Shown here: one piece after another, positions 1 through 64,000 of the stretch | Layout of the letters: every line of letters starts with the position of its first letter | Position numbering within the stretch: position 1 is the first letter of the stretch | Origin: a virus | Direction: 5' to 3' (one strand) | Virus record (IMG/VR): IMGVR_UViG_3300044647_001247 | Span: 45,820-109,819 of that record | DNA length: 64,000 bases | Translations under genes and position numbers: made by a program | Notes under the pieces: model-generated | The model's database searches: none | What the model was told of the DNA's origin: nothing | The model's input: the letters and a program-made list of their open reading frames with translations, nothing else

Positions 1-264
1 ATATTTGATTTAGGTACAACTAATAAAACATTTGATATTACAATTGATGGTACATCTACTGATTTTGCAAATATTTATAAAATTGCAGTTTTTTATGGAA
101 AACCATGGTCTTCAAATGGTGTAGGTGCAGGTAGTAGTAGTCTTGTTTATGATTATACTTATCCTTCTACTTCAGGTTTAACTGTAACAATTAATTATAA
201 TTACACTTATAATAGCAGTGTTGGTCAATATTTATATGTTGTTGTTTATACAACTTGTACTTAA
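1..264 (+). CDS. 3' end of a probable virion/fibre protein (partial)
   Basis: Frame 1 is open from base 1 to TAA at 262-264. Thr/Ser/Tyr-rich beta-type sequence ending ...VVYTTCT. Not in the ORF track. Confidence 0.7.
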   Translation: MFDLGTTNKTFDITIDGTSTDFANIYKIAVFYGKPWSSNGVGAGSSSLVYDYTYPSTSGLTVTINYNYTYNSSVGQYLYVVVYTTCT

Positions 265-278
265 TTAAAATACTATTT

Positions 279-572
279 ATGGCAATACAGGTAAAAGTTA
301 CACCAGGTGCGTCAAGTTATGAATATGATTTTGATGATTCTGGTTATAGCACTGGTTCTCAAGCATGTACTAATTATGCAGCATTAACAAGTGTATATGC
401 TGCTGAGGCAACAGGTGACCTTGTCACTCAATTTTATACAAATTCTGGATTAACTACCACATTTTCTGGTACATCTTCAACTTTCTATGCTTGGACAAGA
501 GTAGGAGCAGGTACTACTTATCGTGGACAAGTGAATTCATCAGGAGTTACAAGTTTAATTAGCAATTGTTAA
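279..572 (+). CDS. small Thr/Ser-rich virion-associated protein
   Basis: ATG at 279 preferred over the TTG at 255. Beta-rich, ends ...GVTSLISNC. Confidence 0.6.
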   Translation: MAIQVKVTPGASSYEYDFDDSGYSTGSQACTNYAALTSVYAAEATGDLVTQFYTNSGLTTTFSGTSSTFYAWTRVGAGTTYRGQVNSSGVTSLISNC

Positions 573-631
573 ATTCGTATTATTTTTAACATATGTTAAT
601 AACTTTTACAACATTACATTACATCTATTAA

Positions 632-639
632 TATCTTTG
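632..639 (+). promoter_or_regulatory. Bacteroidota sigma-A -7 element (TATCTTTG)
   Basis: Matches TAnnTTTG, 18 nt upstream of ATG 658. Confidence 0.5.
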
Positions 640-657
640 AGTTACAAAACCACATTT

Positions 658-1152
658 ATGAAAAAAATTACATTAAAACTAGTTGAGTTCTACAATCTTG
701 ACGCAGAGCTGAATGGTATAGTTGATCAAACAACAGGTGCTAAAAAGTCTTTTGGTCTTCTAGGAGAGAAGCTTTCTCTTGTTACTAAGTATTGGCTTAC
801 TGATCTTGCTAAAAAAGTAGCTGCTGAAAAAGTTGCAATAGAAGAACTTAGAAACGAACTTATTAAAAAATATGGTAAAGAAGAAAATGGGAATATTACA
901 ATCCCCATGTTAATAGATGATGATTCTAATGATGAAGAAACAGCAAGTAAAAAATTAAATCCTGATTTTCAACAGTTTGAAAAAGAATTTAATGAGCTTT
1001 TACAAACAGAAAAAGAAGTTGAATATAAACCAATTAAGCTTTCTGAATTAGAAAAGGTTGAAACATCAGAAAACTATGCTACATTTTTCAAACTCTTAAA
1101 TGAAGGAATCTCAGAAAATCCTGATAATGTTGTACCAATGACGCCTAGATAA
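658..1152 (+). CDS. conserved helical phage protein (DUF1617-like)
   Basis: ATG at 658 (MKKITLKL). Pattern LVTKYWL...RNELIKKYG...EFNELL recalled from phage tail-region proteins. Confidence 0.55.
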   Translation: MKKITLKLVEFYNLDAELNGIVDQTTGAKKSFGLLGEKLSLVTKYWLTDLAKKVAAEKVAIEELRNELIKKYGKEENGNITIPMLIDDDSNDEETASKKLNPDFQQFEKEFNELLQTEKEVEYKPIKLSELEKVETSENYATFFKLLNEGISENPDNVVPMTPR

Positions 1153-1175
1153 TGTGTGGGTTTTAGTATTTATTA

Positions 1176-1206
1176 AAGCACTCTCTTAAAATGAGGGTGC
1201 TTTTTT
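1176..1206 (+). terminator. intrinsic terminator
   Basis: AAAGCACTCTC-TTAAAAT-GAGGGTGCTTT followed by a T run, just after stop 1152. Confidence 0.8.
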
Positions 1207-1226
1207 ATTTTGGTACTATCTGTAAA

Positions 1227-1247
1227 ATTTTGTATATTATAGTGTAG
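1227..1247 (+). promoter_or_regulatory. putative late promoter motif, copy 1
   Basis: ATTTTGTATATTATAGTGTAG, 20/21 identical to 60722-60742. Lies after a terminator and about 26 nt before ATG 1274. Confidence 0.65.
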
Positions 1248-1273
1248 AGTGATTCTAATTTAAACTATAATAT

Positions 1274-1576
1274 ATGATTTTATTTTCATTTATTTCAGAC
1301 AGGTATAAATATACATTTCCTCAAGCTATTGCTGAGGTTGTTTCTGTTACAAAATCAAAATATGTAATGGCAGTGCCTCCTGGCTCTCAGCAACCTATTG
1401 AAGGTCAAGTGAATTTATATGCAAATTTTAATATATATGCTAGCCTTAATTCAAAAAATCAAGGTGGACAACCTATAGAATCTATTTCTAAAAACTATTT
1501 GTGTGATGAATTTGATGAAGCATTTACTAAAGCAGAAGAACTGTTTTTAGATGAAGTGGGTGGTACATCTGTTTAA
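1274..1576 (+). CDS. hypothetical protein (possible fibre-associated/chaperone)
   Basis: 100-aa ORF heading the fibre operon. Confidence 0.6.
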   Translation: MILFSFISDRYKYTFPQAIAEVVSVTKSKYVMAVPPGSQQPIEGQVNLYANFNIYASLNSKNQGGQPIESISKNYLCDEFDEAFTKAEELFLDEVGGTSV

Positions 1577-1596
1577 TTTAATATATCTGATATAAT

Positions 1597-2823
1597 ATGT
1601 TACCTAAATCTAATGCTGCTAGTCAGGGTTGTATTCCTGTTTCTTCAAATTGTGTCGTATGGCAGGGACCTGATCTTTCCTGTCTTAACCTCTGCAACGG
1701 TGACACTGTTTCTGATGTAGTTTACAAGGTAGCTACAGACTTATGCACTATTAAGTCCACTCTGGATTTGACAAGCTTAGACCTCACTTGTTTGGTCTCT
1801 TTTTGCTCTTCTGTAAATCCGGCACCCACTACAAAAACCCTGTCAGCAGTATTAGATTTTATTATAGATAAGGTTTGCTGTTTACAAGCTACTATTCCTG
1901 GAAGTCCAGGATCTACTTATACAGAACCCACTCTCACTCTTCCTACATGTTTACAATATGTAGATGGTGGTACAGGACTTACAGTAACACAACTTGTTCA
2001 TAATCAATACACTCTGCGAATAGCTAATCAGTATTGCTCTTTAAAAGCCACTGTTGATTCTCAAACAACTACACTTACTAGTCACAACGCACGAATTACA
2101 GCATTAGAAAATGCTCCTGCAATAACTCTTCCTACTGTTACACCTAATTGCATTCTTCCTAGTGTTCCTACACAAATGAACGTTGTATTAGATAAGTTAG
2201 AAGAAGAATATTGTCTTCTTAGAACAGCTTTAGGATCTAACACTCAAATTACAGCAGCTGCTTCTCAGCAGTGTACCGCATTAAGTGCTGCATCAGCACT
2301 TAGCCAAGCTGGTGCAATGTCATCTATAACTGGTTGGAATTCAACTGTTGCTAACATGTCACAAGCTATGCAGAATCTTTGGATCACTGTATGTGATATG
2401 AGAGCTGTTATAGCTGATCTTAAAAACTGCTGTGGTCAAACAGATTGTTCTGGATTTATTCTTGAATACAGTGCTACAGCTAATGGTGCCCGTCAGGAAG
2501 TATATCTTGACTTTAACCCAACCACTATTATTCCTTCAGGCTTTATTCAGGCTGTTCAAAACACTACAGTTGTTATTTCTGATGGAACTAATAGTAAGTC
2601 TTTTGTAATTAACATTGTAACAGAAGCTGCTAATGTCAGTCCTTATACATTTATTGTAGCTGGTGGAAGTGTAGTGGGAACTCCTCTTAATAGCTCAATG
2701 CCATACACTGTTGTTGTTAATGCATTCATATCTAAGAGTAATAATGTATGTAATAAATCTGTAACTAAAAATATCACTGTACCTTGTCCAATTGTGACTA
2801 GTGTAAGTGCAACCTTAATATAA
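1597..2823 (+). CDS. Cys-rich virion fibre/base protein
   Basis: Many Cys (CVVWQGPDLSCLNLC, two CC pairs), a short coiled coil (HNARITALEN), a C-terminal beta domain, and the ending CPIVTSVSATLI. Confidence 0.65.
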   Translation: MLPKSNAASQGCIPVSSNCVVWQGPDLSCLNLCNGDTVSDVVYKVATDLCTIKSTLDLTSLDLTCLVSFCSSVNPAPTTKTLSAVLDFIIDKVCCLQATIPGSPGSTYTEPTLTLPTCLQYVDGGTGLTVTQLVHNQYTLRIANQYCSLKATVDSQTTTLTSHNARITALENAPAITLPTVTPNCILPSVPTQMNVVLDKLEEEYCLLRTALGSNTQITAAASQQCTALSAASALSQAGAMSSITGWNSTVANMSQAMQNLWITVCDMRAVIADLKNCCGQTDCSGFILEYSATANGARQEVYLDFNPTTIIPSGFIQAVQNTTVVISDGTNSKSFVINIVTEAANVSPYTFIVAGGSVVGTPLNSSMPYTVVVNAFISKSNNVCNKSVTKNITVPCPIVTSVSATLI

Positions 2824-2824
2824 T

Positions 2825-3370
2825 ATGAATATTACATTAACATGGACTCCAGGTGCTGGTGCATCAAATCAAGATGTTCAGTATAAGTTATCTACTGAGC
2901 CAACTATTTGGACTACACATTCTAGTGTAGCTGCTGGTGTTGCTACAGCAACTATAAATGGTTTGTTAGATAATAGAATATATGATTTTAGAGTGGTTAC
3001 AAACTGTGCAGGAGGGATATCAACATCTGCTGCTACACAACAAATTAACATTATATGTCCAACTGTCACTACCAATCCATCAAGTACTACCATTGGTTTT
3101 AGCTTTCCTGAAATTGGTGGTTCTATAACAGGTTACACTGCTAAGATATTTGACACTACAGGAACTACATTAATATCTTCTCAAACACCAGCTGGTACCA
3201 CTACAAGAACAGGATCATTCACTAGTTTAACCGCTAGTACAAATTATAAGATACGTATAGAAATAGCTGCAGGGTCTTTTTCTAAAACAAACTGTTCTTT
3301 TATAAGTGTTACGACCACTGCAAGTCCCACTTGTAATCCACCCACTGGTGTTACAGCTACCCTAGTATAA
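2825..3370 (+). CDS. tandem fibronectin type III fibre protein
   Basis: FN3 signatures ITLTWTP...YKL...INGLLDNRIYDFRV and FTSLTASTNYKIRI. Ends CNPPTGVTATLV. Confidence 0.8.
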   Translation: MNITLTWTPGAGASNQDVQYKLSTEPTIWTTHSSVAAGVATATINGLLDNRIYDFRVVTNCAGGISTSAATQQINIICPTVTTNPSSTTIGFSFPEIGGSITGYTAKIFDTTGTTLISSQTPAGTTTRTGSFTSLTASTNYKIRIEIAAGSFSKTNCSFISVTTTASPTCNPPTGVTATLV

Positions 3371-3396
3371 TTAAAAAACATTAAATAATACACACT

Positions 3397-4050
3397 ATGT
3401 CTTGCGGATGCACACATACACCTTGTGAACCTTGTTGCTCTAGTTACGGATCATCTGTAAGCTATGTTCTTCCAGATTGTCCTGGTGGAGAACCTTGTGA
3501 TGAAATAAGTGAAGCACCTTGTGTTTTATATAAGGGACCTAATCTTCCTGCTCTTGGTATAAGTAATAATGATAGACTCATCACTATATTAACAAAACTT
3601 CATAAAGTGCTGAATGGTGTCATAACACCAACTATTCCATTAACTACTTATACAGCAACAAACACTACAACGCTACCTTCTATTCCTACATTTAATATTA
3701 GTTATTTAGGACTTGGTCCTGTTTATACATCAACAGCAGGAGCAACAAGTTCTTCAACCACAATAACAGTGGGTTCTACAACTAACCTTGTAATAGGTAT
3801 GGTGGTAGAAGTTACTGCTGGTGTAGGTGCGTTTGCTACAAACACACTTGTTGTAACTATTCCTAGTGCAACTACATTTACAGTTTCTCAAGTTCCTAGT
3901 ACCCCTCTTTCTGGAGGAGCTACTGTTGTTACAGGAACGGGTTCTACACACACTATATTTAGTTTAAAAGTGGTAAAAAATATTCCTCAATCTTTTAAAG
4001 CGTTTACAGGTTCTGTAGTAACAGACTCTGGAACAGGAACAGTTGTATAA
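3397..4050 (+). CDS. Cys-rich virion protein with beta-rich C-terminal module
   Basis: MSCGC...CEPCC N-terminus. CVLYKGPNLPALGI resembles CVVWQGPDLSCLNL of 1597..2823. Confidence 0.6.
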   Translation: MSCGCTHTPCEPCCSSYGSSVSYVLPDCPGGEPCDEISEAPCVLYKGPNLPALGISNNDRLITILTKLHKVLNGVITPTIPLTTYTATNTTTLPSIPTFNISYLGLGPVYTSTAGATSSSTTITVGSTTNLVIGMVVEVTAGVGAFATNTLVVTIPSATTFTVSQVPSTPLSGGATVVTGTGSTHTIFSLKVVKNIPQSFKAFTGSVVTDSGTGTVV

Positions 4051-4061
4051 AATTATAATAT

Positions 4062-4490
4062 ATGGCTTCTTTGTGCAATACATATAAAACCTTACAAGTT
4101 GCTTTTACAGCACCGGCAGTATCTCCTGCTAATGGATATTTAGTTAAATGGAGAATAGTTGGTGATACAAACTGGAATACAGTTACTCAAAATCAAAATC
4201 CCATCACTATAGCAGGTGTTCCTTCTTGTTATAATATTGAAGGTAGTATACAAGCTGATTGCGGTGGAGGAAACTTTGGTTCTCCTATAGTGTTTGCAAT
4301 ATCTTCAAGTTCTAATATTTGCAGACAAGTCACTCTATTACAGACAGCAGTTTATTATTATGTTGCTTGTAATAGTTCTGAACAAGTGCAAATTATAAAT
4401 AATGCTGCCACTCCACAAACAATCTGTATAAAAGATGGTACATTAAGTGGTGGAACATTCACTGATTTAAATACAAGTTGTAATATATAA
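4062..4490 (+). CDS. FN3-like fibre protein
   Basis: LQVAFTAP..PANGYLVKWR...PITIAG...EGSIQADCGGG. Paralogous to the N-terminus of 4498..5421. Confidence 0.7.
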   Translation: MASLCNTYKTLQVAFTAPAVSPANGYLVKWRIVGDTNWNTVTQNQNPITIAGVPSCYNIEGSIQADCGGGNFGSPIVFAISSSSNICRQVTLLQTAVYYYVACNSSEQVQIINNAATPQTICIKDGTLSGGTFTDLNTSCNI

Positions 4491-4497
4491 TTAAGTT

Positions 4498-5421
4498 ATG
4501 GCCACATTAAGTGTATCGTTTACTCCTCCTGGAACACCCCCTGCAAATGGTTATAGGGTGCAATACTGGCTTGCATCAGATCCTTCTACTATATTTACAG
4601 TGTCACCCAATCCTACATCATCTCCTGTTACTATTACAGGTCTTACTGGAACTTTTTATCAAGGTACTATAGAAGCTGATTGTGGTGGGGGGTTATATTC
4701 TTCTTTAAATACTTTTTCAGCCAATACAATAACAGGAGATCCTTGTTTATCAGGAAATACACTTGCTAATGCAAACTGTTCTCTTACTGAAACTAAAACA
4801 TTTACACTATCTACAGGTTTTTCAACAACTGTAAATTTATATGGTTTTTATTATTCAGGAACAGGAATAAGAACTATATCAGGAAGACTGTTAAATAACA
4901 GTAATGCTTTAATCCAAGAGTTTACTTATACGCAAACAGGGGCTAGTGTAGGAACGACTAGTCCTAGTTTTTATACACTTACTAATATATCAGGATCTGC
5001 TGTAAGTTATAAACTTCAAATTGACACTGTAATTTGCACCAACGGTACAGGTGTTGGAGCCATGACTGCTAGTGGTTGCACATCTACAAGTCCTTCTGTA
5101 GTAGTTAATAACGCTACATTCTCTGGTTTAACTATATCAGCAGTAACTGTTAATAGTGTTGCTGTAACATATGAAACAGGTGTTAACTTACCTATTGCAT
5201 ATTCAGGTTTAGGTTATTTTAGAACTACACAAGTGGGAACATTTAATATAGCTGTTTCATATAGCAATCCTGCTGTTTCTAGTCCAAGAGCTATACGTGT
5301 AACAGGTAGTAATGGTGTTTCTCAAACACAAACTTCTCAAGCAACAAGTGCAACACTTACATTTAGTAACGTAGTGGTAAACACTTCACAATCTGTACAG
5401 ATAGCTATTGTGCAGAGTTAA
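4498..5421 (+). CDS. FN3-like fibre/tip protein with additional Ig-like domains
   Basis: LSVSFTPP..PANGYRVQY...PVTITGL...GTIEADCGGG, then Thr/Ser-rich beta domains. Confidence 0.7.
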   Translation: MATLSVSFTPPGTPPANGYRVQYWLASDPSTIFTVSPNPTSSPVTITGLTGTFYQGTIEADCGGGLYSSLNTFSANTITGDPCLSGNTLANANCSLTETKTFTLSTGFSTTVNLYGFYYSGTGIRTISGRLLNNSNALIQEFTYTQTGASVGTTSPSFYTLTNISGSAVSYKLQIDTVICTNGTGVGAMTASGCTSTSPSVVVNNATFSGLTISAVTVNSVAVTYETGVNLPIAYSGLGYFRTTQVGTFNIAVSYSNPAVSSPRAIRVTGSNGVSQTQTSQATSATLTFSNVVVNTSQSVQIAIVQS

Positions 5422-5460
5422 AATATAAAGTCAGTGGTTTTGTTGGTTTACCCACACGAC

Positions 5461-5496
5461 AGGTCTCGGTGTTTCTACATTGAGACCTTAATTTTA
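5461..5496 (+). terminator. hairpin/terminator after the fibre operon
   Basis: AGGTCTCGGTGT-TTCT-ACATTGAGACCT, a 12-bp stem with two G-U pairs and an imperfect T tail. Confidence 0.6.
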
Positions 5497-5556
5497 TTAA
5501 ACTGTTTATAAAATGTGCATAAAATATGTTAGAGTTATATAATATAATCTAACTTT

Positions 5557-6900
5557 ATGCACCATATACCAAATACTAAAATTATGTCTTTAATTAATCA
5601 GGTGTATGGTTCTCTCAGATGGAAAAAAACTGATGAGTTCTGTGCGACAAAGTTAGGTGTTTCATTACAGAAATACCAAGAAATCAAAAAACAAATCTCA
5701 GAAACAAAACAACTGCTACAAGAAGAATTAGATTCTAGTCTTATAGAGTTTGTAGGTAAAAGAATGCTAGAACTTATTGATGACGAAGGAATTAAGAATG
5801 AGTATGTTTTAGATATGAAATACAATCTACAAGATGCTATACTTTCTGAGAAAGAAAAGGTGATAGAATTTAGAGAAAATTTAGATGACTGCACTGCTGA
5901 AATTAAAGGAATAGCTTTTGTAGAACCAAAAAGTCCTGAAGAAATAATAAGGATTTTAAAAATTGACACTACAAAATGGAAGCTTAGCTCCTATTGGAAT
6001 AAGCAACATAAAGACCATTGGCTTATTTCTGCCATGGTTACTCAAAAGACTTTAGAAGAAAAAGATTTTTTAAAGGAAGTGATTGAAAACTTCCAGCCAA
6101 GTTATACACCAGTTGCAGAGGTGCATTTGAATGACACATTCGTTTTACCTACAGTGGGGGTTTTGAGTATTCAAGACCTTCACTTTGGTAAAGAAGGTAA
6201 TGATGGAGTGGCTGATGACTTTAGAGAAGCTATTAGTAATTTAGTATTAAAGGCTTATAAAAGTCATAAACTTGATAAAATCATTTATGTATTTGGTGGT
6301 GATCTTTTAAACATGGATAGTTTTCATGGATCTACTACAAAGGGTACACCTGTAGATAATGATTTAAGAGCACAAGATGCTTATAAAATAGCATTTGATT
6401 CATTATACTGGAGTGTAAACTTTGTAAAACAATTTTGTAATAATCTCCATGTAGTGTATCTACCTGGTAATCATGATAGACTTAGTAGCTATCATATGGC
6501 TCATGCTCTTTCCAAATGTTTTAATACAGCTTCTAATATCATATTTGATGTTGAATATGCTGAAAGAAAAGTTATTACTTACGGTGATAACTTTTTTGCT
6601 TTTGAGCATGGTGATATTAGCTCAAAAAATACTCCTTTAGTATATGCAACAGAATTTCCAAAACAGTGGGGTGCAACAAATTATAGAACTTGTTACACCG
6701 GTCACTGGCACCATAAGAAAACAACTCAGTATATATCTGAAAATGAAATACACGGATTTGCCATTAAACATCTTCCTTCTCTCTCTAAACCTGACTACTG
6801 GCATTACCATAACAAATATACAGGTGCTAAACGCCAAGCTATTATTGAAATCCATGATCAGAGGAAAGGTAAAATATCTGAGTTTGTATATACAGCGTAA
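5557..6900 (+). CDS. calcineurin-like metallophosphoesterase with N-terminal HTH/coiled region
   Basis: Motifs DLHFG, GGDLLN, PGNHD, FEHGD, TGHWHH. Start may be 5584. Confidence 0.85.
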   Translation: MHHIPNTKIMSLINQVYGSLRWKKTDEFCATKLGVSLQKYQEIKKQISETKQLLQEELDSSLIEFVGKRMLELIDDEGIKNEYVLDMKYNLQDAILSEKEKVIEFRENLDDCTAEIKGIAFVEPKSPEEIIRILKIDTTKWKLSSYWNKQHKDHWLISAMVTQKTLEEKDFLKEVIENFQPSYTPVAEVHLNDTFVLPTVGVLSIQDLHFGKEGNDGVADDFREAISNLVLKAYKSHKLDKIIYVFGGDLLNMDSFHGSTTKGTPVDNDLRAQDAYKIAFDSLYWSVNFVKQFCNNLHVVYLPGNHDRLSSYHMAHALSKCFNTASNIIFDVEYAERKVITYGDNFFAFEHGDISSKNTPLVYATEFPKQWGATNYRTCYTGHWHHKKTTQYISENEIHGFAIKHLPSLSKPDYWHYHNKYTGAKRQAIIEIHDQRKGKISEFVYTA

Positions 6901-6955
6901 ACCTGTAAGGTTTAGTTTTAAACTATAGAGATTTTTACGTAAATTATTAATGTAG
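6898..6955 (+). promoter_or_regulatory. palindrome plus promoter-like element, copy 1
   Basis: TAAACCT-GTA-AGGTTTA, then TTTTAAAC...TTTTTACGTAAATTATTAATGTAG. Aligns without gaps to 20135-20183. Confidence 0.55.
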
Positions 6956-6961
6956 ACAACT

Positions 6962-7570
6962 GTGAGTAAACCATATAAAAAACCAGATCTTAACGCTCCT
7001 AGGTATAGACCAAAGAAGTTAAATTTTACCAATGCTACTTTTTATGAGCAATTTGTAAAAGATAATCCTAAGTATTCAAGTCTCATCACTCTAGAAATGT
7101 TTAAGAATATAATTACCACGTTCAATGGTAAAATCTGGAAAACTGTGGTAGAAGACAGAGATGGTGTAGAACTTCCTGAGCAGCTTGGTTTTATTTTTAT
7201 AGGTACATGTCCTCGTAAAAAAAGTAATATAGATTTTAATAAATCAGAGAAATATGGAGTAACACTCCAGAATCAAAACTGGGAGTCTGATCAGTATATA
7301 GCTAAGATATTCTATACAAATTTTGAAACTAAGTATAGGTTTAAACATCATGAGATGTGGGGATTTTCTGGTGTTAGAGATTTCAAAAGAACAATAGGTC
7401 AAACCTATCCCAAAGAGTGGAAGAAGTATTTAATGGTTGATAACTTAGTGAGAATAAGTAGAATATTTAGAAAGCAAAGATTCAAACAACATAAACAAGA
7501 ATTAACTAAAGACCTTCTTGAAACATATGATGAATTTAATTTAGAAAATCCATGGGCAGAACTACAATAG
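6962..7570 (+). CDS. IHF/HU-like protein of the crAss tail module
   Basis: Basic protein with DGVELPEQLGFIFI (HU/IHF beta-arm-like). Sits before the tail ring genes as in crAss-like phages. GTG start. Confidence 0.6.
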   Translation: MSKPYKKPDLNAPRYRPKKLNFTNATFYEQFVKDNPKYSSLITLEMFKNIITTFNGKIWKTVVEDRDGVELPEQLGFIFIGTCPRKKSNIDFNKSEKYGVTLQNQNWESDQYIAKIFYTNFETKYRFKHHEMWGFSGVRDFKRTIGQTYPKEWKKYLMVDNLVRISRIFRKQRFKQHKQELTKDLLETYDEFNLENPWAELQ

Positions 7571-8226
7571 GAAACGTTATTTCAAGAATACGTACACAGG
7601 TTAAGGCTGTTAGGCAAGATGCTTTCTTGACTGATCGGGCCATTTATGCTTTTATATTAAAGCATAGTAAGTGGCTCATGAAAAGAGAAGATAGTAAAAA
7701 TAAACTTCTTGGTTATTCTGGTATTATACAAACCTTGGATTTTGTTGAATTAGAAGAAATTGATAAAGTGGAAGCTAAGTGTACAGGAGTATCTTCAGAT
7801 TGTGTTATTAAAAGAACTAAATCTGTAATGCCTGTATTTATGCAGGGATATTATGGTCCACTAATTAGAAGTGTAACTTCTTTAGATGCATCTGAAGAAC
7901 TTCAAATTACCAATCCTAGTACGTATTTGGTAATGAGTAGAAGCAAAAACTTCAAATATAATAAAACTAAATACTATTGGTATTTAAATGATTATTTATA
8001 TTTTCCTAATTTAGAATGGGATGCTATTCGTGTAGAAGGAATATTTGAAGATGATATTTCTAATTTTACTTGTGCACAAGATAGTTGTGTTCAGAAAGTT
8101 GATCAACCTTTTAATGTACCTGATTATCTTTCTGGTGAGATAGAAAATAATGTATTTAAAGATCTTGTAGGAATGCTTCAACTACCCTCAGATGTAAGTG
8201 CAGATAAGCAAAATATAAGTAGATGA
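7552..8226 (+). CDS. putative tail ring/adaptor protein
   Basis: Size, position and YYWYLNDYLYF...IRVEGIFED pattern recalled from crAss-like tail ring proteins. Confidence 0.55.
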   Translation: MGRTTIGNVISRIRTQVKAVRQDAFLTDRAIYAFILKHSKWLMKREDSKNKLLGYSGIIQTLDFVELEEIDKVEAKCTGVSSDCVIKRTKSVMPVFMQGYYGPLIRSVTSLDASEELQITNPSTYLVMSRSKNFKYNKTKYYWYLNDYLYFPNLEWDAIRVEGIFEDDISNFTCAQDSCVQKVDQPFNVPDYLSGEIENNVFKDLVGMLQLPSDVSADKQNISR

Positions 8227-9089
8227 AAACAGAACTTTCATATAAAACATTTGATGAACTTCTTAGTGAGGTGGCAACAGACTTTGCCACTTATAACAAT
8301 GAGGGGATGATTGAACCAGGTCAACTTATCAAGGTGGCTCAAAGAGTTAGTTATGATTTGGGTCTTAGAATACATGGTACAAAAGAAAAAGTTTTAGAGG
8401 TAACAAATAAAAAAACAAAGCTTCCTGATGATTTTTATGTTTTAAACTATGCTTATTTATGTGGTAAGTATAGTGTTACAAATGCTGTCCTATCAGGAAG
8501 ACAAACAGAAGATGTTATTTTAAATAGTTCTTATTGTTCTAAATGTGGAGAGCCCGATCCTACATGCACTTGTGAAAAAACATACACTATTGAATGTAAC
8601 ACAGGAGAGAAGATATTTGTACAGGTGGTTGAAAAAAGAAAATATGAAACCAGGGTGTATGATAGTTTTACACCTATCAGCATTGCAACATCTACTGGAA
8701 GAATAGATGCTCTAGATGATTCTAAACCAGCTGGTTATATTAAGAACAAGTTTATATACACTAATATAGAAGAGGGAAGTTTGTTTATATCTTATGAAGG
8801 TGCTCTAGAAGATGAACATGGAAACTTGTTAGTATTAGATCACCCTATGATTAATGAATATTATGAATATGCTTTTAAGCAAAGGATTCTTGAAAATCTA
8901 TACATTAATGGAGAAGATGTAATGCAAAAAATGCAACTTATAGAACAGCGTCTTAGAGCTGCTCGTAATAATGCTTTAACAATAGTGAACACTCCAAATT
9001 TTTCAGAAATGAAGAAATTATGGGAAACAAACCGTAAAGCTCAATATGGACGATATTATAATATGTTCAAATCAGGAGAAAGCTGGTAA
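8223..9089 (+). CDS. putative tail tubular/ring protein
   Basis: KLPDDF...FIYTNIEEG.LFISY...DEHGNLLVLDHP..EYYEY, with an internal CSKC..CTC insert. Synteny with crAss-like tail modules. Confidence 0.6.
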   Translation: MKTELSYKTFDELLSEVATDFATYNNEGMIEPGQLIKVAQRVSYDLGLRIHGTKEKVLEVTNKKTKLPDDFYVLNYAYLCGKYSVTNAVLSGRQTEDVILNSSYCSKCGEPDPTCTCEKTYTIECNTGEKIFVQVVEKRKYETRVYDSFTPISIATSTGRIDALDDSKPAGYIKNKFIYTNIEEGSLFISYEGALEDEHGNLLVLDHPMINEYYEYAFKQRILENLYINGEDVMQKMQLIEQRLRAARNNALTIVNTPNFSEMKKLWETNRKAQYGRYYNMFKSGESW

Positions 9090-9456
9090 CACCTTCAGAC
9101 GTTGCAGCACAACTATACAGTTTACAACTTATGGATGTAAGCTTGTTATTGCTGTAGTGGATAGTGTTAAAAAAGAGGTGGAGAAATTATATAAAAAATA
9201 CAAGATTGATGAGGAATTTGATGATGATGCAGAAGGGGCATTAGTAATGCCTGATATGAAAACTTATTATTTACTTCTAGGAAAGGCGTTCATCACTCAT
9301 AACACTATAGCTCATGAAGTGTTTCATGCATCTGTAAGAATTACAGAACATCGTGGAATAACTGATGAAGAAACTCAAGCTTGGATGGCAGGGCACATTA
9401 CAGAGATATTATATAAGTTTTTAGAAAAAAAGAAGTTAGAAGTAAAACATGGCTGA
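9046..9456 (+). CDS. small zincin-like metallopeptidase
   Basis: AHEVFH (HExxH, 9313-9327) with downstream DEETQAW as third ligand. Confidence 0.7.
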   Translation: MDDIIICSNQEKAGNTFRRCSTTIQFTTYGCKLVIAVVDSVKKEVEKLYKKYKIDEEFDDDAEGALVMPDMKTYYLLLGKAFITHNTIAHEVFHASVRITEHRGITDEETQAWMAGHITEILYKFLEKKKLEVKHG

Positions 9457-12400
9457 GCAACAACAAAATCCTGGAGTGATCACTAACACCTTTAGTAATG
9501 GTATGGTGAAAGACTACAATGAAACATTTGTAGGAGAAGGATTATATACTCATGCTCGCAATGTTGTAAGTAATTCACATGATGGTCAGCTTGGTGTAAA
9601 AGGTAATGAGCCAGCTAACTTAAGTTGCATCACTCTTCCTTATAGCTTAATAGGATGTATTCATCTTTCTGATGATCAATGGTCTGTATATACAACAGAT
9701 GATACTAATTCTGAGATAGGAATATTTGATGAAAGTCAATGCACTTATACAAAGGTGGTAAATGATCCATGTTTAGGATTTAAAAGATCTAACTTAATTA
9801 CAGGTGCTTCACGTAAACGTTATGATTGCGATAGACCTGTTTATTGGGTTGATGCACTGAATCCAGATAGATTTATGGATCTTAGTAATCCCCCTTTTAA
9901 ATATATAGAAACTATAGTTGATGGTTGTAAAGTAAAAACTATAACACAACCTTTACAGCTTGATTGTGAAAAGATAAGACTTGCATCTTTAATACAACAT
10001 CCTTGTTTAATCTTAAATAAAGGAAAAGTTGCAGGAACTTTACCTAATGGTTCTTATCAAGTTGCTATAGCTTACACTGAAGATGGTGTTAGATTAACCG
10101 GGTATATTGGAATATCAGAAGTACAATCATTATTTACACATGAAAATGTTAGTTCTTCTTTAGAACTATCAATTACTACTATAGATACAACATTTGACGA
10201 ATTTGAGTTAGTTGTAATTGGTCGTATTAATGGTACAACAGTAGTTAAAAAAATAGGAAACTACTCAACCTCACAAGGTAAAATATACATTGACAGGTGG
10301 GATCAAGAGTTTGAAACAGTGCCAATTAGTCAAGTGGTATTTAGAGGAGACTCTTCTGAAAAAAGTGATGCTATATACGAAGTGAATAATTATTTATTAA
10401 AAATTGGAGACTATTCAAAGTTTAAATTTAATTATCAAAAACAAGCTAATAATATAAATGTTAGTTGGACAGCTGTTCAATATCCTTCTAATTATTATTT
10501 TAAAGGTGGAAATAATACTGGTTATTTAAGAGATGAACAATATTCATTTTTTATAAGATGGGTATACAACACTGGTGAACGTTCTGAGTCCTATCATATA
10601 CCTGGAAGAGATGCTCTAGCTAGTGATAGAACTTTAGTAATGGGAGATGATGCTTTTGAAACATCTGGTATAGATTCTATTACAAGAGAAAGATGGCAGG
10701 TGTATAATACAGCCACTTTAGATAATCTAAATAGTTACACTCTTTCTGATGGAGGGCTTGTTATAGCATCAGGTAAAATGGGATTTTGGGAAAGCACTGA
10801 AAAATATCCAGATAACACTCCTGATATTTGGGGAACATTATGTGGAAAAAACATTAGACATCATAAGATGCCTGATGAAACTACAGCTCCATCCTTAAAT
10901 TTATTTTCAAATAATGGTAAATTTATTAATATTCTTGGAGTTAACTTTAGTAATATAACTCATCCTTTAGACAACCAAGGTAATCCTATACAGTCAATTG
11001 TAGGATATGAATTATTAAGAGGATCTAGAGAAGGTAATAAATCTATTATTGGAAAAGGACTGCTTAATAATATGAGGGAATATTCTATTCCTAATCAAAC
11101 AACTAAAGGGCTTTTTCAAAATTATCCATACAATGATTTAAGACCAGATCCTTATTTAACAGATTCTCCTAATTTAGATGGTCAATCTGCATTAAAAGGA
11201 CAAGCTAATGTTTCCACTTCAAAAATGAGTGGCTATAAAAAGAATATATTTTCATTTCATAGTCCTGATGTAACTTTTTCCAATCCTTTTTTAAATGCCA
11301 ATGAACTAACTATTTATCAGGAAGTGTATGGTGAATCTAATGGTAGATTTGTTAATTCTTGGAAACATCCTAAATTTAAAGTTTTAAGTAATTTTAGTTC
11401 AGTTTTCGGAGATGTAGCTTCTATAATAAGCACAGTTCAAACAGCTCTTGGAGCACTTGGAGGAGGTCTTGATTTAAAAATTGAAGCTGATAAAGATGCT
11501 CCTGTATCAACAGGACTAACTTTAAATCCAAACTATGCTGGAGATACAGTTACTGTTTTTGGTTCAGGTGCCTCACCTTTAACTATTGCACAGTTTATTG
11601 CAGCAGGTGTTGCAAATGGACTTTTAATAGGTGCGTTGATAGGAACAGGTATTCTACCAGCAATGTATAAACAACAGTATTTAAGACTTTTTATATATTT
11701 AATTCCTAAAAAACAATACTCAGCTCAATATAATTCACATGGTGTTTATGATGGAGGAGCCATACCAAAAAAAATAGGTAATAAAAGAAGAAAGATTAAA
11801 GAAGCATTATATATAGGAAGTGGAAATAGCCAGTTTAATTCTGACTATTTTGTTAATAACACAGCTAGAAGTAATGTAGTTGTTTTAGAAACTGAAAAAG
11901 ATTTGGATGATCCAACCACTACAGACAATAGTAGAGTGACATTAGGTGAAGCAAATAGTAATTTATATCAAAATATTAAAACAACTATATCAAGTCACTA
12001 TGGTGCTTTAAAAATTAGCATACCTTCTCAATATGGTCAATTAGGTGGAATAAAACAATTTCCTATAAATGGAGGTTGTATTTTTAACACTACACCTGAT
12101 AAGACTAAAAAGTTTAATACATCTTCTCCACTTTTTAACGGAGACACTTATATAAATAAATTTACTGAAAAAAACACAATGTTCTTTTTCACTGATTGGA
12201 TGATTGGTGAGCCTGATAGAACTGAATGGGATTACACTTTATATATGTATATTCCCTATCCAAGATTTTGGATAAATAATGTAGAAGAAAATGTAGCTTT
12301 TTTAGAAGCAGCTGATAATTATAGATCATTAGATAAAAGAACATCTGGTTTCTTACATGTAAGTTCTGGATATTTTTATTTATTTAATTCTGGTGTTAGA

Positions 12401-14047
12401 GAGTTTTTTGTTGAAAGTGAGGTTAATTTAGCATATAGAGATTGGGAAGAAGATCCATCTAAGCGTCATTATGATTCTGATAGATACACTGATCTTGATA
12501 GTATGTTTAGAAGTGACATTATAAAAAGTGGAAACTTTTATAAATATGATTATAACTTAAGTGTATCTAAATTATTTAATTCTCATATTACTTGGGGAAA
12601 TATATTAGGTCTTGATTATGATCCTACCACTGCAGAAAAATGTTACGTATATAGACCTAGTAGAGTTAGATATTCTCTTCCTCAATTTCAAGAATCAAAA
12701 AAAGATAACTGGAGAATATATTTAACTAACAATTATAAAGATTTTGACTCTCCTGTAACATCTATAAAATCTGTAAATAAAACAGGTGCTTTGTTTATGA
12801 TGTCAAGACAGAGTCCTATGCAGTTTATGGGTGTAGAAGAACTGAAGCTAGATGGAACGGGTGCTAAAATTACAATAGGTGATGGGGGGCTTTTTAATCA
12901 ACCTTTACAACAAATTGTAAATACCGAAAGTTCTTTTGAGTATGGTTCTTGCCAAAGTAAGTATTGTTCTATTAATACAATACACGGTGTTTTTTGGGTG
13001 AGTCAAAATCAGGGAAAGATATTTCAGTATGCTGGACAAATAAAAGAGATATCTAAAAATGGTCTTAAGTGGTGGTTTGCTAGATATTTACCTAGTGAAC
13101 TATTAGCAGCGTATCCCACCTATCCTTATTTTGATAACCCGGTAATTGGTGTAGGGGTACAAATAATGTATGACAATACTAATGAGATTGTATATATTAC
13201 TAAGAAAGACTATAAACCACTAAAAACCAATTTGTTATTTGACTCAAAAGGTTTTTATGAAATAAGTTCATCTAATGGTAAGGTGTACATTCCTTTAACT
13301 AACACTAGTTATTTTGAAGATGCTAGCTGGACTATATCATATGATCCAAACGGGAATGATGGTAAAGGTGCTTGGGTTAGTTTTCATGACTGGATACCTA
13401 GCTTTTTAATTCCTGGGAAAGCTCATTTTATGAGTGTCAATCAAAATTCTATATGGAAGCATAATGTAAGATGTGATAAGTTCTGTAATTTTTATGGTGT
13501 AGATTATCCTTTTGAAATTGAGTTTATATCATCTACGGGTCAGCAAGTTGTTTCTATGAGAAACGTAGAGTATATATTAGAAGCTTATAAAATTCACAAT
13601 GAATGCAGAGATGAGTTCCATGTATTAGATGCAAACTTTGATCAGGCTATTATATATAATTCAGAACAAGTATCTGGACTTTTAGAACTAGAACTTAAGA
13701 ATAAAACCAACCCGGTGGCAATGCTTAGTTATCCTCAGATAAGAGCACAATCTATAGGAATAAACTATTCTAAAGAAGAGCAAAAGATTAGATTTAATCA
13801 ATTTTGGGATATAACAAAAGAAAGAGGAGAGTTTGCCCCAAATACAAACATTCCAATGTTTATTACAGAGGCTAATGGATATAAGTTTAAAATCAATCCA
13901 GCTTATGTAAACTATCAAAAGTCACCATTAGAGCGTAAGAAGTTTCGTCACAATTTAAATAAAGTGTTCTTAAGAAAGTTTAAAAGTGATGATGTAAAGA
14001 TGTTATTTAAAATATCTAATCAGAAAATACAACTTAGTCAAAGGTAA
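9449..14047 (+). CDS. tail stabilisation/muzzle protein (P22 gp10-like, crAss type)
   Basis: 1532 aa, beta-rich. N-terminal NTFSNGMVKD..Y..ARN, GYLRDEQYSFFIRW, and C-terminal WTISY..AWVSFHDWIP, all typical of this family. Confidence 0.8.
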   Translation: MAEQQQNPGVITNTFSNGMVKDYNETFVGEGLYTHARNVVSNSHDGQLGVKGNEPANLSCITLPYSLIGCIHLSDDQWSVYTTDDTNSEIGIFDESQCTYTKVVNDPCLGFKRSNLITGASRKRYDCDRPVYWVDALNPDRFMDLSNPPFKYIETIVDGCKVKTITQPLQLDCEKIRLASLIQHPCLILNKGKVAGTLPNGSYQVAIAYTEDGVRLTGYIGISEVQSLFTHENVSSSLELSITTIDTTFDEFELVVIGRINGTTVVKKIGNYSTSQGKIYIDRWDQEFETVPISQVVFRGDSSEKSDAIYEVNNYLLKIGDYSKFKFNYQKQANNINVSWTAVQYPSNYYFKGGNNTGYLRDEQYSFFIRWVYNTGERSESYHIPGRDALASDRTLVMGDDAFETSGIDSITRERWQVYNTATLDNLNSYTLSDGGLVIASGKMGFWESTEKYPDNTPDIWGTLCGKNIRHHKMPDETTAPSLNLFSNNGKFINILGVNFSNITHPLDNQGNPIQSIVGYELLRGSREGNKSIIGKGLLNNMREYSIPNQTTKGLFQNYPYNDLRPDPYLTDSPNLDGQSALKGQANVSTSKMSGYKKNIFSFHSPDVTFSNPFLNANELTIYQEVYGESNGRFVNSWKHPKFKVLSNFSSVFGDVASIISTVQTALGALGGGLDLKIEADKDAPVSTGLTLNPNYAGDTVTVFGSGASPLTIAQFIAAGVANGLLIGALIGTGILPAMYKQQYLRLFIYLIPKKQYSAQYNSHGVYDGGAIPKKIGNKRRKIKEALYIGSGNSQFNSDYFVNNTARSNVVVLETEKDLDDPTTTDNSRVTLGEANSNLYQNIKTTISSHYGALKISIPSQYGQLGGIKQFPINGGCIFNTTPDKTKKFNTSSPLFNGDTYINKFTEKNTMFFFTDWMIGEPDRTEWDYTLYMYIPYPRFWINNVEENVAFLEAADNYRSLDKRTSGFLHVSSGYFYLFNSGVREFFVESEVNLAYRDWEEDPSKRHYDSDRYTDLDSMFRSDIIKSGNFYKYDYNLSVSKLFNSHITWGNILGLDYDPTTAEKCYVYRPSRVRYSLPQFQESKKDNWRIYLTNNYKDFDSPVTSIKSVNKTGALFMMSRQSPMQFMGVEELKLDGTGAKITIGDGGLFNQPLQQIVNTESSFEYGSCQSKYCSINTIHGVFWVSQNQGKIFQYAGQIKEISKNGLKWWFARYLPSELLAAYPTYPYFDNPVIGVGVQIMYDNTNEIVYITKKDYKPLKTNLLFDSKGFYEISSSNGKVYIPLTNTSYFEDASWTISYDPNGNDGKGAWVSFHDWIPSFLIPGKAHFMSVNQNSIWKHNVRCDKFCNFYGVDYPFEIEFISSTGQQVVSMRNVEYILEAYKIHNECRDEFHVLDANFDQAIIYNSEQVSGLLELELKNKTNPVAMLSYPQIRAQSIGINYSKEEQKIRFNQFWDITKERGEFAPNTNIPMFITEANGYKFKINPAYVNYQKSPLERKKFRHNLNKVFLRKFKSDDVKMLFKISNQKIQLSQR

Positions 14048-16992
14048 TGAAACGGACAGATTCTATATTACAGCAGTTTTATATGTCTAGGCTTCCTAAA
14101 GCTCAGATGGGACTAGCCATATCTGATGGTACAAGGGTGGCACCAAGACCAAAAGCTTTAACTGAAGCTGAATATCAAGAAAATGAACGTGCTAGAAAAA
14201 TAACAAAAGAAGGCACTGAAAGACGAAATAAGCAAATTTTAGAAGAAAGACAAAAAGCAAGAAATACAAAAGGTACATTTAAGGAAAAGAACTTTAACAT
14301 AGGTGAGAAGTTTAGAATGTTTCCTGGTAGTGTAGGTGGTGCAGGAGAACTCTTTGATGACTATATCAATCCTTTAAAGTTTGTTGGAGACATGGCTTCA
14401 AATCTAGGTAATTCTAGAACACCCCAAGAAGCAGCTCTAAATGTAGCAATGACAGCAGGACTTGGTGCTCTTGGATTTGACCCATTAGGTAGTGGATTAA
14501 AATCTTCAGCTTTTAAAGAAGCACGTGCATCTTTTCCAAAATTTATAGATGAAGTTTCATATTCTATAAATAAACCTAAGTCTGTAGAACAAATAACTAA
14601 TAAGAATTTATATAAAGAATTAGGATCTCCTTTGAATATTTCAGAAGGATTAAATAATCAAGGTGTATTTAGTTTAAAAAGATTTCCTGACCATGTTGTA
14701 AAATTTGAGCCTGTTGAAACAGTAGGTAGAGGTATTGGTTATCCTGAATATACAAATTTTGATTTTGTAAGTGCTATGAAAAATATAAAAGATAAACCTA
14801 ACATAGCAAAGGTTAAAAATCAACTTAATGTAGAAAATAACAAGAGAGCTCTTATAATGAATAGGATTGATGATGGATACCGTCCTTTAGATCTTAATCC
14901 TATCAATTATAGAAAAATGCCAGATGACTCAGTTCGTAAAATGTACTATGACTTAAAAGATGTTATTAACAATGATTTAGGTTTTGATTTTATGGGTAAC
15001 AACTACCTATACAATCCTAAAACAAAAGATTTTTCATTATTTGATTTTTCTCCACAATTTAAAGCAGGTAATGATGGTAATTCACAATTCTGGATTAATG
15101 ATGTTTTAGGTAATACTAATAGTAATTTACTTGGTAAAGCTCAAGCTAATAAAAACTTAAAAACAGCAATTATATCTAAGCTTGTTAATGATCATAGAGT
15201 GGCTGGACAAAATTTATTTAAAGAGATTGGTACAGGATATACATTACGAAGTCATGCTGATATTTCAAAACTTCTTGATAAAGGTGATAAGTTTGCTTTT
15301 CAAAAATTTAATAATGCACTTAAAGATGTTGATATATATCAGCAAGGTGGTGTAATAAAAGATGACAGAGGACAATGGGCACATCCAGGTAAAGTAACTC
15401 GTATATCTAGTCCTAATATAACTATGAAGGGTGTACCCTATCCTGTACTAGGTGTAGGTTCTAATGGTGAAGAACAAATGATGTATCCAGGACAAGAATA
15501 TAATTTTGGTGGTGCATCTTATGTAGATGAATATCCTATGATGAAAAATGGTGGAGAAATGATTAAACGTAAAGATGGTAGTTATTCTAAAAGAGGACTC
15601 TGGGATAACATTAGAGCTAATAAAGGCTCAGGTAAAAAACCTAGTAAAGAAATGCTAGAACAAGAACGTAAAATAAAATCTAAAGAAATGAAATACGGAG
15701 GAACAAATAACTCAGGCTTTGAAGCTTTACCAGAATATGTACAAGCTAAAATATTAGCTAACATGGGATATGGTGGATATTATAATCCAATGATGGAAGA
15801 AGGTGGTGAACCTAATGGTGGCATGGCACTAGGTCAGATAATGGCTGTTTCAGATAAGATGAATAAGCTTCGTCAGTTTATATCTCCTGATAAAAACTTA
15901 GATCCATGGATTGCTTCTAAGCTTGCAGTTATGGATGATAGTGCAGATGCTATTGCTAATTATATGATGTACAATCCTGAAGCTCAGGGTGATGAAGAAG
16001 AAATCTCACAAATGAGTAGAGGAGGATATGTTGTAAGTAGAAGTAGTGCACGTAAGGGTAAGACACATAAAGTGACAGGTCCTGATGGAACTGTTAAATA
16101 CTTTGGTGATTCTAAGTTAGGACAGCATCCTGATGATCCTGAAAGAAAAAAAGCATTCTATGCTCGTCATAAAAAGAATTTAGATTCTAATCCATATTTT
16201 AGAGCCTTTGCTAAAGAAACATGGCAGCAGGGTGGACAACCTGGTTTATCATTTTGGAATGCTAGTAAAACTCCACAAGGTGCTGTTACACCTACAGGAA
16301 TGTCAAATTATTTTAATGATAATAAACAAGGTTTTGATCAAGCAAATTTTACTAAAAAGATGCAGGAGTTAAATCTTGATACATCAAGTAATGTATCATT
16401 ACAACAAGATATGATGAAAAAATATCCTGATCTTGTAAATCAAGTGATGTCTGAATATGGTGATACAAATGCAGGTAGATTTGATGATGGTATTATAGGA
16501 GCTAGAGTTATTAATGCTGCTAGTAAAATTCCTACTCAAACTAAACAAGTTCCTCCTCAAATACAACAATCAATGGCACCTCCTCCTGCTACATATAAAA
16601 ATCCAAATGCAGGATATGTAGTTAATGTAAGAGGAGATGATAATGACGGAGCTTATTATTTTCCTAGCTCTGAAAACTTTGACAAACTTAGTTCAGCAAT
16701 ACCTGGTGGTAAAGAATACAGAGATGGTTATAAAGGAGCAACAGTTAATATGACTAATGCAAACTTTATGAAACAATACGGAAACAACTACAAAGAAGCA
16801 CTAGGTCAAGCATACAAACGTAATCCACAAAATCCTGAGCAGTATATTCCAATGCAAAGAAATGGAGGATCTACTTGGTCTGGTAATAACTGGTATCAAA
16901 ATGGAGGTTTAGTAAATGGTGCAGAAATGGAAGTGACACCTGAACAAGCTGAGATGTTACGTCAACAAGGTTATGAATTTGAAATAATTTAA
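14047..16992 (+). CDS. putative ejected cargo polyprotein with kinase-like domain and xxGG-delimited modules
   Basis: Cys-free, follows the muzzle gene, repeated [MYFW]xxGG motif, kinase-like motifs at about 14620-15060. Confidence 0.6.
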   Translation: MKRTDSILQQFYMSRLPKAQMGLAISDGTRVAPRPKALTEAEYQENERARKITKEGTERRNKQILEERQKARNTKGTFKEKNFNIGEKFRMFPGSVGGAGELFDDYINPLKFVGDMASNLGNSRTPQEAALNVAMTAGLGALGFDPLGSGLKSSAFKEARASFPKFIDEVSYSINKPKSVEQITNKNLYKELGSPLNISEGLNNQGVFSLKRFPDHVVKFEPVETVGRGIGYPEYTNFDFVSAMKNIKDKPNIAKVKNQLNVENNKRALIMNRIDDGYRPLDLNPINYRKMPDDSVRKMYYDLKDVINNDLGFDFMGNNYLYNPKTKDFSLFDFSPQFKAGNDGNSQFWINDVLGNTNSNLLGKAQANKNLKTAIISKLVNDHRVAGQNLFKEIGTGYTLRSHADISKLLDKGDKFAFQKFNNALKDVDIYQQGGVIKDDRGQWAHPGKVTRISSPNITMKGVPYPVLGVGSNGEEQMMYPGQEYNFGGASYVDEYPMMKNGGEMIKRKDGSYSKRGLWDNIRANKGSGKKPSKEMLEQERKIKSKEMKYGGTNNSGFEALPEYVQAKILANMGYGGYYNPMMEEGGEPNGGMALGQIMAVSDKMNKLRQFISPDKNLDPWIASKLAVMDDSADAIANYMMYNPEAQGDEEEISQMSRGGYVVSRSSARKGKTHKVTGPDGTVKYFGDSKLGQHPDDPERKKAFYARHKKNLDSNPYFRAFAKETWQQGGQPGLSFWNASKTPQGAVTPTGMSNYFNDNKQGFDQANFTKKMQELNLDTSSNVSLQQDMMKKYPDLVNQVMSEYGDTNAGRFDDGIIGARVINAASKIPTQTKQVPPQIQQSMAPPPATYKNPNAGYVVNVRGDDNDGAYYFPSSENFDKLSSAIPGGKEYRDGYKGATVNMTNANFMKQYGNNYKEALGQAYKRNPQNPEQYIPMQRNGGSTWSGNNWYQNGGLVNGAEMEVTPEQAEMLRQQGYEFEII

Positions 16993-16996
16993 TATT

Positions 16997-19900
16997 ATGA
17001 AAATACGCATTACAAAAAAAGGATTGCCTAAAGCACAATGGCAAAATAGTCAAATACCAGGAGGTCAAGCTATTAATCCAAGAAAAGTAGCAGGAAAGGA
17101 AAACTTGACCTCTTGGAATGTTTTTGATAATGCACCACAGCAAGGTGTTCCTACACAATTTATTGATCCTCAATCAGTTGTAAACACAGAACGTAATGTT
17201 TGGAATTATAGTCCCTATCGTAATAGTCAAGGTGAAAGTATAACAGGTGATGAGTATTATAATCAATTTTGGACTCCTCCTAACACTCCTGCAAAAACTG
17301 CTCCTAATATAAATAAAAAATCTACTTATAAAAAAACAAATAACTTTAATGATTATTTTGCTGCAGGAGCAATGACATTAAATGCTTTAGATAATAGACA
17401 AACTGATAAGGAGTTGGAAGCTTCTTGGCGGAATGGTCTTATTAGTCCTGGTATTATTGATTATTCTCAAAACAGAGGAGATTATGAAATGAACACTGGT
17501 ATGGTAGACCCTTATAATACAGGAGCAAAAAACAAAGGACAATTTACTAATTCTTTTTATACTTCACAGTTTCAAGAAGGTGGTATATTTACACTAAATG
17601 AGGTGCAACAAGCTATATTACCTAATATGTTATCGGTAGCTTATGAAAGAAACACACCTGCATCAACATATGTTAATCCACCTAATAATTCATTAAAAAT
17701 AGATTACACAGATGCTGCTGATTTTATTAAATCACAGGAAGGATTTATACCAAAAGCAAAATGGGACTATGCTCAATATAGTGTAGGATATGGCACAAAA
17801 GCTAAAAATAAGAATGAAGTTATTTCTAAAGAAGAAGCTGAAAATAGATTAAAATTAGAACTTGCTCCTGTAATGGAAAAAATACAGAGCAAGCTTAAAG
17901 TTCCTATTAATTCAGGTCAACTTATAGCTCTTGCTTCTATAAATTATAATACAGGTTCTTTAGCAAATAAATTAATTGATAGAATTAATAAGGGTGAAAG
18001 TCCTGACATTATAGCAAATACTATTAAAAGCATGGCATTAACTGGTGTGGGTAGTAATAAAATATTACCGGGATTAGTTAAACGTAGGAATGAAGAAGCT
18101 GGCTTATTTTTACGTGGTTATGAAAATGGTGGTGAAAATACAGAAATTATGAAAATACGTATTACAAATTCTCCTGAGAAAATGGAGTATGGTGGTCAAT
18201 CTAATTATGCATTAGATCTTGGAAGAAAGAATATGTACACTGATATGCCTACTTCTCCATATGAAAGTGTAAGTAAAACAATTCAGGAAGTTCCTGAAGA
18301 GTTTGCTACAATAGAAGCAGAAAAAGGAGAAACTATTCTTACTGATGTAGATGGTGATGGTATCAGAGAACATATGAATATTGAAGGTAAATATCATGAA
18401 TATGGTGGTACTAATCTTGCAGCTAATCCTGGTGATTTTGTTTTTTCTAATCATAAACCAAAGATGGCAATCAAAGATCCAACTGTTTTAAAACTATTTG
18501 ATAAGAAGTTTAAGAAAGGTGGTTACACTCCTGCTGAAATAGCAAAGCAGTATGACTTAAATAAATACAAAGCAGTGTTAGAAAATAAAGATGCTGATAA
18601 GTATGATAAAAATACAGCAGAATTAATGTCTAATAATATTAATAAAAAGTTAGGTATGTTGTCTTTTGTACAAGAAGCTATAAAAGGTTTTCCACAAGGA
18701 ATACCTGAAGTGGCTAAGTCAACAATGGGTCAAAATAATCAAGTTGCATATGGTGGGTATATTCCTGAAATGGCTTATGGTGGTTATCTGGAACAATATC
18801 AAGATAAGGGGCAAGTTACTCCTTCTTGGCTTAAACCATGGTTAAAATCTAATACACAAAAAGGTAGAACAAGTCCCACTGGAAAAATGACAACTTATAA
18901 TCCAGATGTAGATAATATATACAAAGAGCTTGACTATTGGCAGAAAAGAGCAGGAAGAAATTTTAAGAGTGCTGATGATATGCAATCTTTTATATATTCT
19001 TCAATAGAAAAGGAAGATCCTTCTATAATAGAAGATATGTGGAAGAAGTGGGGGAACACAGCAAAAAGTAAAAACACTGATCTAGCTAATTTTGCTGATA
19101 ATACAATAGGAGCAAGAACTGCTGATTTACTAAATACTTATAGAACAAAAAGAGGGCAACCTGTTTCTATACCTAGAAATGTTAAATCTAATTTTAATCT
19201 TCCTCCTTTAAATACAAATTCTATAGATTTGCCATTAACTGTTCCTAATCCATTTACACCACCTTCAGATAAAGTTCCTGATTTTAATGAATCAAAAGGT
19301 AATACTCCTTATGGTTGGACAAATCCTGATAAAAGAAATTTAGCTAATGCTCTTATAAATAGAAGCTATATTAAAAAATATCCTAGTGTAAGGTCAGATG
19401 TTAATCCTGCTATGTCTGATTTTAGAAATATGGATTGGAGAGGAAAGGCAGCGGAGCTTCAAGGAACTTATAATAGCCAACTTAATACATTAGGTAATTT
19501 TCAGTCACCCACCTCTTTAGCTGCAAATATGTCCTTTATGGCAGGACAGCAGGGTGAAAATTTAGTTAATCGTGCTATAGAACCTACAGAACAACAAAAT
19601 GTAAATATTTATAATCAAGTGGCTGGACAGAATGCAAACATTATGAATAACGCATTAGCTAATGCTGCACAAAATAAGTTCTTACGTTCTGGAGAGAGAG
19701 CAGTAGTAAATCAGAGGTATAATCAAGAAATGATTGATTTTAACAATGCATATACACAAGCACGAAATCAAGGAGAGAATAATGCTGCTGGTATATATAA
19801 TACTAATGTAACAGAAAGTCCTTATTATTATATAGATCCTGCTACACAAAGAATGAAGTTTAATTCTGATAATGCACGTGCTGCTTTTGAAGCAGCTAGA

Positions 19901-20134
19901 AGAAGTGCTGGCCCGTCTGATAATGATGTAGTAGCTAAGTATCTTCAAATACGTAGTTCTTTAACAGGTGTTCCTGATGATGAAAAGGATGATGTAACAA
20001 GAGCTATAATGGGTCTTGATAAATCAGCTAGAGGTAGAATGTCTCAGACAACATTTCCTTTTGATCAAATACGAAATAGAACTACAGTACAACAACCTGT
20101 TACAGGTAATTATTCACAAAATCCTAACGGATAA
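16997..20134 (+). CDS. putative ejected cargo protein with GH24 lysozyme domain
   Basis: FIKSQEGF...WD...SVGYGT...YNTG...GLVKRRNEEAGLF (GH24 lysozyme). Also EAEKGE...HEYGG...FVFSN, recalled from crAss cargo proteins. Confidence 0.75.
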   Translation: MKIRITKKGLPKAQWQNSQIPGGQAINPRKVAGKENLTSWNVFDNAPQQGVPTQFIDPQSVVNTERNVWNYSPYRNSQGESITGDEYYNQFWTPPNTPAKTAPNINKKSTYKKTNNFNDYFAAGAMTLNALDNRQTDKELEASWRNGLISPGIIDYSQNRGDYEMNTGMVDPYNTGAKNKGQFTNSFYTSQFQEGGIFTLNEVQQAILPNMLSVAYERNTPASTYVNPPNNSLKIDYTDAADFIKSQEGFIPKAKWDYAQYSVGYGTKAKNKNEVISKEEAENRLKLELAPVMEKIQSKLKVPINSGQLIALASINYNTGSLANKLIDRINKGESPDIIANTIKSMALTGVGSNKILPGLVKRRNEEAGLFLRGYENGGENTEIMKIRITNSPEKMEYGGQSNYALDLGRKNMYTDMPTSPYESVSKTIQEVPEEFATIEAEKGETILTDVDGDGIREHMNIEGKYHEYGGTNLAANPGDFVFSNHKPKMAIKDPTVLKLFDKKFKKGGYTPAEIAKQYDLNKYKAVLENKDADKYDKNTAELMSNNINKKLGMLSFVQEAIKGFPQGIPEVAKSTMGQNNQVAYGGYIPEMAYGGYLEQYQDKGQVTPSWLKPWLKSNTQKGRTSPTGKMTTYNPDVDNIYKELDYWQKRAGRNFKSADDMQSFIYSSIEKEDPSIIEDMWKKWGNTAKSKNTDLANFADNTIGARTADLLNTYRTKRGQPVSIPRNVKSNFNLPPLNTNSIDLPLTVPNPFTPPSDKVPDFNESKGNTPYGWTNPDKRNLANALINRSYIKKYPSVRSDVNPAMSDFRNMDWRGKAAELQGTYNSQLNTLGNFQSPTSLAANMSFMAGQQGENLVNRAIEPTEQQNVNIYNQVAGQNANIMNNALANAAQNKFLRSGERAVVNQRYNQEMIDFNNAYTQARNQGENNAAGIYNTNVTESPYYYIDPATQRMKFNSDNARAAFEAARRSAGPSDNDVVAKYLQIRSSLTGVPDDEKDDVTRAIMGLDKSARGRMSQTTFPFDQIRNRTTVQQPVTGNYSQNPNG

Positions 20135-20190
20135 TAAACTTAGCAAGTTTAATTTTAAACTTTAATAGTTTTTGCTTAAATTAATAGTAG
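20135..20190 (+). promoter_or_regulatory. palindrome plus promoter-like element, copy 2
   Basis: TAAACTT-AGC-AAGTTTA, then TTTTAAAC...TTTTTGCTTAAATTAATAGTAG. Fills the whole intergenic gap. Confidence 0.55.
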
Positions 20191-23100
20191 ATGGCAACCT
20201 TTATACCAGGAGATCAACCCTTAAGAATGGATCCGGTGTTATACACTCCGGACTATAATTTTTTGCGATATGTATTGCAGAAGAAAGATGCACAATATGA
20301 ACAAGGTTTAAAATCAGTAAGTGGTACTATAGGTTCTTTGAAAAAAGAAATGTCAGACCCAACTAATGTACAAAGACGAGATGAGTATTTTAAACTTGCT
20401 GAAAGTCAACTTAAAAAAATCTCTTCTGCTGATTTATCTTTACAGCAAAATGTAAATAGTGCTAATGCAATATTTGATCCTATAGCTACAGATCCTGGTA
20501 TTGTATATGATATGTATCACACTGCTAATAATAGAAAGCAGTTAGCTGCAATGGAATCATGGGCCAGTTCAGATGATATGGCAACACGTAAAAAATTTAA
20601 TCCTGAAATATATAATTGGGTTAAAAAAGATTTAGATAGTTTGAAAAATGGTAATGGTGATATTAATAGTTATAAGGTTCAGGGTAGAAAAGCTTTTGCT
20701 TATATAGATGCCCAAGATATTATTAATGAAGCTGCAAAGCAACAAGGTTTTAAAACAGAAAAAGATGATAAAGGTAATCCTTACTTAATAACTACTACAG
20801 AAGGTCCTGATTTTGCACCTAATTACAAAGTGTTTGCAGAAAATGTTTTAGGTGCAAACTCTATTTATCAGCAACAACTAAGTATTCTAGGTCAAGCTGC
20901 TAACGAACGGGTACTAGATGAAGCTCGTTTTAATTCTGCATATGCAGATCTTTCACAGACTCAGATACTTAAAAAATACTTTACAGACAATTATGATAAA
21001 GATAGAAAGGAAAATGAAAGTTATTTATCTCAACTAACTGATGATTTTGCTACACAAAGAAAAGAGTTACTTGCTTATGGTGAAAGTAATAGAGATAAAC
21101 TTAATAGTGATTCAAAACTTGCTAATGCTTATGCTCAAAAAGTTTATTCATTAGAAAGTCAAGAAGCTCAGTTAGAAAATCAACGTCGTGCTTTTAATAC
21201 TCGTTTTGGTTCAGATAACACTGCTAAAATTGCTCTAAAAGAAAAGTATGTAACTGATGCTGTAAACAATCCAGAAGGATTTTTTGCTCAAAGATATAAG
21301 CTTAATGATATAATGCGTTTTAGTAATATGCGTTCAGCATCTTTTAGCCAGACTATAAAAGCTGATCAAGCTTATTTAGGTATATTAAATGCTAGAGATA
21401 AAAGTTTAAATACAATAAATAATATAAAAGATGATCAGTTTGATAATAAAATTGATGCTATTGGTTTAGGAATAAAAACTACTGAAACAGCTTATAAGTT
21501 ACAAGGTAAAGATAGTAAAGGTGAAAGAACAAAGAATAGTAGTGGTGAGAATAAAGAAGCTGATATTGAGTTTGCAGGAAATAGTCAAACTCAAGTAACT
21601 GTTCAAAGACATATTTCTAACTTAAATAACAGTATAGCTTTAAACACTGCTAGTGCTATTCAAGAGCTTACATCACCTGTTGGTGGATTAGCTATTTTAG
21701 AAAGCATGGGTGTTAAGCCAGAAGCAATAGGTTTTATCAGACAATATTATACAAGATCTATGATTGATCCTAAAACTAAAATTAGGCTTGATGAGTCTAA
21801 TGCTTTATCAGAAGCTTATAGATCTTTATTTGCTTTTGCTAAGAATAATAATAGTGCTGACGTCGTGGATAAAATGAGAGATCAAGTAAAAGAGGGAGTA
21901 ACAAAGGATAAAGTAGACATACCTAGTCTTTTACGTATGGCTGTAAAAAACTACACACCAAAGAATGAAAATGAAATTGCTTCTATTAGTGCGTTAATTG
22001 AATATGAAAAAAACCTGTCTCAGGTAAACAACTTATCTGGACAGCTTGAAGTTGCTACTAATAGTGTAATTTCAAATATAATTAAAGATCCAAAAAAAAC
22101 TAAGGAGTTTTCAAATGTCATTGTTAATGATAATGGAAAGAATAGAGTGGTAGATCCTAGTGATATTGTTAAGAAACTACCATCTAAAGGATGGATGATA
22201 AAAGGTATAATTGGAAATAATCCTACTACATTAACTGAAGAAGATAAAAAAATTATTTCTAATGGTATGTTTAGCGGTACATTAAATGTAGAAGTTAATG
22301 GTCGAGGTAACTCTGACTCAGGTGAATATTTTGAAACAACATTTGAATATAAAGGAGAAAGCTATAGACTTAGAACAGATGAGCCAATTATACCTGCAAC
22401 TAAAGAATTGAATAGTAAGTTAAATAAGTTAAATGAGATGGTTCCTATACCTGCATTATCTTCTGAAGAAGGTGTTATTGGAGCTGCCCGTTTTTATTTA
22501 CGTAATGATCTTAAAGAAAACATGCGTATTATAATAGCTGGTGACGCTACTACTACATCTTCTAATATTATAGATGGTGATACTGAAAAGCAAGTTGATC
22601 CTGAAATGCAAAAAAAAGTAAGAGCTGCTATTGGTGATAAAAAGATGATAGACTCAGGATCAATGTATATAATTAAAGGTTCACCCTTAAATAATGGTGG
22701 GCAAGTTGTTTCAATTACATTTCCTCAAGGTGAGTTAACATCTGACGGTAAACCTAAAAATGAAATAGCGGGGAAAACTTTTTATTTTCCTATTAATGTA
22801 GATAGTAAAAGTCCTGAAATAATAAAGGTGTTTGATCAGATGGATCAATTAGATGAATGGATGAATGTATCTAATAAAAATAAACCATATGTTATGGATC
22901 ACTTTGAAGGACTTGGTATAAAAGTTGAAGTGATACCTAGTCAACCAGGATCTAAAGTGGGAACTGTAAAAATGTATTCTAAATTTAATCCAGATAGCTC
23001 TAAATACGAGGATGAAATGCGTGTAGTTGATAATATTACTTTTGATTTAAATAAGATAACATTTTCTGAATTAAAACAAGAGATGTTTCAAAAATTTATT

Positions 23101-23193
23101 ATGCCTTCTGTAAAAGCACGTATGAGTTATAACAAACAAGTTAGTGTTCAAGGTTTTGGAGTAGAAAGTATAATTAATCGTCTTCGTAAATAA
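20191..23193 (+). CDS. putative ejected cargo protein
   Basis: 1000 aa, Cys-free, helical N-terminal half, lies in the cargo block. Confidence 0.6.
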   Translation: MATFIPGDQPLRMDPVLYTPDYNFLRYVLQKKDAQYEQGLKSVSGTIGSLKKEMSDPTNVQRRDEYFKLAESQLKKISSADLSLQQNVNSANAIFDPIATDPGIVYDMYHTANNRKQLAAMESWASSDDMATRKKFNPEIYNWVKKDLDSLKNGNGDINSYKVQGRKAFAYIDAQDIINEAAKQQGFKTEKDDKGNPYLITTTEGPDFAPNYKVFAENVLGANSIYQQQLSILGQAANERVLDEARFNSAYADLSQTQILKKYFTDNYDKDRKENESYLSQLTDDFATQRKELLAYGESNRDKLNSDSKLANAYAQKVYSLESQEAQLENQRRAFNTRFGSDNTAKIALKEKYVTDAVNNPEGFFAQRYKLNDIMRFSNMRSASFSQTIKADQAYLGILNARDKSLNTINNIKDDQFDNKIDAIGLGIKTTETAYKLQGKDSKGERTKNSSGENKEADIEFAGNSQTQVTVQRHISNLNNSIALNTASAIQELTSPVGGLAILESMGVKPEAIGFIRQYYTRSMIDPKTKIRLDESNALSEAYRSLFAFAKNNNSADVVDKMRDQVKEGVTKDKVDIPSLLRMAVKNYTPKNENEIASISALIEYEKNLSQVNNLSGQLEVATNSVISNIIKDPKKTKEFSNVIVNDNGKNRVVDPSDIVKKLPSKGWMIKGIIGNNPTTLTEEDKKIISNGMFSGTLNVEVNGRGNSDSGEYFETTFEYKGESYRLRTDEPIIPATKELNSKLNKLNEMVPIPALSSEEGVIGAARFYLRNDLKENMRIIIAGDATTTSSNIIDGDTEKQVDPEMQKKVRAAIGDKKMIDSGSMYIIKGSPLNNGGQVVSITFPQGELTSDGKPKNEIAGKTFYFPINVDSKSPEIIKVFDQMDQLDEWMNVSNKNKPYVMDHFEGLGIKVEVIPSQPGSKVGTVKMYSKFNPDSSKYEDEMRVVDNITFDLNKITFSELKQEMFQKFIMPSVKARMSYNKQVSVQGFGVESIINRLRK

Positions 23194-23206
23194 CTGACAT
23201 CCTTTT

Positions 23207-26200
23207 ATGGAAAACTTCAAAATAAATACAAATTTATATATACCTTCTACACCAAATGTTGAGCAACAGCTGAAAGAAACTCAAGCTAGTGAAAACTACA
23301 TTCAATCTGTAATACCTAGTTCTTCTGATATTGCAGCTAGTATATCAATGCCTGGAGATAGTATTGTAGATCTTATTAATCAGATAGAAAAGTATAATGC
23401 TGAGAGTGAAGCTTTACTAGCTCAATCCAACTCTGAAATATCAACTATCGGGTCATACCAATTTGATCAACGAGCTGCCATAAATGATATTGCTAAGAAA
23501 CTAAATCCTAAAGCACCTACATTAAAATCATCTGCTTCAGGTGCTTATTTAGGTACAGTTGGTGAACTAGAACGTTATTCTAGTTCAGATAATTTTAAAA
23601 TCTTTGGTTTTAATAGTGCTTTAGGAGAAGAACAAGAATATAAATATGGTCGTGCTATGACCTGGGGTGATACATTAGGTAAAGCTTTTGCTGGTGGTGG
23701 AGCTATTGCTGCTGATACTTTTATAGAAGGATGGAAAGGCTGGGGACGTATGGCTGAAGCTTTATATACATGGGATTCTTCTAAACTTATGGGTTCCAAA
23801 GAAGAACGTTATGAAATTGCTAAACAGCAAGAAGCAATCTTTAATAAGTATGCTATATATAATACAGCTGAATCAGAAGATTCTCTTTTAAATAGACAGT
23901 TCTTTGGTAACATGTTACAACAAGCTGGTTTTACAATTGGTGCATTTGGTCAAATGATTGTAGAAAACTATTTAACTGCAGGTATAGGAAAAGCCATTAG
24001 TGCATCAGTTGGTATGTTTGCAAAAGCTAAAGGGCTTAGCACAGCTATGAACGTAGGTGAGCTCATCAACGACACCCGTAAAGCTCAACAGGTTATTTCA
24101 AACACACAAAGAGTAAACAACGCTCTTAAGCAGATACCTCGTGCCTTAGTACCATTATTTGGTACAATAGAAGATGCAGTCAAAGCCGGTAAGGCTGGAG
24201 CTGGTACACTTCAGTTGGGTATGATTGGTCTAGGTGGTATCAAAAGAGAGCTTAGTATATTTAACATGGCTCGTTCAGAAGCCATCTTTGAAGCTGCTTC
24301 CACTTATAAAGAGATGGAAGATAAACTACTAAAAGAGTTTATAAATACAAACGGAAGACAACCTACTAATACAGAACTGGAAAACATCCGTAAAACAGCT
24401 GACGACGCTTCGTCTGATAACTTTGCTTCCAACTTGGGCATCCTGACACTGATGAATAGGATACAGTTTGGTAACATGTTCAAAAACTTTAACACCTCTA
24501 AGAAGATCTTTTCTAAGAACGCTGCTGCTTTTGCAGATGATGTATTTGAGGTGAGCGGTAAGGTAGGAGGTAAAATAGTAACCAAGGTTTATGAGAAAGG
24601 CTTTATAGGAAGACTTGGATCAGTTGGAGATATTGCTAAAACTTTTGGCAAGAAGAAAGCTGCCTGGGAAGCCAGTAAGTCCATGGGTCTTGGTCTAATG
24701 AAGTTTGAAGGATCTGAAGGAGCCCAGGAACTTATACAGGAAGCGTCTAATAAAGGATTGAGTCAGTATCATTATGACCTATATCATGGTAAGAAAGGAT
24801 ACGGTAGTAAACTAGACAATGTACTGGAAAGCATTCAAAACCCTATCACAGATATTGATGGGGCCAAAACCTTTTTGATGGGTGCTCTTACAGGACGTTT
24901 CATTGCTCCTGTATCATATGCCGGTGGTAAAATATTTGGTGGTAAACAAGCTCAAGAAATAGCTGCTCAGAAAAGACAGGCTATTGATGTCATCAACAGT
25001 TTCTACAGTGATCCTACACAATACACTAAAGAGTGGATTGCTAACGTGAAGGTTCAGAACAAAGCTGCTGAAACAATGGAACAAGCTGTTGCCAACGGTG
25101 ACAAGTATACATTCTATAATGCTAAAGATTCTGCTTTTGCAAAAGCTATATCATCAGCTATTAAACTTAATATGTATGAATCTTTAAAAGACACAATGAA
25201 TGAGTTGGGTAAAAACTTAAGTGATACAGAGTTTAAAGAAGCTTTTAATATGGATGCTAGTGAAACTAGTCGTCAAGGAGTATCAGAGTTTATGAATAAT
25301 GTTACTCAACAAATGGATGATTATTTTACTTTATATACCAACTTAAAAGATAAATATGGAGACAGGATTGTTCCTGAGCTATATCGTTATAATAAACCAG
25401 AAGAATATGAGAATGTAAAAATTTCTAAGATTGCATTAGACAATGCTATAGAAATGCTTACTACTAATGTATATAAAGCAAGACAGTCTACTAAAAGAGC
25501 AGTGCAATTGCAACGTGAGATGGCTGCTAATATAAATATAGGAGCTTCTTCTATAGAAGTTTTAAACAAACTAGGAAGTGAACAATCTATTAATGATCAT
25601 GTAGATATCCTTCAAAAAGAAGTTTCTTTTTATGAGAGTGTTGATACATTATCACCTGAGCAAAGAAAAGAATTTAATAGAAAGAAGCAAGAACTTAAAT
25701 TAGCTGAGGGTTGGAAAAACGCGTTTGAAGATGTAATGACTGGTCAGGGAGAAAGTTATTTTGATCCTAAGACAATTCGTGAAATATATGCTGCTTATGA
25801 AGAGTTAGTTAACTTTTATAATAAGTCTGAAGAAAAAAATGTTGCAGTTTCTATAGAAGATATAGAAGACAACTTTAGTAAGTTCTTAGATTATATACAG
25901 CTTAATAAAGATAATAAGGCTTATATAGATGCTATGAATATTTTGGCTGATCCTTATAATATAAGCTTGATTATAGAAGCTACAAAAAGCTCGCTTAAGG
26001 AAATAGGTACACGTAATCAAAAAGAACACATACAAGAAGTGCAGGCCATTACAGAAGATAAGATAGAAGAACCTGCTGAACTAATAGAACTTGTAGAAGA
26101 AGCTAAGTATCCTGATTTACCATCTATAAACAAACCTGAAGAACCTGCTCCATCTGCTCCTGAGCAATCACTTAATAAAGAACAAAAGGCTGCTTTAGAA

Positions 26201-26518
26201 AAAGCTTATCAGGAAGCATATGCTAAGTATAAACAAGATGCAGAAGCTGCAGGTAATAGTATTGCTAACTACGGACAATGGAAAGATTTTAGTGTTGCTG
26301 CTAAAGATATACGTAAAAAATTTGATTTAGGTGGTGTTTCTGAAAAAAAAGAACCTGAAACTTACGTAGAGAATTTTGATGTAGCTACAGTTAACACAGA
26401 AAATATTTCCACAGATGTTGTAGATGAGATTTTGAGTTCTAGAGAATCAAAAAAAAGTGATAACTTTGATAGTAATACGGATGAATTTTTCACTAACCTT
26501 ACTGTTTGTAATATCTAA
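23207..26518 (+). CDS. putative ejected, membrane-channel-forming cargo protein
   Basis: Gly/Ala-rich amphipathic segments and SEGAQELIQE motif. The single Cys is in C-terminal VCNI. Confidence 0.6.
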   Translation: MENFKINTNLYIPSTPNVEQQLKETQASENYIQSVIPSSSDIAASISMPGDSIVDLINQIEKYNAESEALLAQSNSEISTIGSYQFDQRAAINDIAKKLNPKAPTLKSSASGAYLGTVGELERYSSSDNFKIFGFNSALGEEQEYKYGRAMTWGDTLGKAFAGGGAIAADTFIEGWKGWGRMAEALYTWDSSKLMGSKEERYEIAKQQEAIFNKYAIYNTAESEDSLLNRQFFGNMLQQAGFTIGAFGQMIVENYLTAGIGKAISASVGMFAKAKGLSTAMNVGELINDTRKAQQVISNTQRVNNALKQIPRALVPLFGTIEDAVKAGKAGAGTLQLGMIGLGGIKRELSIFNMARSEAIFEAASTYKEMEDKLLKEFINTNGRQPTNTELENIRKTADDASSDNFASNLGILTLMNRIQFGNMFKNFNTSKKIFSKNAAAFADDVFEVSGKVGGKIVTKVYEKGFIGRLGSVGDIAKTFGKKKAAWEASKSMGLGLMKFEGSEGAQELIQEASNKGLSQYHYDLYHGKKGYGSKLDNVLESIQNPITDIDGAKTFLMGALTGRFIAPVSYAGGKIFGGKQAQEIAAQKRQAIDVINSFYSDPTQYTKEWIANVKVQNKAAETMEQAVANGDKYTFYNAKDSAFAKAISSAIKLNMYESLKDTMNELGKNLSDTEFKEAFNMDASETSRQGVSEFMNNVTQQMDDYFTLYTNLKDKYGDRIVPELYRYNKPEEYENVKISKIALDNAIEMLTTNVYKARQSTKRAVQLQREMAANINIGASSIEVLNKLGSEQSINDHVDILQKEVSFYESVDTLSPEQRKEFNRKKQELKLAEGWKNAFEDVMTGQGESYFDPKTIREIYAAYEELVNFYNKSEEKNVAVSIEDIEDNFSKFLDYIQLNKDNKAYIDAMNILADPYNISLIIEATKSSLKEIGTRNQKEHIQEVQAITEDKIEEPAELIELVEEAKYPDLPSINKPEEPAPSAPEQSLNKEQKAALEKAYQEAYAKYKQDAEAAGNSIANYGQWKDFSVAAKDIRKKFDLGGVSEKKEPETYVENFDVATVNTENISTDVVDEILSSRESKKSDNFDSNTDEFFTNLTVCNI

Positions 26519-26526
26519 TATATTCT

Positions 26527-29500
26527 ATGAATAAGTGTAGTATAAGTATACAGATTTTTGCCAATTTTACTAAGCAACTGTTAGCTCAAGATGCTAAGTA
26601 TAAAAACTTTGCTGAAGTTGCAACGTTTATTATCAAGCGTCCTGGACAACCTGATAGTGTAAAGATGGTTGCTCTTAAAGGACTTGCTAAGATATATGAT
26701 CAGCTGGCTAAAAAAGACCAGACCTTTAGCTTTTCTGCAGATGACAGCAAAATCATTGATGTAGATTTGGAAAAAGATGATTTAGAAACACAGTTTAAAA
26801 ACATTGCTGCTAACTACCAAGTACGTCCTTCAGCTCCTCTTTCTATAGATACTATCAAGAATGATATAAAAAATCTTTCTTCTCTTCCAGTTTTGCAATT
26901 GCAGGACGCTGTTACTAAAATCGTAAAAGACATAGCTGCTCTTGCCAAAACTAATTTTCGTAAGAGTGCAGACGACATGGTTAAAATCATTGGTGAGCTT
27001 TATGATAGAGCTATTACTGAGCTAGATAAAAATACAGCAGTGAGTCCTATTATTCGGAACTCACTTACACAGCTTCTTAATACCGAAAAGAATATTGCTA
27101 CAGAAGCTGCCAGTGATTATATTCCTTTAAAGAATACAATATACGGGGATACTAAAATCATAGTCAAGAAAGACGGTGGAATATTTGAAGTTTTAAGAGA
27201 CACTACTGGAAAATATATTGACATTAATTCATCAGATAGTTCAGAAGTAATATTTGATAGATCTGTTGGAGATCAGTTATTTAATCTTAGAGTGGACAGT
27301 TCACCTTTTGTAGGTGGTAACGATGGCACTCAATATATATTTTCTCACAATGAGTTGAGAAATGGTATGACCTTACGTGATCGTACCGGGAAAGTTATAA
27401 CTAACCAATTGCTTAGTTTTGATAATCCACTTTCTGCTCTTGAAGTGGTAGCTTCCCGTACAGAAATACAACGTAACCAAGACCGCATTAGTAGAATTCG
27501 TTCAGAAATACCTACACGTACTCTTGAAACACAAGAGGTAGTCTCACAACAAAAAGCTTTGCTAGCAGGTAATCCTGTGCTTAGTGTATTTTCTCCTTTA
27601 GAAGGTGCACAAATACAGTTTCGTATTCCAGGGCAGCAAGGAGCTATGATATTATATGGTATAGATAACTATGCTATTATCTATCCTGATAATCGTACAG
27701 TGGCTGTAGACTTTTCTGAGACTCAGAAACAACTTATTTTAAAGCTTGCCCGCAAGAATACTACTAATGAAAATGGAATAAATGTAACAGAACCTATTAC
27801 AGAAGAAGACTTTTATAATCTGAAAGCCAGTTATGAAAAATTTAAAGATTTTAAGAAAGCTGTACAAGAAATCCTTGATCAAAATAAAAACCAATCTGAA
27901 ATTATTTTACCACAAGCTTTAGTTACTGCTTATATTAATCTTGCCCGTACTGGTGAAGCTATTGCTGTTGCACCCAGTGCAGATCAACAAGCTAGTCTAA
28001 CTACATTGTTAAACAAAGAAGGAGGTCCTGGACAGATTAGTTTTAATGTAGTAGAAGCTTTAGATGATAATTCTTATTCTGAACCACGTCGTGTTACTAA
28101 ACCTATTATAGTAGCTAAACAAGGTGGTGTTTGGACATTTATATCAGACCTTAAGGGTAATGAGATGGTTGCTGTTGATCGTGATGATAGAAAAGAATAT
28201 ATGTCTTTTTCTGATTATATGCAAAATGAACTTAAAATATCTCCAGATATTAACATACAAAAGTTTCCAAGTTCTTTTGCATGGCTTTATCAGAAACCTA
28301 ATGGTAAATTACAACCTATTGCTCTTAAGTATATACCAGTAGAAAATAGTGCAGATATTGCACGACTTGCTATGGGGTTTGGTCAGTTACTAAAAAAAAT
28401 GAGTGATCCTCAAACAGAAGGACCAAAAGAACTCAGAAACTTTAACTTGAACGTCTTTGGTTTTTCTCCCTATAATCCAACAGGTGCTACAAGTTTTGCA
28501 GGTGACTTTGACGTATTTAAAGATCCAAGTGGTGAACGCAGTGTGTCTATTCAGATTCGTCCTATGACTATGAACTGGAGCCAAGTACCTCGGGATGTAA
28601 GAAAGGCTTTAACTGTATATATAGATGTTCCTGTTATGACTGCTTTTTTAAAAGTGGTACGTATAGCTGCAGAAATACCTGCATTTAAATCACAGAAAAA
28701 TGACCTTAATACAGCGGCTGGTAAAAATGCTTTGGTAAAATTTATAGATGAAGATCCCCAGCTTCGTAAACAACTTATGAGTGCTTATGAAGATATTAAT
28801 ACACACCTCTATCGTAAGTTTCAGTCTATAGGTGAAAAACTTACTAAGACTTCTTATAATGGCGAGTTTGATATACCTAAGATTTACACACTGATGGAAA
28901 ATGAAAAAAGTGATCTTAGTGGAAGATGGAAGCTTAAAATAAAAGATCGTCAAACTGGTAATGATGTAACTAACTTTAACAACTATCGTAGCATGACTAC
29001 GGAAGAAGTGTTTACATTTGGTGGTATTCAGGCTGTGTTTGCAGGACCAAACGTTTCTGCTATACAGACAGTTAATAAACCAGCTCCAGTAACACAAAAT
29101 CCTGCTAACAACACTACAGCAGATAATGTTCCTGGTACTGCTGGAACTATAGAGATAGATCTTAATTTTGAAGATGGTGCTTTTGAACTTGCTATGGATA
29201 CTGAACTTTTCCAAGCATATCAAGCAGGGCAGTTTCAGCAAGAACTAGATTGGATTAAAGCAAATCTACCAAAAGAAATCAGCGTAGAAGACCTAGCTGA
29301 TATTATGGATAATCTTAAAGCTGAAGGTCGTGTACTTGGTTATTTTAGAGACCGAGTTATCTATCTCAATGAACAGCTTTCTGGTAGAGGATCAGGATAT
29401 CATGAAGCATTCCATGGTGTGTTTAGAAAACTAATGGATGCTTCTACTCGTGATCGTTACTTAAAACTTACCAAAGAAAAAATAGGAGCTGTTTCTAAAG

Positions 29501-32500
29501 AGCAGATTCAAGAATTCCGTCAAAGACGTTCTCTTTATCATTTATCTAATGCTCAGGTTATAGATCGTATAGCAGAAGAATATTTAGCTGATAAATTTAA
29601 AGCATATAAGTTAGAAGGTCGTGGTGCTCAGGAAGGTTGGCTAAATAAGCTAATGAACTTAATAGATAGTATCATTCGTTTTTTTAACAAAAATTATAAA
29701 GAAATAGATAACCTGTTTCAAAGAATTGATACAGGATTCTATAAGAATGCAAAGATTGTAGGTGAGTTTAAGGAAGGTGCGTTTGAAATGCTATCTACCC
29801 GTAGTACACTAGTAACAGGTCCTACAGGAAAAGCTATACAAAGAAAGAACTTTCTTAATAAAATTGACCAAGCACAGTTGATAAATAGACTAGCTGAACT
29901 AACTTCTTTTTCAGTAGGTAAAAACTTTGAAGAAAAGTTTGCAGGAGCTCGTAAAGAGCTAATAGCAGAAATGAACATAGATAACCTAATTGCTCAAAAT
30001 CCTTCTGAAGAATTAGCTATTCGTACACGTTATGAATCCATTCTTCAGGATAAACTTTATACTCTAGGTGTACCTGTATCTATGATTAATGAAACAGGTA
30101 ATGTTACTATGGATCAGAACTTAAATTTAATACAAAAGGATCCTGTACAGCTAGCAGCTTATAATAAGCAGCAAGCTGATACATTAAAGTCTTTAAAGCA
30201 ACAAGTTAGTCAAAAGATAAACAACATTTCTATATCAAACATATACTTTGATCCCGACGCTATGCTGAATGAAGAAGAGTTTGATGAAGATGATCTAGGT
30301 GATGAAACAAATTATGAAGATAGCTTTGTAAACATAAATACTTTGGACGGCTTGAGCCGTCAGTTTCGTTCATTTTTTGGTCTAATTTCTTATATTCATA
30401 CAGACGATCTGGGAGTACAAACCACCCGTATGGTAGATGGAGCTACAGTTTTTGATACCATGATGAAAATCTTAGCTGACACACCTGTAGAAAAGATGAT
30501 GTCTCGTATGGAAGAAACTCTAGAAAAAATGCTAGAGTCTGATAACATGGTAGCATATGATCGTCTTAATGCAGTGTGGGATAAGATGAAAAAATACTTT
30601 GGTCTTAATGAAAATAATCAACCTACACGTAATACAAATCTTTATAATCAGTTTATTGATGTATTTAATGTAGCAGATCTATCTACAGATGTATACTATG
30701 TAAACACTCGTAATGATTCTTCTAGTCTTAGAGTTATTGATGCCACTATACAAAATGATATTAATCAGTATTATGAAAAGTTAAGAAGAAAGTATGAGAA
30801 TGGTTTTATGAAAAAGTCTACCAAAGATCGTGAAGATATTCTTCGTGTATCCAAAGCTATTCTTAAAACTGAAGTGACTGTACCAACAGACCTTGGTAGT
30901 CAAAGTTATAATTCAATAAAAGCTAAAGCAAAAAAAGTACACAAGGCTCTTAATGATATAGGTATTATATTACCTCTGCATACCGTTATTTACTCTTTAA
31001 TTGCAATTGATGTAAAAGAAAATAAAGTAGAGTTAAAACCTAAAAGTAAATCTTTAAAGCAATACATATTAGATCAAGAACTTATTAATACAGGAGCTTA
31101 TCTTGATAAAGATTTTTTTGATAAAATTGTTAGATATGTAGATGAAAATACAAATATTTTTGATAAGTCTGTAGATAAAGATGTTGCTACAGAAGGAACT
31201 CTTGGTCTTACTGACTTAGAAAAGAATCAGCTTCGTTTAAAGAAAAGAGGACTGGGTTTAATTAATTCTGTACTAAAAAAGACAGGACGTTATGTTGTTA
31301 AGTATGATCTTGATACTGTAGTGTCTGTATTTCGTAATGCAGAAGGTAAAAATGTTTATCGTTATGTACGTAAAAGTCCACCATTATTAATAGCACAGTC
31401 ATTGAGAGAAAAAGGATGGCAAGATACTTATTCTGATTTTTCAACTGTTGCTAAGTTCTTACAAGACAACCCACTTACAGCTAATAAGCCTGAAAATTTG
31501 CTCTACTTACAAAACATTGAGCTTAGAAGTTTTGGTGGAGCTCGTCAAACACTTAAAGGTGTAGAACGAGATGGTGTTACAGCTAAGACTATTGATACAG
31601 CAGGTTACTATCTAAGCTATGTCCTGATGTCTATGAACCGTAAAACAACTATAAATAATAACGCTGCTATTACAACTTTTTCTAGGATGCTTACTCAAAA
31701 TGAAGCTTCTAATACTATATATATGATACCAAATCTATATAAAAGAATGGTAACAAATAATGGATATATAGTTGAAAATAAAGAAAATATAGTGGTTAAA
31801 GGTTTTGTAGACGTTATCAAACAAGAATACCAGCGTATACAAAGAGAATGGACTACACGTAAAGATCAGAATAAAGAAAAATTTAATAATTATAATGCTG
31901 TTTTAAATCCTGATGGATCTGTAAACACAGAAGATCCATCTTTGCGTGCGTACAACTTTAATATGCTTGCTGATTTTTTTGAGTTTAATAATCTTGCATC
32001 TAAAACATCTAATCCACTACGTGCTGATATCCGCAATCAACTTATACAAAGTGCAAAAGATGGAATAAAGTTTGATAAGCTTGATATTGGTTTACTGCAG
32101 CGTGAACTTCTTAATTATGCAGAAGAAAAGTTTACTGCTCATTTAAACATACTAAAGTCTTACAAACTAGTTGAAGAAAATGAACAGACTAGTGAACTTA
32201 TGAGCCGTCTTATTCCTGATAGTTACACCGTTGATGGTACAACTGTAAGTATTGAATCAGAGGATTCTAATCTAGAGTCTTATCTAAAAGATGTCTATTT
32301 TAACGTATTTATAAACAACTTGCAGGTGTCACAGTTTTTTGATGGTGATATAGCAATGGGTGTTAAAAACTTTGCTGACTACTTTAAGCGTCAGAAAATG
32401 AACGTTGCTGCTGGACCTTCTATGAAGAGTGGTAATCATACTGTAGCATATGTAGATGAAATTACTGTTCTTATTAATGATAACAATCTTGAAGAAGGGC

Positions 32501-35500
32501 AGTATGACGAGAATGATGAAATGCCTGAAGGATTTATAAATCGTTCACAAAAAGTCAAAAGTTTTGATGGTCAGTCTGTTACAACAATAGAACATCGTAT
32601 TGAACAATATCGTAAACAGGGAAGACTTGTTGATAATGCAGAAGAGCAAAAATCTGTAGAAGAGATTCTTAAAGCTAGCCGTTACAGTAAACTTACTGAA
32701 GAAGAAGTAGACTTCTTGAGAAGTAACAAGGTAGTGCTTGGACCAAAGAAAACAGTAACGGGTGCTTTAGTATACTATCATAAACAAGCAGAACACGTTT
32801 TGTTTCGTACAGATAGTTCTTATATGGTTGTACCAGATGGAATGACGCGTGCTCAGGTTGAAAAAAGACTAGCAGAATTATATAATCAAACTGACATTCT
32901 CCGGTCCAAGCTTCGTAATGCAGATACATATGATATCACAGCAGAGGGAGGTGTGCAATTTATAGAAGATCAGCTTCGTGATGTTTACTCTCAAATCCAT
33001 AGATATTGGGAACCATTACCAAATCGTGCTGCTCATCACTATATGCTTAATTCTATGGAATTTAATGATATTGACCAGCTTATGGATCTCACTTCTTCTA
33101 AAAAAGCTACATTACTTCCTACAAAAGTTAACAGTGGTGCTATTACTGATCTCAGTAAATCTAAACTTTTAGTACCAAATATTTATAAGTTTGATCAGGT
33201 AGAAACTTCTAAAGTTTCTACAGATATTAGTTCTACTACACAGCTTCAACATCTGATAGATACAGATATTAATCTTGATGATAAAGAAGTTGACTCTAAT
33301 TTAAAAGATGCTATTCTGCAATATCGTAAGTTAACTGGTAGACTATCTCAAGTAGGTCTTGACAGACTAAATAACATCATTAAAGATGAAAATGGTAATG
33401 TAGAAGTACGTGAGATTATCCGTAGTATGAGAGATGGTCTTGAAACTCAGGGAGCTGATAGTAACACTTTAAAGTTCTTTGAGATAAGAGATGATCAGCC
33501 TGTACACAACATTAATCTTCCTTTGTTGAAGAAGATGTTTACTTATTACTACTTTGCTTTTTATTCTAATAATGTATTTAGTAAACGTCAAAGTGGTAGA
33601 AAAGATTATATAGTTACTAGCTGGGGATATAAACTTATTGAAAATCGTACTACTGGTGAAGTTATTAAAAGTGATGAGATTGCAAAAAATCCACAAAAGT
33701 ATAATGACACTTCTAAATATAAGCTTCGCTACCCTGGTGTAAAGTATGATAAAGTTAACAACCGTTACATTGTAGAAGTTATGGTTCCTCGTCCGTATTT
33801 TAAGAACCAGGAAGAGATTGAACTTTTTGAACGTAAACTTAGTGAGTTTTTATCTACACGTATTCCAACAGAAGATAAACGTTCTATGATTGTAGCTAAA
33901 GTTGTAGATTTTATTGATGGAGCTTACCAAAATACTATTGTTATACCACAGCTTATTCACGTACTTTCAGGTTCTGACCTTGACATTGACTCTTTATATT
34001 CTCATACGTTTGCTACTTATGAAGACTTTAACGGTAAGCAAAAAGTATATGGTGAGGCAAACACTCCTAAAGAACAGTTTGTAGAATATTTACAAAGTAT
34101 GATGCAAGATGAAACACTAGCCTCACTTATAAAAGTAGAATTAGATAAAGTGTATAAAGAAAAAATCACTGATGTTCCTGAATCTTTACAAGATTTAGCA
34201 GAAGATTTAAATTTACCTTTTTACAATTACACTAAAGAACAGTGGATGGCTGCTTTAGATGAACTCAGAATACAACGTAACAATATATATGAGCAGGTGC
34301 AGTCTACAAAAGAAAAGCGTAAGCAGACTCAAGAGATTTATGAAAAAGTAAAAGCTGAAAATGAACAAATGGTTCAGCAAATTACTGATAGTCTCAAAGC
34401 TTTTTTAAAAGAGCAAGACATAAAAACTACTCCAGATAAATTTGCTGAATTACTTTGGGAACAGACAGCTATAATGAAATCTAATTTCCGTGAGCAGGGT
34501 GATCTTCGTGTTTCTTTAGAAAAAATGAATAGCCGTATTAAAGATAGTTATGAAAATATAGCTACAGCTAATAAAAGAATTACTAATTCATCTAATGAAT
34601 TACAACGTATTAGTAGATTGATGAAAGTTTTAGCCACTTTGAACATACTTGCTCGAAAAAATATGCCTATTACAGCAAAACAGTATGCTAAAGAAGTTTC
34701 TAAAAAAGGATCACTTGTTCCTGAAACATTGCAAAATGATCTACTTCAGGTCAAGATAGATATACTTAGTAATCCTTATACATTTAAAAAATTATATATA
34801 CAAGAACGTTCTGATATATCTAGGTTTGAAAATATAGCAGTGGCTATGAAAAAAAGTATTAAAGATGTTATTAATAAAAATAATATTTTTTCACCAGATG
34901 GTATCATTGGATCTCGTGATATGGTTAAAAGTTCTGGTGCAGGTATTGGTATAGCAGCTAACGTTAATAAGTTTGCAGCTTTTGCTTCTAAGAAAGGCTT
35001 GAAGCTAAGTAATCCTATATGGAATGTTAACGGTAAAAACTATTCAGACTTTACAGCTGATAGTGAAAACCGGCCGATATCAGACATTGGTAATGCATTA
35101 GGTATGCAGGCAGATGCTAAAAGTAATCCTATTCCTGCTGTACTTAATCTTAATGAAGTTAGTTTACCTATCACACTAGTTATGATTGCACAAAAGCTTC
35201 CTTTAGAGATGGCTATTACAATCAATTCTGTACCACTTATATATAAAGTGATACAACGTGTTATGGAAGAAAAACGTGAAATACGTACAATAGCAGATTT
35301 GTTTAACAAACGTAGTCTTACAAGCATTGCTCGTGATGAGATGAGTGAGGCCATTGAAAAACTTAAAGAAGATGGTTTGCAGGCAGAGCTTTTTGAAGTA
35401 GATGATGAACAAAACATTATCTATGATATGGCTGGTAATCCTAAATTTAAAACTGATTTGTTTTTAGATTATGACTTTAATTATACTCCCACAGATAGAT

Positions 35501-38031
35501 CTTCCGCTGAAGACTTTGGTTTTAAACTTAACAACAAACTGGGTATTCCATTGTCAGATGATTCTACACAAGTTTATTTGCTGCATAAATATATTCAGAC
35601 AAGTAATCTAAACAATGATGTATTTGCTTTAGGTTCTATCTTAAACTTGTATAAAAAACTTAAACCAAGTTGGAAGTCTGTAGACCGGACATTAAAGAAT
35701 TATGCTTATCTAACTGGTGTACTTACAGAGAAGAGTCAGTTTGCTAATATTGAGGAGATTCTAAAAAACTCTCCAGAGTTTAAACCTTTAATACAAGGTT
35801 TAAAAGAACTTTCTGAAAATGCTGAAGTTATTCTTATAGAGCGTCATCCTGTAATGAAAGCTATTGATGATACTATTAAAGGAGGTTTACAAGCATTTAA
35901 TTTAGATGAACAAGTAGAACAAAGAATCACGGATCAAATTACTAAATACTTTATTATTAACAAGTTTCGTCAGCAAACAGAAACAGAGCTTAATGAAGAA
36001 TTACTTAAACCTACTCCTAATCTTCTTGTTGTACAGTCACTTAAAACTGCTCTTGAAATGTTTAATGCTGATTTTTGGAAAGGAGAACCTACAAATGCAG
36101 ATGTTACTTCTATAGAGCAGGACTTTCAATATCTTAAAGATAATCATGAGGGTAATCCTTTTGTAGACTATTTAAAAGAGCGTACACGTCAAGGAATAAG
36201 TTTTATTGAAGCTCTTAGTAGAATGAAACTTGAAAAGGAGTATGCAGAAAATGTTAATGATGGATTTTTACTATTGCAGAATTCACCTGATACTCGTAGT
36301 AAACTTATAGCTCGTAAACTATTTCACTATACACTTGTAAAAGATGGACTAGGGTATGGTTCAAATACTTTTATCAATTATATAAACCCGCAGGATCCAC
36401 AAACATTTGAGAAAATATCCAAGTATTTGAATGAGTTTCAAACAACTTTGGTTGAGTTTAACAAGAAGAATCGTGTTCTTATACAAAAAGGTAAAGCAGA
36501 AAGTTATTACAAAAAGTTCAATGATTTGCTTAATGACTTCTTTGGTAAGAAAGCTGATTTGAATGTATACATGAGTTCTATCATTAACCGTATAGGACTT
36601 TACGCTGGCAACAATGACATTATGGTTAAGAGTCGTATGGCACTTATCAAAAGTAAGAAAAGCCGATTTGCAGGTATAGAGCCTGCGTTGATAATGGAAG
36701 AGATGAAATACTTACTTCCTGATACACATGCTCTCACTCCTAAAGATGTTTATACAGAGCTGGAAGAGAATCCAGAGAATATTGAGTTTTGGTTGCCTAC
36801 TTCTAAAGAAACTGGTATAGGTAAACTTGTAATAGATACCGCTAAAACCTATTCTAATATTTCTAATATTATTCTTTCTCAAATGAATGTTCGCCAGGGT
36901 GCACAATTTAATGGCGATGATGGTAAAACTCAGACTTATGTGTTTCCACTGTTTGTAAAGAATAACTTTGGTCAAATACTACGTTTAACAGAAGTGGATG
37001 GTGCACGCCTTAGTGAGAAAGTTATTAACAATCTTACTTCAAAACTTCAGGGAAAATCTTATAATGACAGTGTATCTGGTGTTCGTGCTACTTATATAGT
37101 GGCTGAACAAGAAGGTACTGATAGTATTCTTAATCTTGGATTTAGTGAGCAAGAAGCTCGTGAACTTTACAAGTTTGCACAGGAAGATAACGACAATCAA
37201 TTTTTGGATATAAGTATTACTGCTAAATTTGATCAAGTACTTCAAAAACTACGTAATGTTTATAAGGTAGAGCCCAAACGTCTTAATTTATTAGCTCGTA
37301 TTGTTAAGAGTGAAGTGATGAATAGTGCTGCCATTACATTTGAAAAGCAAAAGAATAATTTGTTTTATATTGACTACACAGTAGATACAAAAGATCGTGG
37401 TCCTGTACAACGTAAACTTTATCTTCGTCCAAGTGTTACTGATCCTTTAAGTATTACTATAGAAATGAGGGAACGTGAAATAGTAACTGGAATAGAAACT
37501 TTGGTACAGCTTGAAGATAATATGCGTGAGTTTCCTGCAGTAGAGATTGAATTTGTAAAACGTGGTAAGCAATTCCGTGGACCTAGGGTTACAAAGCCAG
37601 CTAATCCTATCACTAAAGAAATGGTAGCTGAAGTGGTAAAAAATTATCAAGTTCCACAAGATAGAAAGCTTAAAACAAAATTAACATTTACTATATTTGC
37701 AGATACTCAGTGGAATCTTCTAAAAGAAAATCTTAATCTAGATAAACTTGTTCAGATATTTAATGATGTACATACTATTTCAGTAAATCAACAAGCTCCT
37801 ATACAAGAATCTTCTAGTGCTTTTTCTTCATTTACTATTCCAGCTGGTTTTGTATTACGTCCTAATGCTCCTGATATAAAAGCTTATATTTCTCAAATGC
37901 GTAAAGTTAGTGATAAGAGTGAAACTGAGCTTATAGAAATGTATAAGAAGATTAATCTTATTGCTACTTCTACTAGAGATATAAATGATGTAAGAAAGGA
38001 TAAAGATTCTGGTGATTGTATTATTTTATAA
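26527..38031 (+). CDS. virion RNA polymerase (crAss-type, single-chain two-barrel) fused to a zincin-like domain
   Basis: RIPTEDKRSM...GSDLDIDSLY (DxDxD at 33976-33990), FDGQS and DYFKR motifs, and HEAFH (29401-29415) with downstream AEEYLAD. Confidence 0.9.
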   Translation: MNKCSISIQIFANFTKQLLAQDAKYKNFAEVATFIIKRPGQPDSVKMVALKGLAKIYDQLAKKDQTFSFSADDSKIIDVDLEKDDLETQFKNIAANYQVRPSAPLSIDTIKNDIKNLSSLPVLQLQDAVTKIVKDIAALAKTNFRKSADDMVKIIGELYDRAITELDKNTAVSPIIRNSLTQLLNTEKNIATEAASDYIPLKNTIYGDTKIIVKKDGGIFEVLRDTTGKYIDINSSDSSEVIFDRSVGDQLFNLRVDSSPFVGGNDGTQYIFSHNELRNGMTLRDRTGKVITNQLLSFDNPLSALEVVASRTEIQRNQDRISRIRSEIPTRTLETQEVVSQQKALLAGNPVLSVFSPLEGAQIQFRIPGQQGAMILYGIDNYAIIYPDNRTVAVDFSETQKQLILKLARKNTTNENGINVTEPITEEDFYNLKASYEKFKDFKKAVQEILDQNKNQSEIILPQALVTAYINLARTGEAIAVAPSADQQASLTTLLNKEGGPGQISFNVVEALDDNSYSEPRRVTKPIIVAKQGGVWTFISDLKGNEMVAVDRDDRKEYMSFSDYMQNELKISPDINIQKFPSSFAWLYQKPNGKLQPIALKYIPVENSADIARLAMGFGQLLKKMSDPQTEGPKELRNFNLNVFGFSPYNPTGATSFAGDFDVFKDPSGERSVSIQIRPMTMNWSQVPRDVRKALTVYIDVPVMTAFLKVVRIAAEIPAFKSQKNDLNTAAGKNALVKFIDEDPQLRKQLMSAYEDINTHLYRKFQSIGEKLTKTSYNGEFDIPKIYTLMENEKSDLSGRWKLKIKDRQTGNDVTNFNNYRSMTTEEVFTFGGIQAVFAGPNVSAIQTVNKPAPVTQNPANNTTADNVPGTAGTIEIDLNFEDGAFELAMDTELFQAYQAGQFQQELDWIKANLPKEISVEDLADIMDNLKAEGRVLGYFRDRVIYLNEQLSGRGSGYHEAFHGVFRKLMDASTRDRYLKLTKEKIGAVSKEQIQEFRQRRSLYHLSNAQVIDRIAEEYLADKFKAYKLEGRGAQEGWLNKLMNLIDSIIRFFNKNYKEIDNLFQRIDTGFYKNAKIVGEFKEGAFEMLSTRSTLVTGPTGKAIQRKNFLNKIDQAQLINRLAELTSFSVGKNFEEKFAGARKELIAEMNIDNLIAQNPSEELAIRTRYESILQDKLYTLGVPVSMINETGNVTMDQNLNLIQKDPVQLAAYNKQQADTLKSLKQQVSQKINNISISNIYFDPDAMLNEEEFDEDDLGDETNYEDSFVNINTLDGLSRQFRSFFGLISYIHTDDLGVQTTRMVDGATVFDTMMKILADTPVEKMMSRMEETLEKMLESDNMVAYDRLNAVWDKMKKYFGLNENNQPTRNTNLYNQFIDVFNVADLSTDVYYVNTRNDSSSLRVIDATIQNDINQYYEKLRRKYENGFMKKSTKDREDILRVSKAILKTEVTVPTDLGSQSYNSIKAKAKKVHKALNDIGIILPLHTVIYSLIAIDVKENKVELKPKSKSLKQYILDQELINTGAYLDKDFFDKIVRYVDENTNIFDKSVDKDVATEGTLGLTDLEKNQLRLKKRGLGLINSVLKKTGRYVVKYDLDTVVSVFRNAEGKNVYRYVRKSPPLLIAQSLREKGWQDTYSDFSTVAKFLQDNPLTANKPENLLYLQNIELRSFGGARQTLKGVERDGVTAKTIDTAGYYLSYVLMSMNRKTTINNNAAITTFSRMLTQNEASNTIYMIPNLYKRMVTNNGYIVENKENIVVKGFVDVIKQEYQRIQREWTTRKDQNKEKFNNYNAVLNPDGSVNTEDPSLRAYNFNMLADFFEFNNLASKTSNPLRADIRNQLIQSAKDGIKFDKLDIGLLQRELLNYAEEKFTAHLNILKSYKLVEENEQTSELMSRLIPDSYTVDGTTVSIESEDSNLESYLKDVYFNVFINNLQVSQFFDGDIAMGVKNFADYFKRQKMNVAAGPSMKSGNHTVAYVDEITVLINDNNLEEGQYDENDEMPEGFINRSQKVKSFDGQSVTTIEHRIEQYRKQGRLVDNAEEQKSVEEILKASRYSKLTEEEVDFLRSNKVVLGPKKTVTGALVYYHKQAEHVLFRTDSSYMVVPDGMTRAQVEKRLAELYNQTDILRSKLRNADTYDITAEGGVQFIEDQLRDVYSQIHRYWEPLPNRAAHHYMLNSMEFNDIDQLMDLTSSKKATLLPTKVNSGAITDLSKSKLLVPNIYKFDQVETSKVSTDISSTTQLQHLIDTDINLDDKEVDSNLKDAILQYRKLTGRLSQVGLDRLNNIIKDENGNVEVREIIRSMRDGLETQGADSNTLKFFEIRDDQPVHNINLPLLKKMFTYYYFAFYSNNVFSKRQSGRKDYIVTSWGYKLIENRTTGEVIKSDEIAKNPQKYNDTSKYKLRYPGVKYDKVNNRYIVEVMVPRPYFKNQEEIELFERKLSEFLSTRIPTEDKRSMIVAKVVDFIDGAYQNTIVIPQLIHVLSGSDLDIDSLYSHTFATYEDFNGKQKVYGEANTPKEQFVEYLQSMMQDETLASLIKVELDKVYKEKITDVPESLQDLAEDLNLPFYNYTKEQWMAALDELRIQRNNIYEQVQSTKEKRKQTQEIYEKVKAENEQMVQQITDSLKAFLKEQDIKTTPDKFAELLWEQTAIMKSNFREQGDLRVSLEKMNSRIKDSYENIATANKRITNSSNELQRISRLMKVLATLNILARKNMPITAKQYAKEVSKKGSLVPETLQNDLLQVKIDILSNPYTFKKLYIQERSDISRFENIAVAMKKSIKDVINKNNIFSPDGIIGSRDMVKSSGAGIGIAANVNKFAAFASKKGLKLSNPIWNVNGKNYSDFTADSENRPISDIGNALGMQADAKSNPIPAVLNLNEVSLPITLVMIAQKLPLEMAITINSVPLIYKVIQRVMEEKREIRTIADLFNKRSLTSIARDEMSEAIEKLKEDGLQAELFEVDDEQNIIYDMAGNPKFKTDLFLDYDFNYTPTDRSSAEDFGFKLNNKLGIPLSDDSTQVYLLHKYIQTSNLNNDVFALGSILNLYKKLKPSWKSVDRTLKNYAYLTGVLTEKSQFANIEEILKNSPEFKPLIQGLKELSENAEVILIERHPVMKAIDDTIKGGLQAFNLDEQVEQRITDQITKYFIINKFRQQTETELNEELLKPTPNLLVVQSLKTALEMFNADFWKGEPTNADVTSIEQDFQYLKDNHEGNPFVDYLKERTRQGISFIEALSRMKLEKEYAENVNDGFLLLQNSPDTRSKLIARKLFHYTLVKDGLGYGSNTFINYINPQDPQTFEKISKYLNEFQTTLVEFNKKNRVLIQKGKAESYYKKFNDLLNDFFGKKADLNVYMSSIINRIGLYAGNNDIMVKSRMALIKSKKSRFAGIEPALIMEEMKYLLPDTHALTPKDVYTELEENPENIEFWLPTSKETGIGKLVIDTAKTYSNISNIILSQMNVRQGAQFNGDDGKTQTYVFPLFVKNNFGQILRLTEVDGARLSEKVINNLTSKLQGKSYNDSVSGVRATYIVAEQEGTDSILNLGFSEQEARELYKFAQEDNDNQFLDISITAKFDQVLQKLRNVYKVEPKRLNLLARIVKSEVMNSAAITFEKQKNNLFYIDYTVDTKDRGPVQRKLYLRPSVTDPLSITIEMREREIVTGIETLVQLEDNMREFPAVEIEFVKRGKQFRGPRVTKPANPITKEMVAEVVKNYQVPQDRKLKTKLTFTIFADTQWNLLKENLNLDKLVQIFNDVHTISVNQQAPIQESSSAFSSFTIPAGFVLRPNAPDIKAYISQMRKVSDKSETELIEMYKKINLIATSTRDINDVRKDKDSGDCIIL

Positions 38032-38048
38032 ACCTACCAAATATTAAT

Positions 38049-41000
38049 ATGCCCTGTCAAGTATTTAGAAATTCCAAACGTGAAATTGTTAAAGTGGTTG
38101 CACCTAATGGACAACCTTCCAAGTTATATAAAGACATTCTTGCTCGTCCTGAAATTGAGGGTAATAAAGAAGCTGCTCTTGATGTATGGTTGTCTGCCTA
38201 TACAGACGACTTTAAAAAGAAGTATGGTGACTGGGAGAATACTACAACGTCTACTACTGTTAATCAGTCATCCATAGTGGTAGATCAAAACGGAGAACCT
38301 TTAGCAAAGTATGTACTTCCTAATGCAACTTATAATCTTTCTGAAATTGCTGAGCAATTTAATTATCAGCAATCTGAGCTTCAAAGAAACTTTATGTTTA
38401 CTTCAGGTTTAACTTTAATGAGTCGTGACAAGGCCCAGAGAATAGTAGACTGGGTCGCTAAGAATAATAAGTATAACTCTATTGAAGTGAATATTCGTGG
38501 TGTCAATGACGGTTCTAAAATTATGTATACTGTAAACATATCTGAAAAACCTTTAAAACAACTTTATGAGCTGCAGTCTCAACAGTTGATTGAGCTTCAA
38601 AAATTTCAGATAAATCAAGTAATTAATAGATTAGCTATTAAGTTTCCAAAGCTGCAGACTAAATGGATTACAGCTGAAGATCTTATGCAGCAAGATCATC
38701 CTGTAGATGTATCTACTATACGTGGTTTTGTACGTGACGGTATAATATATCTTGTAGAAGGTAGAGCTACTGAGTCTATTGCTATAGAAGAAATTTTACA
38801 TCCTTTTATTGAATCACTTTTTCAAGATAATCGTGCTTTATTTACAGGATTATTTAACAAAGGAAAAGAGCGTTACCCGGAGTTATGGAAAAAGATCCAA
38901 GGAGCATATCTTGAAAGTCGTAGTTTTATTGAGGTTGATCGTAAAAAAGAACTAGTTACTCGTGTACTTCAGCAAGTATTACAGGAAGATATAAGTAATC
39001 CTGAGAAATCTTTTCAGGAACTAAAATCTCTTTTACAAAGATTCTTTAATTGGCTTAGTGAATTAATGCAGGAGGTTTTTGATATCCGTACGGATGGCAA
39101 TATTATGATACAGGCTTACAACCTTCCTACTAAGATTAGTTACGAAGAGCTGTCTGATATCATTAACACTAAAAATGTACAGCTTTCTACAGCTGTTGCA
39201 GATGCCAACTCTTATAACACAGACGGTGAAATGGACAACCAGGAATTAAACAATTCCAAGGACCGTAAACTTGCCCGTGTTGAAGAGCAAATGGACATCG
39301 TGCGTAGTGTAATTACAGACCTGAAAAAGGCTAAAGGAACTGACGCTAAGATTGCCACACTTGAAAAAGTGTTGATCAACCTTAATAAGTATCGTCAGAT
39401 TATACAAAATGATGAATACACTGTATCAGTTACCAATCTTACTGGTGGTGGCCAGATAGATAACCAGGAGACTTATAATGACTTTAAAGAGTTTGGAACA
39501 TTTATTCACTTTGTGCTGGAGAATGTACAGAAGATGAGTGTTGAATCTAATAAAAAAGTGACTACTATTCTTACTCGTGAAATGTTTGACATGCTGGCTG
39601 ATAACTATCCTGGTGAATTTAATATTGTAAACCTGGACAGAGATCAGATGTATGATATGAGCCAGGAGATGATTAGCTATTTGCAATACTATATTACTAG
39701 TGGGTACACGCTTCTTCCTGAAATATCAGTAGTTGGTAAGGATCGTAACGACCGTAACGTAGTAGGACGTGTGGACATCATGGCCATAGCCCCTAGTGGT
39801 GCTATAGAAATTGTGGACCTGAAAACCAAGAAAGTGTACACTAATGCACAAATCGGTTTAATGTTTAATAAACCATATCCTGTTGCTACAACTGAGCAAA
39901 CAGATACTGCATTTTCTAATACCAGGAGATCTGTATATGACAGTTGGGACACTCAGCTTGGTATATATGAAAGACTATATGCACAAGAAGGAATTCCGGT
40001 AGGTCGTAAAAGTGTACTGGTTTTAGTATACCGTGGTGACATGGTAGACGTTACAGATATTAATACTCCTGGTCAATTTCAGTTTGAATACTCAGGATAT
40101 GAATTTTTAAACTACAGCTCAGATCAACGTCAGAATGGAACTGATCTTGAAAAGCTTAACTATGCAAACACTGATCGTAAAGTTAAACGTGTTATTCCTG
40201 TAGCAGGAGAAGTTTTAGAAGATACAAAGACTTCTAAAGAGCCTATTATCTTTAACCTTAAAGATGAAGATTACAAACGTCTTTTAGCTAACCTGGAATC
40301 TATTGCTGCAGAAGAAATTAAAAAGATTGAAAAGTCTTTATCTGAACTGGATGAAAACAATGAGAACGATAAAAAGCTCAGGGATTATTATAAAGCACGC
40401 CGTGAGTCTATTCGTAAAATACAAGATAGTTTTAAGAAAGAAACTTGGGAACCTGCGTATAAGCTCACTGCTATTATGCAGTTTATGAGTGACAACACTG
40501 CTGCTATGAAGCAGACAGCACAGGACATTGCTAACATTAAAGATCCTGTAGAAAAAGCCCGTAAGCTGGACGACCTGAAGAACAAGGCTGTAGCCTTTAA
40601 CTATTTTCTTTCAGACATCCGTGAGTTGTTGATCAATCTTAATGATGAGCGTAATGATAAAGCTATCAACCTTCTTGATAATATCCAATCTAATATTGAT
40701 TACACTATAGGTATATTTAATGAGCTTGGTTTTAATTATCTAGTTGATATACTTAAAGATTCTATGAGTCCTGAGACTTTGCAAAAACTTAATGCGGAAA
40801 GATTTGAGAGTATAGATCCACTAATTACTCATCTTAAAAAGAAATTAGAAAAGCTTAAAAACCAAAAAGATCAAGGAGGTACTGGTACCACTATATCTTA
40901 TTCTATTTGGCAGGGTCTATCTAATATCGCCCGCAGTATTGCAAAGGTGCCTATTGATACCAAAAATGAAATAGAGGCTTTAGAAGTACGTATTAAATCT

Positions 41001-44000
41001 TTAGAGCTGCGTAAGCAGGGCATTAACCTGGATGATAAGTCTGTACGTCAATATATTCAGGGTATTTTAGATAAAAACTCTTTGTATTATATTGGATCAG
41101 ATACTACAGTGCTAACTGATTTTATAGCAGCATCATCAAATGCAGATTTAGGTGTTTCTGGTTTTGCCAATCATTTAAAGTTTATTGAGGTAAGAGCTAA
41201 ACAACTCTATGTAAACTTTATGGAAAAAAATAAATTTCAGAGTCTTTATGATAAATTCCGTAAAGGAAAAATGGACATTGATAAAATTAATGCTCCTATA
41301 TCAGAGATTAGAGAAGTTACTGAATATAATGCAGAAGGTCAACCTGTACTTAAAAGATTTCGTTCTTTTGTTGATCCTGTTACTGAAGAGTATAAAAATG
41401 TATTTAAAAAGTACTGGAATGACATGAGAATGCTAAATAAGCAGATTCGTGAAACTGGTGACGTAGATCAGAAAAAAGAACTTGCTCGTCAAAAAGCTGC
41501 TTTAGTACAGGCACAAAAAACATGGAGACTTGAAAACTCCCAGATGCCATACGTAGACGAGATCTATGAATTGGATAAGTTTTTGCCTGAAGAATTTAAG
41601 CAAAAAAGAGATGAGCTGTATGAAGAGCGTGAAGCTATAATGGCACAAGTAGGACTTAATGAAGAAGAGAAACTTTCTGAGGAAGACCTGGAAAGTCTTG
41701 CTGAAATAGAAATTCAGCTTAAAAAACTTAAGCAGGAAACCATTGAAAAAAACTCTTCTTACCAGGAGTATTTAGATAAGATGGAAAAATACTACAGCTA
41801 TGAACCTAATGTATTTTTCTTTGAGCGTATTAAAAGTTCCAAACAGATTGAGTATGCAGATGACCCGGTAGCTTTTAAAAAGTGGATGGAGCTGAATACA
41901 TACAAAACACCCAAGCAGGAATATTATGATACCCTTGCTGATCTGTATGATTCTTTATACAACTTACTTCCTAAGAATGAAGTTATCCAAGAGCTCAGAG
42001 AAAAACAGCGTTCTTTACTTAGAGCTTATAAACGTAATGGTTATGTTGATACACGTTTCTTATCGGCTGAAGACATTAAGCTTTATGAAGAAATAGAACA
42101 GCAGCTTTCAGAAATCCGTGAAGGCAGTGGAAGTATTATGGCAGGTCTTGGCAAAGAAGACAAAGATGCTGTACGTGAGATTTTTGATGAACTTAACTCT
42201 ATAACTGCAATATTTGTTAATCCTTATTATGATAGGGACTATTCTGCAAGAATGGAGGCGTTAGATCAAAAACTTTTTATATATAATGAAGCTAAACGTA
42301 AAAGTGAAGTGGCTACAGGTATAGATAAAATGCAGTTAGAGCGTGAAACTGTGCAAGCTCTTGAAAACTTTTATGAAGAAGAAAAAGAGTTTGAGACATG
42401 GTATAATATAAATCATGATAATGTATATGAGTCTAAGTTGTTAGGTAAATCTTTAAATCCTGTTGCTAAAGCATTTAACTTTGTAAGGCTTCCAAGTGAT
42501 CCTAATATGATGGAGGTAAAACCTTCACCAAAGTATAGTATCCGTAAGTTAAAAGAGGAAGCATTTAATAAGAACTACCAGGAAACAGTAGACGGGTTTC
42601 CAATGCCGCGTGGTATGAAATCTGTAGATGGTGTAGTAAAAATAGACAAGACATCTAAGTGGGTTAACTCCCGTTACGAGCAGCTCACTAAAGAAACAGA
42701 TAACTTTGATTTCTATACAAAGTTTGTTGGTCAATTTATTAAGATGCAAGACGAGACTTATGGTCGTAACCTAGGGTACTTCTTTCCTGGTTTTGAAGAG
42801 ACTTCCCTGCAGATCTATAAAGACAAAGGTTTTACAGAAGGTTTTAAAAAGAACTTTGAGATCTTCAAACAGAAGAACTTCTCTGCCAGCAGTATATTTG
42901 ATTACTCTGTTAATGAGATAGCTACTGGTAATGATACCATGGTAAGGATGAAGTTTAATCGTCCTATCAATCTTAATGAAGCACAAGCTACTGTAGATGG
43001 TATTGGCTCTGTGATTAGATGGTATGAAGAAGCATTTATTAATCAAGCTGTAGGAGAAGCTCAGCCTTTGGTAAGTTCTACGCTTTCTTATCTAAATAAT
43101 CTTTATAAACAGCTTGACCAGTCTAATATTGCTGATAAAGAAGTTCGTAAAACTAATTTAAAAAGAGTAATAGACTCTTACACTTTTGAATATGAAAAAA
43201 TAATTAAAGGTGAAACCAAGCTTAATCAGGGAAATATGAGTAAGTTAGGTGATACTTTATTAAAAACAATTGGTTTTACCCGTCTTGGTTTTGACCTGGC
43301 TAACCAGGTTGGTAACTACTTTTCAGGAAATGTTCAGACATTCCTGGGTGGTCACAAAACAGGACAGTATAACAATAAGAACCTGGCTGTAGCTAAAAAA
43401 CAATTCTATGGTTCAGATGGTTTGATGGCGTCATTACTGAGGGATTCTAATAAGATGTCAGGGTTTACCCACATGACCAAGATGTATCTTTTTTTTAATC
43501 CTGCTCAAGCTGATCTTAAAAATACATATGACAAAACTCGTTCTACTAGTCAGCGTATTGGTCAAGGAGCTATGGACTTACAACCTGCTTTTTGGATACA
43601 AGATAAAGGAGAAATAGAAATATCTTCTACTATATGGCTTGCTATGATGGATAACCGCAGGGTTAAACTGGTAGCTGAGCGTAATGCAGATGGTACTATT
43701 AAGACCTACCAGACTGAAGCTGATGGTACTGTAAAAACTATTTCTGCTTTTGAAGCATATGTTTCTAATGCTGAAGGAGAGATTGTTATACGTGATGATG
43801 TTGACTGGACAAAGAATGATGAAAAAAGTATTATGAGTGCTATATATTCTGAAATACGTAGAACTCAGGGTAACTATGCATCAGCAGATAAGACCAGAGC
43901 AGAACGTGGTATTCTTGGAAGGTTCTTGGTATTCTATCGTAAGTACTTAATGCCTTTTGTACTAAACCGTTTTGGTGCTAGAAGAGATAGTGCTGAATCT

Positions 44001-44597
44001 GGTGAGGTGGCAATGGGTTATTATAATGCTTTAATACGTGGTTTATACTACTATCGTTGGAAGCTTTTTGCAGGTATGATTGGTAAAGATGATTCTGTCT
44101 CTCCATTCTATGCAAAAAAAGCTTATTATGCTGTAAGAGAAATAGTAATGGCTTCTATGTTATATATTCTTGGTACTTTTTTACAAAGTATGGTAAAACG
44201 TATGGATGATGATGATGATGATAAAATAGCCAAGAATATTGCTTATCAACTCTTGGCTATTTATATCAAAACTGAGCGTGAAACTCGTTCAATGGTACCA
44301 GTTCCTGTTATTGGTTCTATAGATGAATATATTAATCAATTTACTTCTTTTACTAACTTTGGTAGAGACATCACTCGTGTAATTAAACTTACTGAGCATG
44401 GTCTTGCTTTAGGTGGAGCACAAGTTTTTGATTCTGAAATGATAGATAGAGCTGCTTACTACCAAAGAAAGACAGGTATATTTGATAAAGGAGATGCTAA
44501 AATTATGAAAGATATTTATGACGTTTCAGGTTTTATGAACTTTTATGAACTTTATAATCCTGAAGTGAGAGTAGAAGATGCTTTCAAAAGAAGATGA
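38049..44597 (+). CDS. giant polyvalent cargo protein with degenerate zincin and PD-(D/E)XK nuclease domains
   Basis: ATG at 38049 (MPCQV) preferred over the overlapping TTG at 38016. APNGQPSKL...FKKKYGDW..VVDQNGEP lead module, EEILH, GRVD...VDLKT...QLGIY, and C-terminal QGNY..FLVFYRKY. Confidence 0.75.
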   Translation: MPCQVFRNSKREIVKVVAPNGQPSKLYKDILARPEIEGNKEAALDVWLSAYTDDFKKKYGDWENTTTSTTVNQSSIVVDQNGEPLAKYVLPNATYNLSEIAEQFNYQQSELQRNFMFTSGLTLMSRDKAQRIVDWVAKNNKYNSIEVNIRGVNDGSKIMYTVNISEKPLKQLYELQSQQLIELQKFQINQVINRLAIKFPKLQTKWITAEDLMQQDHPVDVSTIRGFVRDGIIYLVEGRATESIAIEEILHPFIESLFQDNRALFTGLFNKGKERYPELWKKIQGAYLESRSFIEVDRKKELVTRVLQQVLQEDISNPEKSFQELKSLLQRFFNWLSELMQEVFDIRTDGNIMIQAYNLPTKISYEELSDIINTKNVQLSTAVADANSYNTDGEMDNQELNNSKDRKLARVEEQMDIVRSVITDLKKAKGTDAKIATLEKVLINLNKYRQIIQNDEYTVSVTNLTGGGQIDNQETYNDFKEFGTFIHFVLENVQKMSVESNKKVTTILTREMFDMLADNYPGEFNIVNLDRDQMYDMSQEMISYLQYYITSGYTLLPEISVVGKDRNDRNVVGRVDIMAIAPSGAIEIVDLKTKKVYTNAQIGLMFNKPYPVATTEQTDTAFSNTRRSVYDSWDTQLGIYERLYAQEGIPVGRKSVLVLVYRGDMVDVTDINTPGQFQFEYSGYEFLNYSSDQRQNGTDLEKLNYANTDRKVKRVIPVAGEVLEDTKTSKEPIIFNLKDEDYKRLLANLESIAAEEIKKIEKSLSELDENNENDKKLRDYYKARRESIRKIQDSFKKETWEPAYKLTAIMQFMSDNTAAMKQTAQDIANIKDPVEKARKLDDLKNKAVAFNYFLSDIRELLINLNDERNDKAINLLDNIQSNIDYTIGIFNELGFNYLVDILKDSMSPETLQKLNAERFESIDPLITHLKKKLEKLKNQKDQGGTGTTISYSIWQGLSNIARSIAKVPIDTKNEIEALEVRIKSLELRKQGINLDDKSVRQYIQGILDKNSLYYIGSDTTVLTDFIAASSNADLGVSGFANHLKFIEVRAKQLYVNFMEKNKFQSLYDKFRKGKMDIDKINAPISEIREVTEYNAEGQPVLKRFRSFVDPVTEEYKNVFKKYWNDMRMLNKQIRETGDVDQKKELARQKAALVQAQKTWRLENSQMPYVDEIYELDKFLPEEFKQKRDELYEEREAIMAQVGLNEEEKLSEEDLESLAEIEIQLKKLKQETIEKNSSYQEYLDKMEKYYSYEPNVFFFERIKSSKQIEYADDPVAFKKWMELNTYKTPKQEYYDTLADLYDSLYNLLPKNEVIQELREKQRSLLRAYKRNGYVDTRFLSAEDIKLYEEIEQQLSEIREGSGSIMAGLGKEDKDAVREIFDELNSITAIFVNPYYDRDYSARMEALDQKLFIYNEAKRKSEVATGIDKMQLERETVQALENFYEEEKEFETWYNINHDNVYESKLLGKSLNPVAKAFNFVRLPSDPNMMEVKPSPKYSIRKLKEEAFNKNYQETVDGFPMPRGMKSVDGVVKIDKTSKWVNSRYEQLTKETDNFDFYTKFVGQFIKMQDETYGRNLGYFFPGFEETSLQIYKDKGFTEGFKKNFEIFKQKNFSASSIFDYSVNEIATGNDTMVRMKFNRPINLNEAQATVDGIGSVIRWYEEAFINQAVGEAQPLVSSTLSYLNNLYKQLDQSNIADKEVRKTNLKRVIDSYTFEYEKIIKGETKLNQGNMSKLGDTLLKTIGFTRLGFDLANQVGNYFSGNVQTFLGGHKTGQYNNKNLAVAKKQFYGSDGLMASLLRDSNKMSGFTHMTKMYLFFNPAQADLKNTYDKTRSTSQRIGQGAMDLQPAFWIQDKGEIEISSTIWLAMMDNRRVKLVAERNADGTIKTYQTEADGTVKTISAFEAYVSNAEGEIVIRDDVDWTKNDEKSIMSAIYSEIRRTQGNYASADKTRAERGILGRFLVFYRKYLMPFVLNRFGARRDSAESGEVAMGYYNALIRGLYYYRWKLFAGMIGKDDSVSPFYAKKAYYAVREIVMASMLYILGTFLQSMVKRMDDDDDDKIAKNIAYQLLAIYIKTERETRSMVPVPVIGSIDEYINQFTSFTNFGRDITRVIKLTEHGLALGGAQVFDSEMIDRAAYYQRKTGIFDKGDAKIMKDIYDVSGFMNFYELYNPEVRVEDAFKRR

Positions 44598-44632
44598 TAA
44601 AAAAAGGGGGGGTTAACTATTCCCTTTTTTAT
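44597..44632. terminator. bidirectional terminator between the convergent late and replication blocks
   Basis: ATAAAAAAAGGGGGGG-TTAACTA-TTCCCTTTTTTAT. Confidence 0.7.
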
Positions 44633-44798
44633 TTAATATTGTTATACTAAATAACAATATTCCTATACCAACTTCTATGTCTACACCATCATAATATTTT
44701 TCTGTAGATGTTTCAAACGTTTGAATAACATTAACATTAATACCAATAAGTATTTGGTATTTAGGTAGAAATTTTAAACGGATATCCTGTATTCCCAT
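44613..44798 (-). CDS. small hydrophobic hypothetical protein
   Basis: 61-aa ORF packed in the minus-strand operon. Confidence 0.5.
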   Translation of the reverse strand: MGIQDIRLKFLPKYQILIGINVNVIQTFETSTEKYYDGVDIEVGIGILLFSITILNKKGNS

Positions 44799-44800
44799 AT

Positions 44801-45262
44801 TTAATTTTTATTAGTTTCTATTATAAATGGATGACGGCCGAGATAGCAATCTTGCTCCCATCCCATGTGTTTTTTAAGACCGTTAATATAACTTTGTATG
44901 TTGGTAGCTCCCACTGGATTGTGTGAATGTACACATACAGAGTTTAACATTGCATTATTCTTTTGTACATATTCTCCTAACCACTGAGCACAATCAAGCC
45001 CTGTTTTTTCTTTATAGCTTTCATAATCAGGAATTTGATATCCTTGTGCAGTTGTTTGATTTATATAGTCTGTCATGTGTTCGTTTGCAAGATCATGATC
45101 AAAACTAATAAGATCTGGAATACCATTCTTACTAATCCAATCAACAAACTCTTTATAGTTTCTCACTACTACCCATTCTTTATATCCTGGAATGGTCGTT
45201 GTTGGTGTACGAATATCATCAAGATATAAGCTACGTTTAAGTTGTTTTGTTAGCATGTTCAT
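44801..45262 (-). CDS. cyclic-phosphate-processing receiver-like domain protein
   Basis: LYLDDIRTP...WVVVRNY..F...PDLISFDHDL...TGLDCAQWL...VHSHNPVG. Confidence 0.75.
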   Translation of the reverse strand: MNMLTKQLKRSLYLDDIRTPTTTIPGYKEWVVVRNYKEFVDWISKNGIPDLISFDHDLANEHMTDYINQTTAQGYQIPDYESYKEKTGLDCAQWLGEYVQKNNAMLNSVCVHSHNPVGATNIQSYINGLKKHMGWEQDCYLGRHPFIIETNKN

Positions 45263-45620
45263 GGGTTATAAGTTCTTTTAGCATTTTATTATCATGTTGC
45301 AATATAAGTATTTCTTTCATACATGTTTCTACTACATTAGACATTGTTTGTAAAGCTTGTTCATATTGACGTAAATTTATACTCACTGTTGTATAACTAA
45401 GCTGTTCTCCATCCATTGAAATACCTGTTTGAATTACATATTCATTAGGTAAAGGAGCAGATAAATTAAGCTTGTTCTGTAATGGAGAATGTCCTTGTCC
45501 TTGAGTTATAGCATGACTATAAATTTTTAAGTTATCTTTCAACCATAGCTTCATTTCATCATGAAGAAAAAACCTGGGCTTATCCCCAGGTTTTCTTTCT
45601 TTTAGTATATCTTCTATCAT
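45237..45620 (-). CDS. hypothetical protein
   Basis: 127-aa ORF in the operon. Confidence 0.6.
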   Translation of the reverse strand: MIEDILKERKPGDKPRFFLHDEMKLWLKDNLKIYSHAITQGQGHSPLQNKLNLSAPLPNEYVIQTGISMDGEQLSYTTVSINLRQYEQALQTMSNVVETCMKEILILQHDNKMLKELITHEHANKTT

Positions 45621-45629
45621 ATATGTTTA

Positions 45630-46316
45630 TTATTTTATAAGTTTACTAATCCAAGATTTACTAGTTTCTTTTTGTAACTTTTCTTCAAGATCTTTTATTT
45701 TCTCTTCAAGTTGCTTTTCACGAGTTTTAGTTTCTCTTTCATTTAAAAGATCGTCATACTTATTTTGAAGATCTTGTATTCGGGACTCATATGATTCTAT
45801 TTCAGAATGATGATTTTTAGTACGAGCTATAATTTCATCTTCATACTCTTTACTAAGTTCAGCAAGTTTTTGAACTTGTGTACTCACTTTATATTTTAAT
45901 GTACCTATCTCTTGTGATACAGCATCTTCAGCTTGTTGACGTATATCTGCCTGAACATCTTCAAAATTTATATATTCTTTGACTTCATTTATTACATCAG
46001 TACCTGTAGGTGTATATAAATTAATGGAATAGCTATATAATAGTTGATCAAGTCTACCTTCAAATTTATACATACTTTTTGCATCAATTCCTAGTTTATA
46101 TAAGTTTGACTTTAGTAAACTCCTTACTTTAGATATAATATCATACACTACATTATTACTTGTAGGGTAATTTTTAGTAATTTTTACAATACGTCTATCT
46201 GCTTTTTCTTTTGCAAGTTCTGCTTTTAGAGTTTTTATAATTTCTTCTTTTTTCTTTGTGTCATCTCTCATTTTATCTATATCTGAAAGACTCATTGTTA
46301 CTGTACCTGTTGTCAT
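45630..46316 (-). CDS. coiled-coil hypothetical protein
   Basis: Heptad-rich C-terminal half. Confidence 0.65.
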   Translation of the reverse strand: MTTGTVTMSLSDIDKMRDDTKKKEEIIKTLKAELAKEKADRRIVKITKNYPTSNNVVYDIISKVRSLLKSNLYKLGIDAKSMYKFEGRLDQLLYSYSINLYTPTGTDVINEVKEYINFEDVQADIRQQAEDAVSQEIGTLKYKVSTQVQKLAELSKEYEDEIIARTKNHHSEIESYESRIQDLQNKYDDLLNERETKTREKQLEEKIKDLEEKLQKETSKSWISKLIK

Positions 46317-46326
46317 ATTTTATATT

Positions 46327-46860
46327 TTAATAGTTTTGATGATATTTTGATTCTTGTACACCTGTTTGACCATTGTATTTACTTCCAGACTTTTGATCAT
46401 ATGTCTCTAAGATTTCTCCTTCTACACGAGCAAATTCTATTTGACAAATCTTCATATTAGGATAGACTTTTACAGCACGTGTAGCTACTAATTCTAGAAC
46501 TAAACTTCCTTCAAAGCCTGTATCTATAAAGCCGGCCGTAACATGTACAAACAGGCCCAGACGTCCTAAAGAACTCTTTCCTTCCACCTTTGCACGTATA
46601 TTATTCTTCACTCCTATACGCTCATTACAAGCATATAAATACACTTCACCGGGATATAGTATTCTCCCTTCTTCAGGAATAGTGAGCTCAATAGTTTCAT
46701 TGGGTTTTTTAGGATCTAATACACCCTCTTTATAAACTTTAAACTGAGGTGCTAATGTAAGATCTACACTGTTTGGATTTACATGTGCAGGATTTAGTGG
46801 TTCTATCACTATACCACCTGTTTTGATTTCTTCTAAAATAACTTTGTCACTTAATATCAT
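46327..46860 (-). CDS. dcd: dCTP deaminase
   Basis: MILSD...VNPNSVDLTL...GKSSLGRLGL.VHVTAGFIDTGFEG.LVLE...KYNGQ. Confidence 0.92.
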   Translation of the reverse strand: MILSDKVILEEIKTGGIVIEPLNPAHVNPNSVDLTLAPQFKVYKEGVLDPKKPNETIELTIPEEGRILYPGEVYLYACNERIGVKNNIRAKVEGKSSLGRLGLFVHVTAGFIDTGFEGSLVLELVATRAVKVYPNMKICQIEFARVEGEILETYDQKSGSKYNGQTGVQESKYHQNY

Positions 46861-46867
46861 ATTATTC

Positions 46868-47143
46868 TTATTTTAAAAACTTAGATCTACTTATTAAAAT
46901 TTGTTCTTTGTATTCTGGTTCCATTTTAGATAATCTACAAGCAACATCTTTTCCATATAAAGGAGAGTGCACTCTATTTTTACTTGCACATTTTTGCAAG
47001 ACAGTTTTAGCATCTATACCAAGTCTATTACTAGCTTTTGCATAACTAGGATAGATGCCTATTAACTTTTTTAACTCAGGATCAAAAACCTTAACACACG
47101 TATCTGAGTGAAGTGTGTTAAGGCCTTCTTTAGGATGCTTCAT
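46868..47143 (-). CDS. stand-alone NUMOD1-like DNA-binding protein
   Basis: VKVFD...LIGIYPSYAKASNRLGID...VLQKC. Confidence 0.55.
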   Translation of the reverse strand: MKHPKEGLNTLHSDTCVKVFDPELKKLIGIYPSYAKASNRLGIDAKTVLQKCASKNRVHSPLYGKDVACRLSKMEPEYKEQILISRSKFLK

Positions 47144-47358
47144 AAATTATTATATAACTTTCTAACTTTACTACCTAATTCCATATCATTAGGTGTGTTA
47201 ACTATTTGAGATACAGGCACTTGTACAGATTTTGTTGCTTTTTCATAGCAATCTATACATAGTTGACCAGCACCTTCAACATATCCATATCTGGAATCTA
47301 TATGATCAGTAACATCATATAAAGTGATTTTGTCACACATTATACATCTATCTTTCAT
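47140..47358 (-). CDS. small zinc-finger protein
   Basis: CIMC...YVEGAGQLCIDC. Confidence 0.65.
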   Translation of the reverse strand: MKDRCIMCDKITLYDVTDHIDSRYGYVEGAGQLCIDCYEKATKSVQVPVSQIVNTPNDMELGSKVRKLYNNL

Positions 47359-47600
47359 AAACTAGTTTTAGAATTAAATTGTTCTTCAAATCTTTTTTCT
47401 AAATCTTTCCAATAACCACTTTCATCATTAAAGCGGTTACAAATTGTAACCAACTCAGGAAAACCTAGAGCTATCTTAGTTCTGTTTGATCTATCTAATT
47501 TAAATATTGCATCTATAAGAGCAGTCATACCACTACCTAATATACCAAGTTTATAATGCATAAACTTGATTTCCATTTCTGTTAAGTTACTTGTTTTCAT
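47355..47600 (-). CDS. hypothetical protein
   Basis: 81-aa ORF with overlapping start/stop coupling. Confidence 0.6.
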   Translation of the reverse strand: MKTSNLTEMEIKFMHYKLGILGSGMTALIDAIFKLDRSNRTKIALGFPELVTICNRFNDESGYWKDLEKRFEEQFNSKTSL

Positions 47601-47769
47601 TTGTTATATTTTCATCTGTTAAAAATTTGAATTCATCTTCAAGTTCTTCTATACTGAGCTTATGTGCTTCCCAATCATGCTCATGATAAATTCCTCTTTC
47701 ATAACATTCTAGTGCTCCTTTTAGGTCTGCGTATGCACACTTAATAGCTTGTTTCTGTAATAATGTCAT
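47587..47769 (-). CDS. hypothetical protein
   Basis: 60-aa ORF coupled to its neighbours. Confidence 0.55.
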   Translation of the reverse strand: MTLLQKQAIKCAYADLKGALECYERGIYHEHDWEAHKLSIEELEDEFKFLTDENITNENK

Positions 47770-48506
47770 TGTAGTATTTTTTCTTTTTTTAAAATATTAT
47801 GTACAGTGAACATCAAAGATACTAAATCTGAACCATTAAGAATCTTATAATCAAAATTGTAATCATCTAACTGTGTTTCAGATGGATGATCATTTACTGC
47901 AATAACTCCAGGACGGTCTACACGTATCATAATACCACCTGCATCTTTAACAACTTTAGCATCATTAGGAAATCTACTATCTGTAATAATCCAATTAGGG
48001 TATTGAGGAATTACTTCATTTTCTTCATCTGAATGCTGTTGACAATTATTAATAGGTTTATAATCAGCCATAAGAGCATTCACCCATGCAGTAGGATGCA
48101 GTCCATTTCTAATAGCATCAGTACCTAGTTTTTGTAAGAAGTCTCTTACAGTCATAGGAACAGATTCCATATCTACTTTTTTTGGAAATATTCCATTCTG
48201 ACGTTTACCTGGTTTCATTTTTAAAACATTCCACTCAGGGCCAAGATTGGTCTTTTTGAATTCTTGGTCTTCAAACTTCTTTTCATCTATGCCAGTTAAT
48301 ATACTAGCTATAGTTTTAAGCTTACCTGACCATTTTTTAATTTCCCAACCAGATTGTTCAGATAACCACCAATCATGATCATCTACATTTTTTAGTATTT
48401 CTTCTAATGTAAGTTTGCCTACATTAGCACATTGTAAGTATTGAATAATTCTACCTACAGTGTCTTTTCCTGATCCGGCATAGCCTGATATTCCAATTAT
48501 TGCCAT
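47766..48506 (-). CDS. deoxynucleoside monophosphate kinase
   Basis: IIGISGYAGSGKDTV...RDFLQKLGTD..R...WIITDSRFPN...HPSE. Confidence 0.88.
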   Translation of the reverse strand: MAIIGISGYAGSGKDTVGRIIQYLQCANVGKLTLEEILKNVDDHDWWLSEQSGWEIKKWSGKLKTIASILTGIDEKKFEDQEFKKTNLGPEWNVLKMKPGKRQNGIFPKKVDMESVPMTVRDFLQKLGTDAIRNGLHPTAWVNALMADYKPINNCQQHSDEENEVIPQYPNWIITDSRFPNDAKVVKDAGGIMIRVDRPGVIAVNDHPSETQLDDYNFDYKILNGSDLVSLMFTVHNILKKEKILQ

Positions 48507-48508
48507 AA

Positions 48509-48835
48509 TTATTCTATTTCTTTTGGATTTTTATATTCTTTAAGACAATTTACAACTTTATTATGACCTTCTAAAGCTTCATCCCATGTACAATATCTCC
48601 ACATCTCTCCATCATACTCTCCACCAAATATCATAGTTTCAAATAAAACTGGTTGACCGTTTGGATCCCAGTTATGATCTAATTGTAAAAAAACAGTAGA
48701 CACTTCTTGACCTAATATAACATCTAACCCCACTCTTCTTTTATCAAATGTTTCTTTTGTCAAAGAAGCTGGGAATTCACCTTCCGGTAACATTTCTGTT
48801 GTTTTATCTTCGTTTAATTTATACCAACCTATCAT
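48509..48835 (-). CDS. conserved phage hypothetical protein
   Basis: VSTVFL.LDH...PVLFETMIFGG...TWDEA..GH pattern. Confidence 0.65.
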   Translation of the reverse strand: MIGWYKLNEDKTTEMLPEGEFPASLTKETFDKRRVGLDVILGQEVSTVFLQLDHNWDPNGQPVLFETMIFGGEYDGEMWRYCTWDEALEGHNKVVNCLKEYKNPKEIE

Positions 48836-48859
48836 ATTTCTATTTTTAAAAATTAAAAT

Positions 48860-48897
48860 AAATAGTTCTAGGAGATGTTATTCTCCCAGAACTATTT
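48860..48897 (-). terminator. intrinsic terminator
   Basis: Minus strand AAATAGTTCTGGGAGA-ATAACA-TCTCCTAGAACTATTT, followed by ATTTT. Confidence 0.7.
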
Positions 48898-48926
48898 TGT
48901 TGCAAACTAAAAAAACTATATTTATA

Positions 48927-49775
48927 TTAGTTAAAACTAACACCAAATTCTTTAACAGTTGGTTCTTCTTCCATCATAACTAATTCTTCACTCTGATAAA
49001 CTACAGGTGTTCCATCATCACCATTATCTGTAGGTTCATTCAAATCTTGTAACTGGCCAAATTCATTTACAAAAAAGTTGTGCACTTTTTGATGATCTGA
49101 AAGATAAGTCATTGGATGTGAATCTTTTAGAGCAAGTGTTATATGATTGTACAAATCCCAAGCTGAATCTGGATTATTAGAATAAGTGTAAGCAGGTATT
49201 TCTATTTGACGATGTATCATACCTACTTGTGTAAGTGTAAGAACATCTTGTTCAATTAGAAGACGTCCTATAACACTTCCTTTTTGAGCTTGAGTAAGAT
49301 TCACTTGTTTTAACATTTCTTTATCTGCTACAAGATTAGTATAGTATACATTAGCGTGACTAATTTGATATTGTATAGATGAAACCATATCATTAAAGGC
49401 TGTTTTACCTAAGTGCTTTCTTTGAAAGTTAGAAAGATCTCCTGATACCATTCCATTGTCACAAACAAATACGTGTCCACCAATAGCACACTTAAATTTC
49501 ATTGTTTTATTATAACTGTTTGACCATGCAAACATTAGTCCCATATCTGCATCTCCACCATCATTATAGTTGAGATGATAAATTCCTTGAGCAACTTGAC
49601 CATCAAGGGTGGTCTTATATAATTCTTTATCAATAGTAAAGTTTCCATTACTTAATTCTTTACGTACAGTGTCTATAATTGTTCCATGACTAATTACAGA
49701 ATATTTTCCCCCATGTTGTGGGAGAGGTGTTGTTCTTAAATGTTGCTCTGTTACAAAGCTTGTTTTTGTAGGCAT
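48927..49775 (-). CDS. DUF932-like protein
   Basis: YSVISH...NSYNKT....AIG..VFVCDNGMV...H...SAWDLYNHIT.ALK. Confidence 0.7.
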   Translation of the reverse strand: MPTKTSFVTEQHLRTTPLPQHGGKYSVISHGTIIDTVRKELSNGNFTIDKELYKTTLDGQVAQGIYHLNYNDGGDADMGLMFAWSNSYNKTMKFKCAIGGHVFVCDNGMVSGDLSNFQRKHLGKTAFNDMVSSIQYQISHANVYYTNLVADKEMLKQVNLTQAQKGSVIGRLLIEQDVLTLTQVGMIHRQIEIPAYTYSNNPDSAWDLYNHITLALKDSHPMTYLSDHQKVHNFFVNEFGQLQDLNEPTDNGDDGTPVVYQSEELVMMEEEPTVKEFGVSFN

Positions 49776-49780
49776 AACTA

Positions 49781-51910
49781 TTATTTAAAAAGTGATAATT
49801 GAACTGAGGATTTATATTTAATTATTTCCATTTGTTCTATTTGTTTGTATATTTCATTTAAGTAGTATTTCATATTAATATCATACTCCTCAAATGGTTT
49901 TTGTTTATCTACATTGTTTACTACTGTTTGCATCCATTCTCCTGCCTCCACTTGAATTTGTCTACCATCAGGATGAGCTTTAACTAGCTTTACTCCACTA
50001 TTAGAGATAAAGTATCTAACAATCTTTTGTAAAGATTTAGATTGATAAACACCTTCTTTTTTAATAGTAAGATTAAAAGCTGTATCTAAATTACAACCTG
50101 CCCAGTCTATGTTGACTTTTGGATTATCTCTCCATTCATCTTTAACATAGCTGTCCTCACTCCATTGAGTACTCCATCCATTAGCTAAAACATACTCTCT
50201 TTTTTGTAATTGATTGTAATGCTTATACTTTTCAGGAATTGCTTGTACTATACTAACTTCATTAATCTTCCAGTTTCCTTTGGCTTTTACACCAGCACAA
50301 TAATCTAATACATTCTTATTAGCTGCTAAGAAATCTTCAGGTTTAATACCATTTACAAAATATGCATAAATAGCTTTAGGAATAATAAGAAAGCTTTTAT
50401 TTTTATGAAATACTGCTACTTTTTTCTTATCTAAGTCTTCCCACTCAAATGCACCTTTAGATTTAACCTTTCCTTCTTTATTAATAGCAATGTAATTATT
50501 TACATCTCTAATAATCATTTTTGTATATTCGTCATGCTCAAGAGCAAGTTTAGTTATTTGCTCCCATTTAGAGCATATATCCATATACAAACTTACACTA
50601 TGTGTTGGTATCATTGTTTCAAGACCATCCGTATTCTGCATAAGAGGAATAGCATCTGGTATTTCTTCACAAATCATCTCGTAAAGCATACTTAGACTAA
50701 GCTGACCGTTTACAGTAATTTGCATAGTCATTTTAGGATCGTATAGAAAACTATTTTCATCACCAGTTAAACCATACGTACTATTTAGAATAATCTTGTA
50801 TACATAGTTTTTAGGATCAGTTTTAGGAATCTTTTTACGTTCTTCAAATATCCATTCATACAGTTCAGAAAATTCTTTCTTAGGAAGATGTGCAGGATGA
50901 AATCCGTTCTTAATAGCTAAATTTGGATAGAAACTAACAACATCTGATGTCATTATAGTCCATCCTGGTTTGACTTTATAAATTCCAGGACTTGTTGCAC
51001 CATGTATACCACCTAGTCCATAATCAGTTTTAACTCCTTTATATTCAATAGTGTGTTTAAATCCTTCTTTTGTAGATGTGATCACCTTTGTACGGAAATA
51101 ATTTAATACATTTTGAAAAACGGATGTTTTAAAGTTTATGTAGGGTAGAATGCAATCTGCTAAAACTATATAATCTCTAGGTGTTCTGAGAGTTTTAATC
51201 TCAGACTTATTCCAACCAAGTTTCTTATGCAAGAAATAGAGAAATAACTCTTTAGATATTCTAGGTTCAGAGGCACTATAAAGATCAATACCATATTCAC
51301 CTGTTAATGTTTGTCTAAGAACTATTTGTTCTTTACTAAACATCATAATTTCTTTAGTAGAAAGTACATCATTTAAACAATAACTAACTATCTTTTTAAG
51401 CGTTTCAGAATCAATTACAGGTTCATAGTGAGGATGTGGCATCTCTTCTACATTAGTCCAATCCATGGAGTATTGTATCCATTTTAGTGAACTCATTTTA
51501 GCTTTGTTATCCCAGTGATTCATTTTAAATAAATCTATCTGTTTTATAGAAAGCTTATAAGGAGCAAAGTCTTGAAATTCTCCTTTATCAGACTTGCTTA
51601 TAACAGACTGAGCATACTTATACAAGTCACTGGCAAGATTGCTAGTGGATAGTGTTATAAGCCTGTCTGAGTTATTTAAAATATACTGAGTAATTTGGGC
51701 ATCAAATGCTAATCCATTATAGGATATATGCCACTCTTTACTTGTCACGCATGTTTGAAGAAAGTTGACAAGCTTTTTTATATCATTTCTATCGTTATTA
51801 ATTATAAAGACGTGCTTTACGTCATCGTTTTTATAATGAACAAATACACCTACAAAACAATTAAGTATTGTCTCATAGTCCATAACCCAATGGGTTTGTT
51901 GAGTGCTCAT
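49781..51910 (-). CDS. family B DNA polymerase (crAss-like type)
   Basis: Exo motifs MDYET, YNGLAFD, YCLNDV. Polymerase motifs SDVVSFYP, KIILNSTYG, QNTDG. Confidence 0.92.
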   Translation of the reverse strand: MSTQQTHWVMDYETILNCFVGVFVHYKNDDVKHVFIINNDRNDIKKLVNFLQTCVTSKEWHISYNGLAFDAQITQYILNNSDRLITLSTSNLASDLYKYAQSVISKSDKGEFQDFAPYKLSIKQIDLFKMNHWDNKAKMSSLKWIQYSMDWTNVEEMPHPHYEPVIDSETLKKIVSYCLNDVLSTKEIMMFSKEQIVLRQTLTGEYGIDLYSASEPRISKELFLYFLHKKLGWNKSEIKTLRTPRDYIVLADCILPYINFKTSVFQNVLNYFRTKVITSTKEGFKHTIEYKGVKTDYGLGGIHGATSPGIYKVKPGWTIMTSDVVSFYPNLAIKNGFHPAHLPKKEFSELYEWIFEERKKIPKTDPKNYVYKIILNSTYGLTGDENSFLYDPKMTMQITVNGQLSLSMLYEMICEEIPDAIPLMQNTDGLETMIPTHSVSLYMDICSKWEQITKLALEHDEYTKMIIRDVNNYIAINKEGKVKSKGAFEWEDLDKKKVAVFHKNKSFLIIPKAIYAYFVNGIKPEDFLAANKNVLDYCAGVKAKGNWKINEVSIVQAIPEKYKHYNQLQKREYVLANGWSTQWSEDSYVKDEWRDNPKVNIDWAGCNLDTAFNLTIKKEGVYQSKSLQKIVRYFISNSGVKLVKAHPDGRQIQVEAGEWMQTVVNNVDKQKPFEEYDINMKYYLNEIYKQIEQMEIIKYKSSVQLSLFK

Positions 51911-51958
51911 ATGTAATTTGTTGTTCAGTTGAGCTGTCCCCCCTCTTTTTTGTACAAA

Positions 51959-52369
51959 TTAATCTTTTGTAACTTCTTCCTGTGCTACCACTTCAGTTTT
52001 ATTATCTATATCAAGATATGATTGAAAATCAAAGTCATATGAATTAGCTGCTAAATAAGTAACCATTGCTTTAATTTCACTAGGCTCTTCAACATAATAC
52101 TCATAATAAGACTCAATTGTTTTTCTTTCTTCAGCATAGTCTTTACCATCTTGACGTCTTCCCATTTTTAGTTTTTTAACATCACCATTCTCGTCAAGTT
52201 TGGGAAACAAGTGCATGCTTTCTTTCTTATCTTTACCAATCAGTGCCATCACTTTACTGTCACGATCATAAATACCTTCTAAAAAAGGACACTCAGAAGA
52301 TGTAGGAATTAATTTAAATGTCTTAGTGTTACCCCAAGTACCGGTAACTAGCATCATAGAATTCATCAT
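51959..52369 (-). CDS. hypothetical protein
   Basis: 136-aa ORF downstream of a TAAATTTG element. Confidence 0.65.
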   Translation of the reverse strand: MMNSMMLVTGTWGNTKTFKLIPTSSECPFLEGIYDRDSKVMALIGKDKKESMHLFPKLDENGDVKKLKMGRRQDGKDYAEERKTIESYYEYYVEEPSEIKAMVTYLAANSYDFDFQSYLDIDNKTEVVAQEEVTKD

Positions 52370-52389
52370 ATGTATATAATTTATTTTTA

Positions 52390-52397
52390 CAAATTTA
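52390..52397 (-). promoter_or_regulatory. Bacteroidota sigma-A -7 element (TAAATTTG)
   Basis: TAnnTTTG about 20 nt upstream of ATG 52369. Confidence 0.6.
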
Positions 52398-52406
52398 AAG
52401 AGTTTT

Positions 52407-52973
52407 CTACAACATCTCCAAATCTTCTTTAGGAATTTTTAATGTTTCTTTATCAATATCACAAGGATTACAAAGTTCTCCTACTGCTTTTATGCTGCTA
52501 GTTTCCACATCTAAAAGAGTAGCATATAAATCATAATACCTATCTGGGTATAAATATGTTTCTATGTAACGATATTCAACTGAAACTTCTCCAAAATAAT
52601 CTTTTATAGCTTTTTTTAATTTAGGATTCAATTTAGAATATTTACCCATAATTACATGAAACCAGTCACTTTCAAATGATTGATAATCAAATACATATAA
52701 GTTATAGTTTTTTACATCCATCATTTTACTAAATAATGGATTGTTTAATAACATTTTTTCTTCATAAGATTTAAATTCTGCACTTTCTTCTTTCTTGTAA
52801 GTACATATTAATTTACAATCTTCAATTTGTATTAAACCTTCTACTGCCATATATGTACCTGTAGGTGGGAAATCAGAGATCTTTTTTATACCTAATAAAG
52901 GATATAAAAAAGATCTAGATTTCTGAAAATACTTCCCGTATACATCAGTAATTTTTTGCAAGTCTTGTTTCAT
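52407..52973 (-). CDS. hypothetical protein next to the exonuclease
   Basis: 188 aa, KSRSFLYPLLG...GKYSKL. Confidence 0.65.
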   Translation of the reverse strand: MKQDLQKITDVYGKYFQKSRSFLYPLLGIKKISDFPPTGTYMAVEGLIQIEDCKLICTYKKEESAEFKSYEEKMLLNNPLFSKMMDVKNYNLYVFDYQSFESDWFHVIMGKYSKLNPKLKKAIKDYFGEVSVEYRYIETYLYPDRYYDLYATLLDVETSSIKAVGELCNPCDIDKETLKIPKEDLEML

Positions 52974-52987
52974 CTATAAAATAATTT

Positions 52988-54016
52988 TTATAAAATTACT
53001 AAATCATTTGCAAAATCATATGGAAGTTCATAATTTTTATTTTTATAATGCCATTCAGCTTTTTCAATAACTTCGTTAAATCTATCTAACCAGCTGTTTA
53101 ATGTATTTTCTGATACAGGAAATGCATAAGTCTGAAATGCTTTATCAATCACTACAAAATGAAACTTCACATTATAACCTTGGTCTATTAAATCACGGAA
53201 TAAAAAGTCTGCCATAATCATATACATTATAGCTTGTAACCAGTAAGAATAGTATTCTATAGATTCACTAAAATCTTTTAGTTCTTTACTAGTAGTTTTA
53301 ATATCATTGATATATATAATTTTTTCATCATGATTAATCACTATGTTATCAATAATACCTTTTAATCCATATGATTTACTAGAGAAGTCTATAGATGCTT
53401 CTAGCTCATTAATCACTTTTACATTATCAAAATCTGATATATTACAACCTATTAGCTTACATATCTTACTATTAGTTTTAACTATTTCTACAGCATCATA
53501 ACAATACTTATAGGTAGGTTCATCTACTAATGTTTTATCAGCTTTAAGTTTAAGAAATTTCCAATAACTTTTAGTATCATCTGTAATTATTTTATCTATT
53601 CTTTGGGCGTCTGTTTTCAAACTTTGATGATAATTAATATCTCTCATTACATCTAACAAAGCACCTTGAAATTCTTCTAATTCTGTACGCGTGTCACCAT
53701 TTCTAGCAAGTTCTGAATAATGACTGAAAACTCTATCTATTACAATTTTTACATTGTCTTTCGGTAAGTTATCTGGAATCATTAAAAACTTTTCTTTAAA
53801 CTTCTCAGGTTCTAGTAGAAGCAGGTGAATAAGTTTACCTTGTATTAAATGCTGTTCTACTTTTTCTTGTTTTAATCCAAGTACATACAAATGATAAAAT
53901 ATAGTAGGATTCCATAAAAGTTTATTTAAACTACTATATGAGTAGTAAAACTTCTTATTATAGAAACTTTCTTCTAAAATATTTATAGATTCTTCCATTA
54001 TACTTTCTAGTTCCAT
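52988..54016 (-). CDS. PD-(D/E)XK (RecB/Cas4-like) exonuclease
   Basis: SYSSL...GKLIH...LKGIIDNI...INDIKTT...YWLQAIMY. Confidence 0.85.
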   Translation of the reverse strand: MELESIMEESINILEESFYNKKFYYSYSSLNKLLWNPTIFYHLYVLGLKQEKVEQHLIQGKLIHLLLLEPEKFKEKFLMIPDNLPKDNVKIVIDRVFSHYSELARNGDTRTELEEFQGALLDVMRDINYHQSLKTDAQRIDKIITDDTKSYWKFLKLKADKTLVDEPTYKYCYDAVEIVKTNSKICKLIGCNISDFDNVKVINELEASIDFSSKSYGLKGIIDNIVINHDEKIIYINDIKTTSKELKDFSESIEYYSYWLQAIMYMIMADFLFRDLIDQGYNVKFHFVVIDKAFQTYAFPVSENTLNSWLDRFNEVIEKAEWHYKNKNYELPYDFANDLVIL

Positions 54017-54033
54017 TGTTTATTTATTTTATG

Positions 54034-54351
54034 TTATTTATTCTTTTTCCACACCCCAAGTTCTTCAAGCTTAGTTCGTATACGTTTTTGACTTTTTGGA
54101 TCAACTGTATATCCTTCTTCATATTCTAAAAAACTTATTAAATCTATAACATCAATAAATTCTTTAGTTTCTTCTTCTTTTATCTTTTTGAAACTAGACC
54201 AGTCTTCTTCTGGTAAATATCCTATTAGATATTCTATAGGTATGAAGTTTAATAATTCTTCTAAAGCTTCATGATCATGAAAGTGAATATCTTCGCTCAC
54301 TTGTTCAATAACTTTTTGCATTAGTTCTTCTTTGTTCTTTTGGTTTGGCAT
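54034..54351 (-). CDS. hypothetical acidic protein
   Basis: 105-aa ORF. Confidence 0.6.
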   Translation of the reverse strand: MPNQKNKEELMQKVIEQVSEDIHFHDHEALEELLNFIPIEYLIGYLPEEDWSSFKKIKEEETKEFIDVIDLISFLEYEEGYTVDPKSQKRIRTKLEELGVWKKNK

Positions 54352-54366
54352 ATCTATTTATTTATT

Positions 54367-54621
54367 CTAAACAGGTGAATTATTTTTAGTAATAATACCT
54401 AAAGTTTTATGCATTTCATCTAACACTTTTTTATGAAGACGATGTGTGCTTGTAGGATCTGCGTCTAATTCAGAAAGAGTTTTATATCTTTCTTTTAACC
54501 TTATTTCTTCTGCATTATTGTTTTTTAGTTCATCTGCAATTCTTTTAAGTTGAAGTGCAATTTCTGGTAGAGTATGTTCTATAAGCATACGTCCCAGCAT
54601 AGTTTCATGTAATTCAGGCAT
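54367..54621 (-). CDS. hypothetical protein
   Basis: 84-aa ORF, LHETMLG..LIEHTLP. Confidence 0.6.
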   Translation of the reverse strand: MPELHETMLGRMLIEHTLPEIALQLKRIADELKNNNAEEIRLKERYKTLSELDADPTSTHRLHKKVLDEMHKTLGIITKNNSPV

Positions 54622-54647
54622 ATTTTACTTTTTCTATGATTTTTAGT

Positions 54648-54794
54648 TTATTCTTCAAAAGGTGCTTCAACAATTGATATGATAGCTCCCAAGTCAAATA
54701 TTTGTAATACTCTTTCTACAGACTTTGCACCTATAAAAGTCCATTCTTCTTCCTTCTTACTGTGAGGAATATAAACCACTTTAAATCTTTTCAT
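54648..54794 (-). CDS. 48-aa hypothetical protein (not in the ORF track)
   Basis: MKRFKVVYIPHSKKEEEWTFIGAKSVERVLQIFDLGAIISIVEAPFEE fills the gap and overlaps the upstream stop. Confidence 0.5.
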   Translation of the reverse strand: MKRFKVVYIPHSKKEEEWTFIGAKSVERVLQIFDLGAIISIVEAPFEE

Positions 54795-55035
54795 TTTCTT
54801 CTTTTTTTTCTCTTTTATGAATAATTATACTTAATACTTCTAATAATTGTTTAACATCTTCTTCTGTATATTCGTGCATTTCAAACATATCAGGTGTTAT
54901 AGCATGTAAATCTTCTATATTTAAACTTTCTAAATAATCAAGAGGAATACTAGGCTGTGGGTTTATCTGATGCTGTATATAACAGTATATTATTTTAAGC
55001 CATTGTGTTTCAGTGATGTTTTCAAATAAATTCAT
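54781..55035 (-). CDS. hypothetical protein
   Basis: 84-aa ORF. Confidence 0.55.
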   Translation of the reverse strand: MNLFENITETQWLKIIYCYIQHQINPQPSIPLDYLESLNIEDLHAITPDMFEMHEYTEEDVKQLLEVLSIIIHKREKKEENEKI

Positions 55036-55042
55036 TTCTTTT

Positions 55043-55441
55043 CTAATTTTGTTTTAATCTTAACTTGTCATCTTTGCTTTTAGTGTCATGACATTGGATA
55101 CAAAGCACCTGCAGATTATCTATTTCACAGAACAGTCTTTCTACAAATCCAGGAAGATCTTGTGCACAGTTTAAGCTTCCAGCAGGTTGTATATGGTCTA
55201 CATTAATATGCTTTTCTGCAAACCAAAGTTTACATACATTACATTGATACTCAAACTTTTGTCTTTTGTTGGGTCCTTTGTATGTTCGTTTAGCTTTTAG
55301 CTTACACTGAGTGATGGGTTTCCACCATCTAGACTTCTGTCTAAGACCTGAACGTATAAAACTCCAGAAGGCAGCTTCTGTCATTGTACCTGCATTTTTA
55401 GTTTTAGGTACACGAGGTTTTCTTGTGGTCTTTTTAGCCAT
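55043..55441 (-). CDS. HNH endonuclease
   Basis: CNVC...VDHIQPAG...NLQVLCIQCHDTK. Confidence 0.85.
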   Translation of the reverse strand: MAKKTTRKPRVPKTKNAGTMTEAAFWSFIRSGLRQKSRWWKPITQCKLKAKRTYKGPNKRQKFEYQCNVCKLWFAEKHINVDHIQPAGSLNCAQDLPGFVERLFCEIDNLQVLCIQCHDTKSKDDKLRLKQN

Positions 55442-55459
55442 ATTATTCTATTTTCTATA

Positions 55460-55467
55460 CAAATTTA
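55460..55467 (-). promoter_or_regulatory. Bacteroidota sigma-A -7 element (TAAATTTG)
   Basis: TAnnTTTG 18 nt upstream of ATG 55441. Confidence 0.6.
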
Positions 55468-55477
55468 GTTTAGAAAA

Positions 55478-56467
55478 TTATAAATCCTGTAATTTTTTAT
55501 CTAATAATGGAACTAGTGTTAATAATACTTTCTTTGCTCCATGGTCTTTTATGCTATCAGAAATATCTTTACTCATAGGTAAAACAGCTACAGCCACTTC
55601 TGGATAGGTGATTTTATACTTTGCCAGAGATTGTATACCTGCTTCGTCATAATCAAATAAAACTATCACTTTTTTATAGTTTTTAATGTATTCTAGCATT
55701 TGTTCTTTACGAATAAATGTATTTTCAGAATCAGGAGCAATTACATCCATATCCATTTTAAGGCTTCTTAAAGACATTACATCTTTAAGAGAACTTGTAA
55801 TAACTAAATATTTAGAATTATTTAATTGTTCAGTTCCTTGTATATAATCATTCACTTTAATAAATTTTTTATCTAGAGTTTTTGGTTGGTATATTTTATA
55901 AAGAGTTTCATCTTTTTTAAAATAACCATATAAGTAATTACCATGAATAGTAAGACTATTTAATTCTCCTTCAACTTCTTTTTCTAATGTGTAATATTCT
56001 AAAGGACGAACACAGTATTCATTTAGTAAACGTGAACCTATATTAAACTGAGTCCAATAATATTGATCAGAAGTGTTCCAAGAACGAAACATATATGATT
56101 TCACTTTATACTTACTAGCTTGTTTAAACTCTTTTAAGTCATACCCACCATTATTATGCAATATAAAGTCATTATATTTTTCTACTATTTGTTGGCAAGT
56201 TTTGTAATAAGAAAGCTGTTCAATATCTTTTACAAGATCTATAGCTGAGCCTCCTTTACCAGAAGAAAAATCTTTATATTTATATATTTTTCTTTTATCA
56301 TCTGCTACATAGATACACATTGAAGGTGTACGTTCTTTACTATTGAATAAACTTTTTATTTTTACATCTTGCCCTATTAGCTTTTCTTTAAGTTTACAAT
56401 AAGTTTCAAATATCCATGTAGTTGGTACATCTTTTACATCATGTACAAGATTCTTTGTTTTAAACAT
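55478..56467 (-). CDS. DnaG-like primase (TOPRIM, degenerate Zn-binding domain)
   Basis: ERTPS...YKDFSSGKGG, KIYQP, ITSSLKDVM, APDSE, FDYDEAG, KDISD. Confidence 0.82.
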   Translation of the reverse strand: MFKTKNLVHDVKDVPTTWIFETYCKLKEKLIGQDVKIKSLFNSKERTPSMCIYVADDKRKIYKYKDFSSGKGGSAIDLVKDIEQLSYYKTCQQIVEKYNDFILHNNGGYDLKEFKQASKYKVKSYMFRSWNTSDQYYWTQFNIGSRLLNEYCVRPLEYYTLEKEVEGELNSLTIHGNYLYGYFKKDETLYKIYQPKTLDKKFIKVNDYIQGTEQLNNSKYLVITSSLKDVMSLRSLKMDMDVIAPDSENTFIRKEQMLEYIKNYKKVIVLFDYDEAGIQSLAKYKITYPEVAVAVLPMSKDISDSIKDHGAKKVLLTLVPLLDKKLQDL

Positions 56468-56489
56468 ACTATTAGTTTATAAACATGTA

Positions 56490-56522
56490 TAAAAAATATA
56501 GGGGGGTGTAGAAACACCCCCC
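56490..56522 (-). terminator. intrinsic terminator
   Basis: Minus strand GGGGGGTGT-TTCT-ACACCCCCC, then TATATTTTTT. Confidence 0.75.
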
Positions 56523-56549
56523 GCATTTTAGGATAGAAAGTATAAAGAA

Positions 56550-57173
56550 TTACATTTCAAAATCATTACTAGCTGGTTCAAAACTAGTTACATTAGATTT
56601 TGACAATGGTTTAAAATGATACTTATTTGTTTTATCAAACTTATCAAGTTTTGATTCATCAGTAGAGATAAATTTATACTTTGGTAAAGACAATTTAGTA
56701 ATTGTTTTATCATTGTATTCTTCTTCTGATCCTTTCAAAAACCAATAAGCATTATGTCCTTTTAGTATTTCTGTAGCAGCAGCTGCCCACTCTTCAATAC
56801 TTGTTATTGCTTTATTAGTAGAAAGAAGGTCAATTTCATCTCTAAGACCTAATTCTTTTGCAATAACAATAAACTTATTTAAGATGTCATTTTTATTAAC
56901 ATCATCCGTTTGAAATTGATCTGTCCAAATAGTAGCAGAAACACGAGAACATGGTCCTGTATACTTTGGTCCATCTGGATTGTCTTTGTCAAGAGGCCAT
57001 CCTTCAAAATCTGGATCTGTAGATTTTGCCACTAAGGTTAATTCAAGAATTTTCTTGTCTCCCTTACTAGATGTTCTAACTTGTGAACTATGGATTTTTG
57101 CATAAACTACACCAGGTTGTAATGATTTTGGTGTTCCACCTTGTTTTACTTCTTGTCCTTTTGTACTAAACAT
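56550..57173 (-). CDS. putative single-stranded DNA-binding protein
   Basis: LQPGVVYAKI start, acidic/aromatic C-terminus (NDFEM), directly after the AAA ATPase. Confidence 0.45.
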   Translation of the reverse strand: MFSTKGQEVKQGGTPKSLQPGVVYAKIHSSQVRTSSKGDKKILELTLVAKSTDPDFEGWPLDKDNPDGPKYTGPCSRVSATIWTDQFQTDDVNKNDILNKFIVIAKELGLRDEIDLLSTNKAITSIEEWAAAATEILKGHNAYWFLKGSEEEYNDKTITKLSLPKYKFISTDESKLDKFDKTNKYHFKPLSKSNVTSFEPASNDFEM

Positions 57174-57209
57174 AACGTTTTGTTTTTATTAAATTAAGAA
57201 TTAGAAAAA

Positions 57210-57893
57210 TTAGTTTTCAAAATCAGAAATAGCTTCATTAACATATGCTAAATCATTAGGTATTTCAAAATCTTTGAACATACCTTTTGGACTTTTGCAT
57301 GTATTATCACCAGTTGTTTGTGTTTCAAACACATATCTAGTTGCACCATTAGCATCTCTTTTAACTTTACCATATAGTACAATAGAAAATAAACCTTCTA
57401 ATGTAAGCTTTTCATCAACCATTTTACCAATGGTTTTAGCTTTATATCGTTTTTTACCTTCAATATCAGTTCCTTCTTCTGAATGTGTTAGATAATAAAC
57501 AGTAAGATCATCACGTAAATCTTTAGGAAGTCTACTTATACGAGCTAAGTGTCCACCAATTTCTGTAAATTTTTCATAACCTTTCTCACTTGCTCTATCA
57601 AAAAATTCAAAACTAGACATGTATTGAAAGTCATCTATCACTACTGTTTTAATCTCAGGACGTTTACTATTTACATATACTAACGCTGCTTCAATTTGTT
57701 CAGGTTTACTACCTGAATACAAATTTCCTGCTTGGTTATCTTTAGTCCAAATAGTGAATCTTTTCTTCCATCCTCTAAATGGAAGAGGTTTATTAGCTAC
57801 ATTAATAATAAATGTACTATCAGGATCTAAATTTTCAATAGATGTAGATTTACCTGTACCTGATTCTGCAATAATTAATACTCCTTTTCCCAT
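57210..57893 (-). CDS. AAA_24/Sak4-like P-loop ATPase
   Basis: Walker A AESGTGKS, Walker B VVIDDFQY, KAKTIGKMVD, KSPKGMF. Confidence 0.85.
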   Translation of the reverse strand: MGKGVLIIAESGTGKSTSIENLDPDSTFIINVANKPLPFRGWKKRFTIWTKDNQAGNLYSGSKPEQIEAALVYVNSKRPEIKTVVIDDFQYMSSFEFFDRASEKGYEKFTEIGGHLARISRLPKDLRDDLTVYYLTHSEEGTDIEGKKRYKAKTIGKMVDEKLTLEGLFSIVLYGKVKRDANGATRYVFETQTTGDNTCKSPKGMFKDFEIPNDLAYVNEAISDFEN

Positions 57894-57894
57894 A

Positions 57895-58539
57895 TTATTT
57901 GTTTGTTGTTGACTTAATTAAATTATTTAACCAATCTTTAGAACTAACAGGAATACCTTTTTGTATAGCGTAATAATCTCTAATAGTCATATCTGAGAAT
58001 AAACAATCATCTAAAAATGGACTATCTGCTTTATTAATAACTGATTGTTTTGGCTCAACTTTACTTGGTTTTTTTTCAACATCTAATAATGCTGAACTTC
58101 CACTAATAGATACACTATATTTATTAATTATTCTAAGCTCATCTACAGGTACTAAATATGCAGTATGATTTTTATTTAATAAGTTTACTTCATATTCTTC
58201 TCCATAATTTAAATTATGAGGAACATTATAAATTGTTTTTTCTTCATCTGTAGGATTAAATGCATTATCATACATTTCAAAGAAAAGACCTCTTTCTTTT
58301 AAAAACTCATTATCAAAAATTGATACTACATGTTTTCCTTTAGGACTATAAAAAGGTGTTTTGTATTGAAAATCATTTCTTTTTACACCTAAATTATCAG
58401 CAAGAGGTTGATGATAACTTCTAAGTTCTTCTAAAATAGCTGCTTTGTAAGTTGATGAGTCTTTTGGATCAAGAGCTTTGTATTCTGCATAAGATAAGCG
58501 TTTGATCATTCCGTTGTTGTCTTTTGTAATTTTAAACAT
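57895..58539 (-). CDS. hypothetical protein
   Basis: 214 aa, C-terminal MTIRDYYAI...PVSSKDWLN module. Confidence 0.65.
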   Translation of the reverse strand: MFKITKDNNGMIKRLSYAEYKALDPKDSSTYKAAILEELRSYHQPLADNLGVKRNDFQYKTPFYSPKGKHVVSIFDNEFLKERGLFFEMYDNAFNPTDEEKTIYNVPHNLNYGEEYEVNLLNKNHTAYLVPVDELRIINKYSVSISGSSALLDVEKKPSKVEPKQSVINKADSPFLDDCLFSDMTIRDYYAIQKGIPVSSKDWLNNLIKSTTNK

Positions 58540-58551
58540 ATTTGTTGATTT

Positions 58552-59607
58552 TTAAATTTCTGTTCCTATTGGGCATTGTGGTTGAGAATTTCCTTCTGCT
58601 CTTTGTGAATATCTTGGTCTAACACCAAGCTGTCTCTGAGGAGTTGGTGTCGCCACTTCAACCATTCTTTGATTTTTACCATCCATCTTCATAAATATCA
58701 TGGTTTTTTTATCATCGTTATTTCTCACTTTAATTAAGTGCATAATAACATCATCAGTTTCTACATTATAAGCTTCTGGACCATATGATTTGATATCTAA
58801 TTTGAACGGACGTGATAAAACTATTACCATATCAGATCCTTGCATAAGAGCGTCACCTCCAAATATATCTCCTGATGTAGGATAGTTATTTACAGAGGAA
58901 GCCACTCTTCTTCCTGCTTCTTCTATTGATCTATTTAATTGTGTAAGCATAATTACAATAATAGGTAGTTGATTCTTTAGTTTCATTAACATTTCTGTTA
59001 CATTGTATAAGACATCAAATTTATCTTTATCTTTTGAACTTTTCTTAATCAACCAACTATGATCTATTGTTATTAAAAGTGGTTTACTACCACCTCTTAT
59101 ATATGCTAATTCTATTTCTTTTTTTATTTGATGTTCTGTTAAAGATTCATTTATAATGTCTCTTCTAAGTCCTATTTTTTCAAGTTCTTTTGTTTCAGCT
59201 GTAAATTCAATAATTTTATTCATTGTAAATTGATCAAGCTCTCTTTCAGTACTTAATATTACACCGTAATCTAAAGCCATTTCTGCAGCAAATTGACGAG
59301 ATGCATATTGATCAACTCCCATTTCAAACTGAAACTCAAGAATATTAAACTTTTGTGTAGGATTTAAACGATATGCTTCTCTTAATATTTGAGAACTAAT
59401 CATTGTTTTACCTGCACCTGGTCTAGCACCAATGGTTAACATGGATCCCCATTCTAAACCTGCAACACCTGCTTTATTAAAGCTTGGCCAAGGTGTTCTT
59501 AAACTTTTTATTTCTCCTGATTTTCTCTTCTGTACATATTTTAAACCTTTTTCTAAAACTTGAGAGAAAGGTTTAAACTTAGACGTGTATTCTTGTTCTT
59601 CGCTCAT
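58552..59607 (-). CDS. dnaB: DnaB-like (SF4) replicative helicase
   Basis: GARPGAGKT, FQFEM, ITIDH, LTQLNR, KVRN. ATG 59607 (MSEEQ) preferred. Lacks the N-terminal DnaB domain. Confidence 0.88.
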   Translation of the reverse strand: MSEEQEYTSKFKPFSQVLEKGLKYVQKRKSGEIKSLRTPWPSFNKAGVAGLEWGSMLTIGARPGAGKTMISSQILREAYRLNPTQKFNILEFQFEMGVDQYASRQFAAEMALDYGVILSTERELDQFTMNKIIEFTAETKELEKIGLRRDIINESLTEHQIKKEIELAYIRGGSKPLLITIDHSWLIKKSSKDKDKFDVLYNVTEMLMKLKNQLPIIVIMLTQLNRSIEEAGRRVASSVNNYPTSGDIFGGDALMQGSDMVIVLSRPFKLDIKSYGPEAYNVETDDVIMHLIKVRNNDDKKTMIFMKMDGKNQRMVEVATPTPQRQLGVRPRYSQRAEGNSQPQCPIGTEI

Positions 59608-59665
59608 ATTAATAATATGTTTGTAAAAATACAAAATAAAATTTAAAATCAAATAATTTTATAAA

Positions 59666-60244
59666 TTAATTTTGAGATAAAATCTCAGGATTATCTAGAA
59701 TCATTTGGCAATGATCTGCCAAGAGTGACCTATTTATTCTTGTACTTGCATCAGTTCTCTGAATAAAATAACTACTGGTAGTTATATATTCCATATTCTC
59801 CTTTTGTTTCATATAAATGTAATAGTCAGTTGCATCTAATACTAAGGTCCAGTCATATTCTGGATAAGTTTTAAAGAACCAAACAAACTTATCTTTTAAT
59901 TCTTGTACAGTTTGTCTAAGCAATCCCACCTTACCTATTCTTATAGCAGGAAACATTTCTCTATAAGTATTTATATTTTTTACTGAATCTTCGCCTAATA
60001 CTTCTGAGGACACTTTCTTTTTTGATTTTACAAGATAAGTTTGAAACTCATCAAGTATAAATAAAGCTCCGTGACTTAGATTATTTTTTTCATCTAAATG
60101 ACCTCTTTTTATTGCAATTTCTTTTTCTTTTTCATCATCTATAATACTACATGTTTTTATTTTATGTCTACGGCAGTCAAGGAAATAAAGTTGATTAGGG
60201 CTTATATTATACTTGATCAGTGAGTTCCAAAGTTGCTGGCTCAT
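59666..60244 (-). CDS. putative replication initiator/helicase-associated protein
   Basis: Lies between the DnaA-IV gene and DnaB. YREMFP...VLDATDYY...TSSYFI pattern. Confidence 0.45.
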   Translation of the reverse strand: MSQQLWNSLIKYNISPNQLYFLDCRRHKIKTCSIIDDEKEKEIAIKRGHLDEKNNLSHGALFILDEFQTYLVKSKKKVSSEVLGEDSVKNINTYREMFPAIRIGKVGLLRQTVQELKDKFVWFFKTYPEYDWTLVLDATDYYIYMKQKENMEYITTSSYFIQRTDASTRINRSLLADHCQMILDNPEILSQN

Positions 60245-60677
60245 AAGTTTCTTTTATTAATTTAATTATTTTTTTATATGTTTCTTGAAAAGGAGCATTA
60301 TTCTCTAAAAGAATCTTACATGTTTTAATGTTGTGTATCACTGTTGTATGATCTCTTTTTCCTAAATATTGTCCTATTTTATCAAGAGTGTAACCCATTG
60401 TTTTTGCCATAAGACAAAACATATTTCTAAGTTCTACCACTTCTCTAAATCTTCTTTTTACTTTTAAACTAATAGTAGTGTGTCCTCGTTGTGGTAAAAA
60501 AGGAGTGAATACGTTTTCAAGATCTTCAAGTGATAGTATAGGAATGGTGTTTCCATTAGCATCTGTGGTTACATTAGTCACTACAATAGGATAGTAACCT
60601 AGTTTTTCACAGAATTTCTCTTTAAATTCAGTAGTTAACTTTTTTTCTAACATAAAAGCATAAGTTTTAGTATTCAT
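60207..60677 (-). CDS. stand-alone DnaA domain IV (Bac_DnaA_C) HTH protein
   Basis: RRFREVVELRNMFCLM...TLDKIGQYLGKRDHTTVIH, the DnaA signature RDHTTV. Confidence 0.82.
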   Translation of the reverse strand: MNTKTYAFMLEKKLTTEFKEKFCEKLGYYPIVVTNVTTDANGNTIPILSLEDLENVFTPFLPQRGHTTISLKVKRRFREVVELRNMFCLMAKTMGYTLDKIGQYLGKRDHTTVIHNIKTCKILLENNAPFQETYKKIIKLIKETYEPATLELTDQV

Positions 60678-60698
60678 ATATTTTTAAAATTTTGCTTA

Positions 60699-60706
60699 CA
60701 AATATA
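60699..60706 (-). promoter_or_regulatory. Bacteroidota sigma-A -7 element (TATATTTG) heading the replication operon
   Basis: TAnnTTTG 21 nt upstream of ATG 60677. Confidence 0.6.
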
Positions 60707-60721
60707 GGTTTCTTCTGGAAT

Positions 60722-60742
60722 ATTTTGTATATTATATTGTAG
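60722..60742 (+). promoter_or_regulatory. putative late promoter motif, copy 2
   Basis: ATTTTGTATATTATATTGTAG, 20/21 identical to 1227-1247. Upstream of the lysis island. Confidence 0.65.
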
Positions 60743-60789
60743 GGATTATTTTATTCTTACATATTTTAAATTTATTAAAATATTTTAAC

Positions 60790-61053
60790 ATGTCTAATCC
60801 TATTAGTAAGTATTATGCTCAGAAAGACTCAAATGGTTGGCCTATTCCAGGAACCATGATGGGTATTAATTTTAGTAACACAATACCTCCAAATACAATT
60901 GAGATTCCAACAACCACTGGAAATACTAACAATCGTAATGGTTTTAGGTATTTTGTTAGACTTGATCATCAAAATAAGATTATACCTAACTCATTGATGA
61001 TTACACTACATAGACCTTCTGATGGTCGCGTATTAGAGTTTAAACTACCTTAA
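60790..61053 (+). CDS. small hypothetical protein with internal duplication
   Basis: YYAQKDSNGWPIPGT versus YFVRLDHQNKIIPNS. Confidence 0.6.
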   Translation: MSNPISKYYAQKDSNGWPIPGTMMGINFSNTIPPNTIEIPTTTGNTNNRNGFRYFVRLDHQNKIIPNSLMITLHRPSDGRVLEFKLP

Positions 61054-61075
61054 TATATTAAAATAGTTTAATATC

Positions 61076-61423
61076 ATGGAACCAACACATTTTGAAGAAC
61101 AAGTAAAAGATGAACTTAAAAGTATGGACCAACGTCTTACAGATATGGAGGAAAAACTCACTTCCATGGATACAAAGCTTACACAAGTGGTCGATGCTAT
61201 TTTAGGTAATGCTTTGACAAAACAGGGTGGATTTGTTAAACTTTTAGAATCTTTTGATGAAAAGATTACACATATTGAAAAGACTAGAATTCATGTTCTT
61301 GATAAAAAGGTGGCAGAACTTGAAGAATTTAAGAAGAAAGTGTACTGGGGGCTTGCTCTTTTAGGATTTATTGTAATGGCAGCCGAGTTTATTTTGAGAG
61401 TGTATACAACAATTAAGAAATAA
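61076..61423 (+). CDS. coiled-coil protein with C-terminal TM helix (holin/antiholin-like)
   Basis: Heptads, then VYWGLALLGFIVMAAEFIL. Lysis context. Confidence 0.55.
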   Translation: MEPTHFEEQVKDELKSMDQRLTDMEEKLTSMDTKLTQVVDAILGNALTKQGGFVKLLESFDEKITHIEKTRIHVLDKKVAELEEFKKKVYWGLALLGFIVMAAEFILRVYTTIKK

Positions 61424-61424
61424 T

Positions 61425-62042
61425 ATGGATTTTATAAAATCTAACGTTCTCAATTTCATTGTTCTTATTTTATTAGCAGTGATTTTGTTACAGAGATGTG
61501 GGGGTGGTAAGCAAGATACAATCCCTCCTTCTATTAAAAGAGATACAATATGGGTTGTCAAGGATTCCTTGATAGCTAGTAAGCCAAGATTGACTAATAC
61601 AATACAGATAACATCACATGACACTATTATAAACCACTACATACCAGATACCAATTACAATAAATTAGTAAGACAGTATCAGGAGATTGTAAAAGAACTG
61701 TTAGCAAAGAACATACATTCAGATTCCATACGTATTGATACAAACGGATACGTAAAAATAACTGATACAGTTCAAAAGAACCTAATTATAGGTAGAACCA
61801 CAGAGGTGAAGCTTAAATATCCTGTTATAAAAGAAACTATAACAATTCACCAACAGCCTAAAAATCAGCTTTATATAGGTGGTGGAATAGGTGCTAGTCA
61901 AAATGCTGCAGTTAATCAAGTTAGAATAGGTGCTTTATTTAAAACAAAGAAAGATCAGCTTTTTGGAGCTAATATAGGAATATCCACACAAGGAACAGTA
62001 GTTTACGGAATAGACTCTTATTGGAAACTTAAAATTAAATAA
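61425..62042 (+). CDS. putative spanin-like membrane protein
   Basis: N-terminal hydrophobic helix ending LLQRC, DTI repeats, C-terminal amphipathic beta-strands ending YWKLKIK. Confidence 0.55.
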   Translation: MDFIKSNVLNFIVLILLAVILLQRCGGGKQDTIPPSIKRDTIWVVKDSLIASKPRLTNTIQITSHDTIINHYIPDTNYNKLVRQYQEIVKELLAKNIHSDSIRIDTNGYVKITDTVQKNLIIGRTTEVKLKYPVIKETITIHQQPKNQLYIGGGIGASQNAAVNQVRIGALFKTKKDQLFGANIGISTQGTVVYGIDSYWKLKIK

Positions 62043-62043
62043 T

Positions 62044-62250
62044 ATGGAATTTGGTTGGAAACACTATTTTGAACCCACTCCTAAGAGACTTAGAGTGTTG
62101 GGTGATAGTTTAGCTGCTGCAGGAACATTTGGCGGCACTATAATTGTACTCAATGGACATCCTGTTGCAGGAACTATTGTAATGATTGTTGCTATAGTTG
62201 GTAAGTTTATTTCTAACTTCTTTAGTGAAACTCCTGAAGACAATGGCTAG
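62044..62250 (+). CDS. putative holin
   Basis: 68 aa, PTPKRLRVLGD followed by two hydrophobic segments. Overlaps the endolysin start. Confidence 0.55.
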   Translation: MEFGWKHYFEPTPKRLRVLGDSLAAAGTFGGTIIVLNGHPVAGTIVMIVAIVGKFISNFFSETPEDNG

Positions 62251-62779
62251 AAAAATCATCATATCTGCTGGACACGGTGGTGTAGATCCTGGAGCTTCAG
62301 GAAATGGCTACATTGAACGTGACCTAGCAATAGAACTCAGAAACTTAATTGTAGCTGAGCTTAAAATCTTGGGAATCAATGCTTTAGTAGATGATGATAA
62401 GAATGCTCTTAAACAAACTCTTTTATGGCTCAGAGGTAAATTCACCACAGGTGATATTCTTTTAGACATACATTGGAACAGTGCAACACCAGATGCAAAA
62501 GGAACAGAAGTATTCATTCCTGACCAGTCTTCTAGCTTTGAACAAACATTAGCATTAGAAATTCTTAAATGCTTTACAATATTTGGTTTTAAAAGTAGAG
62601 GTGTAAAACCTGAATCTCAGAGTGCAAGAAAAACTCTTGGTTGGATGAGACCTGGAGCTGAAAATATTCTTCTTGAAGCATGTTTTTTATCAAATGTAAT
62701 AGATATGAAACTCTATCAAGCTAATAAACAAGGAATTGCTCGTAAAATAGCTTTAACATTAAATCAATATAGCAAATGA
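62243..62779 (+). CDS. endolysin, N-acetylmuramoyl-L-alanine amidase (Amidase_3)
   Basis: SAGHGG.DPGA, E, DIHWN, GTEVF, ILLEACF. ATG at 62243. Confidence 0.9.
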   Translation: MARKIIISAGHGGVDPGASGNGYIERDLAIELRNLIVAELKILGINALVDDDKNALKQTLLWLRGKFTTGDILLDIHWNSATPDAKGTEVFIPDQSSSFEQTLALEILKCFTIFGFKSRGVKPESQSARKTLGWMRPGAENILLEACFLSNVIDMKLYQANKQGIARKIALTLNQYSK

Positions 62780-62898
62780 AAAAAGGAAGTAGTGACTCTC
62801 GTAAAGTAATTTTTGGAAAACGTAAAGGACGTAGAGCTCGTAAAACAAAAGGACCTAAAGATAAAGCTGTCTCTAAATATAGAGGACAAGGAAAGTAA
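62776..62898 (+). CDS. 40-aa highly basic peptide ending KYRGQGK (not in the ORF track)
   Basis: ATGA overlap with the amidase stop. Sequence MKKGSSDSRKVIFGKRKGRRARKTKGPKDKAVSKYRGQGK. Confidence 0.7.
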   Translation: MKKGSSDSRKVIFGKRKGRRARKTKGPKDKAVSKYRGQGK

Positions 62899-62930
62899 AA
62901 CCGGTGTACATAAAATACACCGGTTTTTTT
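62897..62930. terminator. bidirectional terminator
   Basis: AAAACCGGTGTA-CATAAAA-TACACCGGTTTTTTT between convergent genes. Confidence 0.8.
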
Positions 62931-62932
62931 AT

Positions 62933-64000
62933 TTAGCTTACATATCCTTTTTCATTTACTTTTGATATTTTTTGACCATCAAATAGAATAACTTGTTCAT
63001 TTTGTGCATATTGTTTCATAACATCATTTGAAAATCTATGAAAAGAAGAACCTTTTACACCAATAAAAAAGGCTTTTTTACTATAAATCTGACATCCATC
63101 TTCAGCATCTGTTACAATTATTGCATTTTTATCACCTTTTTCTATATGTTTTACCACTTGATTAAGGTCTGTTCCTCCATTAGCTTGTAATGTAGCAATA
63201 CTTATAATATCAGTTTTAATTCCTCCACTTTTAACATGATTGGTAAAAGGATAAATCTGGTTCAAAATACCCATTTCTTTTAACTTAGCCATCATAGATT
63301 TTCCAAAATCCATTCGTGATATAGTATCTCCTTTTTCATTAACAACACCACAACTATGACCCATTGATCCTGATACATCTATATAAATATTAATTTTACC
63401 AACATTTATATGATCTTTCACTTGAACATCTTCAGCAAATATCTTACGAAGATTTGGATGTAAAAGCTCATAATCTTCTAATCCTGATATATCTTGAGCA
63501 TTGAATAAATCATCATACACTGGCACTTTTCTTGCTGAAAAATAACTAATACTTTTATCAAGTATTTTTTTAAGACTATTTTTAAGTGAACCCATTGATA
63601 ATTTTATATTATCAATTTGAGCAGTAACTGCAGCAATAAAATCAGTTGTCATCTTTCCTGCAGACATGTTTGTTCTCTGATCTGGATTTGCGTAAATATC
63701 TTCTTGAATATCTTCACTTACATTCTCATCAAGATTTTTACAAATCTCTTGTGCATCTTTCATTTGTTTTTCATAATGCTGTTTAGAATTATCAAACATA
63801 TCTTTAAGAATTTCTTCTAATTTATTTTGATTACCAGCTTCAGAACCAGCATCACTTAAAGACTTTTTAAGTTCTCTAGCTTTATCAGGATCTACAAATT
63901 CTAAACGAGCCATTTCAAAAAGAAAGTATCCAATTGTATTTCTTGTGTATATAGCTGATTTAAGATGACTTCCTTCAGACATGATTTTACCTACAGGATT
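62933..64000 (-). CDS. vWA-domain protein (5' end probably outside the window)
   Basis: MIDAS motif DVSGSMG, GGTD, IIVTD. The frame stays open to base 64000. Confidence 0.8.
   Translation of the reverse strand, partial: NPVGKIMSEGSHLKSAIYTRNTIGYFLFEMARLEFVDPDKARELKKSLSDAGSEAGNQNKLEEILKDMFDNSKQHYEKQMKDAQEICKNLDENVSEDIQEDIYANPDQRTNMSAGKMTTDFIAAVTAQIDNIKLSMGSLKNSLKKILDKSISYFSARKVPVYDDLFNAQDISGLEDYELLHPNLRKIFAEDVQVKDHINVGKINIYIDVSGSMGHSCGVVNEKGDTISRMDFGKSMMAKLKEMGILNQIYPFTNHVKSGGIKTDIISIATLQANGGTDLNQVVKHIEKGDKNAIIVTDAEDGCQIYSKKAFFIGVKGSSFHRFSNDVMKQYAQNEQVILFDGQKISKVNEKGYVS

Follow-up and report, generated by a model that had tools for sequence, protein, structure and literature searches.

We found that an FN3 domain is split by gene boundaries between its strands A and B in a virus-derived DNA stretch of 64,000 nt (the window), and that the split is conserved. 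The genes involved are located at 1597–5421, and the best explanation, which we regard as probable as a whole, is that their products are components of a modular phage fibre or appendage. Joints in which the tail of one protein is plugged into the head of another, giving a composite FN3 domain, are likely to hold these parts together. The virion location of the products is inferred.

All coding features described here are on the plus strand. The unit begins with a 408-aa base protein (1597–2823), in which a Cys-rich N-terminal region and a central region precede a C-terminal beta domain; it carries a donor strand only. It is followed by a 181-aa adaptor (2825–3370), a 217-aa Cys-rich protein (3397–4050) that is a conserved member of the unit, a 142-aa protein (4062–4490) and a 307-aa tip protein (4498–5421). 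The ORFs and their termini all matched the description given in the first-pass annotation. A 1083-aa tail-fibre gene lies directly upstream of the unit, and a terminator-like hairpin at 5461–5488 (plus strand) closes it; a second such hairpin is located upstream at 1175–1203. Their stems have 12 and 11 pairs, respectively, followed by T runs, and terminator-like hairpin sites numbered 8, as compared with 2.8 expected. The identical gene order was found in 18 viral loci and again in metagenome loci. The 217-aa protein matched phrog_6005, a virion structural protein, and had a 27-residue N-terminal motif in common with the 408-aa protein (E 4e-4).

The 408-aa protein ends with CPIVTSVSATLI immediately before its stop codon, and the 181-aa protein, which starts with MNITLTWTP, ends with CNPPTGVTATLV. 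Donor strand 1 (C397–I408, 2785–2820) reads as an orphan FN3 strand A with its pre-A Cys, and donor strand 2 (C170–V181, 3332–3367) reads as a second orphan strand A. As had been claimed from the sequence, the Cys is exactly the 12th residue from the end in both proteins. The first-pass annotation had also proposed surveying homologous gene clusters for the same termini. The 408-aa family contained at least 1127 clusters at E ≤ 1e-5, and tails were counted in the best 120 of the 1127 homologues, which were all 354–418 aa long (403–418 aa in 119 of them). The tail motif was present in 120 of 120, and the stop codon came exactly 11 residues past the Cys in 117 of 120. The Cys, Pro and Ala residues were invariant in both donor tails, and their codons varied synonymously (41 DNA versions were compared for donor strand 1). 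Conserved termini were likewise found among the relatives of the 181-aa protein and of the tip heads. The pattern formed by the tail and head termini together is far beyond chance.

The 181-aa adaptor contains exactly four Cys residues (61, 78, 157 and 170), the number claimed earlier. Its domain 1 (residues 1–77, 2825–3055) is an FN3 domain that starts at strand B and is the putative acceptor, with the post-F Cys61 encoded at 3005–3007; domain 2 (residues 78–166, 3056–3322) is a complete FN3 that has a pre-A Cys (Cys78) and Cys157 of its own. The Pfam fn3 profile (PF00041; curated cut-off 25 bits) matched the adaptor with 44.9 bits, aligning residues 3–68 to profile positions 16–78 of 84, and it matched residues 1–81 of the 307-aa protein with 26.8 bits from position 15 of 84. 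Because these matches begin at positions 16 and 15, strand A is missing from both N-termini. The AlphaFold2 monomer of the adaptor (overall pLDDT 95.9) gave the six-stranded first domain that had been anticipated, with strands at residues 3–6, 13–22, 30–36, 41–44, 53–61 and 64–73 and no strand A, and placed strand A of domain 2 at residues 82–85. A seven-stranded FN3 within one chain was thus predicted only for domain 2, and domain 1 lacked it. The tail had no secondary structure in this model and did not fold back into its own chain; such folding back had been named in advance as speaking against strand donation. The closest solved folds were extended tandem FN3 pairs (TMq up to 0.69); since the domains of the 181-aa protein are arranged in this way, domain 1 of the same chain should be out of the tail's reach. 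Among 87 aligned homologues, M1, W7, C61, C170, P173 and A178 were invariant, and the strand-B start was present in about 90 clusters of the family. In one relative (L063), a 93-aa version has a single domain and carries only the socket, the plug and two Cys residues.

The 307-aa protein starts with MATLSVSFTPP at its N-terminal FN3 head (residues 1–78, 4498–4731), a putative acceptor that begins at strand B and has its post-F Cys62 encoded at 4681–4683. The variable C-terminal part (4732–5421) presumably binds the host. Relatives of the head comprised at least 200 clusters at 50% identity; of the best 150, 126 started at strand B within the first few residues. These relatives kept the N-terminal head, and their C-terminal parts were unrelated, with total lengths from 75 to 571 aa. 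The 142-aa protein, which starts with MASLCNTYKTLQVAFTAP, has an FN3-like head (about residues 7–80) without strand A, a post-F Cys67 encoded at 4260–4262 and a small Cys-rich C-terminal part, and is a possible acceptor. Its head showed 41% identity to that of the 307-aa protein over 73 residues, and 7 Cys residues were present in 14 of 14 homologues; the Pfam fn3 profile gave no match for this protein. It carries an N-terminal extension, and the Cys of this extension co-occurs with a Cys in the EF loop. The proposed start at strand B therefore held for the 181-aa and 307-aa proteins and was less clean for the 142-aa protein. The post-strand-F motifs reported for the three heads (TNCAGG, ADCGGG and ADCGGG) were all present.

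The cysteine residues point to the same joints. In uncut homologous FN3 repeats of large proteins, the post-F Cys motif came after the pre-A Cys motif in 34 of 39 cases, with a Cys-to-Cys spacing of 71–73 residues in the examples listed. When the split pieces were joined, the spacing was 72 residues for the 408-aa tail with the 181-aa protein and 73 for the 181-aa tail with the 307-aa protein; this feature of the subtype, a pre-A and a post-F Cys about 72 residues apart, was found only across two chains. C62 was the only invariant column in 127 tip proteins. The Cys count was odd in 95 of 126 tip proteins, and the single-domain proteins of 75–80 aa had exactly one Cys. Judged from these patterns, an inter-chain Cys pair may lock the joint. 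Such a disulfide must form late, because virion proteins are made in a reducing cytoplasm. A sequence search for a solved structure of the Cys-bearing bacterial FN3 subtype found none, and the intradomain disulfide of the uncut homologues is itself putative.

To assess the fit of the pieces, we built a profile from 52 uncut homologous FN3 domains and, as controls, prepended 73 other tails of the same genome. On their own, domain 1 of the 181-aa protein and the 307-aa head aligned only from profile position 18–19, with 52.3 bits. Prepending the 181-aa tail raised the scores by 10–13 bits, to 62.8 bits with 181-aa domain 1 and 65.3 bits with the 307-aa head. The control tails gave means of 52.8–53.1 bits (sd 0.8–1.0) and maxima of 56.1 and 55.7 bits. 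With the 408-aa tail, the alignment start moved from position 19 back to 2 and the scores were 56.4 and 58.5 bits, respectively; the gain was small, with 56.4 bits for 181-aa domain 1 against the control maximum of 56.1. The 142-aa protein alone aligned from position 15, and the 181-aa tail added 6.3 bits. The conserved C-terminus of the 217-aa protein, SGTGT[IV]V, gave no gain in this test.

We then predicted the complex of the 181-aa protein with residues 1–82 of the 307-aa protein, one of the pairs that the first-pass annotation had listed. The score was 0.74; the best of three controls reached 0.00, and these controls do not discriminate which tail fits which head. A score of 0.74 was attained by 58 of 80 solved complexes and by 2 of 110 mismatched pairs. 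The runs agreed in at least 92% of contacts, with a partner pLDDT of at least 85. In the predicted interface, adaptor residues 168–181 contacted head strands B, F and G, including C62, and the tail was the sole part of the 181-aa chain involved. Residue pairs 179:5, 177:7, 176:8 and 174:9 (181-aa:307-aa) indicated antiparallel pairing with strand B. The 181-aa tail is thus predicted to insert as strand A of the 307-aa tip head. This result may reflect the model's memory of intact FN3 folds, or a likeness to them. When the natural in-frame 408–181 read-through of locus L005 was folded as one chain, the donor segment, which had no alignment cover, had a pLDDT below 50, and the 408-to-181 joint is inferred. 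Of the earlier interpretation as a whole, the split, the six-stranded domain, the free tail and, at the level of the model, the 181-to-307 insertion held up, and the 142-aa protein proved a less clean acceptor.

We propose the following assembly. The gene boundary lies exactly in the A–B turn, so that the upstream partner ends in a 12-residue strand A with a leading Cys and the downstream partner begins with a six-stranded FN3 that would have an open edge and a free Cys directly after strand F. After synthesis, the tail would insert antiparallel to acceptor strand B and produce a normal seven-stranded domain, and once the virion is under oxidising conditions the two Cys residues would be placed for an inter-chain disulfide. 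Most probably, the 408-aa base would donate to domain 1 of the 181-aa adaptor, a wiring favoured by the 1-nt stop-start coupling of the two genes, and the adaptor tail would donate to the strand-A-less tip heads of the 307-aa and possibly the 142-aa protein. The tip proteins would have a common head and interchangeable C-terminal domains.

The 181-aa protein carries both a socket and a plug, and this is also what the full model of the first-pass annotation would require, a self-chaining shaft in which its tail would enter domain 1 of the next 181-aa protein, the 408-aa protein would start the chain, the tips would cap it and the length would vary. We consider this arrangement unlikely, although several results suit it. 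In the profile test, the 181-aa tail matches domain 1 of its own protein (62.8 against 52.3 bits), and the 93-aa relative retains just the socket, the plug and two Cys residues. In addition, distances between tails co-varied with those of their own groove when the rest of the protein was controlled for (partial Mantel r 0.48, p 0.0005, 24 loci), also within one clade (r 0.49, p 0.0175). This covariation is within one gene, is confounded, comes largely from two clades and was not significant in the second clade, and partial Mantel tests are known to over-call. Moreover, phage fibres are usually fixed in length, and the tip head is predicted to accept this tail, too. That the 181-aa protein and its 93-aa relative are self-polymerising, disulfide-stapled shaft subunits of a pilus-like bead chain is doubtful. 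If they were, the donor-only base would start the chain, whichever acceptor-only tip arrives would cap it, and one virion population would have fibres of different reach and receptor specificity.

A further alternative is that no inter-chain complementation takes place, the heads being stable alone and the tails being linkers, recombination scars or ligands of something else. AlphaFold2 folded 181-aa domain 1 confidently without strand A, and recombination is frequent at the module boundaries of phage fibre genes. Acceptors are also more numerous than donors: this genome has two donor tails and three candidate acceptors, and relatives have up to four acceptors, a stoichiometry that is unexplained and counts against composite joints. 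However, a scar would leave neither a Cys, Pro and Ala held invariant by purifying selection nor a common end residue in 117 of 120 homologues, nor would it re-create exactly the Cys-to-Cys distance found in uncut domains. The free post-F Cys being the only invariant column in 127 tips, and the predicted placement of the tail as strand A, argue in the same direction. We therefore regard this alternative as improbable.

The stop-start junction between the 408-aa and 181-aa genes (TAA-T-ATG, 2821–2827) reads as termination-reinitiation coupling. Of 50 loci, 44 had a 1-nt gap, 2 a 6-nt gap in frame, 2 an ATGA overlap, 1 a gap of 13 nt and 1 a TAATG overlap, and the last sense codon varied (ATA, GTA, TCA, ACA, ACC and GAA). 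Single fused orthologues, which the first-pass annotation had named as evidence against its reading, were absent both from a search for longer proteins and from the 408-aa homologues of 224–714 aa, and the split was conserved. FN3 is added to the SPP1 tail tube protein (gp17.1*) by frameshifting, and here there is a +1 offset between the two frames, which lie 1 nt apart in 44 of 50 loci and would yield a complete FN3 domain if fused; however, a programmed +1 frameshift or read-through is very improbable, because the junction geometry varies (five geometries, with 6 of 50 loci departing from the 1-nt relation), the variable last codon leaves no slippery site, each locus keeps its own start codon, and the second donor tail is followed after 26 nt by a gene that is not FN3.

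If the composite joints are true, a large environmental phage group attaches interchangeable receptor-binding tips via a universal 12-residue plug and a six-stranded FN3 socket, and tips could be swapped by recombination with fibre assembly undisturbed. Tip proteins in metagenomes could then be recognized by a simple rule, namely an ORF beginning at FN3 strand B with a single unpaired Cys. The pair would also be a natural, small and covalently lockable tag-and-catcher system for protein engineering and for retargeting laboratory phages.

In type V pili (FimA, Mfa1), a C-terminal donor strand fills the groove that is left in the next subunit by a missing N-terminal strand (PMC13655056). If the 181-aa tail inserts into the 307-aa head as predicted, the joint would resemble this C-terminal donation and head-to-tail joining. 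Type V pili occur in Bacteroidota. Their groove is opened by gingipain cleavage and strand exchange, whereas here the gene structure itself leaves it open; the ORFs begin right at strand B, which leaves no cleavable N-terminal strand and no room for a signal or lipobox. Type V pilins are made as lipoprotein precursors, adopt a different, two-domain fold and join non-covalently; the phage joints would use the FN3 fold, might be disulfide-linked as judged from their Cys positions and would connect several kinds of phage proteins. With no pilin family match in Pfam or PHROGs, ORFs that start at strand B and the FN3 fold, these proteins were rejected as type V pilins.

Chaperone-usher pili (Fim, Pap) are similar in that an incomplete Ig-like fold is completed by a strand of the neighbour and in having a set of base, shaft and tip. 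They require a periplasmic chaperone and an usher. In these pili it is the final strand (G) that is lacking, and an N-terminal extension serves as donor (PMC13655056). Here strand A is missing and the donor is C-terminal, and no chaperone or usher family match was found with Pfam and PHROGs in the ten ORFs of window positions 1–6900; this identity was also rejected. The proposed joints would parallel pilus assembly without the need for a chaperone or protease. SpyTag/SpyCatcher, an artificial system engineered by splitting CnaB2, likewise rebuilds an Ig-like domain from one strand and the remainder and then fixes it covalently with an isopeptide bond; the split described here occurs naturally, and a disulfide is proposed as its lock.

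The baseplate tripod BppU-BppA of Lactococcus phage Tuc2009 is a solved phage adhesion device, and the available part of its description reports that a 25-residue C-terminal extension of BppU completes the beta-sheet of the BppA C-terminal beta-sandwich, with a composite domain that resembles a titin domain (PMC4742702). In Tuc2009 a beta-hairpin is added to a sandwich, whereas here the cut is clean between FN3 strands A and B; that part of the description mentions no Cys pair (PMC4742702). No homology of the phage joint proteins to BppU or BppA was detected. We know of no family of interchangeable proteins with a common acceptor head, nor of a conserved stop position, in the Tuc2009 system. 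With the joints proposed here, phage adhesion devices would have a second type of composite-domain joint besides that of Tuc2009.

The window belongs to the 109.8-kb record of an uncultured virus and has a G+C content of about 32%; a phage record collection gave no match to it in either a DNA or a protein search. Terminator-like hairpins at 1175-1203 (11 pairs and a T run) and 5461-5488 (12 pairs and a T run) flank a six-gene unit (1274-5421). Adjoining the genes at 1597-5421 on their upstream side are those for a major head protein, a minor tail protein and a 1083-aa tail fibre. The 408-aa protein (1597-2823; the base) ends in CPIVTSVSATLI. The 181-aa protein (2825-3370; the adaptor) begins 1 base past that ORF, starts with MNITLTWTP and ends in CNPPTGVTATLV. 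The same unit holds the ORFs of a Cys-rich 217-aa protein (3397-4050), a 142-aa protein (4062-4490) and a 307-aa protein (4498-5421; the tip), which starts with MATLSVSFTPP. Re-reading the sequence reproduced exactly the ORFs and termini reported in the first-pass annotation. The Pfam fn3 profile matched the 181-aa protein from position 16 of 84 and the 307-aa N-terminus from position 15; thus, both proteins begin at FN3 strand B, as that annotation had claimed. Several small ORFs in the window (1-572) and upstream in related loci (L002-L019) carry a Cys at most three residues from the stop (TTCT, SNC, VVDC, YCY and APC, each followed by the stop codon), and these residues may represent additional links through terminal Cys. 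Downstream, very large ORFs (1532, 981, 1045, 1000, 1103, 3834 and 2193 aa) follow one another at positions 9449-44597; the first, the 1532-aa ORF, matches virion structural protein families.

The split between base and adaptor was conserved in a survey of homologous gene clusters for the same termini, a check proposed in the first-pass annotation. At 90% identity, the 181-aa family fell into 94 clusters, almost all with lengths of 178-193 aa and with identity down to 39%; M1, W7, C61, C170, P173 and A178 were invariant in an alignment of 87 members. At E<=1e-5, the 408-aa family comprised 1127 clusters, of which the best 120 were 354-418 aa long (119 of them 403-418 aa) and all carried the tail motif, with the C-terminal end exactly 11 residues past the Cys in 117. 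The gene order base, adaptor, 217-aa class, 142-aa class, tip(s) and exonuclease was kept in 18 viral loci, and a metagenome scan found 45 further loci encoding the adaptor. Fifty loci had a readable base/adaptor junction: the gap was 1 nt (+1 frame) in 44 and 6 nt in frame in two, and the others were an ATGA overlap (two loci), a 13-nt gap (one) and a TAATG overlap (one). A programmed frameshift joining the two ORFs is strongly argued against, because frame and gap differ among these loci, the last sense codon before the junction is variable, and a fused form was not found in a search for longer proteins or among the 408-aa query matches of 224-714 aa. Termination-reinitiation would be the simple reading of the base/adaptor coupling. 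A sequencing error as the source of the split is excluded by the conservation of termini and gene order across loci. In codon tables of 41-42 distinct DNA versions, the Cys, Pro and Ala of both tails were invariant and their codons varied synonymously, indicating selection on the peptide of the tails.

Both tails are C-terminal 12-residue segments resembling an orphan FN3 strand A (the donor), and the heads are N-terminal FN3 domains that lack this strand and carry a Cys after strand F (C61 in the adaptor, C62 in the tip). Searched exhaustively, the 307-aa head gave at least 200 clusters. Among the best 150 matches, 126 were proteins of 75-571 aa with strand B within a few residues of the start and unrelated C-terminal parts. 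A few large proteins, mostly of more than 600 residues, hold the domain uncut. In these copies, a strand of the Cys-x-x-Pro-Thr-Gly-Leu type, matching the 181-aa tail, precedes strand B; the post-F Cys motif follows the pre-A Cys motif in 34 of 39, at a distance of 71-73 residues in the printed examples. Joining tails to heads in the window gave Cys-to-Cys spacings of 72 and 73 residues. To judge from these sequences, the gene boundary cuts the FN3 domain as a clean nick.

We then scored the tails with a profile built from 52 uncut domains, using 73 tails from the same genome as controls. The heads alone aligned to this profile only from position 18-19. Domain 1 of the 181-aa protein scored 52.3 bits alone, 56.4 with the 408-aa tail and 62.8 with the 181-aa tail (controls: mean 52.8, maximum 56.1, sd 0.8). 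The corresponding scores were 52.3, 58.5 and 65.3 for the 307-aa head (controls: mean 53.1, maximum 55.7, sd 1.0) and 31.5, 32.0 and 37.8 for the 142-aa protein (controls: mean 31.2, maximum 34.0). The C-termini of the 217-aa and 142-aa proteins, tried as further donor strands, gave zero gain. The original observation of split FN3 genes with Cys-bearing tails was confirmed.

Structure prediction of the 181-aa monomer and of its pairing with the tip had also been proposed, and both agreed with the expected arrangement of strands. The AlphaFold2 monomer (87-row alignment; pLDDT 95.9) had a domain 1 without strand A and a domain 2 with its own; from residue 164 the tail had no secondary structure and confidence dropped to 74. 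The closest solved folds were extended tandem FN3 pairs. Just four residues separate the last strand from C170, so the tail is not expected to extend back to domain 1 of the same chain. For the complex, the adaptor was combined with residues 1-82 of the 307-aa tip, with a separate alignment for each. The score was 0.74 (runs 0.73, 0.76 and 0.74), and the best of three controls reached 0.00; these controls are uninformative on which tail prefers which head. The score may reflect likeness to intact FN3 domains, because these are abundant among solved structures. Of 80 solved complexes, 58 attained the 0.74 mark, as did 2 of the 110 mismatched pairs. Contact agreement between runs was at least 92% and partner pLDDT at least 85. 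The predicted interface involved only residues 168-181 of the adaptor and strands B, F and G of the head, including C62, and the pairs 179:5, 177:7, 176:8 and 174:9 followed an antiparallel strand A pattern. The model places the 181-aa tail as strand A of the tip head and lends support to a putative binding between them.

The 408-to-181 joint is suggested by adjacency, 1-nt coupling, the conserved stop position, spacing and a modest profile gain. In locus L005, where the two genes are in frame, we read the TAA as Q and folded the end of the upstream protein (24 residues) together with the adaptor in a single chain. In this model the donor segment stayed below pLDDT 50 and formed no strand; MAFFT had yielded no usable block alignment, which left the segment without alignment cover. 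MAFFT superposed the two similar tails, or the two CP motifs, and such alignments were left out. On the read-through, the Pfam match to Pur_ac_phosph_N reached back to profile position 3 without a rise in score, a weak indication. The split-FN3 interpretation is backed by the conserved split and the predicted insertion of the 181-aa tail into the 307-aa head; the L005 fold speaks neither for nor against the 408-to-181 joint. Composite FN3 joints between chains are probable, and the first-pass interpretation as a whole is partly supported.

The window genome has two donor tails and three candidate heads; in relatives, the 142-aa class is accompanied by one or two tips. Partial Mantel covariation, used to ask which tail serves which head, gave results inconsistent between clades. 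The one signal to stand out linked the adaptor tail to its own groove: r was 0.48 for the whole set (p 0.0005) and 0.49 within one clade (p 0.0175), and the second clade gave no significant result. A self-chaining 181-aa protein that polymerises into a shaft seems unlikely.

Two relatives vary the arrangement. L063 (4992-5273) encodes a 93-aa one-domain adaptor, which has exactly two Cys and consists of a strand-A-less FN3 and then a donor tail. Upstream of it, across the usual 1-nt junction, lies a 405-aa base. In the distant relative L062 (4146-6843; 38% identity to the adaptor), a 465-aa donor ends in CPSISNFTATIN and a 430-aa acceptor, starting MATINTSW, begins seven bases past the donor ORF. 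This reads as the same nick with different partners and without the small adaptor. Some adaptor homologues of 271 and 227 aa (L032:2281-3096, L028, L015:5001-5684) have an extra domain past the donor strand, which is therefore internal. The small Cys-rich C-terminal module of the L015 homologue also ends a 349-aa tip protein. An N-terminal motif of 27 residues is common to the 217-aa protein and the 408-aa base (E 4e-4). Relatives of the 217-aa protein all terminate in SGTGT[IV]V or a similar sequence, and the tail of this protein does not resemble a strand A. A protein atlas search with the 408-aa protein found only unnamed viral clusters.

An inter-chain disulfide lock of the joints may also be proposed from the Cys patterns, with lower confidence than the composite joints themselves. 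C62 was the sole invariant column among 127 tip proteins. The Cys count was odd in 95 of 126 tips and was exactly one in the single-domain proteins of 75-80 aa. In the monomer model, neither C61 nor C170 of the adaptor had a partner within reach, in line with the earlier claim that both are free. A sequence search for a solved structure of the Cys-bearing bacterial FN3 subtype found none. The 142-aa class always has seven Cys, and its N-terminal Cys always co-occurs with an EF-loop Cys (VPSC) that the 307-aa class lacks; this points to an additional, intramolecular staple on the head's opposite pole. The same pairing, and the absence of the EF-loop Cys from the 307-aa class, led us to reject the idea that the 142-aa C-terminal Cys and the 307-aa start mimic the 142-aa N-terminus.

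A literature search, with most subscription journals outside its coverage, turned up neither an account of fibre joints made by a conserved FN3 nick nor anything specific on donor-strand or strand complementation in phage fibres. The logic of the proposed joint is that of donor-strand complementation. In chaperone-usher pili, the subunit lacks its own last strand and the donor is N-terminal. In type V pili (PMC13655056), as proposed for the window, the donor is C-terminal and the strand that is missing is N-terminal; these pili differ in their fold, the protease cleavage they need and their non-covalent joint. Among phages, the solved Tuc2009 tripod has a C-terminal hairpin of BppU that completes a beta-sandwich of BppA (PMC4742702).

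Follow-up and report, generated by a model that had tools for sequence, protein, structure and literature searches.

A recurrent [MYFW]xxGG seam separates unrelated modules in predicted cargo proteins of an uncultured crAss-like phage

Few known phages are as abundant as the crassviruses, whose cargo protein amounts to several megadaltons. In other viruses the maturation of internal or ejected virion proteins relies on short cutting codes, located after leaders or between functional pieces, in which a hydrophobic residue stands upstream of small residues. The codes that resemble the motif described here are those of adenain, (M/L/I)xGG-x, of the coronavirus PLpro, LxGG, and of the African swine fever virus (ASFV) protease pS273R, GG-x; other maturation-protease systems are gp21 of T4, which reads [L/I]xE, and the prohead proteases of phiKZ and SPN3US. 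A muralytic domain inside a large ejected podovirus protein is found in gp16 of T7, which is not known to be modular in the fashion described below or to contain the motif. We know of no cleavage in any crassvirus.

Two described systems are close to the proteins studied here. In Bacteroides phage crAss001 the genes of the cargo proteins C1 (gp45) and C2 (gp46) follow immediately on those of the ring proteins and the muzzle, and C1 is stretched through the portal and tail, with short docked segments (Bayfield et al. 2023, PMC10172136). The polyvalent proteins (Iyer, Burroughs, Anand, de Souza and Aravind 2017, PMC5512222) are of large size, are delivered by the virion and bring together effector domains with no relation to one another; their mosaicism is extensive, and a kinase type occurs in those of Bacteroidetes phages. 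The motif is not mentioned in PMC10172136, and PMC5512222 describes no junction motif (the terms 'glycine', 'linker' and 'GG motif' have zero occurrences each).

The genes P0001 and P0002 belong to an uncultured crAss-like phage represented by an IMG/VR contig, of which a stretch of 64,000 nucleotides (the window) was analysed. Upstream of P0001 lie matches to CrAss_Ring_2 (7552-8226, E=1e-22) and CrAss_Ring_1 (8223-9089, E=4e-13) and a 1532-aa muzzle-like ORF (9449-14047) that matches gp082 of phi14:2. The order of this crassvirus tail/cargo block, ring proteins, muzzle, P0001, P0002, places the two genes at the same position as gp45 and gp46 of crAss001, and the context led us to regard their products as cargo proteins of modular, "polyvalent" build in which the seam is conserved. 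Both proteins are probably packaged in the phage particle and injected. They would be cargo of the C1/C2 type, which is kept in the virion and leaves it before the DNA does, and their small units would include docking helices, basic modules and some enzymes (the lysozyme and the kinase-like domain).

P0001 starts with a leader containing LPKAQ, followed by a Gly/Ala-rich hydrophobic stretch, a kinase-like region, a series of motif-delimited modules and a C-terminal tail. Like P0001, crAss001 gp45 has a basic N-terminal leader that ends in aromatic-x-x-GG (...NIFDTGG), and a Gly-rich hydrophobic segment. In contrast, gp45 and gp46 lack a lysozyme, the kinase-like region and the shared small modules, and BLASTP against these two proteins gave no match at E<=1e-3 (best local match E=1.2). 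Nothing was found for P0001 in Pfam (none at E<=0.1) and PHROGs, and among 50,697 phage records neither a nucleotide search with the region nor a protein search with P0001 returned a close relative. P0002 consists of a leader, a region of unknown nature and a GH24 lysozyme, fused ahead of an otherwise independent cargo gene. The features of the locus are listed in Table 1.

Table 1. Cargo genes, seams, modules and candidate peptidases in the window
Feature	Position	Strand	Remark
136-aa protein with invariant HExxH + EE, candidate small metallopeptidase	9046..9456	+	
P0001, 981-aa predicted cargo protein	14047..16992	+	after crAss ring-protein and muzzle genes
YQQGG seam	15337..15351	+	left junction of block 87% identical to locus L001
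YNFGG and MKNGG seams, 14 aa apart	15499..15555	+	close beta-rich module 15352-15513
Basic module RGLWDNIRANKGSGKKP, net charge +8, terminal MKYGG	15556..15702	+	
Nearly invariant 25-aa module with MGYGG end, then 10-aa unit with MEEGG end (tandem seam)	15703..15807	+	
Acidic helical module (LDPWIASK), MSRGG at end	15808..16026	+	
Basic 70-aa module (RKGKTHKV..YFG..RKKAFYARH), WQQGG at end	16027..16236	+	
Variable 224-aa cassette, closed by QRNGG and YQNGG	16237..16908	+	unrelated to L001 cassette in same place
Conserved C-terminal tail ...EMEVTPEQAEMLRQQGYEFEII	16909..16989	+	in >200 of 365 motif-rich relatives
P0002, 1045-aa predicted cargo protein	16997..20134	+	
FQEGG seam, upstream of lysozyme cassette	17570..17584	+	
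GH24 phage lysozyme domain, aa 235-373	17699..18115	+	
YENGG seam, retained internal gene start/leader MKIRITNSPEK (from 18149), MEYGG seam	18119..18196	+	
FKKGG seam, 87-aa module, tandem seams VAYGG and MAYGG	18509..18784	+	
HEAFH in 3834-aa cargo protein (26527-38031), candidate packaged zincin	29401..29415	+	

The seam is defined in its strict form as [MYFW]xxGG (Met/aromatic-x-x-Gly-Gly). All motifs listed in the initial annotation were recovered at the positions given for them, in P0001 (YQQGG 15337, MKNGG 15541, MKYGG 15688, MGYGG 15763, MEEGG 15793, MSRGG 16012, WQQGG 16222, QRNGG 16855 and YQNGG 16894) as well as in P0002 (FQEGG 17570, YENGG 18119, MEYGG 18182, FKKGG 18509, VAYGG 18743 and MAYGG 18770); YNFGG at 15499 in P0001 had been overlooked. 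Together the two proteins contain 14 strict motifs in 2026 aa, where shuffling of the residues yields 1.8 +/- 1.3 and never as many as 14 in 20000 rounds. Elsewhere in the window, ORFs of 100 aa or more contribute 11 motifs over 18003 aa, an 11-fold lower density (Fisher p=1.7e-8), and in the other 46 kb of the genome the motif is likewise at background. Small basic proteins bearing the motif are absent from this genome. Overall the enrichment is 8- to 11-fold. In 122 relatives, position -3 is occupied by M/Y/F/W in 63% of all Gly-Gly pairs and almost never by L/I/V, whereas the positions around these residues carry no information. The motif is thus real, and with no description found in the searchable literature it is apparently undescribed so far.

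The motif is a family-wide separator of unrelated modules, and it also follows the N-terminal leaders and precedes the C-terminal tail. Its placement at module borders, as first proposed from the letters of this one phage, holds across the relatives: 63% of the internal ends of homology blocks are no more than 8 aa away from a motif (18% expected), and both order and content of the modules are shuffled exactly at the motif. When 241 relatives were cut at the motif, 74 module families resulted that match end to end, arranged in 192 architectures, and 76% of 201k HSPs between the segments cover at least 70% of both. Many modules are only 25-31 aa long and nearly invariant. One of them, module 0, is 73-88% identical across its occurrences, which are not tied to one position and span 293 protein clusters sharing less than 50% identity with each other. 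This repertoire, together with the lysozyme of P0002, agrees with polyvalent proteins, in which at least two unrelated effector-type domains are combined in mosaic relatives; the relatives here carry ART-PolyVal, YkuD, lysozyme, DUF5872, DUF3597 and DUF5754. It differs from them in that most modules are tiny (25-80 aa) and that no MPTase-PolyVal domain was detected. The lysozyme is indeed bracketed by seams, as had been suggested: the Pfam GH24 match spans residues 245-367, the domain ends at R373 like stand-alone lysozymes in the PDB, and YENGG starts at residue 375.

In the closest relative, L001, three junctions show nucleotide identity starting or stopping precisely at the GG codons. Such crossovers would be expected if the seam were a recombination signal at the DNA level, in which GGT GGT microhomology drives cassette exchange and the peptide is a by-product, and the first glycine is indeed encoded by GGT in 72% of the seams versus 57% in the background. 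However, the second glycine shows background codon usage, residues and codons both differ at x-x, the M/Y/F/W constraint is one of amino acids, and homologous recombination needs more than six bases. As glycine codon usage stays near background, selection acts on the protein. A DNA-level signal is therefore very improbable, and it was rejected on codon usage.

The seam is also the place where genes become fused. The capture of mini-genes, proposed earlier, is borne out for whole genes, and fused genes retain their former start codon: at residue 385 of P0002 an internal start and the leader MKIRIT are kept, with which a gene of its own begins in about 40 related loci, and 'DMANKPNNP' is retained at a fusion point in the relatives. 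For module 0 an exhaustive phmmer search returned embedded copies only; the search for stand-alone versions gave six short proteins, which are probably fragments since every one of them lies on a tiny contig. In locus L034 the module border is a genuine gene end (...KIKSKNK followed by the stop codon) and lacks the motif, which is present once genes are fused. This loss at true ends and gain on fusion is compatible with a separator and with a cutting site alike.

We tentatively favour a reading in which the seam is an uncut flexible joint or docking point, although we would give it a little less than an even chance. The Gly-Gly pair would end the preceding helix or strand and provide a hinge, and the Met or aromatic residue would be a short anchor or contact point. 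A chain hinged in this way could be stored stretched out, as C1 of crAss001 is through portal and tail, and could thread the narrow tail channel one module at a time. The seam would then be the sole place where a junction spares both neighbours, so that the surviving recombinants and fusions are those that cross over exactly there; confinement of crossovers to seams would account for the plug-and-play repertoire. Tandem motifs, which are frequent and lie 9-13 aa apart (e.g. YAYGGYIPEMMYGG), and the motif within the 7-residue N-terminus MYYQQGG argue for an uncut joint, since cutting there would yield only scraps. In line with such a joint, the nearly invariant modules of 25-31 aa resemble the helices of 32 and 14 aa by which crAss001 C1 docks (PMC10172136), and in a low-confidence AlphaFold2 model (mean pLDDT 52) all six motifs fall in coil or at the end of a helix, within segments of pLDDT below 50. 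A review of the Crassvirales nowhere mentions proteolysis. A plain hinge, on the other hand, does not account for the presence of M/Y/F/W and not L/I/V at -3, which suggests that a partner recognises the residue. Also counted against the uncut joint were the resemblance to the viral cutting codes named above, the propeptide-like leaders, the predicted processing of polyvalent proteins, the two conserved HExxH candidates, the low confidence of the AlphaFold2 model and the fact that the crAss001 sites show the motif in a looser form.

Recognition by a protease would fit the hydrophobic-x-x-G-G form with its specific residue at -3. The phage cargo would in that case be cut at or next to each seam by a metallopeptidase, in the head or after ejection, which we consider less probable than the uncut joint but still a serious possibility. 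With similar reserve, the enzyme might be the HExxH protein at 9046, the HEAFH region of the 3834-aa protein or an enzyme of the host, and cutting might remove the leaders and free the modules for different compartments. The basic N-terminal leaders do end in the motif like propeptides, the motif is absent at true C-termini and gained upon fusion, and the relatives mix modules acting in the periplasm (lysozyme, YkuD) with modules acting in the cytoplasm (kinase-like, ART). Processing of polyvalent proteins by zincin-like peptidases has been predicted (PMC5512222). In both phage candidates the HExxH is conserved, and neither candidate is tied to the motif. HExxH and EE are invariant in the 9046 family, of which the predicted order of secondary structures resembles a zincin core, and YHEAFH is kept in this phage, in two related phages and in crAss001 gp47, a protein detected in virions (PMC10172136).

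Several results speak against cutting. Foldseek and VIA-align with the model of the 9046 protein assigned no fold and matched no zincins (best Z 5.4), so that the zincin fold is not confirmed by fold searches; an Atlas search gave a weak Peptidase_M78 lead only (score 0.88), and the predicted complex of the 9046 protein with residues 534-604 of P0001 was uninformative either way (score 0.00). Co-occurrence of the 9046 gene with motif-rich cargo breaks down in at least 10 loci, where the gene is not at its usual place, and one complete genome lacks it; HEAFH is present in crAss001 too, whose cargo bears the motif weakly. The genome, 84% complete, contains no match to the clan CE families C5 (PF00770) and C48 (PF02902) at E<=1, nor to C39 peptidases (PF03412), the prohead proteases S77 and S78 (PF03420, PF04586) or MPTase-PolyVal (PF18818). 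The hydrophobic residue is moreover at -5 from the would-be cut, not at -4 as for double-glycine leaders and C39, and relative to the adenain code the spacing is off by one residue; proteases of the adenain, ASFV, T4 and phiKZ types were not found in this genome. We counted the lack of a GG-cutting or prohead protease family on the side of the uncut joint. Finally, tandem sites and the N-terminal copy would be cut into useless scraps, and AFGG is ordered inside a solved C1 domain.

The crAss001 C1 protein has 21 GG pairs but only three strict motifs, and gp46 has none. In favour of an uncut joint, A[YFE]GG sites at 207, 261, 425 and 560 flank the two parts of C1 that have been solved (214-245 and 425-552), with AFGG 425-428 ordered within the portal-bound domain. 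The crAss001 papers and their supplements give neither a band size nor termini for gp45. In the cultured Cellulophaga phage phi14:2 the motif is not enriched.

The docking of short GG-flanked segments of C1 on the portal, tail barrel and muzzle would also fit a multivalent capsid-loading or docking tag that binds weakly to the procapsid, portal, tail lumen or other copies. By analogy with the cargo-loading peptides of encapsulins, any module flanked by the tag would be packaged. The motif is repeated, tandem and terminal, and its Met/aromatic anchor is typical of short binding motifs. Nevertheless, it is only at background in the other giant proteins that are presumably packaged (1000, 1103, 3834 and 2182 aa), which argues against a general loading tag, as well as in crAss001 gp46 and gp47 and all cargo of phi14:2. 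It is lost at true gene ends, and a loading signal is more plausibly sought in the conserved C-terminal tail, ...GYEFEII. We therefore consider a loading tag improbable.

A broader proposal is that the seam is the recognition code of a cargo handling shared by crassviruses, read by a virion zincin (9046/YHEAFH) or by a docking site of the portal or tail, with the genes between seams being packaged, ejected and released as effectors. We regard it as rather unlikely; if true, it would amount to a natural plug-and-play protein-delivery cassette, and a seam read by a protease or docking site could be exploited for packaging foreign proteins in phages. Being universal and precise to the residue, the seam in C1/C2-type cargo offers a handle on the organisation, loading and ejection of the cargo. 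It sets the boundaries of the modules, predicts where cleavage or docking is to be sought, and accounts for the free swapping of small effectors, lysozymes, kinases and ADP-ribosyltransferases.

Two individual modules deserve mention. The basic 70-aa module of P0001 is the sole part of residues 495-740 that was folded by AlphaFold2 (pLDDT about 75). It had been called DUF5754-like, and the module itself has no Pfam match; in the relative P0046 the same slot, delimited by the same motifs, holds DUF5754 (PF19058, E=3e-7), with the profile alignment running through the slot, which shows positional equivalence only. For the C-terminal tail, a weak match to DUF7210 was found in the relatives.

P0001 and P0002, the two motif-rich cargo-type proteins, are encoded within a run of large ORFs on the plus strand of the window. 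They occupy the position of the crAss001 cargo genes C1 (gp45) and C2 (gp46), as judged from the ring-protein genes and the muzzle-like ORF found upstream, and no significant sequence similarity to gp45 or gp46 was detected for either protein. A complete GH24 lysozyme is embedded in P0002 (Pfam, aa 245-367, E=9e-17); it ends at R373 like the stand-alone lysozymes in the PDB, with YENGG starting two residues on. Elsewhere in the window, a 2182-aa ORF (38049-44597) shows a weak match to PD-(D/E)XK nucleases (residues 477-597); its length resembles that of phi14:2 gp077 (2180 aa), and its sole BLAST match, a weak one, is gp076.

Features of the cargo region and the two HExxH candidates (window coordinates)
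Feature	Position	Strand	Description
CrAss_Ring_2 gene	ORF at 7552	+	Pfam match
CrAss_Ring_1 gene	ORF at 8223	+	Pfam match
9046 protein	9046-9456	+	136-aa ORF, overlaps ring-1 gene 3' end; invariant H85, HExxH (90-94), E108/E109
Muzzle-like ORF, 1532 aa	from 9449	+	weak match to phi14:2 gp082
P0001	14047-16992	+	981 aa, translated ORF
P0002	16997-20134	+	1045 aa, translated ORF
YHEAFH	29401-29415, aa 959 of 3834-aa ORF 26527-38031	+	conserved HExxH

Translation recovered, at the coordinates given, every motif that the initial annotation had placed in P0001 and P0002, and added YNFGG at 15499 in P0001. The strict form, [MYFW]xxGG, occurs nine times in P0001 and five times in P0002, against 1.8 occurrences predicted for the pair by residue shuffling (0 of 20000 shuffles reached 14). 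In the remaining ORFs of the window (>=100 aa), 11 motifs are spread over 18003 aa (Fisher p=1.7e-8), and the rest of the 109.8-kb viral contig (46 kb outside the window) is at background. The initial observation is thus confirmed.

A search with P0001 residues 400-981 yielded more than 1687 relatives, each covering only parts of the query, with Pfam domains that include ART-PolyVal, YkuD, DUF5872, DUF3597 and DUF5754. The motif is a feature of the whole cargo family: 122 relatives contain 1384 copies in 119.8 kaa, with M, Y, F or W at position -3 in 63% of all GG pairs and L, I and V rare there. Across 65 related IMG/VR loci there are 111 ORFs with four or more motifs, grouped as one to three neighbouring genes; the other ORFs of these loci have 0.73 per 1000 aa. 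The positional profile (967 unique contexts) confines the information to the motif itself, with mild preferences for A/Q at x1, Y/N/E at x2 and E/Y following GG. Glycine codon use is near background at both positions, which indicates that the constraint acts on the protein and makes a DNA-level signal very improbable.

The motif also coincides with the borders of homology. When 241 relatives were cut after every motif, the segments aligned end to end (at least 70% of both segments covered in 76% of 201k pairwise HSPs) and fell into 74 families of narrow length range, combined in 192 distinct architectures. In full-length homology blocks, 63% of the internal ends are no more than 8 aa away from a motif, versus 18% expected. 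Pfam domains of the relatives begin or finish right at motifs, e.g. DUF5872 two residues past FEGGG and DUF3597 one residue past YQKGG. The MSRGG-to-WQQGG stretch (80 aa) matched 293 clusters of a 50%-identity library at 73-88% identity. These matches sit anywhere along proteins 115-2231 aa long, and every one of them spans query positions 1-76. In the closest relative (L001), a block 87% identical to P0001 residues 432-730 is flanked by unrelated sequence, its boundaries coinciding exactly with GG codons at both ends; a third junction lies at YQNGG. The shuffling exactly at the motif that had been anticipated is therefore seen, and the data support the view that the motif separates swappable, captured modules. 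Cys-bearing micro-modules, e.g. YEMGGQPCYECGG and a 41-aa CxxC...CxxC zinc-ribbon-like module, also lie between motifs in three relatives (P0022, P0038 and P0046); the annotation of one relative as "ribosomal protein S27E" is probably due to such micro-modules.

Capture of genes into the cassette, as the initial annotation had suggested, is supported by remnants at fusion points. Residues 376-610 of P0002 alone are common to about 40 loci; its leader-plus-lysozyme half (1-375) recurs in one other locus. Within P0002, the downstream gene's own start and leader are still present (MKIRIT... at aa 385); in other phages this gene stands alone and starts MKKYKVRIK..P.SMAYGG. The internal copy (18149-18196: MKIRITNSPEKMEYGG) marks a fusion in which a leader-lysozyme gene was joined to the cargo gene following it. 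Likewise, fused relatives keep "...DMANKPNNP...", split forms begin with MANKPNNP, and one split form terminates in ...KIKSKNK*, precisely at the expected motif place.

N-terminal leaders finish in or near a motif (MNKLL...LPGLQKMQKGG or MKIRITKKGLPKAQ). A basic leader with LPKAQ, followed by G or GG, opens both P0001 (14047-14112) and P0002 (16997-17065), and among relatives this element lies within 40 residues of the N-terminus in 42 of 47 occurrences. At the other end, a conserved tail, ...EVTPEQ..L..QGY.FEI[ILM], with the variant endings Y[QE]FEI[ILM], NFEIID and GG.VEF[LI], is shared by over 200 of the 365 motif-rich proteins. In P0001 it follows the last motif (16909-16989, with homologues in L001-L049: ...GAEMEVTPEQAEMLRQQGYEFEII). 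The tail matches DUF7210 weakly and is a candidate signal for packaging or for binding to the portal.

As to function, we tentatively favour an uncut joint or dock. Motifs are often in tandem, 9-13 aa apart, and one form is a 7-residue N-terminus, while some modules are tiny yet nearly invariant; both features argue for a joint that stays intact. So, by analogy, would crAss001 C1, which is stretched through portal and tail with short helices docked there (PMC10172136): the solved gp45 segments 214-245 and 425-552 are flanked by A[YFE]GG at 207, 261, 425 and 560, of which AFGG at 425-428 is ordered. In a low-confidence AlphaFold2 model of P0001 residues 495-740 (mean pLDDT 52), the basic module 660-727 alone is folded; all six motifs are placed in coil or where a helix ends, pLDDT being below 50 in these segments. 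Cutting by a protease is possible, if somewhat doubtful. It would fit the specific -3 residue, the propeptide-like arrangement of leader plus motif, the lack of the motif at true gene ends and the mixture in relatives of modules expected to act in periplasm and cytoplasm; zincin-like peptidases have moreover been predicted to process polyvalent proteins (Iyer et al. 2017, PMC5512222). A capsid-loading tag is unlikely, since the other giant cargo proteins do without the motif. The polyvalent-protein paper (PMC5512222) does not mention glycine, linkers or a GG motif, neither cleavage nor the motif is mentioned in the crAss001 structure paper (PMC10172136) or the Crassvirales review, and other literature searches on the motif gave nothing relevant.

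Neither HExxH candidate could be linked to the motif. The 9046 protein belongs to a family confined to viruses and without a Pfam model; its confident structural model (pLDDT 88) has secondary-structure elements in zincin-like order, and fold searches gave no assignment. In 21 related loci its gene precedes that of the muzzle; at least 10 loci whose cargo is motif-rich lack it at this place, and it is absent from one complete genome. In the giant ORF, YHEAFH.VF is kept in two related phages (42-89% identity) and in crAss001 gp47 (aa 2157), a protein detected in virions (PMC10172136). In the Atlas, the region is nearest to the LPD23/LPD1 "large polyvalent protein" domains, and may represent a packaged zincin, comparable to the MPTase domain found in the virion RNA polymerase of N4. 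The genome gave no match to the Pfam models of C5, C48, C39, S77, S78 and MPTase-PolyVal. HExxH also occurs inside motif-rich cargo proteins of two related loci (HEIGH and HEFSH in L044:9809-11965 and L039:9797-12913), where it may denote embedded peptidase modules.

Follow-up and report, generated by a model that had tools for sequence, protein, structure and literature searches.

Three consecutive giant proteins encoded in a 64,000-nt stretch of viral DNA (here termed the window) carry cysteine only at the chain ends that face each other in gene order. Relatives show the same pairing of cysteines across gene junctions, including relatives in which the proteins are divided at other points. 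This suggests that the split pieces are probably stitched into one chain in the virion by head-to-tail disulfide bonds. The proposal is founded on a paired conservation that tracks the junctions, on a docking model that withstood its controls, and on one disulfide solved in an unrelated phage (A4). Disulfide bonds would thereby form in crass-type virions, and a disulfide rather than a shared metal is the linkage inferred.

Cysteine content of the cargo open reading frames

The six consecutive cargo open reading frames at positions 14047–44597 of the window encode 10,145 aa and display four cysteines, versus about 142 expected from the 1.40% cysteine content of the window's other open reading frames. 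All four are on the ends by which the last three proteins (1103, 3834 and 2182 aa) face each other; the 1103-aa protein has no cysteine at its free N-terminal end, nor has the 2182-aa protein one at its free C-terminal end. A previous sequence-only reading had claimed four cysteines, confined to termini and to facing ends, and the open reading frame count shows this to be exact. Four randomly placed cysteines would all come to lie no more than 4 residues from one of the 12 ends with a probability of about 5e-10, and would occupy the four facing ends with a probability of about 6e-12.

The first three open reading frames, all on the + strand, encode proteins of 981 aa (positions 14047–16992), 1045 aa (positions 16997–20134) and 1000 aa (positions 20191–23193), each with no cysteine. 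The 1045-aa protein has a phage lysozyme domain at residues 245–367 (PF00959, E-value = 8.7e-17). Homologues of these three proteins in relatives likewise have no terminal cysteine. As they lack a terminal cysteine, the three proteins are not links of the chain. The gene order is a 1532-aa structural protein (phrog_37948), then the three cysteine-free proteins, then the chain. The order typical of the Crassvirales cargo module, i.e. tail/muzzle protein, cysteine-poor cargo and RNA polymerase set, is thus found in the window.

The next methionine after the annotated start is at residue 47 in the polymerase and residue 116 in the 2182-aa protein. The stretches ahead of these methionines are conserved in homologues, and the annotated start codons therefore hold. 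A true start of the 2182-aa protein downstream of its cysteine, which the earlier reading had named as a danger to its claim, is set aside by the conservation of the residues before position 116.

The three links of the chain

The first link (1103 aa, positions 23207–26518, + strand) belongs to a family termed module-1. Its only cysteine is Cys1101 (LTVCNI-stop, codon at positions 26507–26509), which is an invariant column in the family alignment. The protein shares homology with the N-terminal region of crAss001 gp47 (hhalign probability 97.3%, E-value = 1.9e-11). It had been labelled a channel protein, but this label is unsupported, as gp47 is an RNA polymerase-associated cargo protein. A C-terminal helix at residues 1087–1099 followed by Cys1101 (positions 26465–26509, + strand) forms the co-fold interface described below and is termed the plug. 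In the C-terminal 120 aa of the first link, the cysteine is the only invariant column among 23 lineages.

The middle link is a putative virion RNA polymerase of 3834 aa (positions 26527–38031, + strand), whose only cysteines are Cys4 and Cys3831. Cys4 (MNKC, codon at positions 26536–26538) is invariant in 23 lineages. It opens a set of N-terminal helices (residues 4–64, positions 26536–26718, + strand), termed the socket, which receives the tail of the first link in the model. The Cys3831 codon (GDCIIL-stop, positions 38017–38019, + strand) is 3 residues from the C-terminal end, and this cysteine is kept in relatives. Residues 904–1076 of the polymerase match the C-terminal part of crAss001 gp47 (gp47 residues 2100–2294), and residues 2438–2525 match crAss001 gp50, a homologue of phi14:2 gp66. 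The latter region includes a DxDxD motif, DLDID (residues 2484–2488, positions 33976–33990, + strand), inside the sequence GSDLDIDSLY. The motif is predicted to be catalytic by its alignment with crAss001 gp50 (GSDFDVDKLY), phi14:2 gp66 (GSDFDIDKMY), cr50_1 gp059 and p-crAssphage gp44.

The last link (2182 aa, positions 38049–44597, + strand) has Cys3 as its only cysteine (MPC, codon at positions 38055–38057). Residues 1–115 are a conserved N-terminal module (MxC...APNGxxSKLY...FGDWE...DENGEPL), residues 477–597 are a PD-(D/E)XK-like domain, and the C-terminal part matches crAss001 gp49 and phi14:2 gp65.

As judged from the DxDxD motif, the flanking homologies and the gene order, all of which are present, the predicted proteins of the window belong to the Crassvirales-type virion RNA polymerase/cargo module. 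Presence in the virion is known from the proteomics annotations of cultured phi14:2, phi4:1 and crAss001; for the proteins of the window it is a prediction. PDB sequence searches with the polymerase, the last protein and the module-1 profile gave no match, and GenBank phages queried with the DNA of the junction regions likewise yielded none.

Conservation of the terminal cysteines

All four cysteines are kept in a relative at 86% identity. Polymerase homologues at 66%–82% identity retain Cys4 and the C-terminal cysteine, while tail residues vary; e.g. in the tails of P0002–P0009 the cysteine is constant within a variable context (CIIL, CITEL, CIAEL, CVGEL). At 24%–27% identity, six of seven polymerase homologues have a cysteine in the last 2 residues. 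Homologues of the last protein have a cysteine at residue 3–6 in 28 of 28 cases (the sole cysteine in 24) and a C-terminal cysteine in none of the 28.

The module-1 family was represented by 136 proteins of at least 1100 aa. A cysteine is found within the last 10 residues in 126 of these, there is no N-terminal cysteine (0/136), and 97 have no second cysteine. In the ten that deviate, the last cysteine is 11–25 residues from the end or is absent; the five without any cysteine may be truncated calls.

The terminal cysteines are thus conserved in orthologs down to 22%–27% identity and interior cysteines are rare (0.02%–0.06%), both as the sequence-only reading had anticipated. The distance from the chain end is 0–7 residues in nearly all cases. 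Conserved sequence begins directly at the cysteine in the N-terminal regions of both the polymerase and the last protein. The N-termini of the downstream pieces can be grouped into at least 19 clusters that are unrelated in sequence, and every one starts with M-x(1-4)-C.

Pairing of cysteines with gene junctions

For a census of pairing, 25 records were extended to the whole block, and 24 chains of 2, 3 or 4 proteins were traced automatically. Cysteine is present on both sides at 42 of 42 junctions (junctions are inherited and these are not 42 independent events), and on none of the free N-terminal (0/24) or free C-terminal ends (0/24). The other open reading frames of the same loci have a cysteine at the N-terminal end in 4 of 131 and at the C-terminal end in 7 of 131 (Fisher p = 5e-36 and 3e-33, respectively). 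A chance origin of the pairing is ruled out by these statistics. The number of cysteine pairs equals the number of junctions whether the chain has 2, 3 or 4 proteins, and the two had been expected to track each other. The 25th record, a seeming exception, has an additional 380-aa link (MKC...TCA-stop) and an MTC protein with a GTG start. Both TGT and TGC occur as codons of the junction cysteines. Unpaired terminal cysteines are found in other cargo proteins, i.e. p-crAssphage gp47, crAss002 gp30 and Lbo-JY46 gp85.

Cultured phages and the movement of split points

The rule is obeyed by the cultured phages crAss001, DAC15, IAS virus, phi14:2, p-crAssphage (represented by BK010471.1), crAss002, Fpv1, phi4:1 and Lbo-JY46. 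In phi14:2, the cysteines are Cys1797 of g067 (the last residue), Cys3 and Cys2179 (of 2180) of g066, and Cys3 of g065. In crAss001, they are Cys2339 (of 2341) of gp47, Cys5 and Cys2404 (of 2412) of gp50, and Cys5 of gp49. The first link is encoded on the strand opposite to its partner in crAss001, DAC15 and IAS virus, and in phi4:1 two partners are parted by a small gene. The location of partner genes on opposite strands excludes a DNA-level signal.

Split points vary among lineages and the cysteine pair moves along with the split. crAss001 gp47 consists of module-1 plus the stretch that corresponds to residues 904–1076 of the window polymerase, and its only cysteine is the one at position 2339. 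The break between gp47 and gp50 maps to residue ~1000–1125 of the window polymerase, where that protein has no cysteine. Two proteins, cr50_1 gp059 (4774 aa) and Fpv1 gp33 (4401 aa), span both points as fusions and have only the final C-terminal cysteine pair. The earlier prediction that fused orthologs lose the cysteines at the point of fusion was borne out, as an absence over the whole interval and not residue by residue. A junction-1 profile (tail plus head) searched against 68 fused proteins did not find the equivalent stretch. A search for longer fused forms of the last protein in the range of 3820–5000 aa yielded none, which is weak evidence.

Co-fold of junction 1

The last 71 residues of the first link were co-folded with the first 450 residues of the polymerase, as facing ends of this kind had been suggested for modelling. 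The ipSAE is 0.61 (median of 0.67, 0.59 and 0.61) and the best of three controls gave 0.01; the mark for such co-folds is reached by 58 of 80 solved complexes versus 2 of 110 mismatched pairs. At least 43% of contacts are shared between runs, and the pLDDT of the partner is low (48–52). The pair passed its controls, and docking of the C-terminal helix onto the N-terminal region of the partner, a trait also seen in phage A4, is a feature of the model at this pLDDT.

The modelled helices are antiparallel, with residue 6 opposite 114/115, residue 10 opposite 111, residue 14 opposite 108 and residue 17 opposite 104. The interface includes residues around both cysteines (4–6 of the polymerase and 118–120 of the tail segment). 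A direct Cys4–Cys1101 contact is not among the contacts listed for the co-fold, and the proximity of the two cysteines is an extrapolation from neighbouring residue pairs in the model.

Discussion

The three proteins are probably pieces of one giant virion-packaged RNA polymerase/effector module that is present as one or two longer polypeptides elsewhere. At each split, the upstream piece would end with a short helix and one cysteine, and the downstream piece would start with M-x(1-4)-Cys, which opens a helical domain. In the assembled particle, the tail helix would dock onto the helical domain and the two thiols would form an interchain disulfide. A total of 7119 residues (1103 + 3834 + 2182) would then be held head to tail in one unbranched chain. 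Interior cysteines appear to have been purged, as in other ejected phage proteins, so that only chain-linear disulfides could form. While the pieces are ejected through the tail, the link may hold them at 1:1:1 and in sequence, and the subunits may then be freed when the bond is reduced in the host cytoplasm. Many of the hosts live in the anoxic gut, which makes spontaneous oxidation less certain.

A broader and more tentative proposal is that Crassvirales and their relatives, among them the human gut's most abundant phages, inject polymerase and effectors as an unbranched, disulfide-stitched “train”. The joints would be modular and of the plug-and-socket type, so that fission and fusion of the genes would be selectively neutral, and reduction in the cytoplasm would uncouple, and perhaps activate, the polymerase. 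It is conceivable, if somewhat improbable, that the disulfide only braces a packed core in the capsid, as in the “mortise and tenon” of A4, that the pieces do not form one thread, and that the bond has no role in ejection order or stoichiometry. The A4 authors do see their bond as one that stabilises a pre-ejectosome ring (PMC12002296). A brace, however, could lie anywhere on an interface, yet the cysteines are 0–7 residues from the ends at every split and on at least 19 unrelated heads. The purge of interior cysteines together with terminal placement is what an unbranched, threadable chain requires, and in evolution fused forms and split forms can replace each other. It is unlikely that the facing cysteines are partnered through a shared metal ion or other thiol chemistry within a plug-and-socket joint that is not covalent. 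The pairing statistics and the docking model show that the thiols belong together and are silent on the type of bond, and the anoxic gut works against spontaneous oxidation; but there is one thiol per side, with no second conserved ligand (His, Cys or Asp) nearby, the cysteine being the sole invariant column in the tail alignment and the heads being variable. In A4, the only example of the signature with a solved structure, the bond is a disulfide, and disulfides are found elsewhere in crAss001 particles (PMC10172136).

The unpaired terminal cysteines of the three cargo proteins named above would suit an arrangement in which each terminal cysteine works alone (as a tether to portal, capsid or DNA, in a homodimer or as a site of modification) and the facing layout is incidental. 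This is very improbable, as N-terminal cysteines are absent from the first protein (0/136) and C-terminal cysteines from the last (0/28 and 0/24), the N-side count equals the C-side count in every chain, and both cysteines vanish together upon fusion. An artefact or neutral origin, i.e. chance, wrong starts, cysteine tolerated at unconstrained ends, or a nucleotide junction motif, is hardly credible. TGT prevails in these AT-rich genomes and the cysteine codons of the window are close to gene boundaries. Against this stand probabilities of about 1e-10 for the window and 1e-33 for relatives, and conserved sequence that starts right at the cysteine. Neutral tolerance at chain ends was rejected because free ends never carry cysteine and the junction cysteine is invariant amid varying neighbours, and a nucleotide-level motif because partners are on opposite strands or separated by a gene, with TGC used as well as TGT. 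Head-to-tail disulfide stitching is therefore the preferred reading.

Podoviruses pack and order megadaltons of protein and drive them through a narrow tail; for crassviruses, the best structure does not show this cargo. If the pieces are covalently joined head to tail, this would account for the tolerance of splits and fusions at many sites, for the fixation of terminal cysteines alongside the loss of interior ones, and for a means of delivering the polymerase subunits at 1:1:1. The terminal-cysteine rule may also serve as an annotation aid that corrects start codons and shows which proteins of metagenomic phages belong to the ejected set. If the “train” is true, the co-ejected proteins of uncultured phages and their connectivity could be read from sequence.

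Comparison with known systems

Several known uses of terminal cysteines were considered and rejected. In split inteins (protein trans-splicing), intein halves of ~100 aa and ~35 aa with cysteines at their borders flank the junction, versus cysteines 0–7 residues from the ends here, and a Pfam search of the three proteins showed neither an intein nor a Hint domain. A bacterial lipoprotein does not fit a cysteine at residue 3–7 that directly follows the methionine with no hydrophobic leader, nor does an N-terminal-nucleophile hydrolase fit the same MxC on at least 19 unrelated head domains.

In translocated two-chain proteins, an interchain disulfide ties cargo and carrier chains together until they enter the reducing cytosol. 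These offer an analogy in working, i.e. a link that is stable outside the cell and freed by cytosolic reduction, but the proteins are unrelated, the delivery route is different and the link is not end to end.

The ejection proteins of Schitoviridae (N4 gp50, DEV gp71–73) show a near-total suppression of cysteine, which has been attributed to passage through the periplasm (PMC11445570). The N4-type virion RNA polymerase is like that of the window in being giant, ejected and suppressed in cysteine, and unlike it in being a single chain of another polymerase family with no terminal cysteine. As nothing is split, it requires no link. An assignment to this type (one ~3500-aa, T7-like, cysteine-free chain) was rejected, since the polymerase here has a crassvirus-type DxDxD motif, is split and has terminal cysteines.

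Among crassviruses, cargo proteins are fused into larger ones in some lineages (Drobysheva et al., 10.1101/2020.03.07.982082; PMC10172136), and proteolytic cleavage of the fused forms has been proposed (Drobysheva et al. preprint, 10.1101/2020.03.07.982082). In the structure of the crAss001 atlas the cargo is not resolved, and other proteins of the virion have intersubunit disulfides (PMC10172136). Neither Drobysheva et al. (10.1101/2020.03.07.982082) nor the atlas (PMC10172136) mentions the cysteines of the cargo set, and no paper was found that states a terminal-cysteine rule for Crassvirales.

The cyanopodophage A4 (Anabaena phage A-4L) shows the joint in a solved structure. By cryo-EM, the C-terminal helix of gp27 is in a cleft of gp26, with a Cys1715–Cys5 disulfide inside the capsid (PNAS 2025, PMC12002296). 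gp27 (1717 aa) and gp26 (1114 aa) have these as their sole cysteines. As in the window, the two are consecutive giant internal proteins, with the sole cysteine 2 residues from the upstream C-terminal end and at residue 5 downstream. The joint, a helix docked on the N-terminal region of a partner, appears to be of the same kind as in the junction-1 model. No homology to gp27 or gp26 was detected (blastp at E-value 0.1; hhalign probability 0.1%). A4 differs in that its genome is T7-like and 42 kb long, that it lacks a virion RNA polymerase and that it has a single link, and its bond was described as a local stabiliser, with no rule that tracks gene fission or fusion (PMC12002296).

Close counterparts are gp67-gp66-gp65 of phi14:2 and gp47-gp50-gp49 of crAss001. 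These are homologous to the window set, have the DxDxD motif, are packaged in the virion and display the same terminal-cysteine chain, but with split points unlike those of the window.

Cysteines of the window cargo proteins

The six consecutive plus-strand open reading frames at positions 14047–44597 were translated and their cysteines counted, and the result matched the count of the sequence-only reading exactly. The first three (981, 1045 and 1000 aa) are devoid of Cys; the sole Cys of the 1103-aa protein is at position 1101 (..LTVCNI*), the 3834-aa virion RNA polymerase (RNAP) has Cys4 (MNKC) and Cys3831 (..GDCIIL*) and no others, and the sole Cys of the 2182-aa protein is Cys3 (MPC). The remaining window open reading frames have a Cys content of 1.40%, by which ~142 would be expected in the 10,145 cargo residues. 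Were four Cys placed at random, the probability that they fall on the facing ends of the last three proteins (the links of the proposed chain) would be ~6e-12. The sequence bears out the ATG starts of the polymerase and the 2182-aa protein: no further Met occurs before residue 47 and residue 116, respectively, and the stretches ahead of these positions are kept in relatives. A start of the 2182-aa protein downstream of Cys3, which had been raised as a possibility, is thus not found.

In marked contrast to the Cys-free cargo, three proteins of the structural block (window positions 1597–2823, 3397–4050 and 4062–4490) are rich in Cys, with 20 in 408 aa, 8 in 217 aa and 7 in 142 aa; one of them has a Cys close to each end. 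They may be tail components braced by disulfides, as in crAss001.

The GSDLDIDSLY motif of the 3834-aa protein aligns with GSDFDVDKLY of crAss001 gp50 and GSDFDIDKMY of phi14:2 gp66, and by this alignment is the catalytic motif of the crass-type virion RNA polymerase. Polymerase residues 904–1076 match the C-terminal portion of crAss001 gp47, and the N-terminal part of gp47 is matched (probability 97.3%, E 1.9e-11) by the profile of a large family named module-1 here (580 hits), of which the 1103-aa protein is a member. Because of this match the 1103-aa protein is considered an RNAP-associated cargo piece, and the earlier label of channel protein is not retained. A marginal PD-(D/E)XK match was found in the 2182-aa protein, which matches crAss001 gp49 and phi14:2 gp65 in its C-terminal region. 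Upstream of the chain, one of the cargo proteins has a lysozyme domain, and a muzzle-like protein is nearest to those of Cellulophaga phages phi4:1 and phi17:2 and of Leptolyngbya phage Lbo-JY46, an epsilon crAss-like phage.

Conservation of terminal cysteines

A relative at 86% identity has all four Cys and no further ones. Cys4 and the C-terminal Cys are kept in 8/8 polymerase homologues at 66%–82% identity, among which the residues after the C-terminal Cys differ; at 24%–27% identity, 6/7 have a Cys within the last two residues. Every one of 28 homologues of the 2182-aa protein, the most distant at 22% identity, carries a Cys at residue 3–6 (the sole Cys in 24), and 0/28 have one at the C-terminus. 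Among 136 module-1 representatives (at least 1100 aa, range 1100–6200 aa, mutually <50% identical), a Cys lies within the last 10 residues in 126, lies 11–25 residues from the end in 5 and is absent in 5; none has an N-terminal Cys, and 97 have no Cys besides the terminal one. The expected conservation in orthologues is therefore seen in both module-1 tails (126/136) and last-protein heads (28/28).

Cysteines at junctions of related loci

Among 80 IMG/VR loci, the 41 module-1 proteins that are complete and non-duplicate all have Cys at the C-terminal end, and the next open reading frame begins MxC or MxxC in all 36 cases where it is visible. The 80 loci also contain 27 fused forms of >4200 aa, most of them without any Cys; this loss on fusion had been predicted.

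When 25 records were lengthened by 20 kb, 24 chains were traced automatically. Most records give 3-link chains; others are 2-link (e.g. 4545 then 1718 aa), and a single chain has four links (1697, 3849, 644 and 2023 aa; loci L069 and L112 joined), of which the 644-aa middle one (positions 26485–28419 of the joined loci) has Cys at both ends (MPC...KIKCL*). First proteins have a C-terminal Cys only, middle ones Cys at both ends, and last ones an N-terminal Cys only. Cys pairs track junction number as predicted, with both-sided Cys at 42/42 junctions, although junctions are inherited and these are not 42 independent events. Free ends have no terminal Cys (N-ends 0/24, C-ends 0/24). In other open reading frames of the same loci it occurs at 4/131 N-ends and 7/131 C-ends (Fisher p = 5e-36 and 3e-33 for the junction ends against these). 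Of 178,887 chain residues, 0.02% are interior Cys, which had been foreseen to be few. The 25th record (L098, the record behind L020) is a seeming exception: an extra 380-aa link (MKC...TCA*; 18800–19970, minus strand) lies between a 4300-aa protein and the last protein, which has a GTG start overlapping the preceding stop (GTGA) and reads MTCQLHR.

The informative junctions are those that have been moved, gained or lost. Window junction 1 (1103-aa/3834-aa), whose position is conserved in 25 lineages, lies within the single polypeptide gp47 in crAss001, and gp47 has no Cys there. The gp47/gp50 break corresponds to about residue 1000–1125 of the window polymerase, where there is no Cys. Phages cr50_1 and Fpv1 are fused across both split points. 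Over all chains, downstream heads form at least 19 clusters without detectable similarity, all starting M-x(1-4)-C. One N-terminal module, MxCPNxNxPEW..L, is found at different chain positions in many loci (e.g. L006 27916, L047 15048, L083 26284), and the phi14:2 g066 head clusters with the head of the last window protein. It seems that the "socket" modules that carry the Cys have been shuffled.

Cultured and reference phages

Three-link chains are gp47 (Cys2339 of 2341), gp50 (Cys5, Cys2404 of 2412) and gp49 (Cys5) in crAss001; g067 (Cys as last residue), g066 (Cys3, Cys2179 of 2180) and g065 (Cys3) in phi14:2; 61, 63 and 62 in DAC15; gp058, gp055/056 and gp057 in IAS virus; and gp038, gp037 and gp035 in phi4:1. 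Two-link chains are gp45 and gp44 in p-crAssphage, gp32 and gp33 in crAss002, gp47 and gp48 in cr271_1, gp059 (4774 aa) and gp060 in cr50_1, gp33 (4401 aa, sole Cys 4400) and gp34 in Flavobacterium phage Fpv1, and gp82 (sole Cys as last residue) and gp81 in Lbo-JY46.

In crAss002 (L119, NC_055828.1, 17088–17190), an in-frame MSC lies 32 codons downstream of the annotated gp33 start and matches the MSC with which p-crAssphage gp44 begins; by the terminal-Cys rule, this downstream ATG would be the true start. In IAS virus (L120 15812–24794), gp055 starts MSLYC, gp056 ends ..LCxK and ambiguous residues are present where the two overlap; they are apparently a single middle link interrupted by the ambiguous sequence. 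Unpaired single terminal Cys occur in p-crAssphage gp47 (L116 5588–8161, Cys856 of 857), crAss002 gp30 (L119 6393–8066, Cys550 of 557) and Lbo-JY46 gp85 (L125 36334–38358, Cys5 of 674), which may be homodimers or further links. In p-crAssphage, the annotation places a thioredoxin and a truncated thioredoxin (gp39 and gp37, L116 30978–32245) at a distance of a few kb from the RNAP genes; in phi4:1, it places a cysteine dioxygenase (gp026, L126 10984–11412) near the cargo block.

Docking model of junction 1

Across 23 lineages, the last 120 residues of the first link have one invariant column, the Cys, which comes after a short amphipathic helix; Cys4 is invariant in the polymerase head. The facing ends, whose co-folding had been proposed, were modelled as the C-terminal 71 residues of the first link plus the N-terminal 450 of the polymerase; the ipSAE was 0.61 (runs 0.67, 0.59, 0.61) against 0.01 for the best control. 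The ipSAE mark was reached by 58/80 solved complexes and 2/110 mismatched pairs. At least 43% of contacts recur between runs, and the partner pLDDT is 48–52. The modelled tail helix packs antiparallel on helices 4–22 and 38–64, and the neighbourhoods of both Cys lie in the interface; a direct Cys-Cys contact, absent from the listed model contacts, would be an extrapolation. Recall of a known complex is unlikely, since the only solved analogue is not homologous. A docking joint at junction 1 is plausible from this model.

Interpretation and comparison with known systems

The sequences show strong selection for a single thiol, no more and no fewer, on either side of each module split and for none elsewhere. 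That the pattern is an artefact is very improbable, and a separate, independent role for each Cys is unlikely. A DNA-level signal at gene junctions is excluded because the first link and its partner are encoded on opposite strands in crAss001, DAC15 and IAS virus, a small gene sits between two partner genes in phi4:1, and both TGT and TGC are used as terminal-Cys codons. If the ends are joined, a metal or other thiol joint is an unlikely alternative to a disulfide, and the joint could, less probably than not, be a purely static brace. We consider it probable that the facing thiols pair into interchain disulfides within the particle, and that the split pieces would thus behave like the single polypeptide of the fused lineages. 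Less certainly, the unbranched chain would help the pieces to pass the tail in order and in equimolar amounts, and reduction in the cytoplasm would undo the link. The daisy chain of the sequence-only reading is partly supported: each of its computable predictions was borne out, while the bond and its function are proposed.

Cys suppression in N4-like ejection proteins is already known (PMC11445570). Particles of crAss001 have intersubunit disulfides in tail and portal-vertex proteins; the cargo is not resolved in that structure and its Cys are not discussed (PMC10172136). Cysteine is not mentioned in the phi14:2 preprint (10.1101/2020.03.07.982082) or in a Crassvirales review, and no statement of a terminal-Cys rule for crassviruses was found in the literature. 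A terminal-Cys disulfide of this kind is already known from one solved case. In the cryo-EM structure of cyanopodophage A4, the C-terminal helix of gp27 lies in a cleft of gp26, held by a Cys1715-Cys5 disulfide (PMC12002296); in the A-4L genome these are the sole Cys of gp27 (1717 aa) and gp26 (1114 aa). The A4 proteins have no detectable homology to the window proteins, and are like them in having one Cys at each facing end of consecutive proteins.
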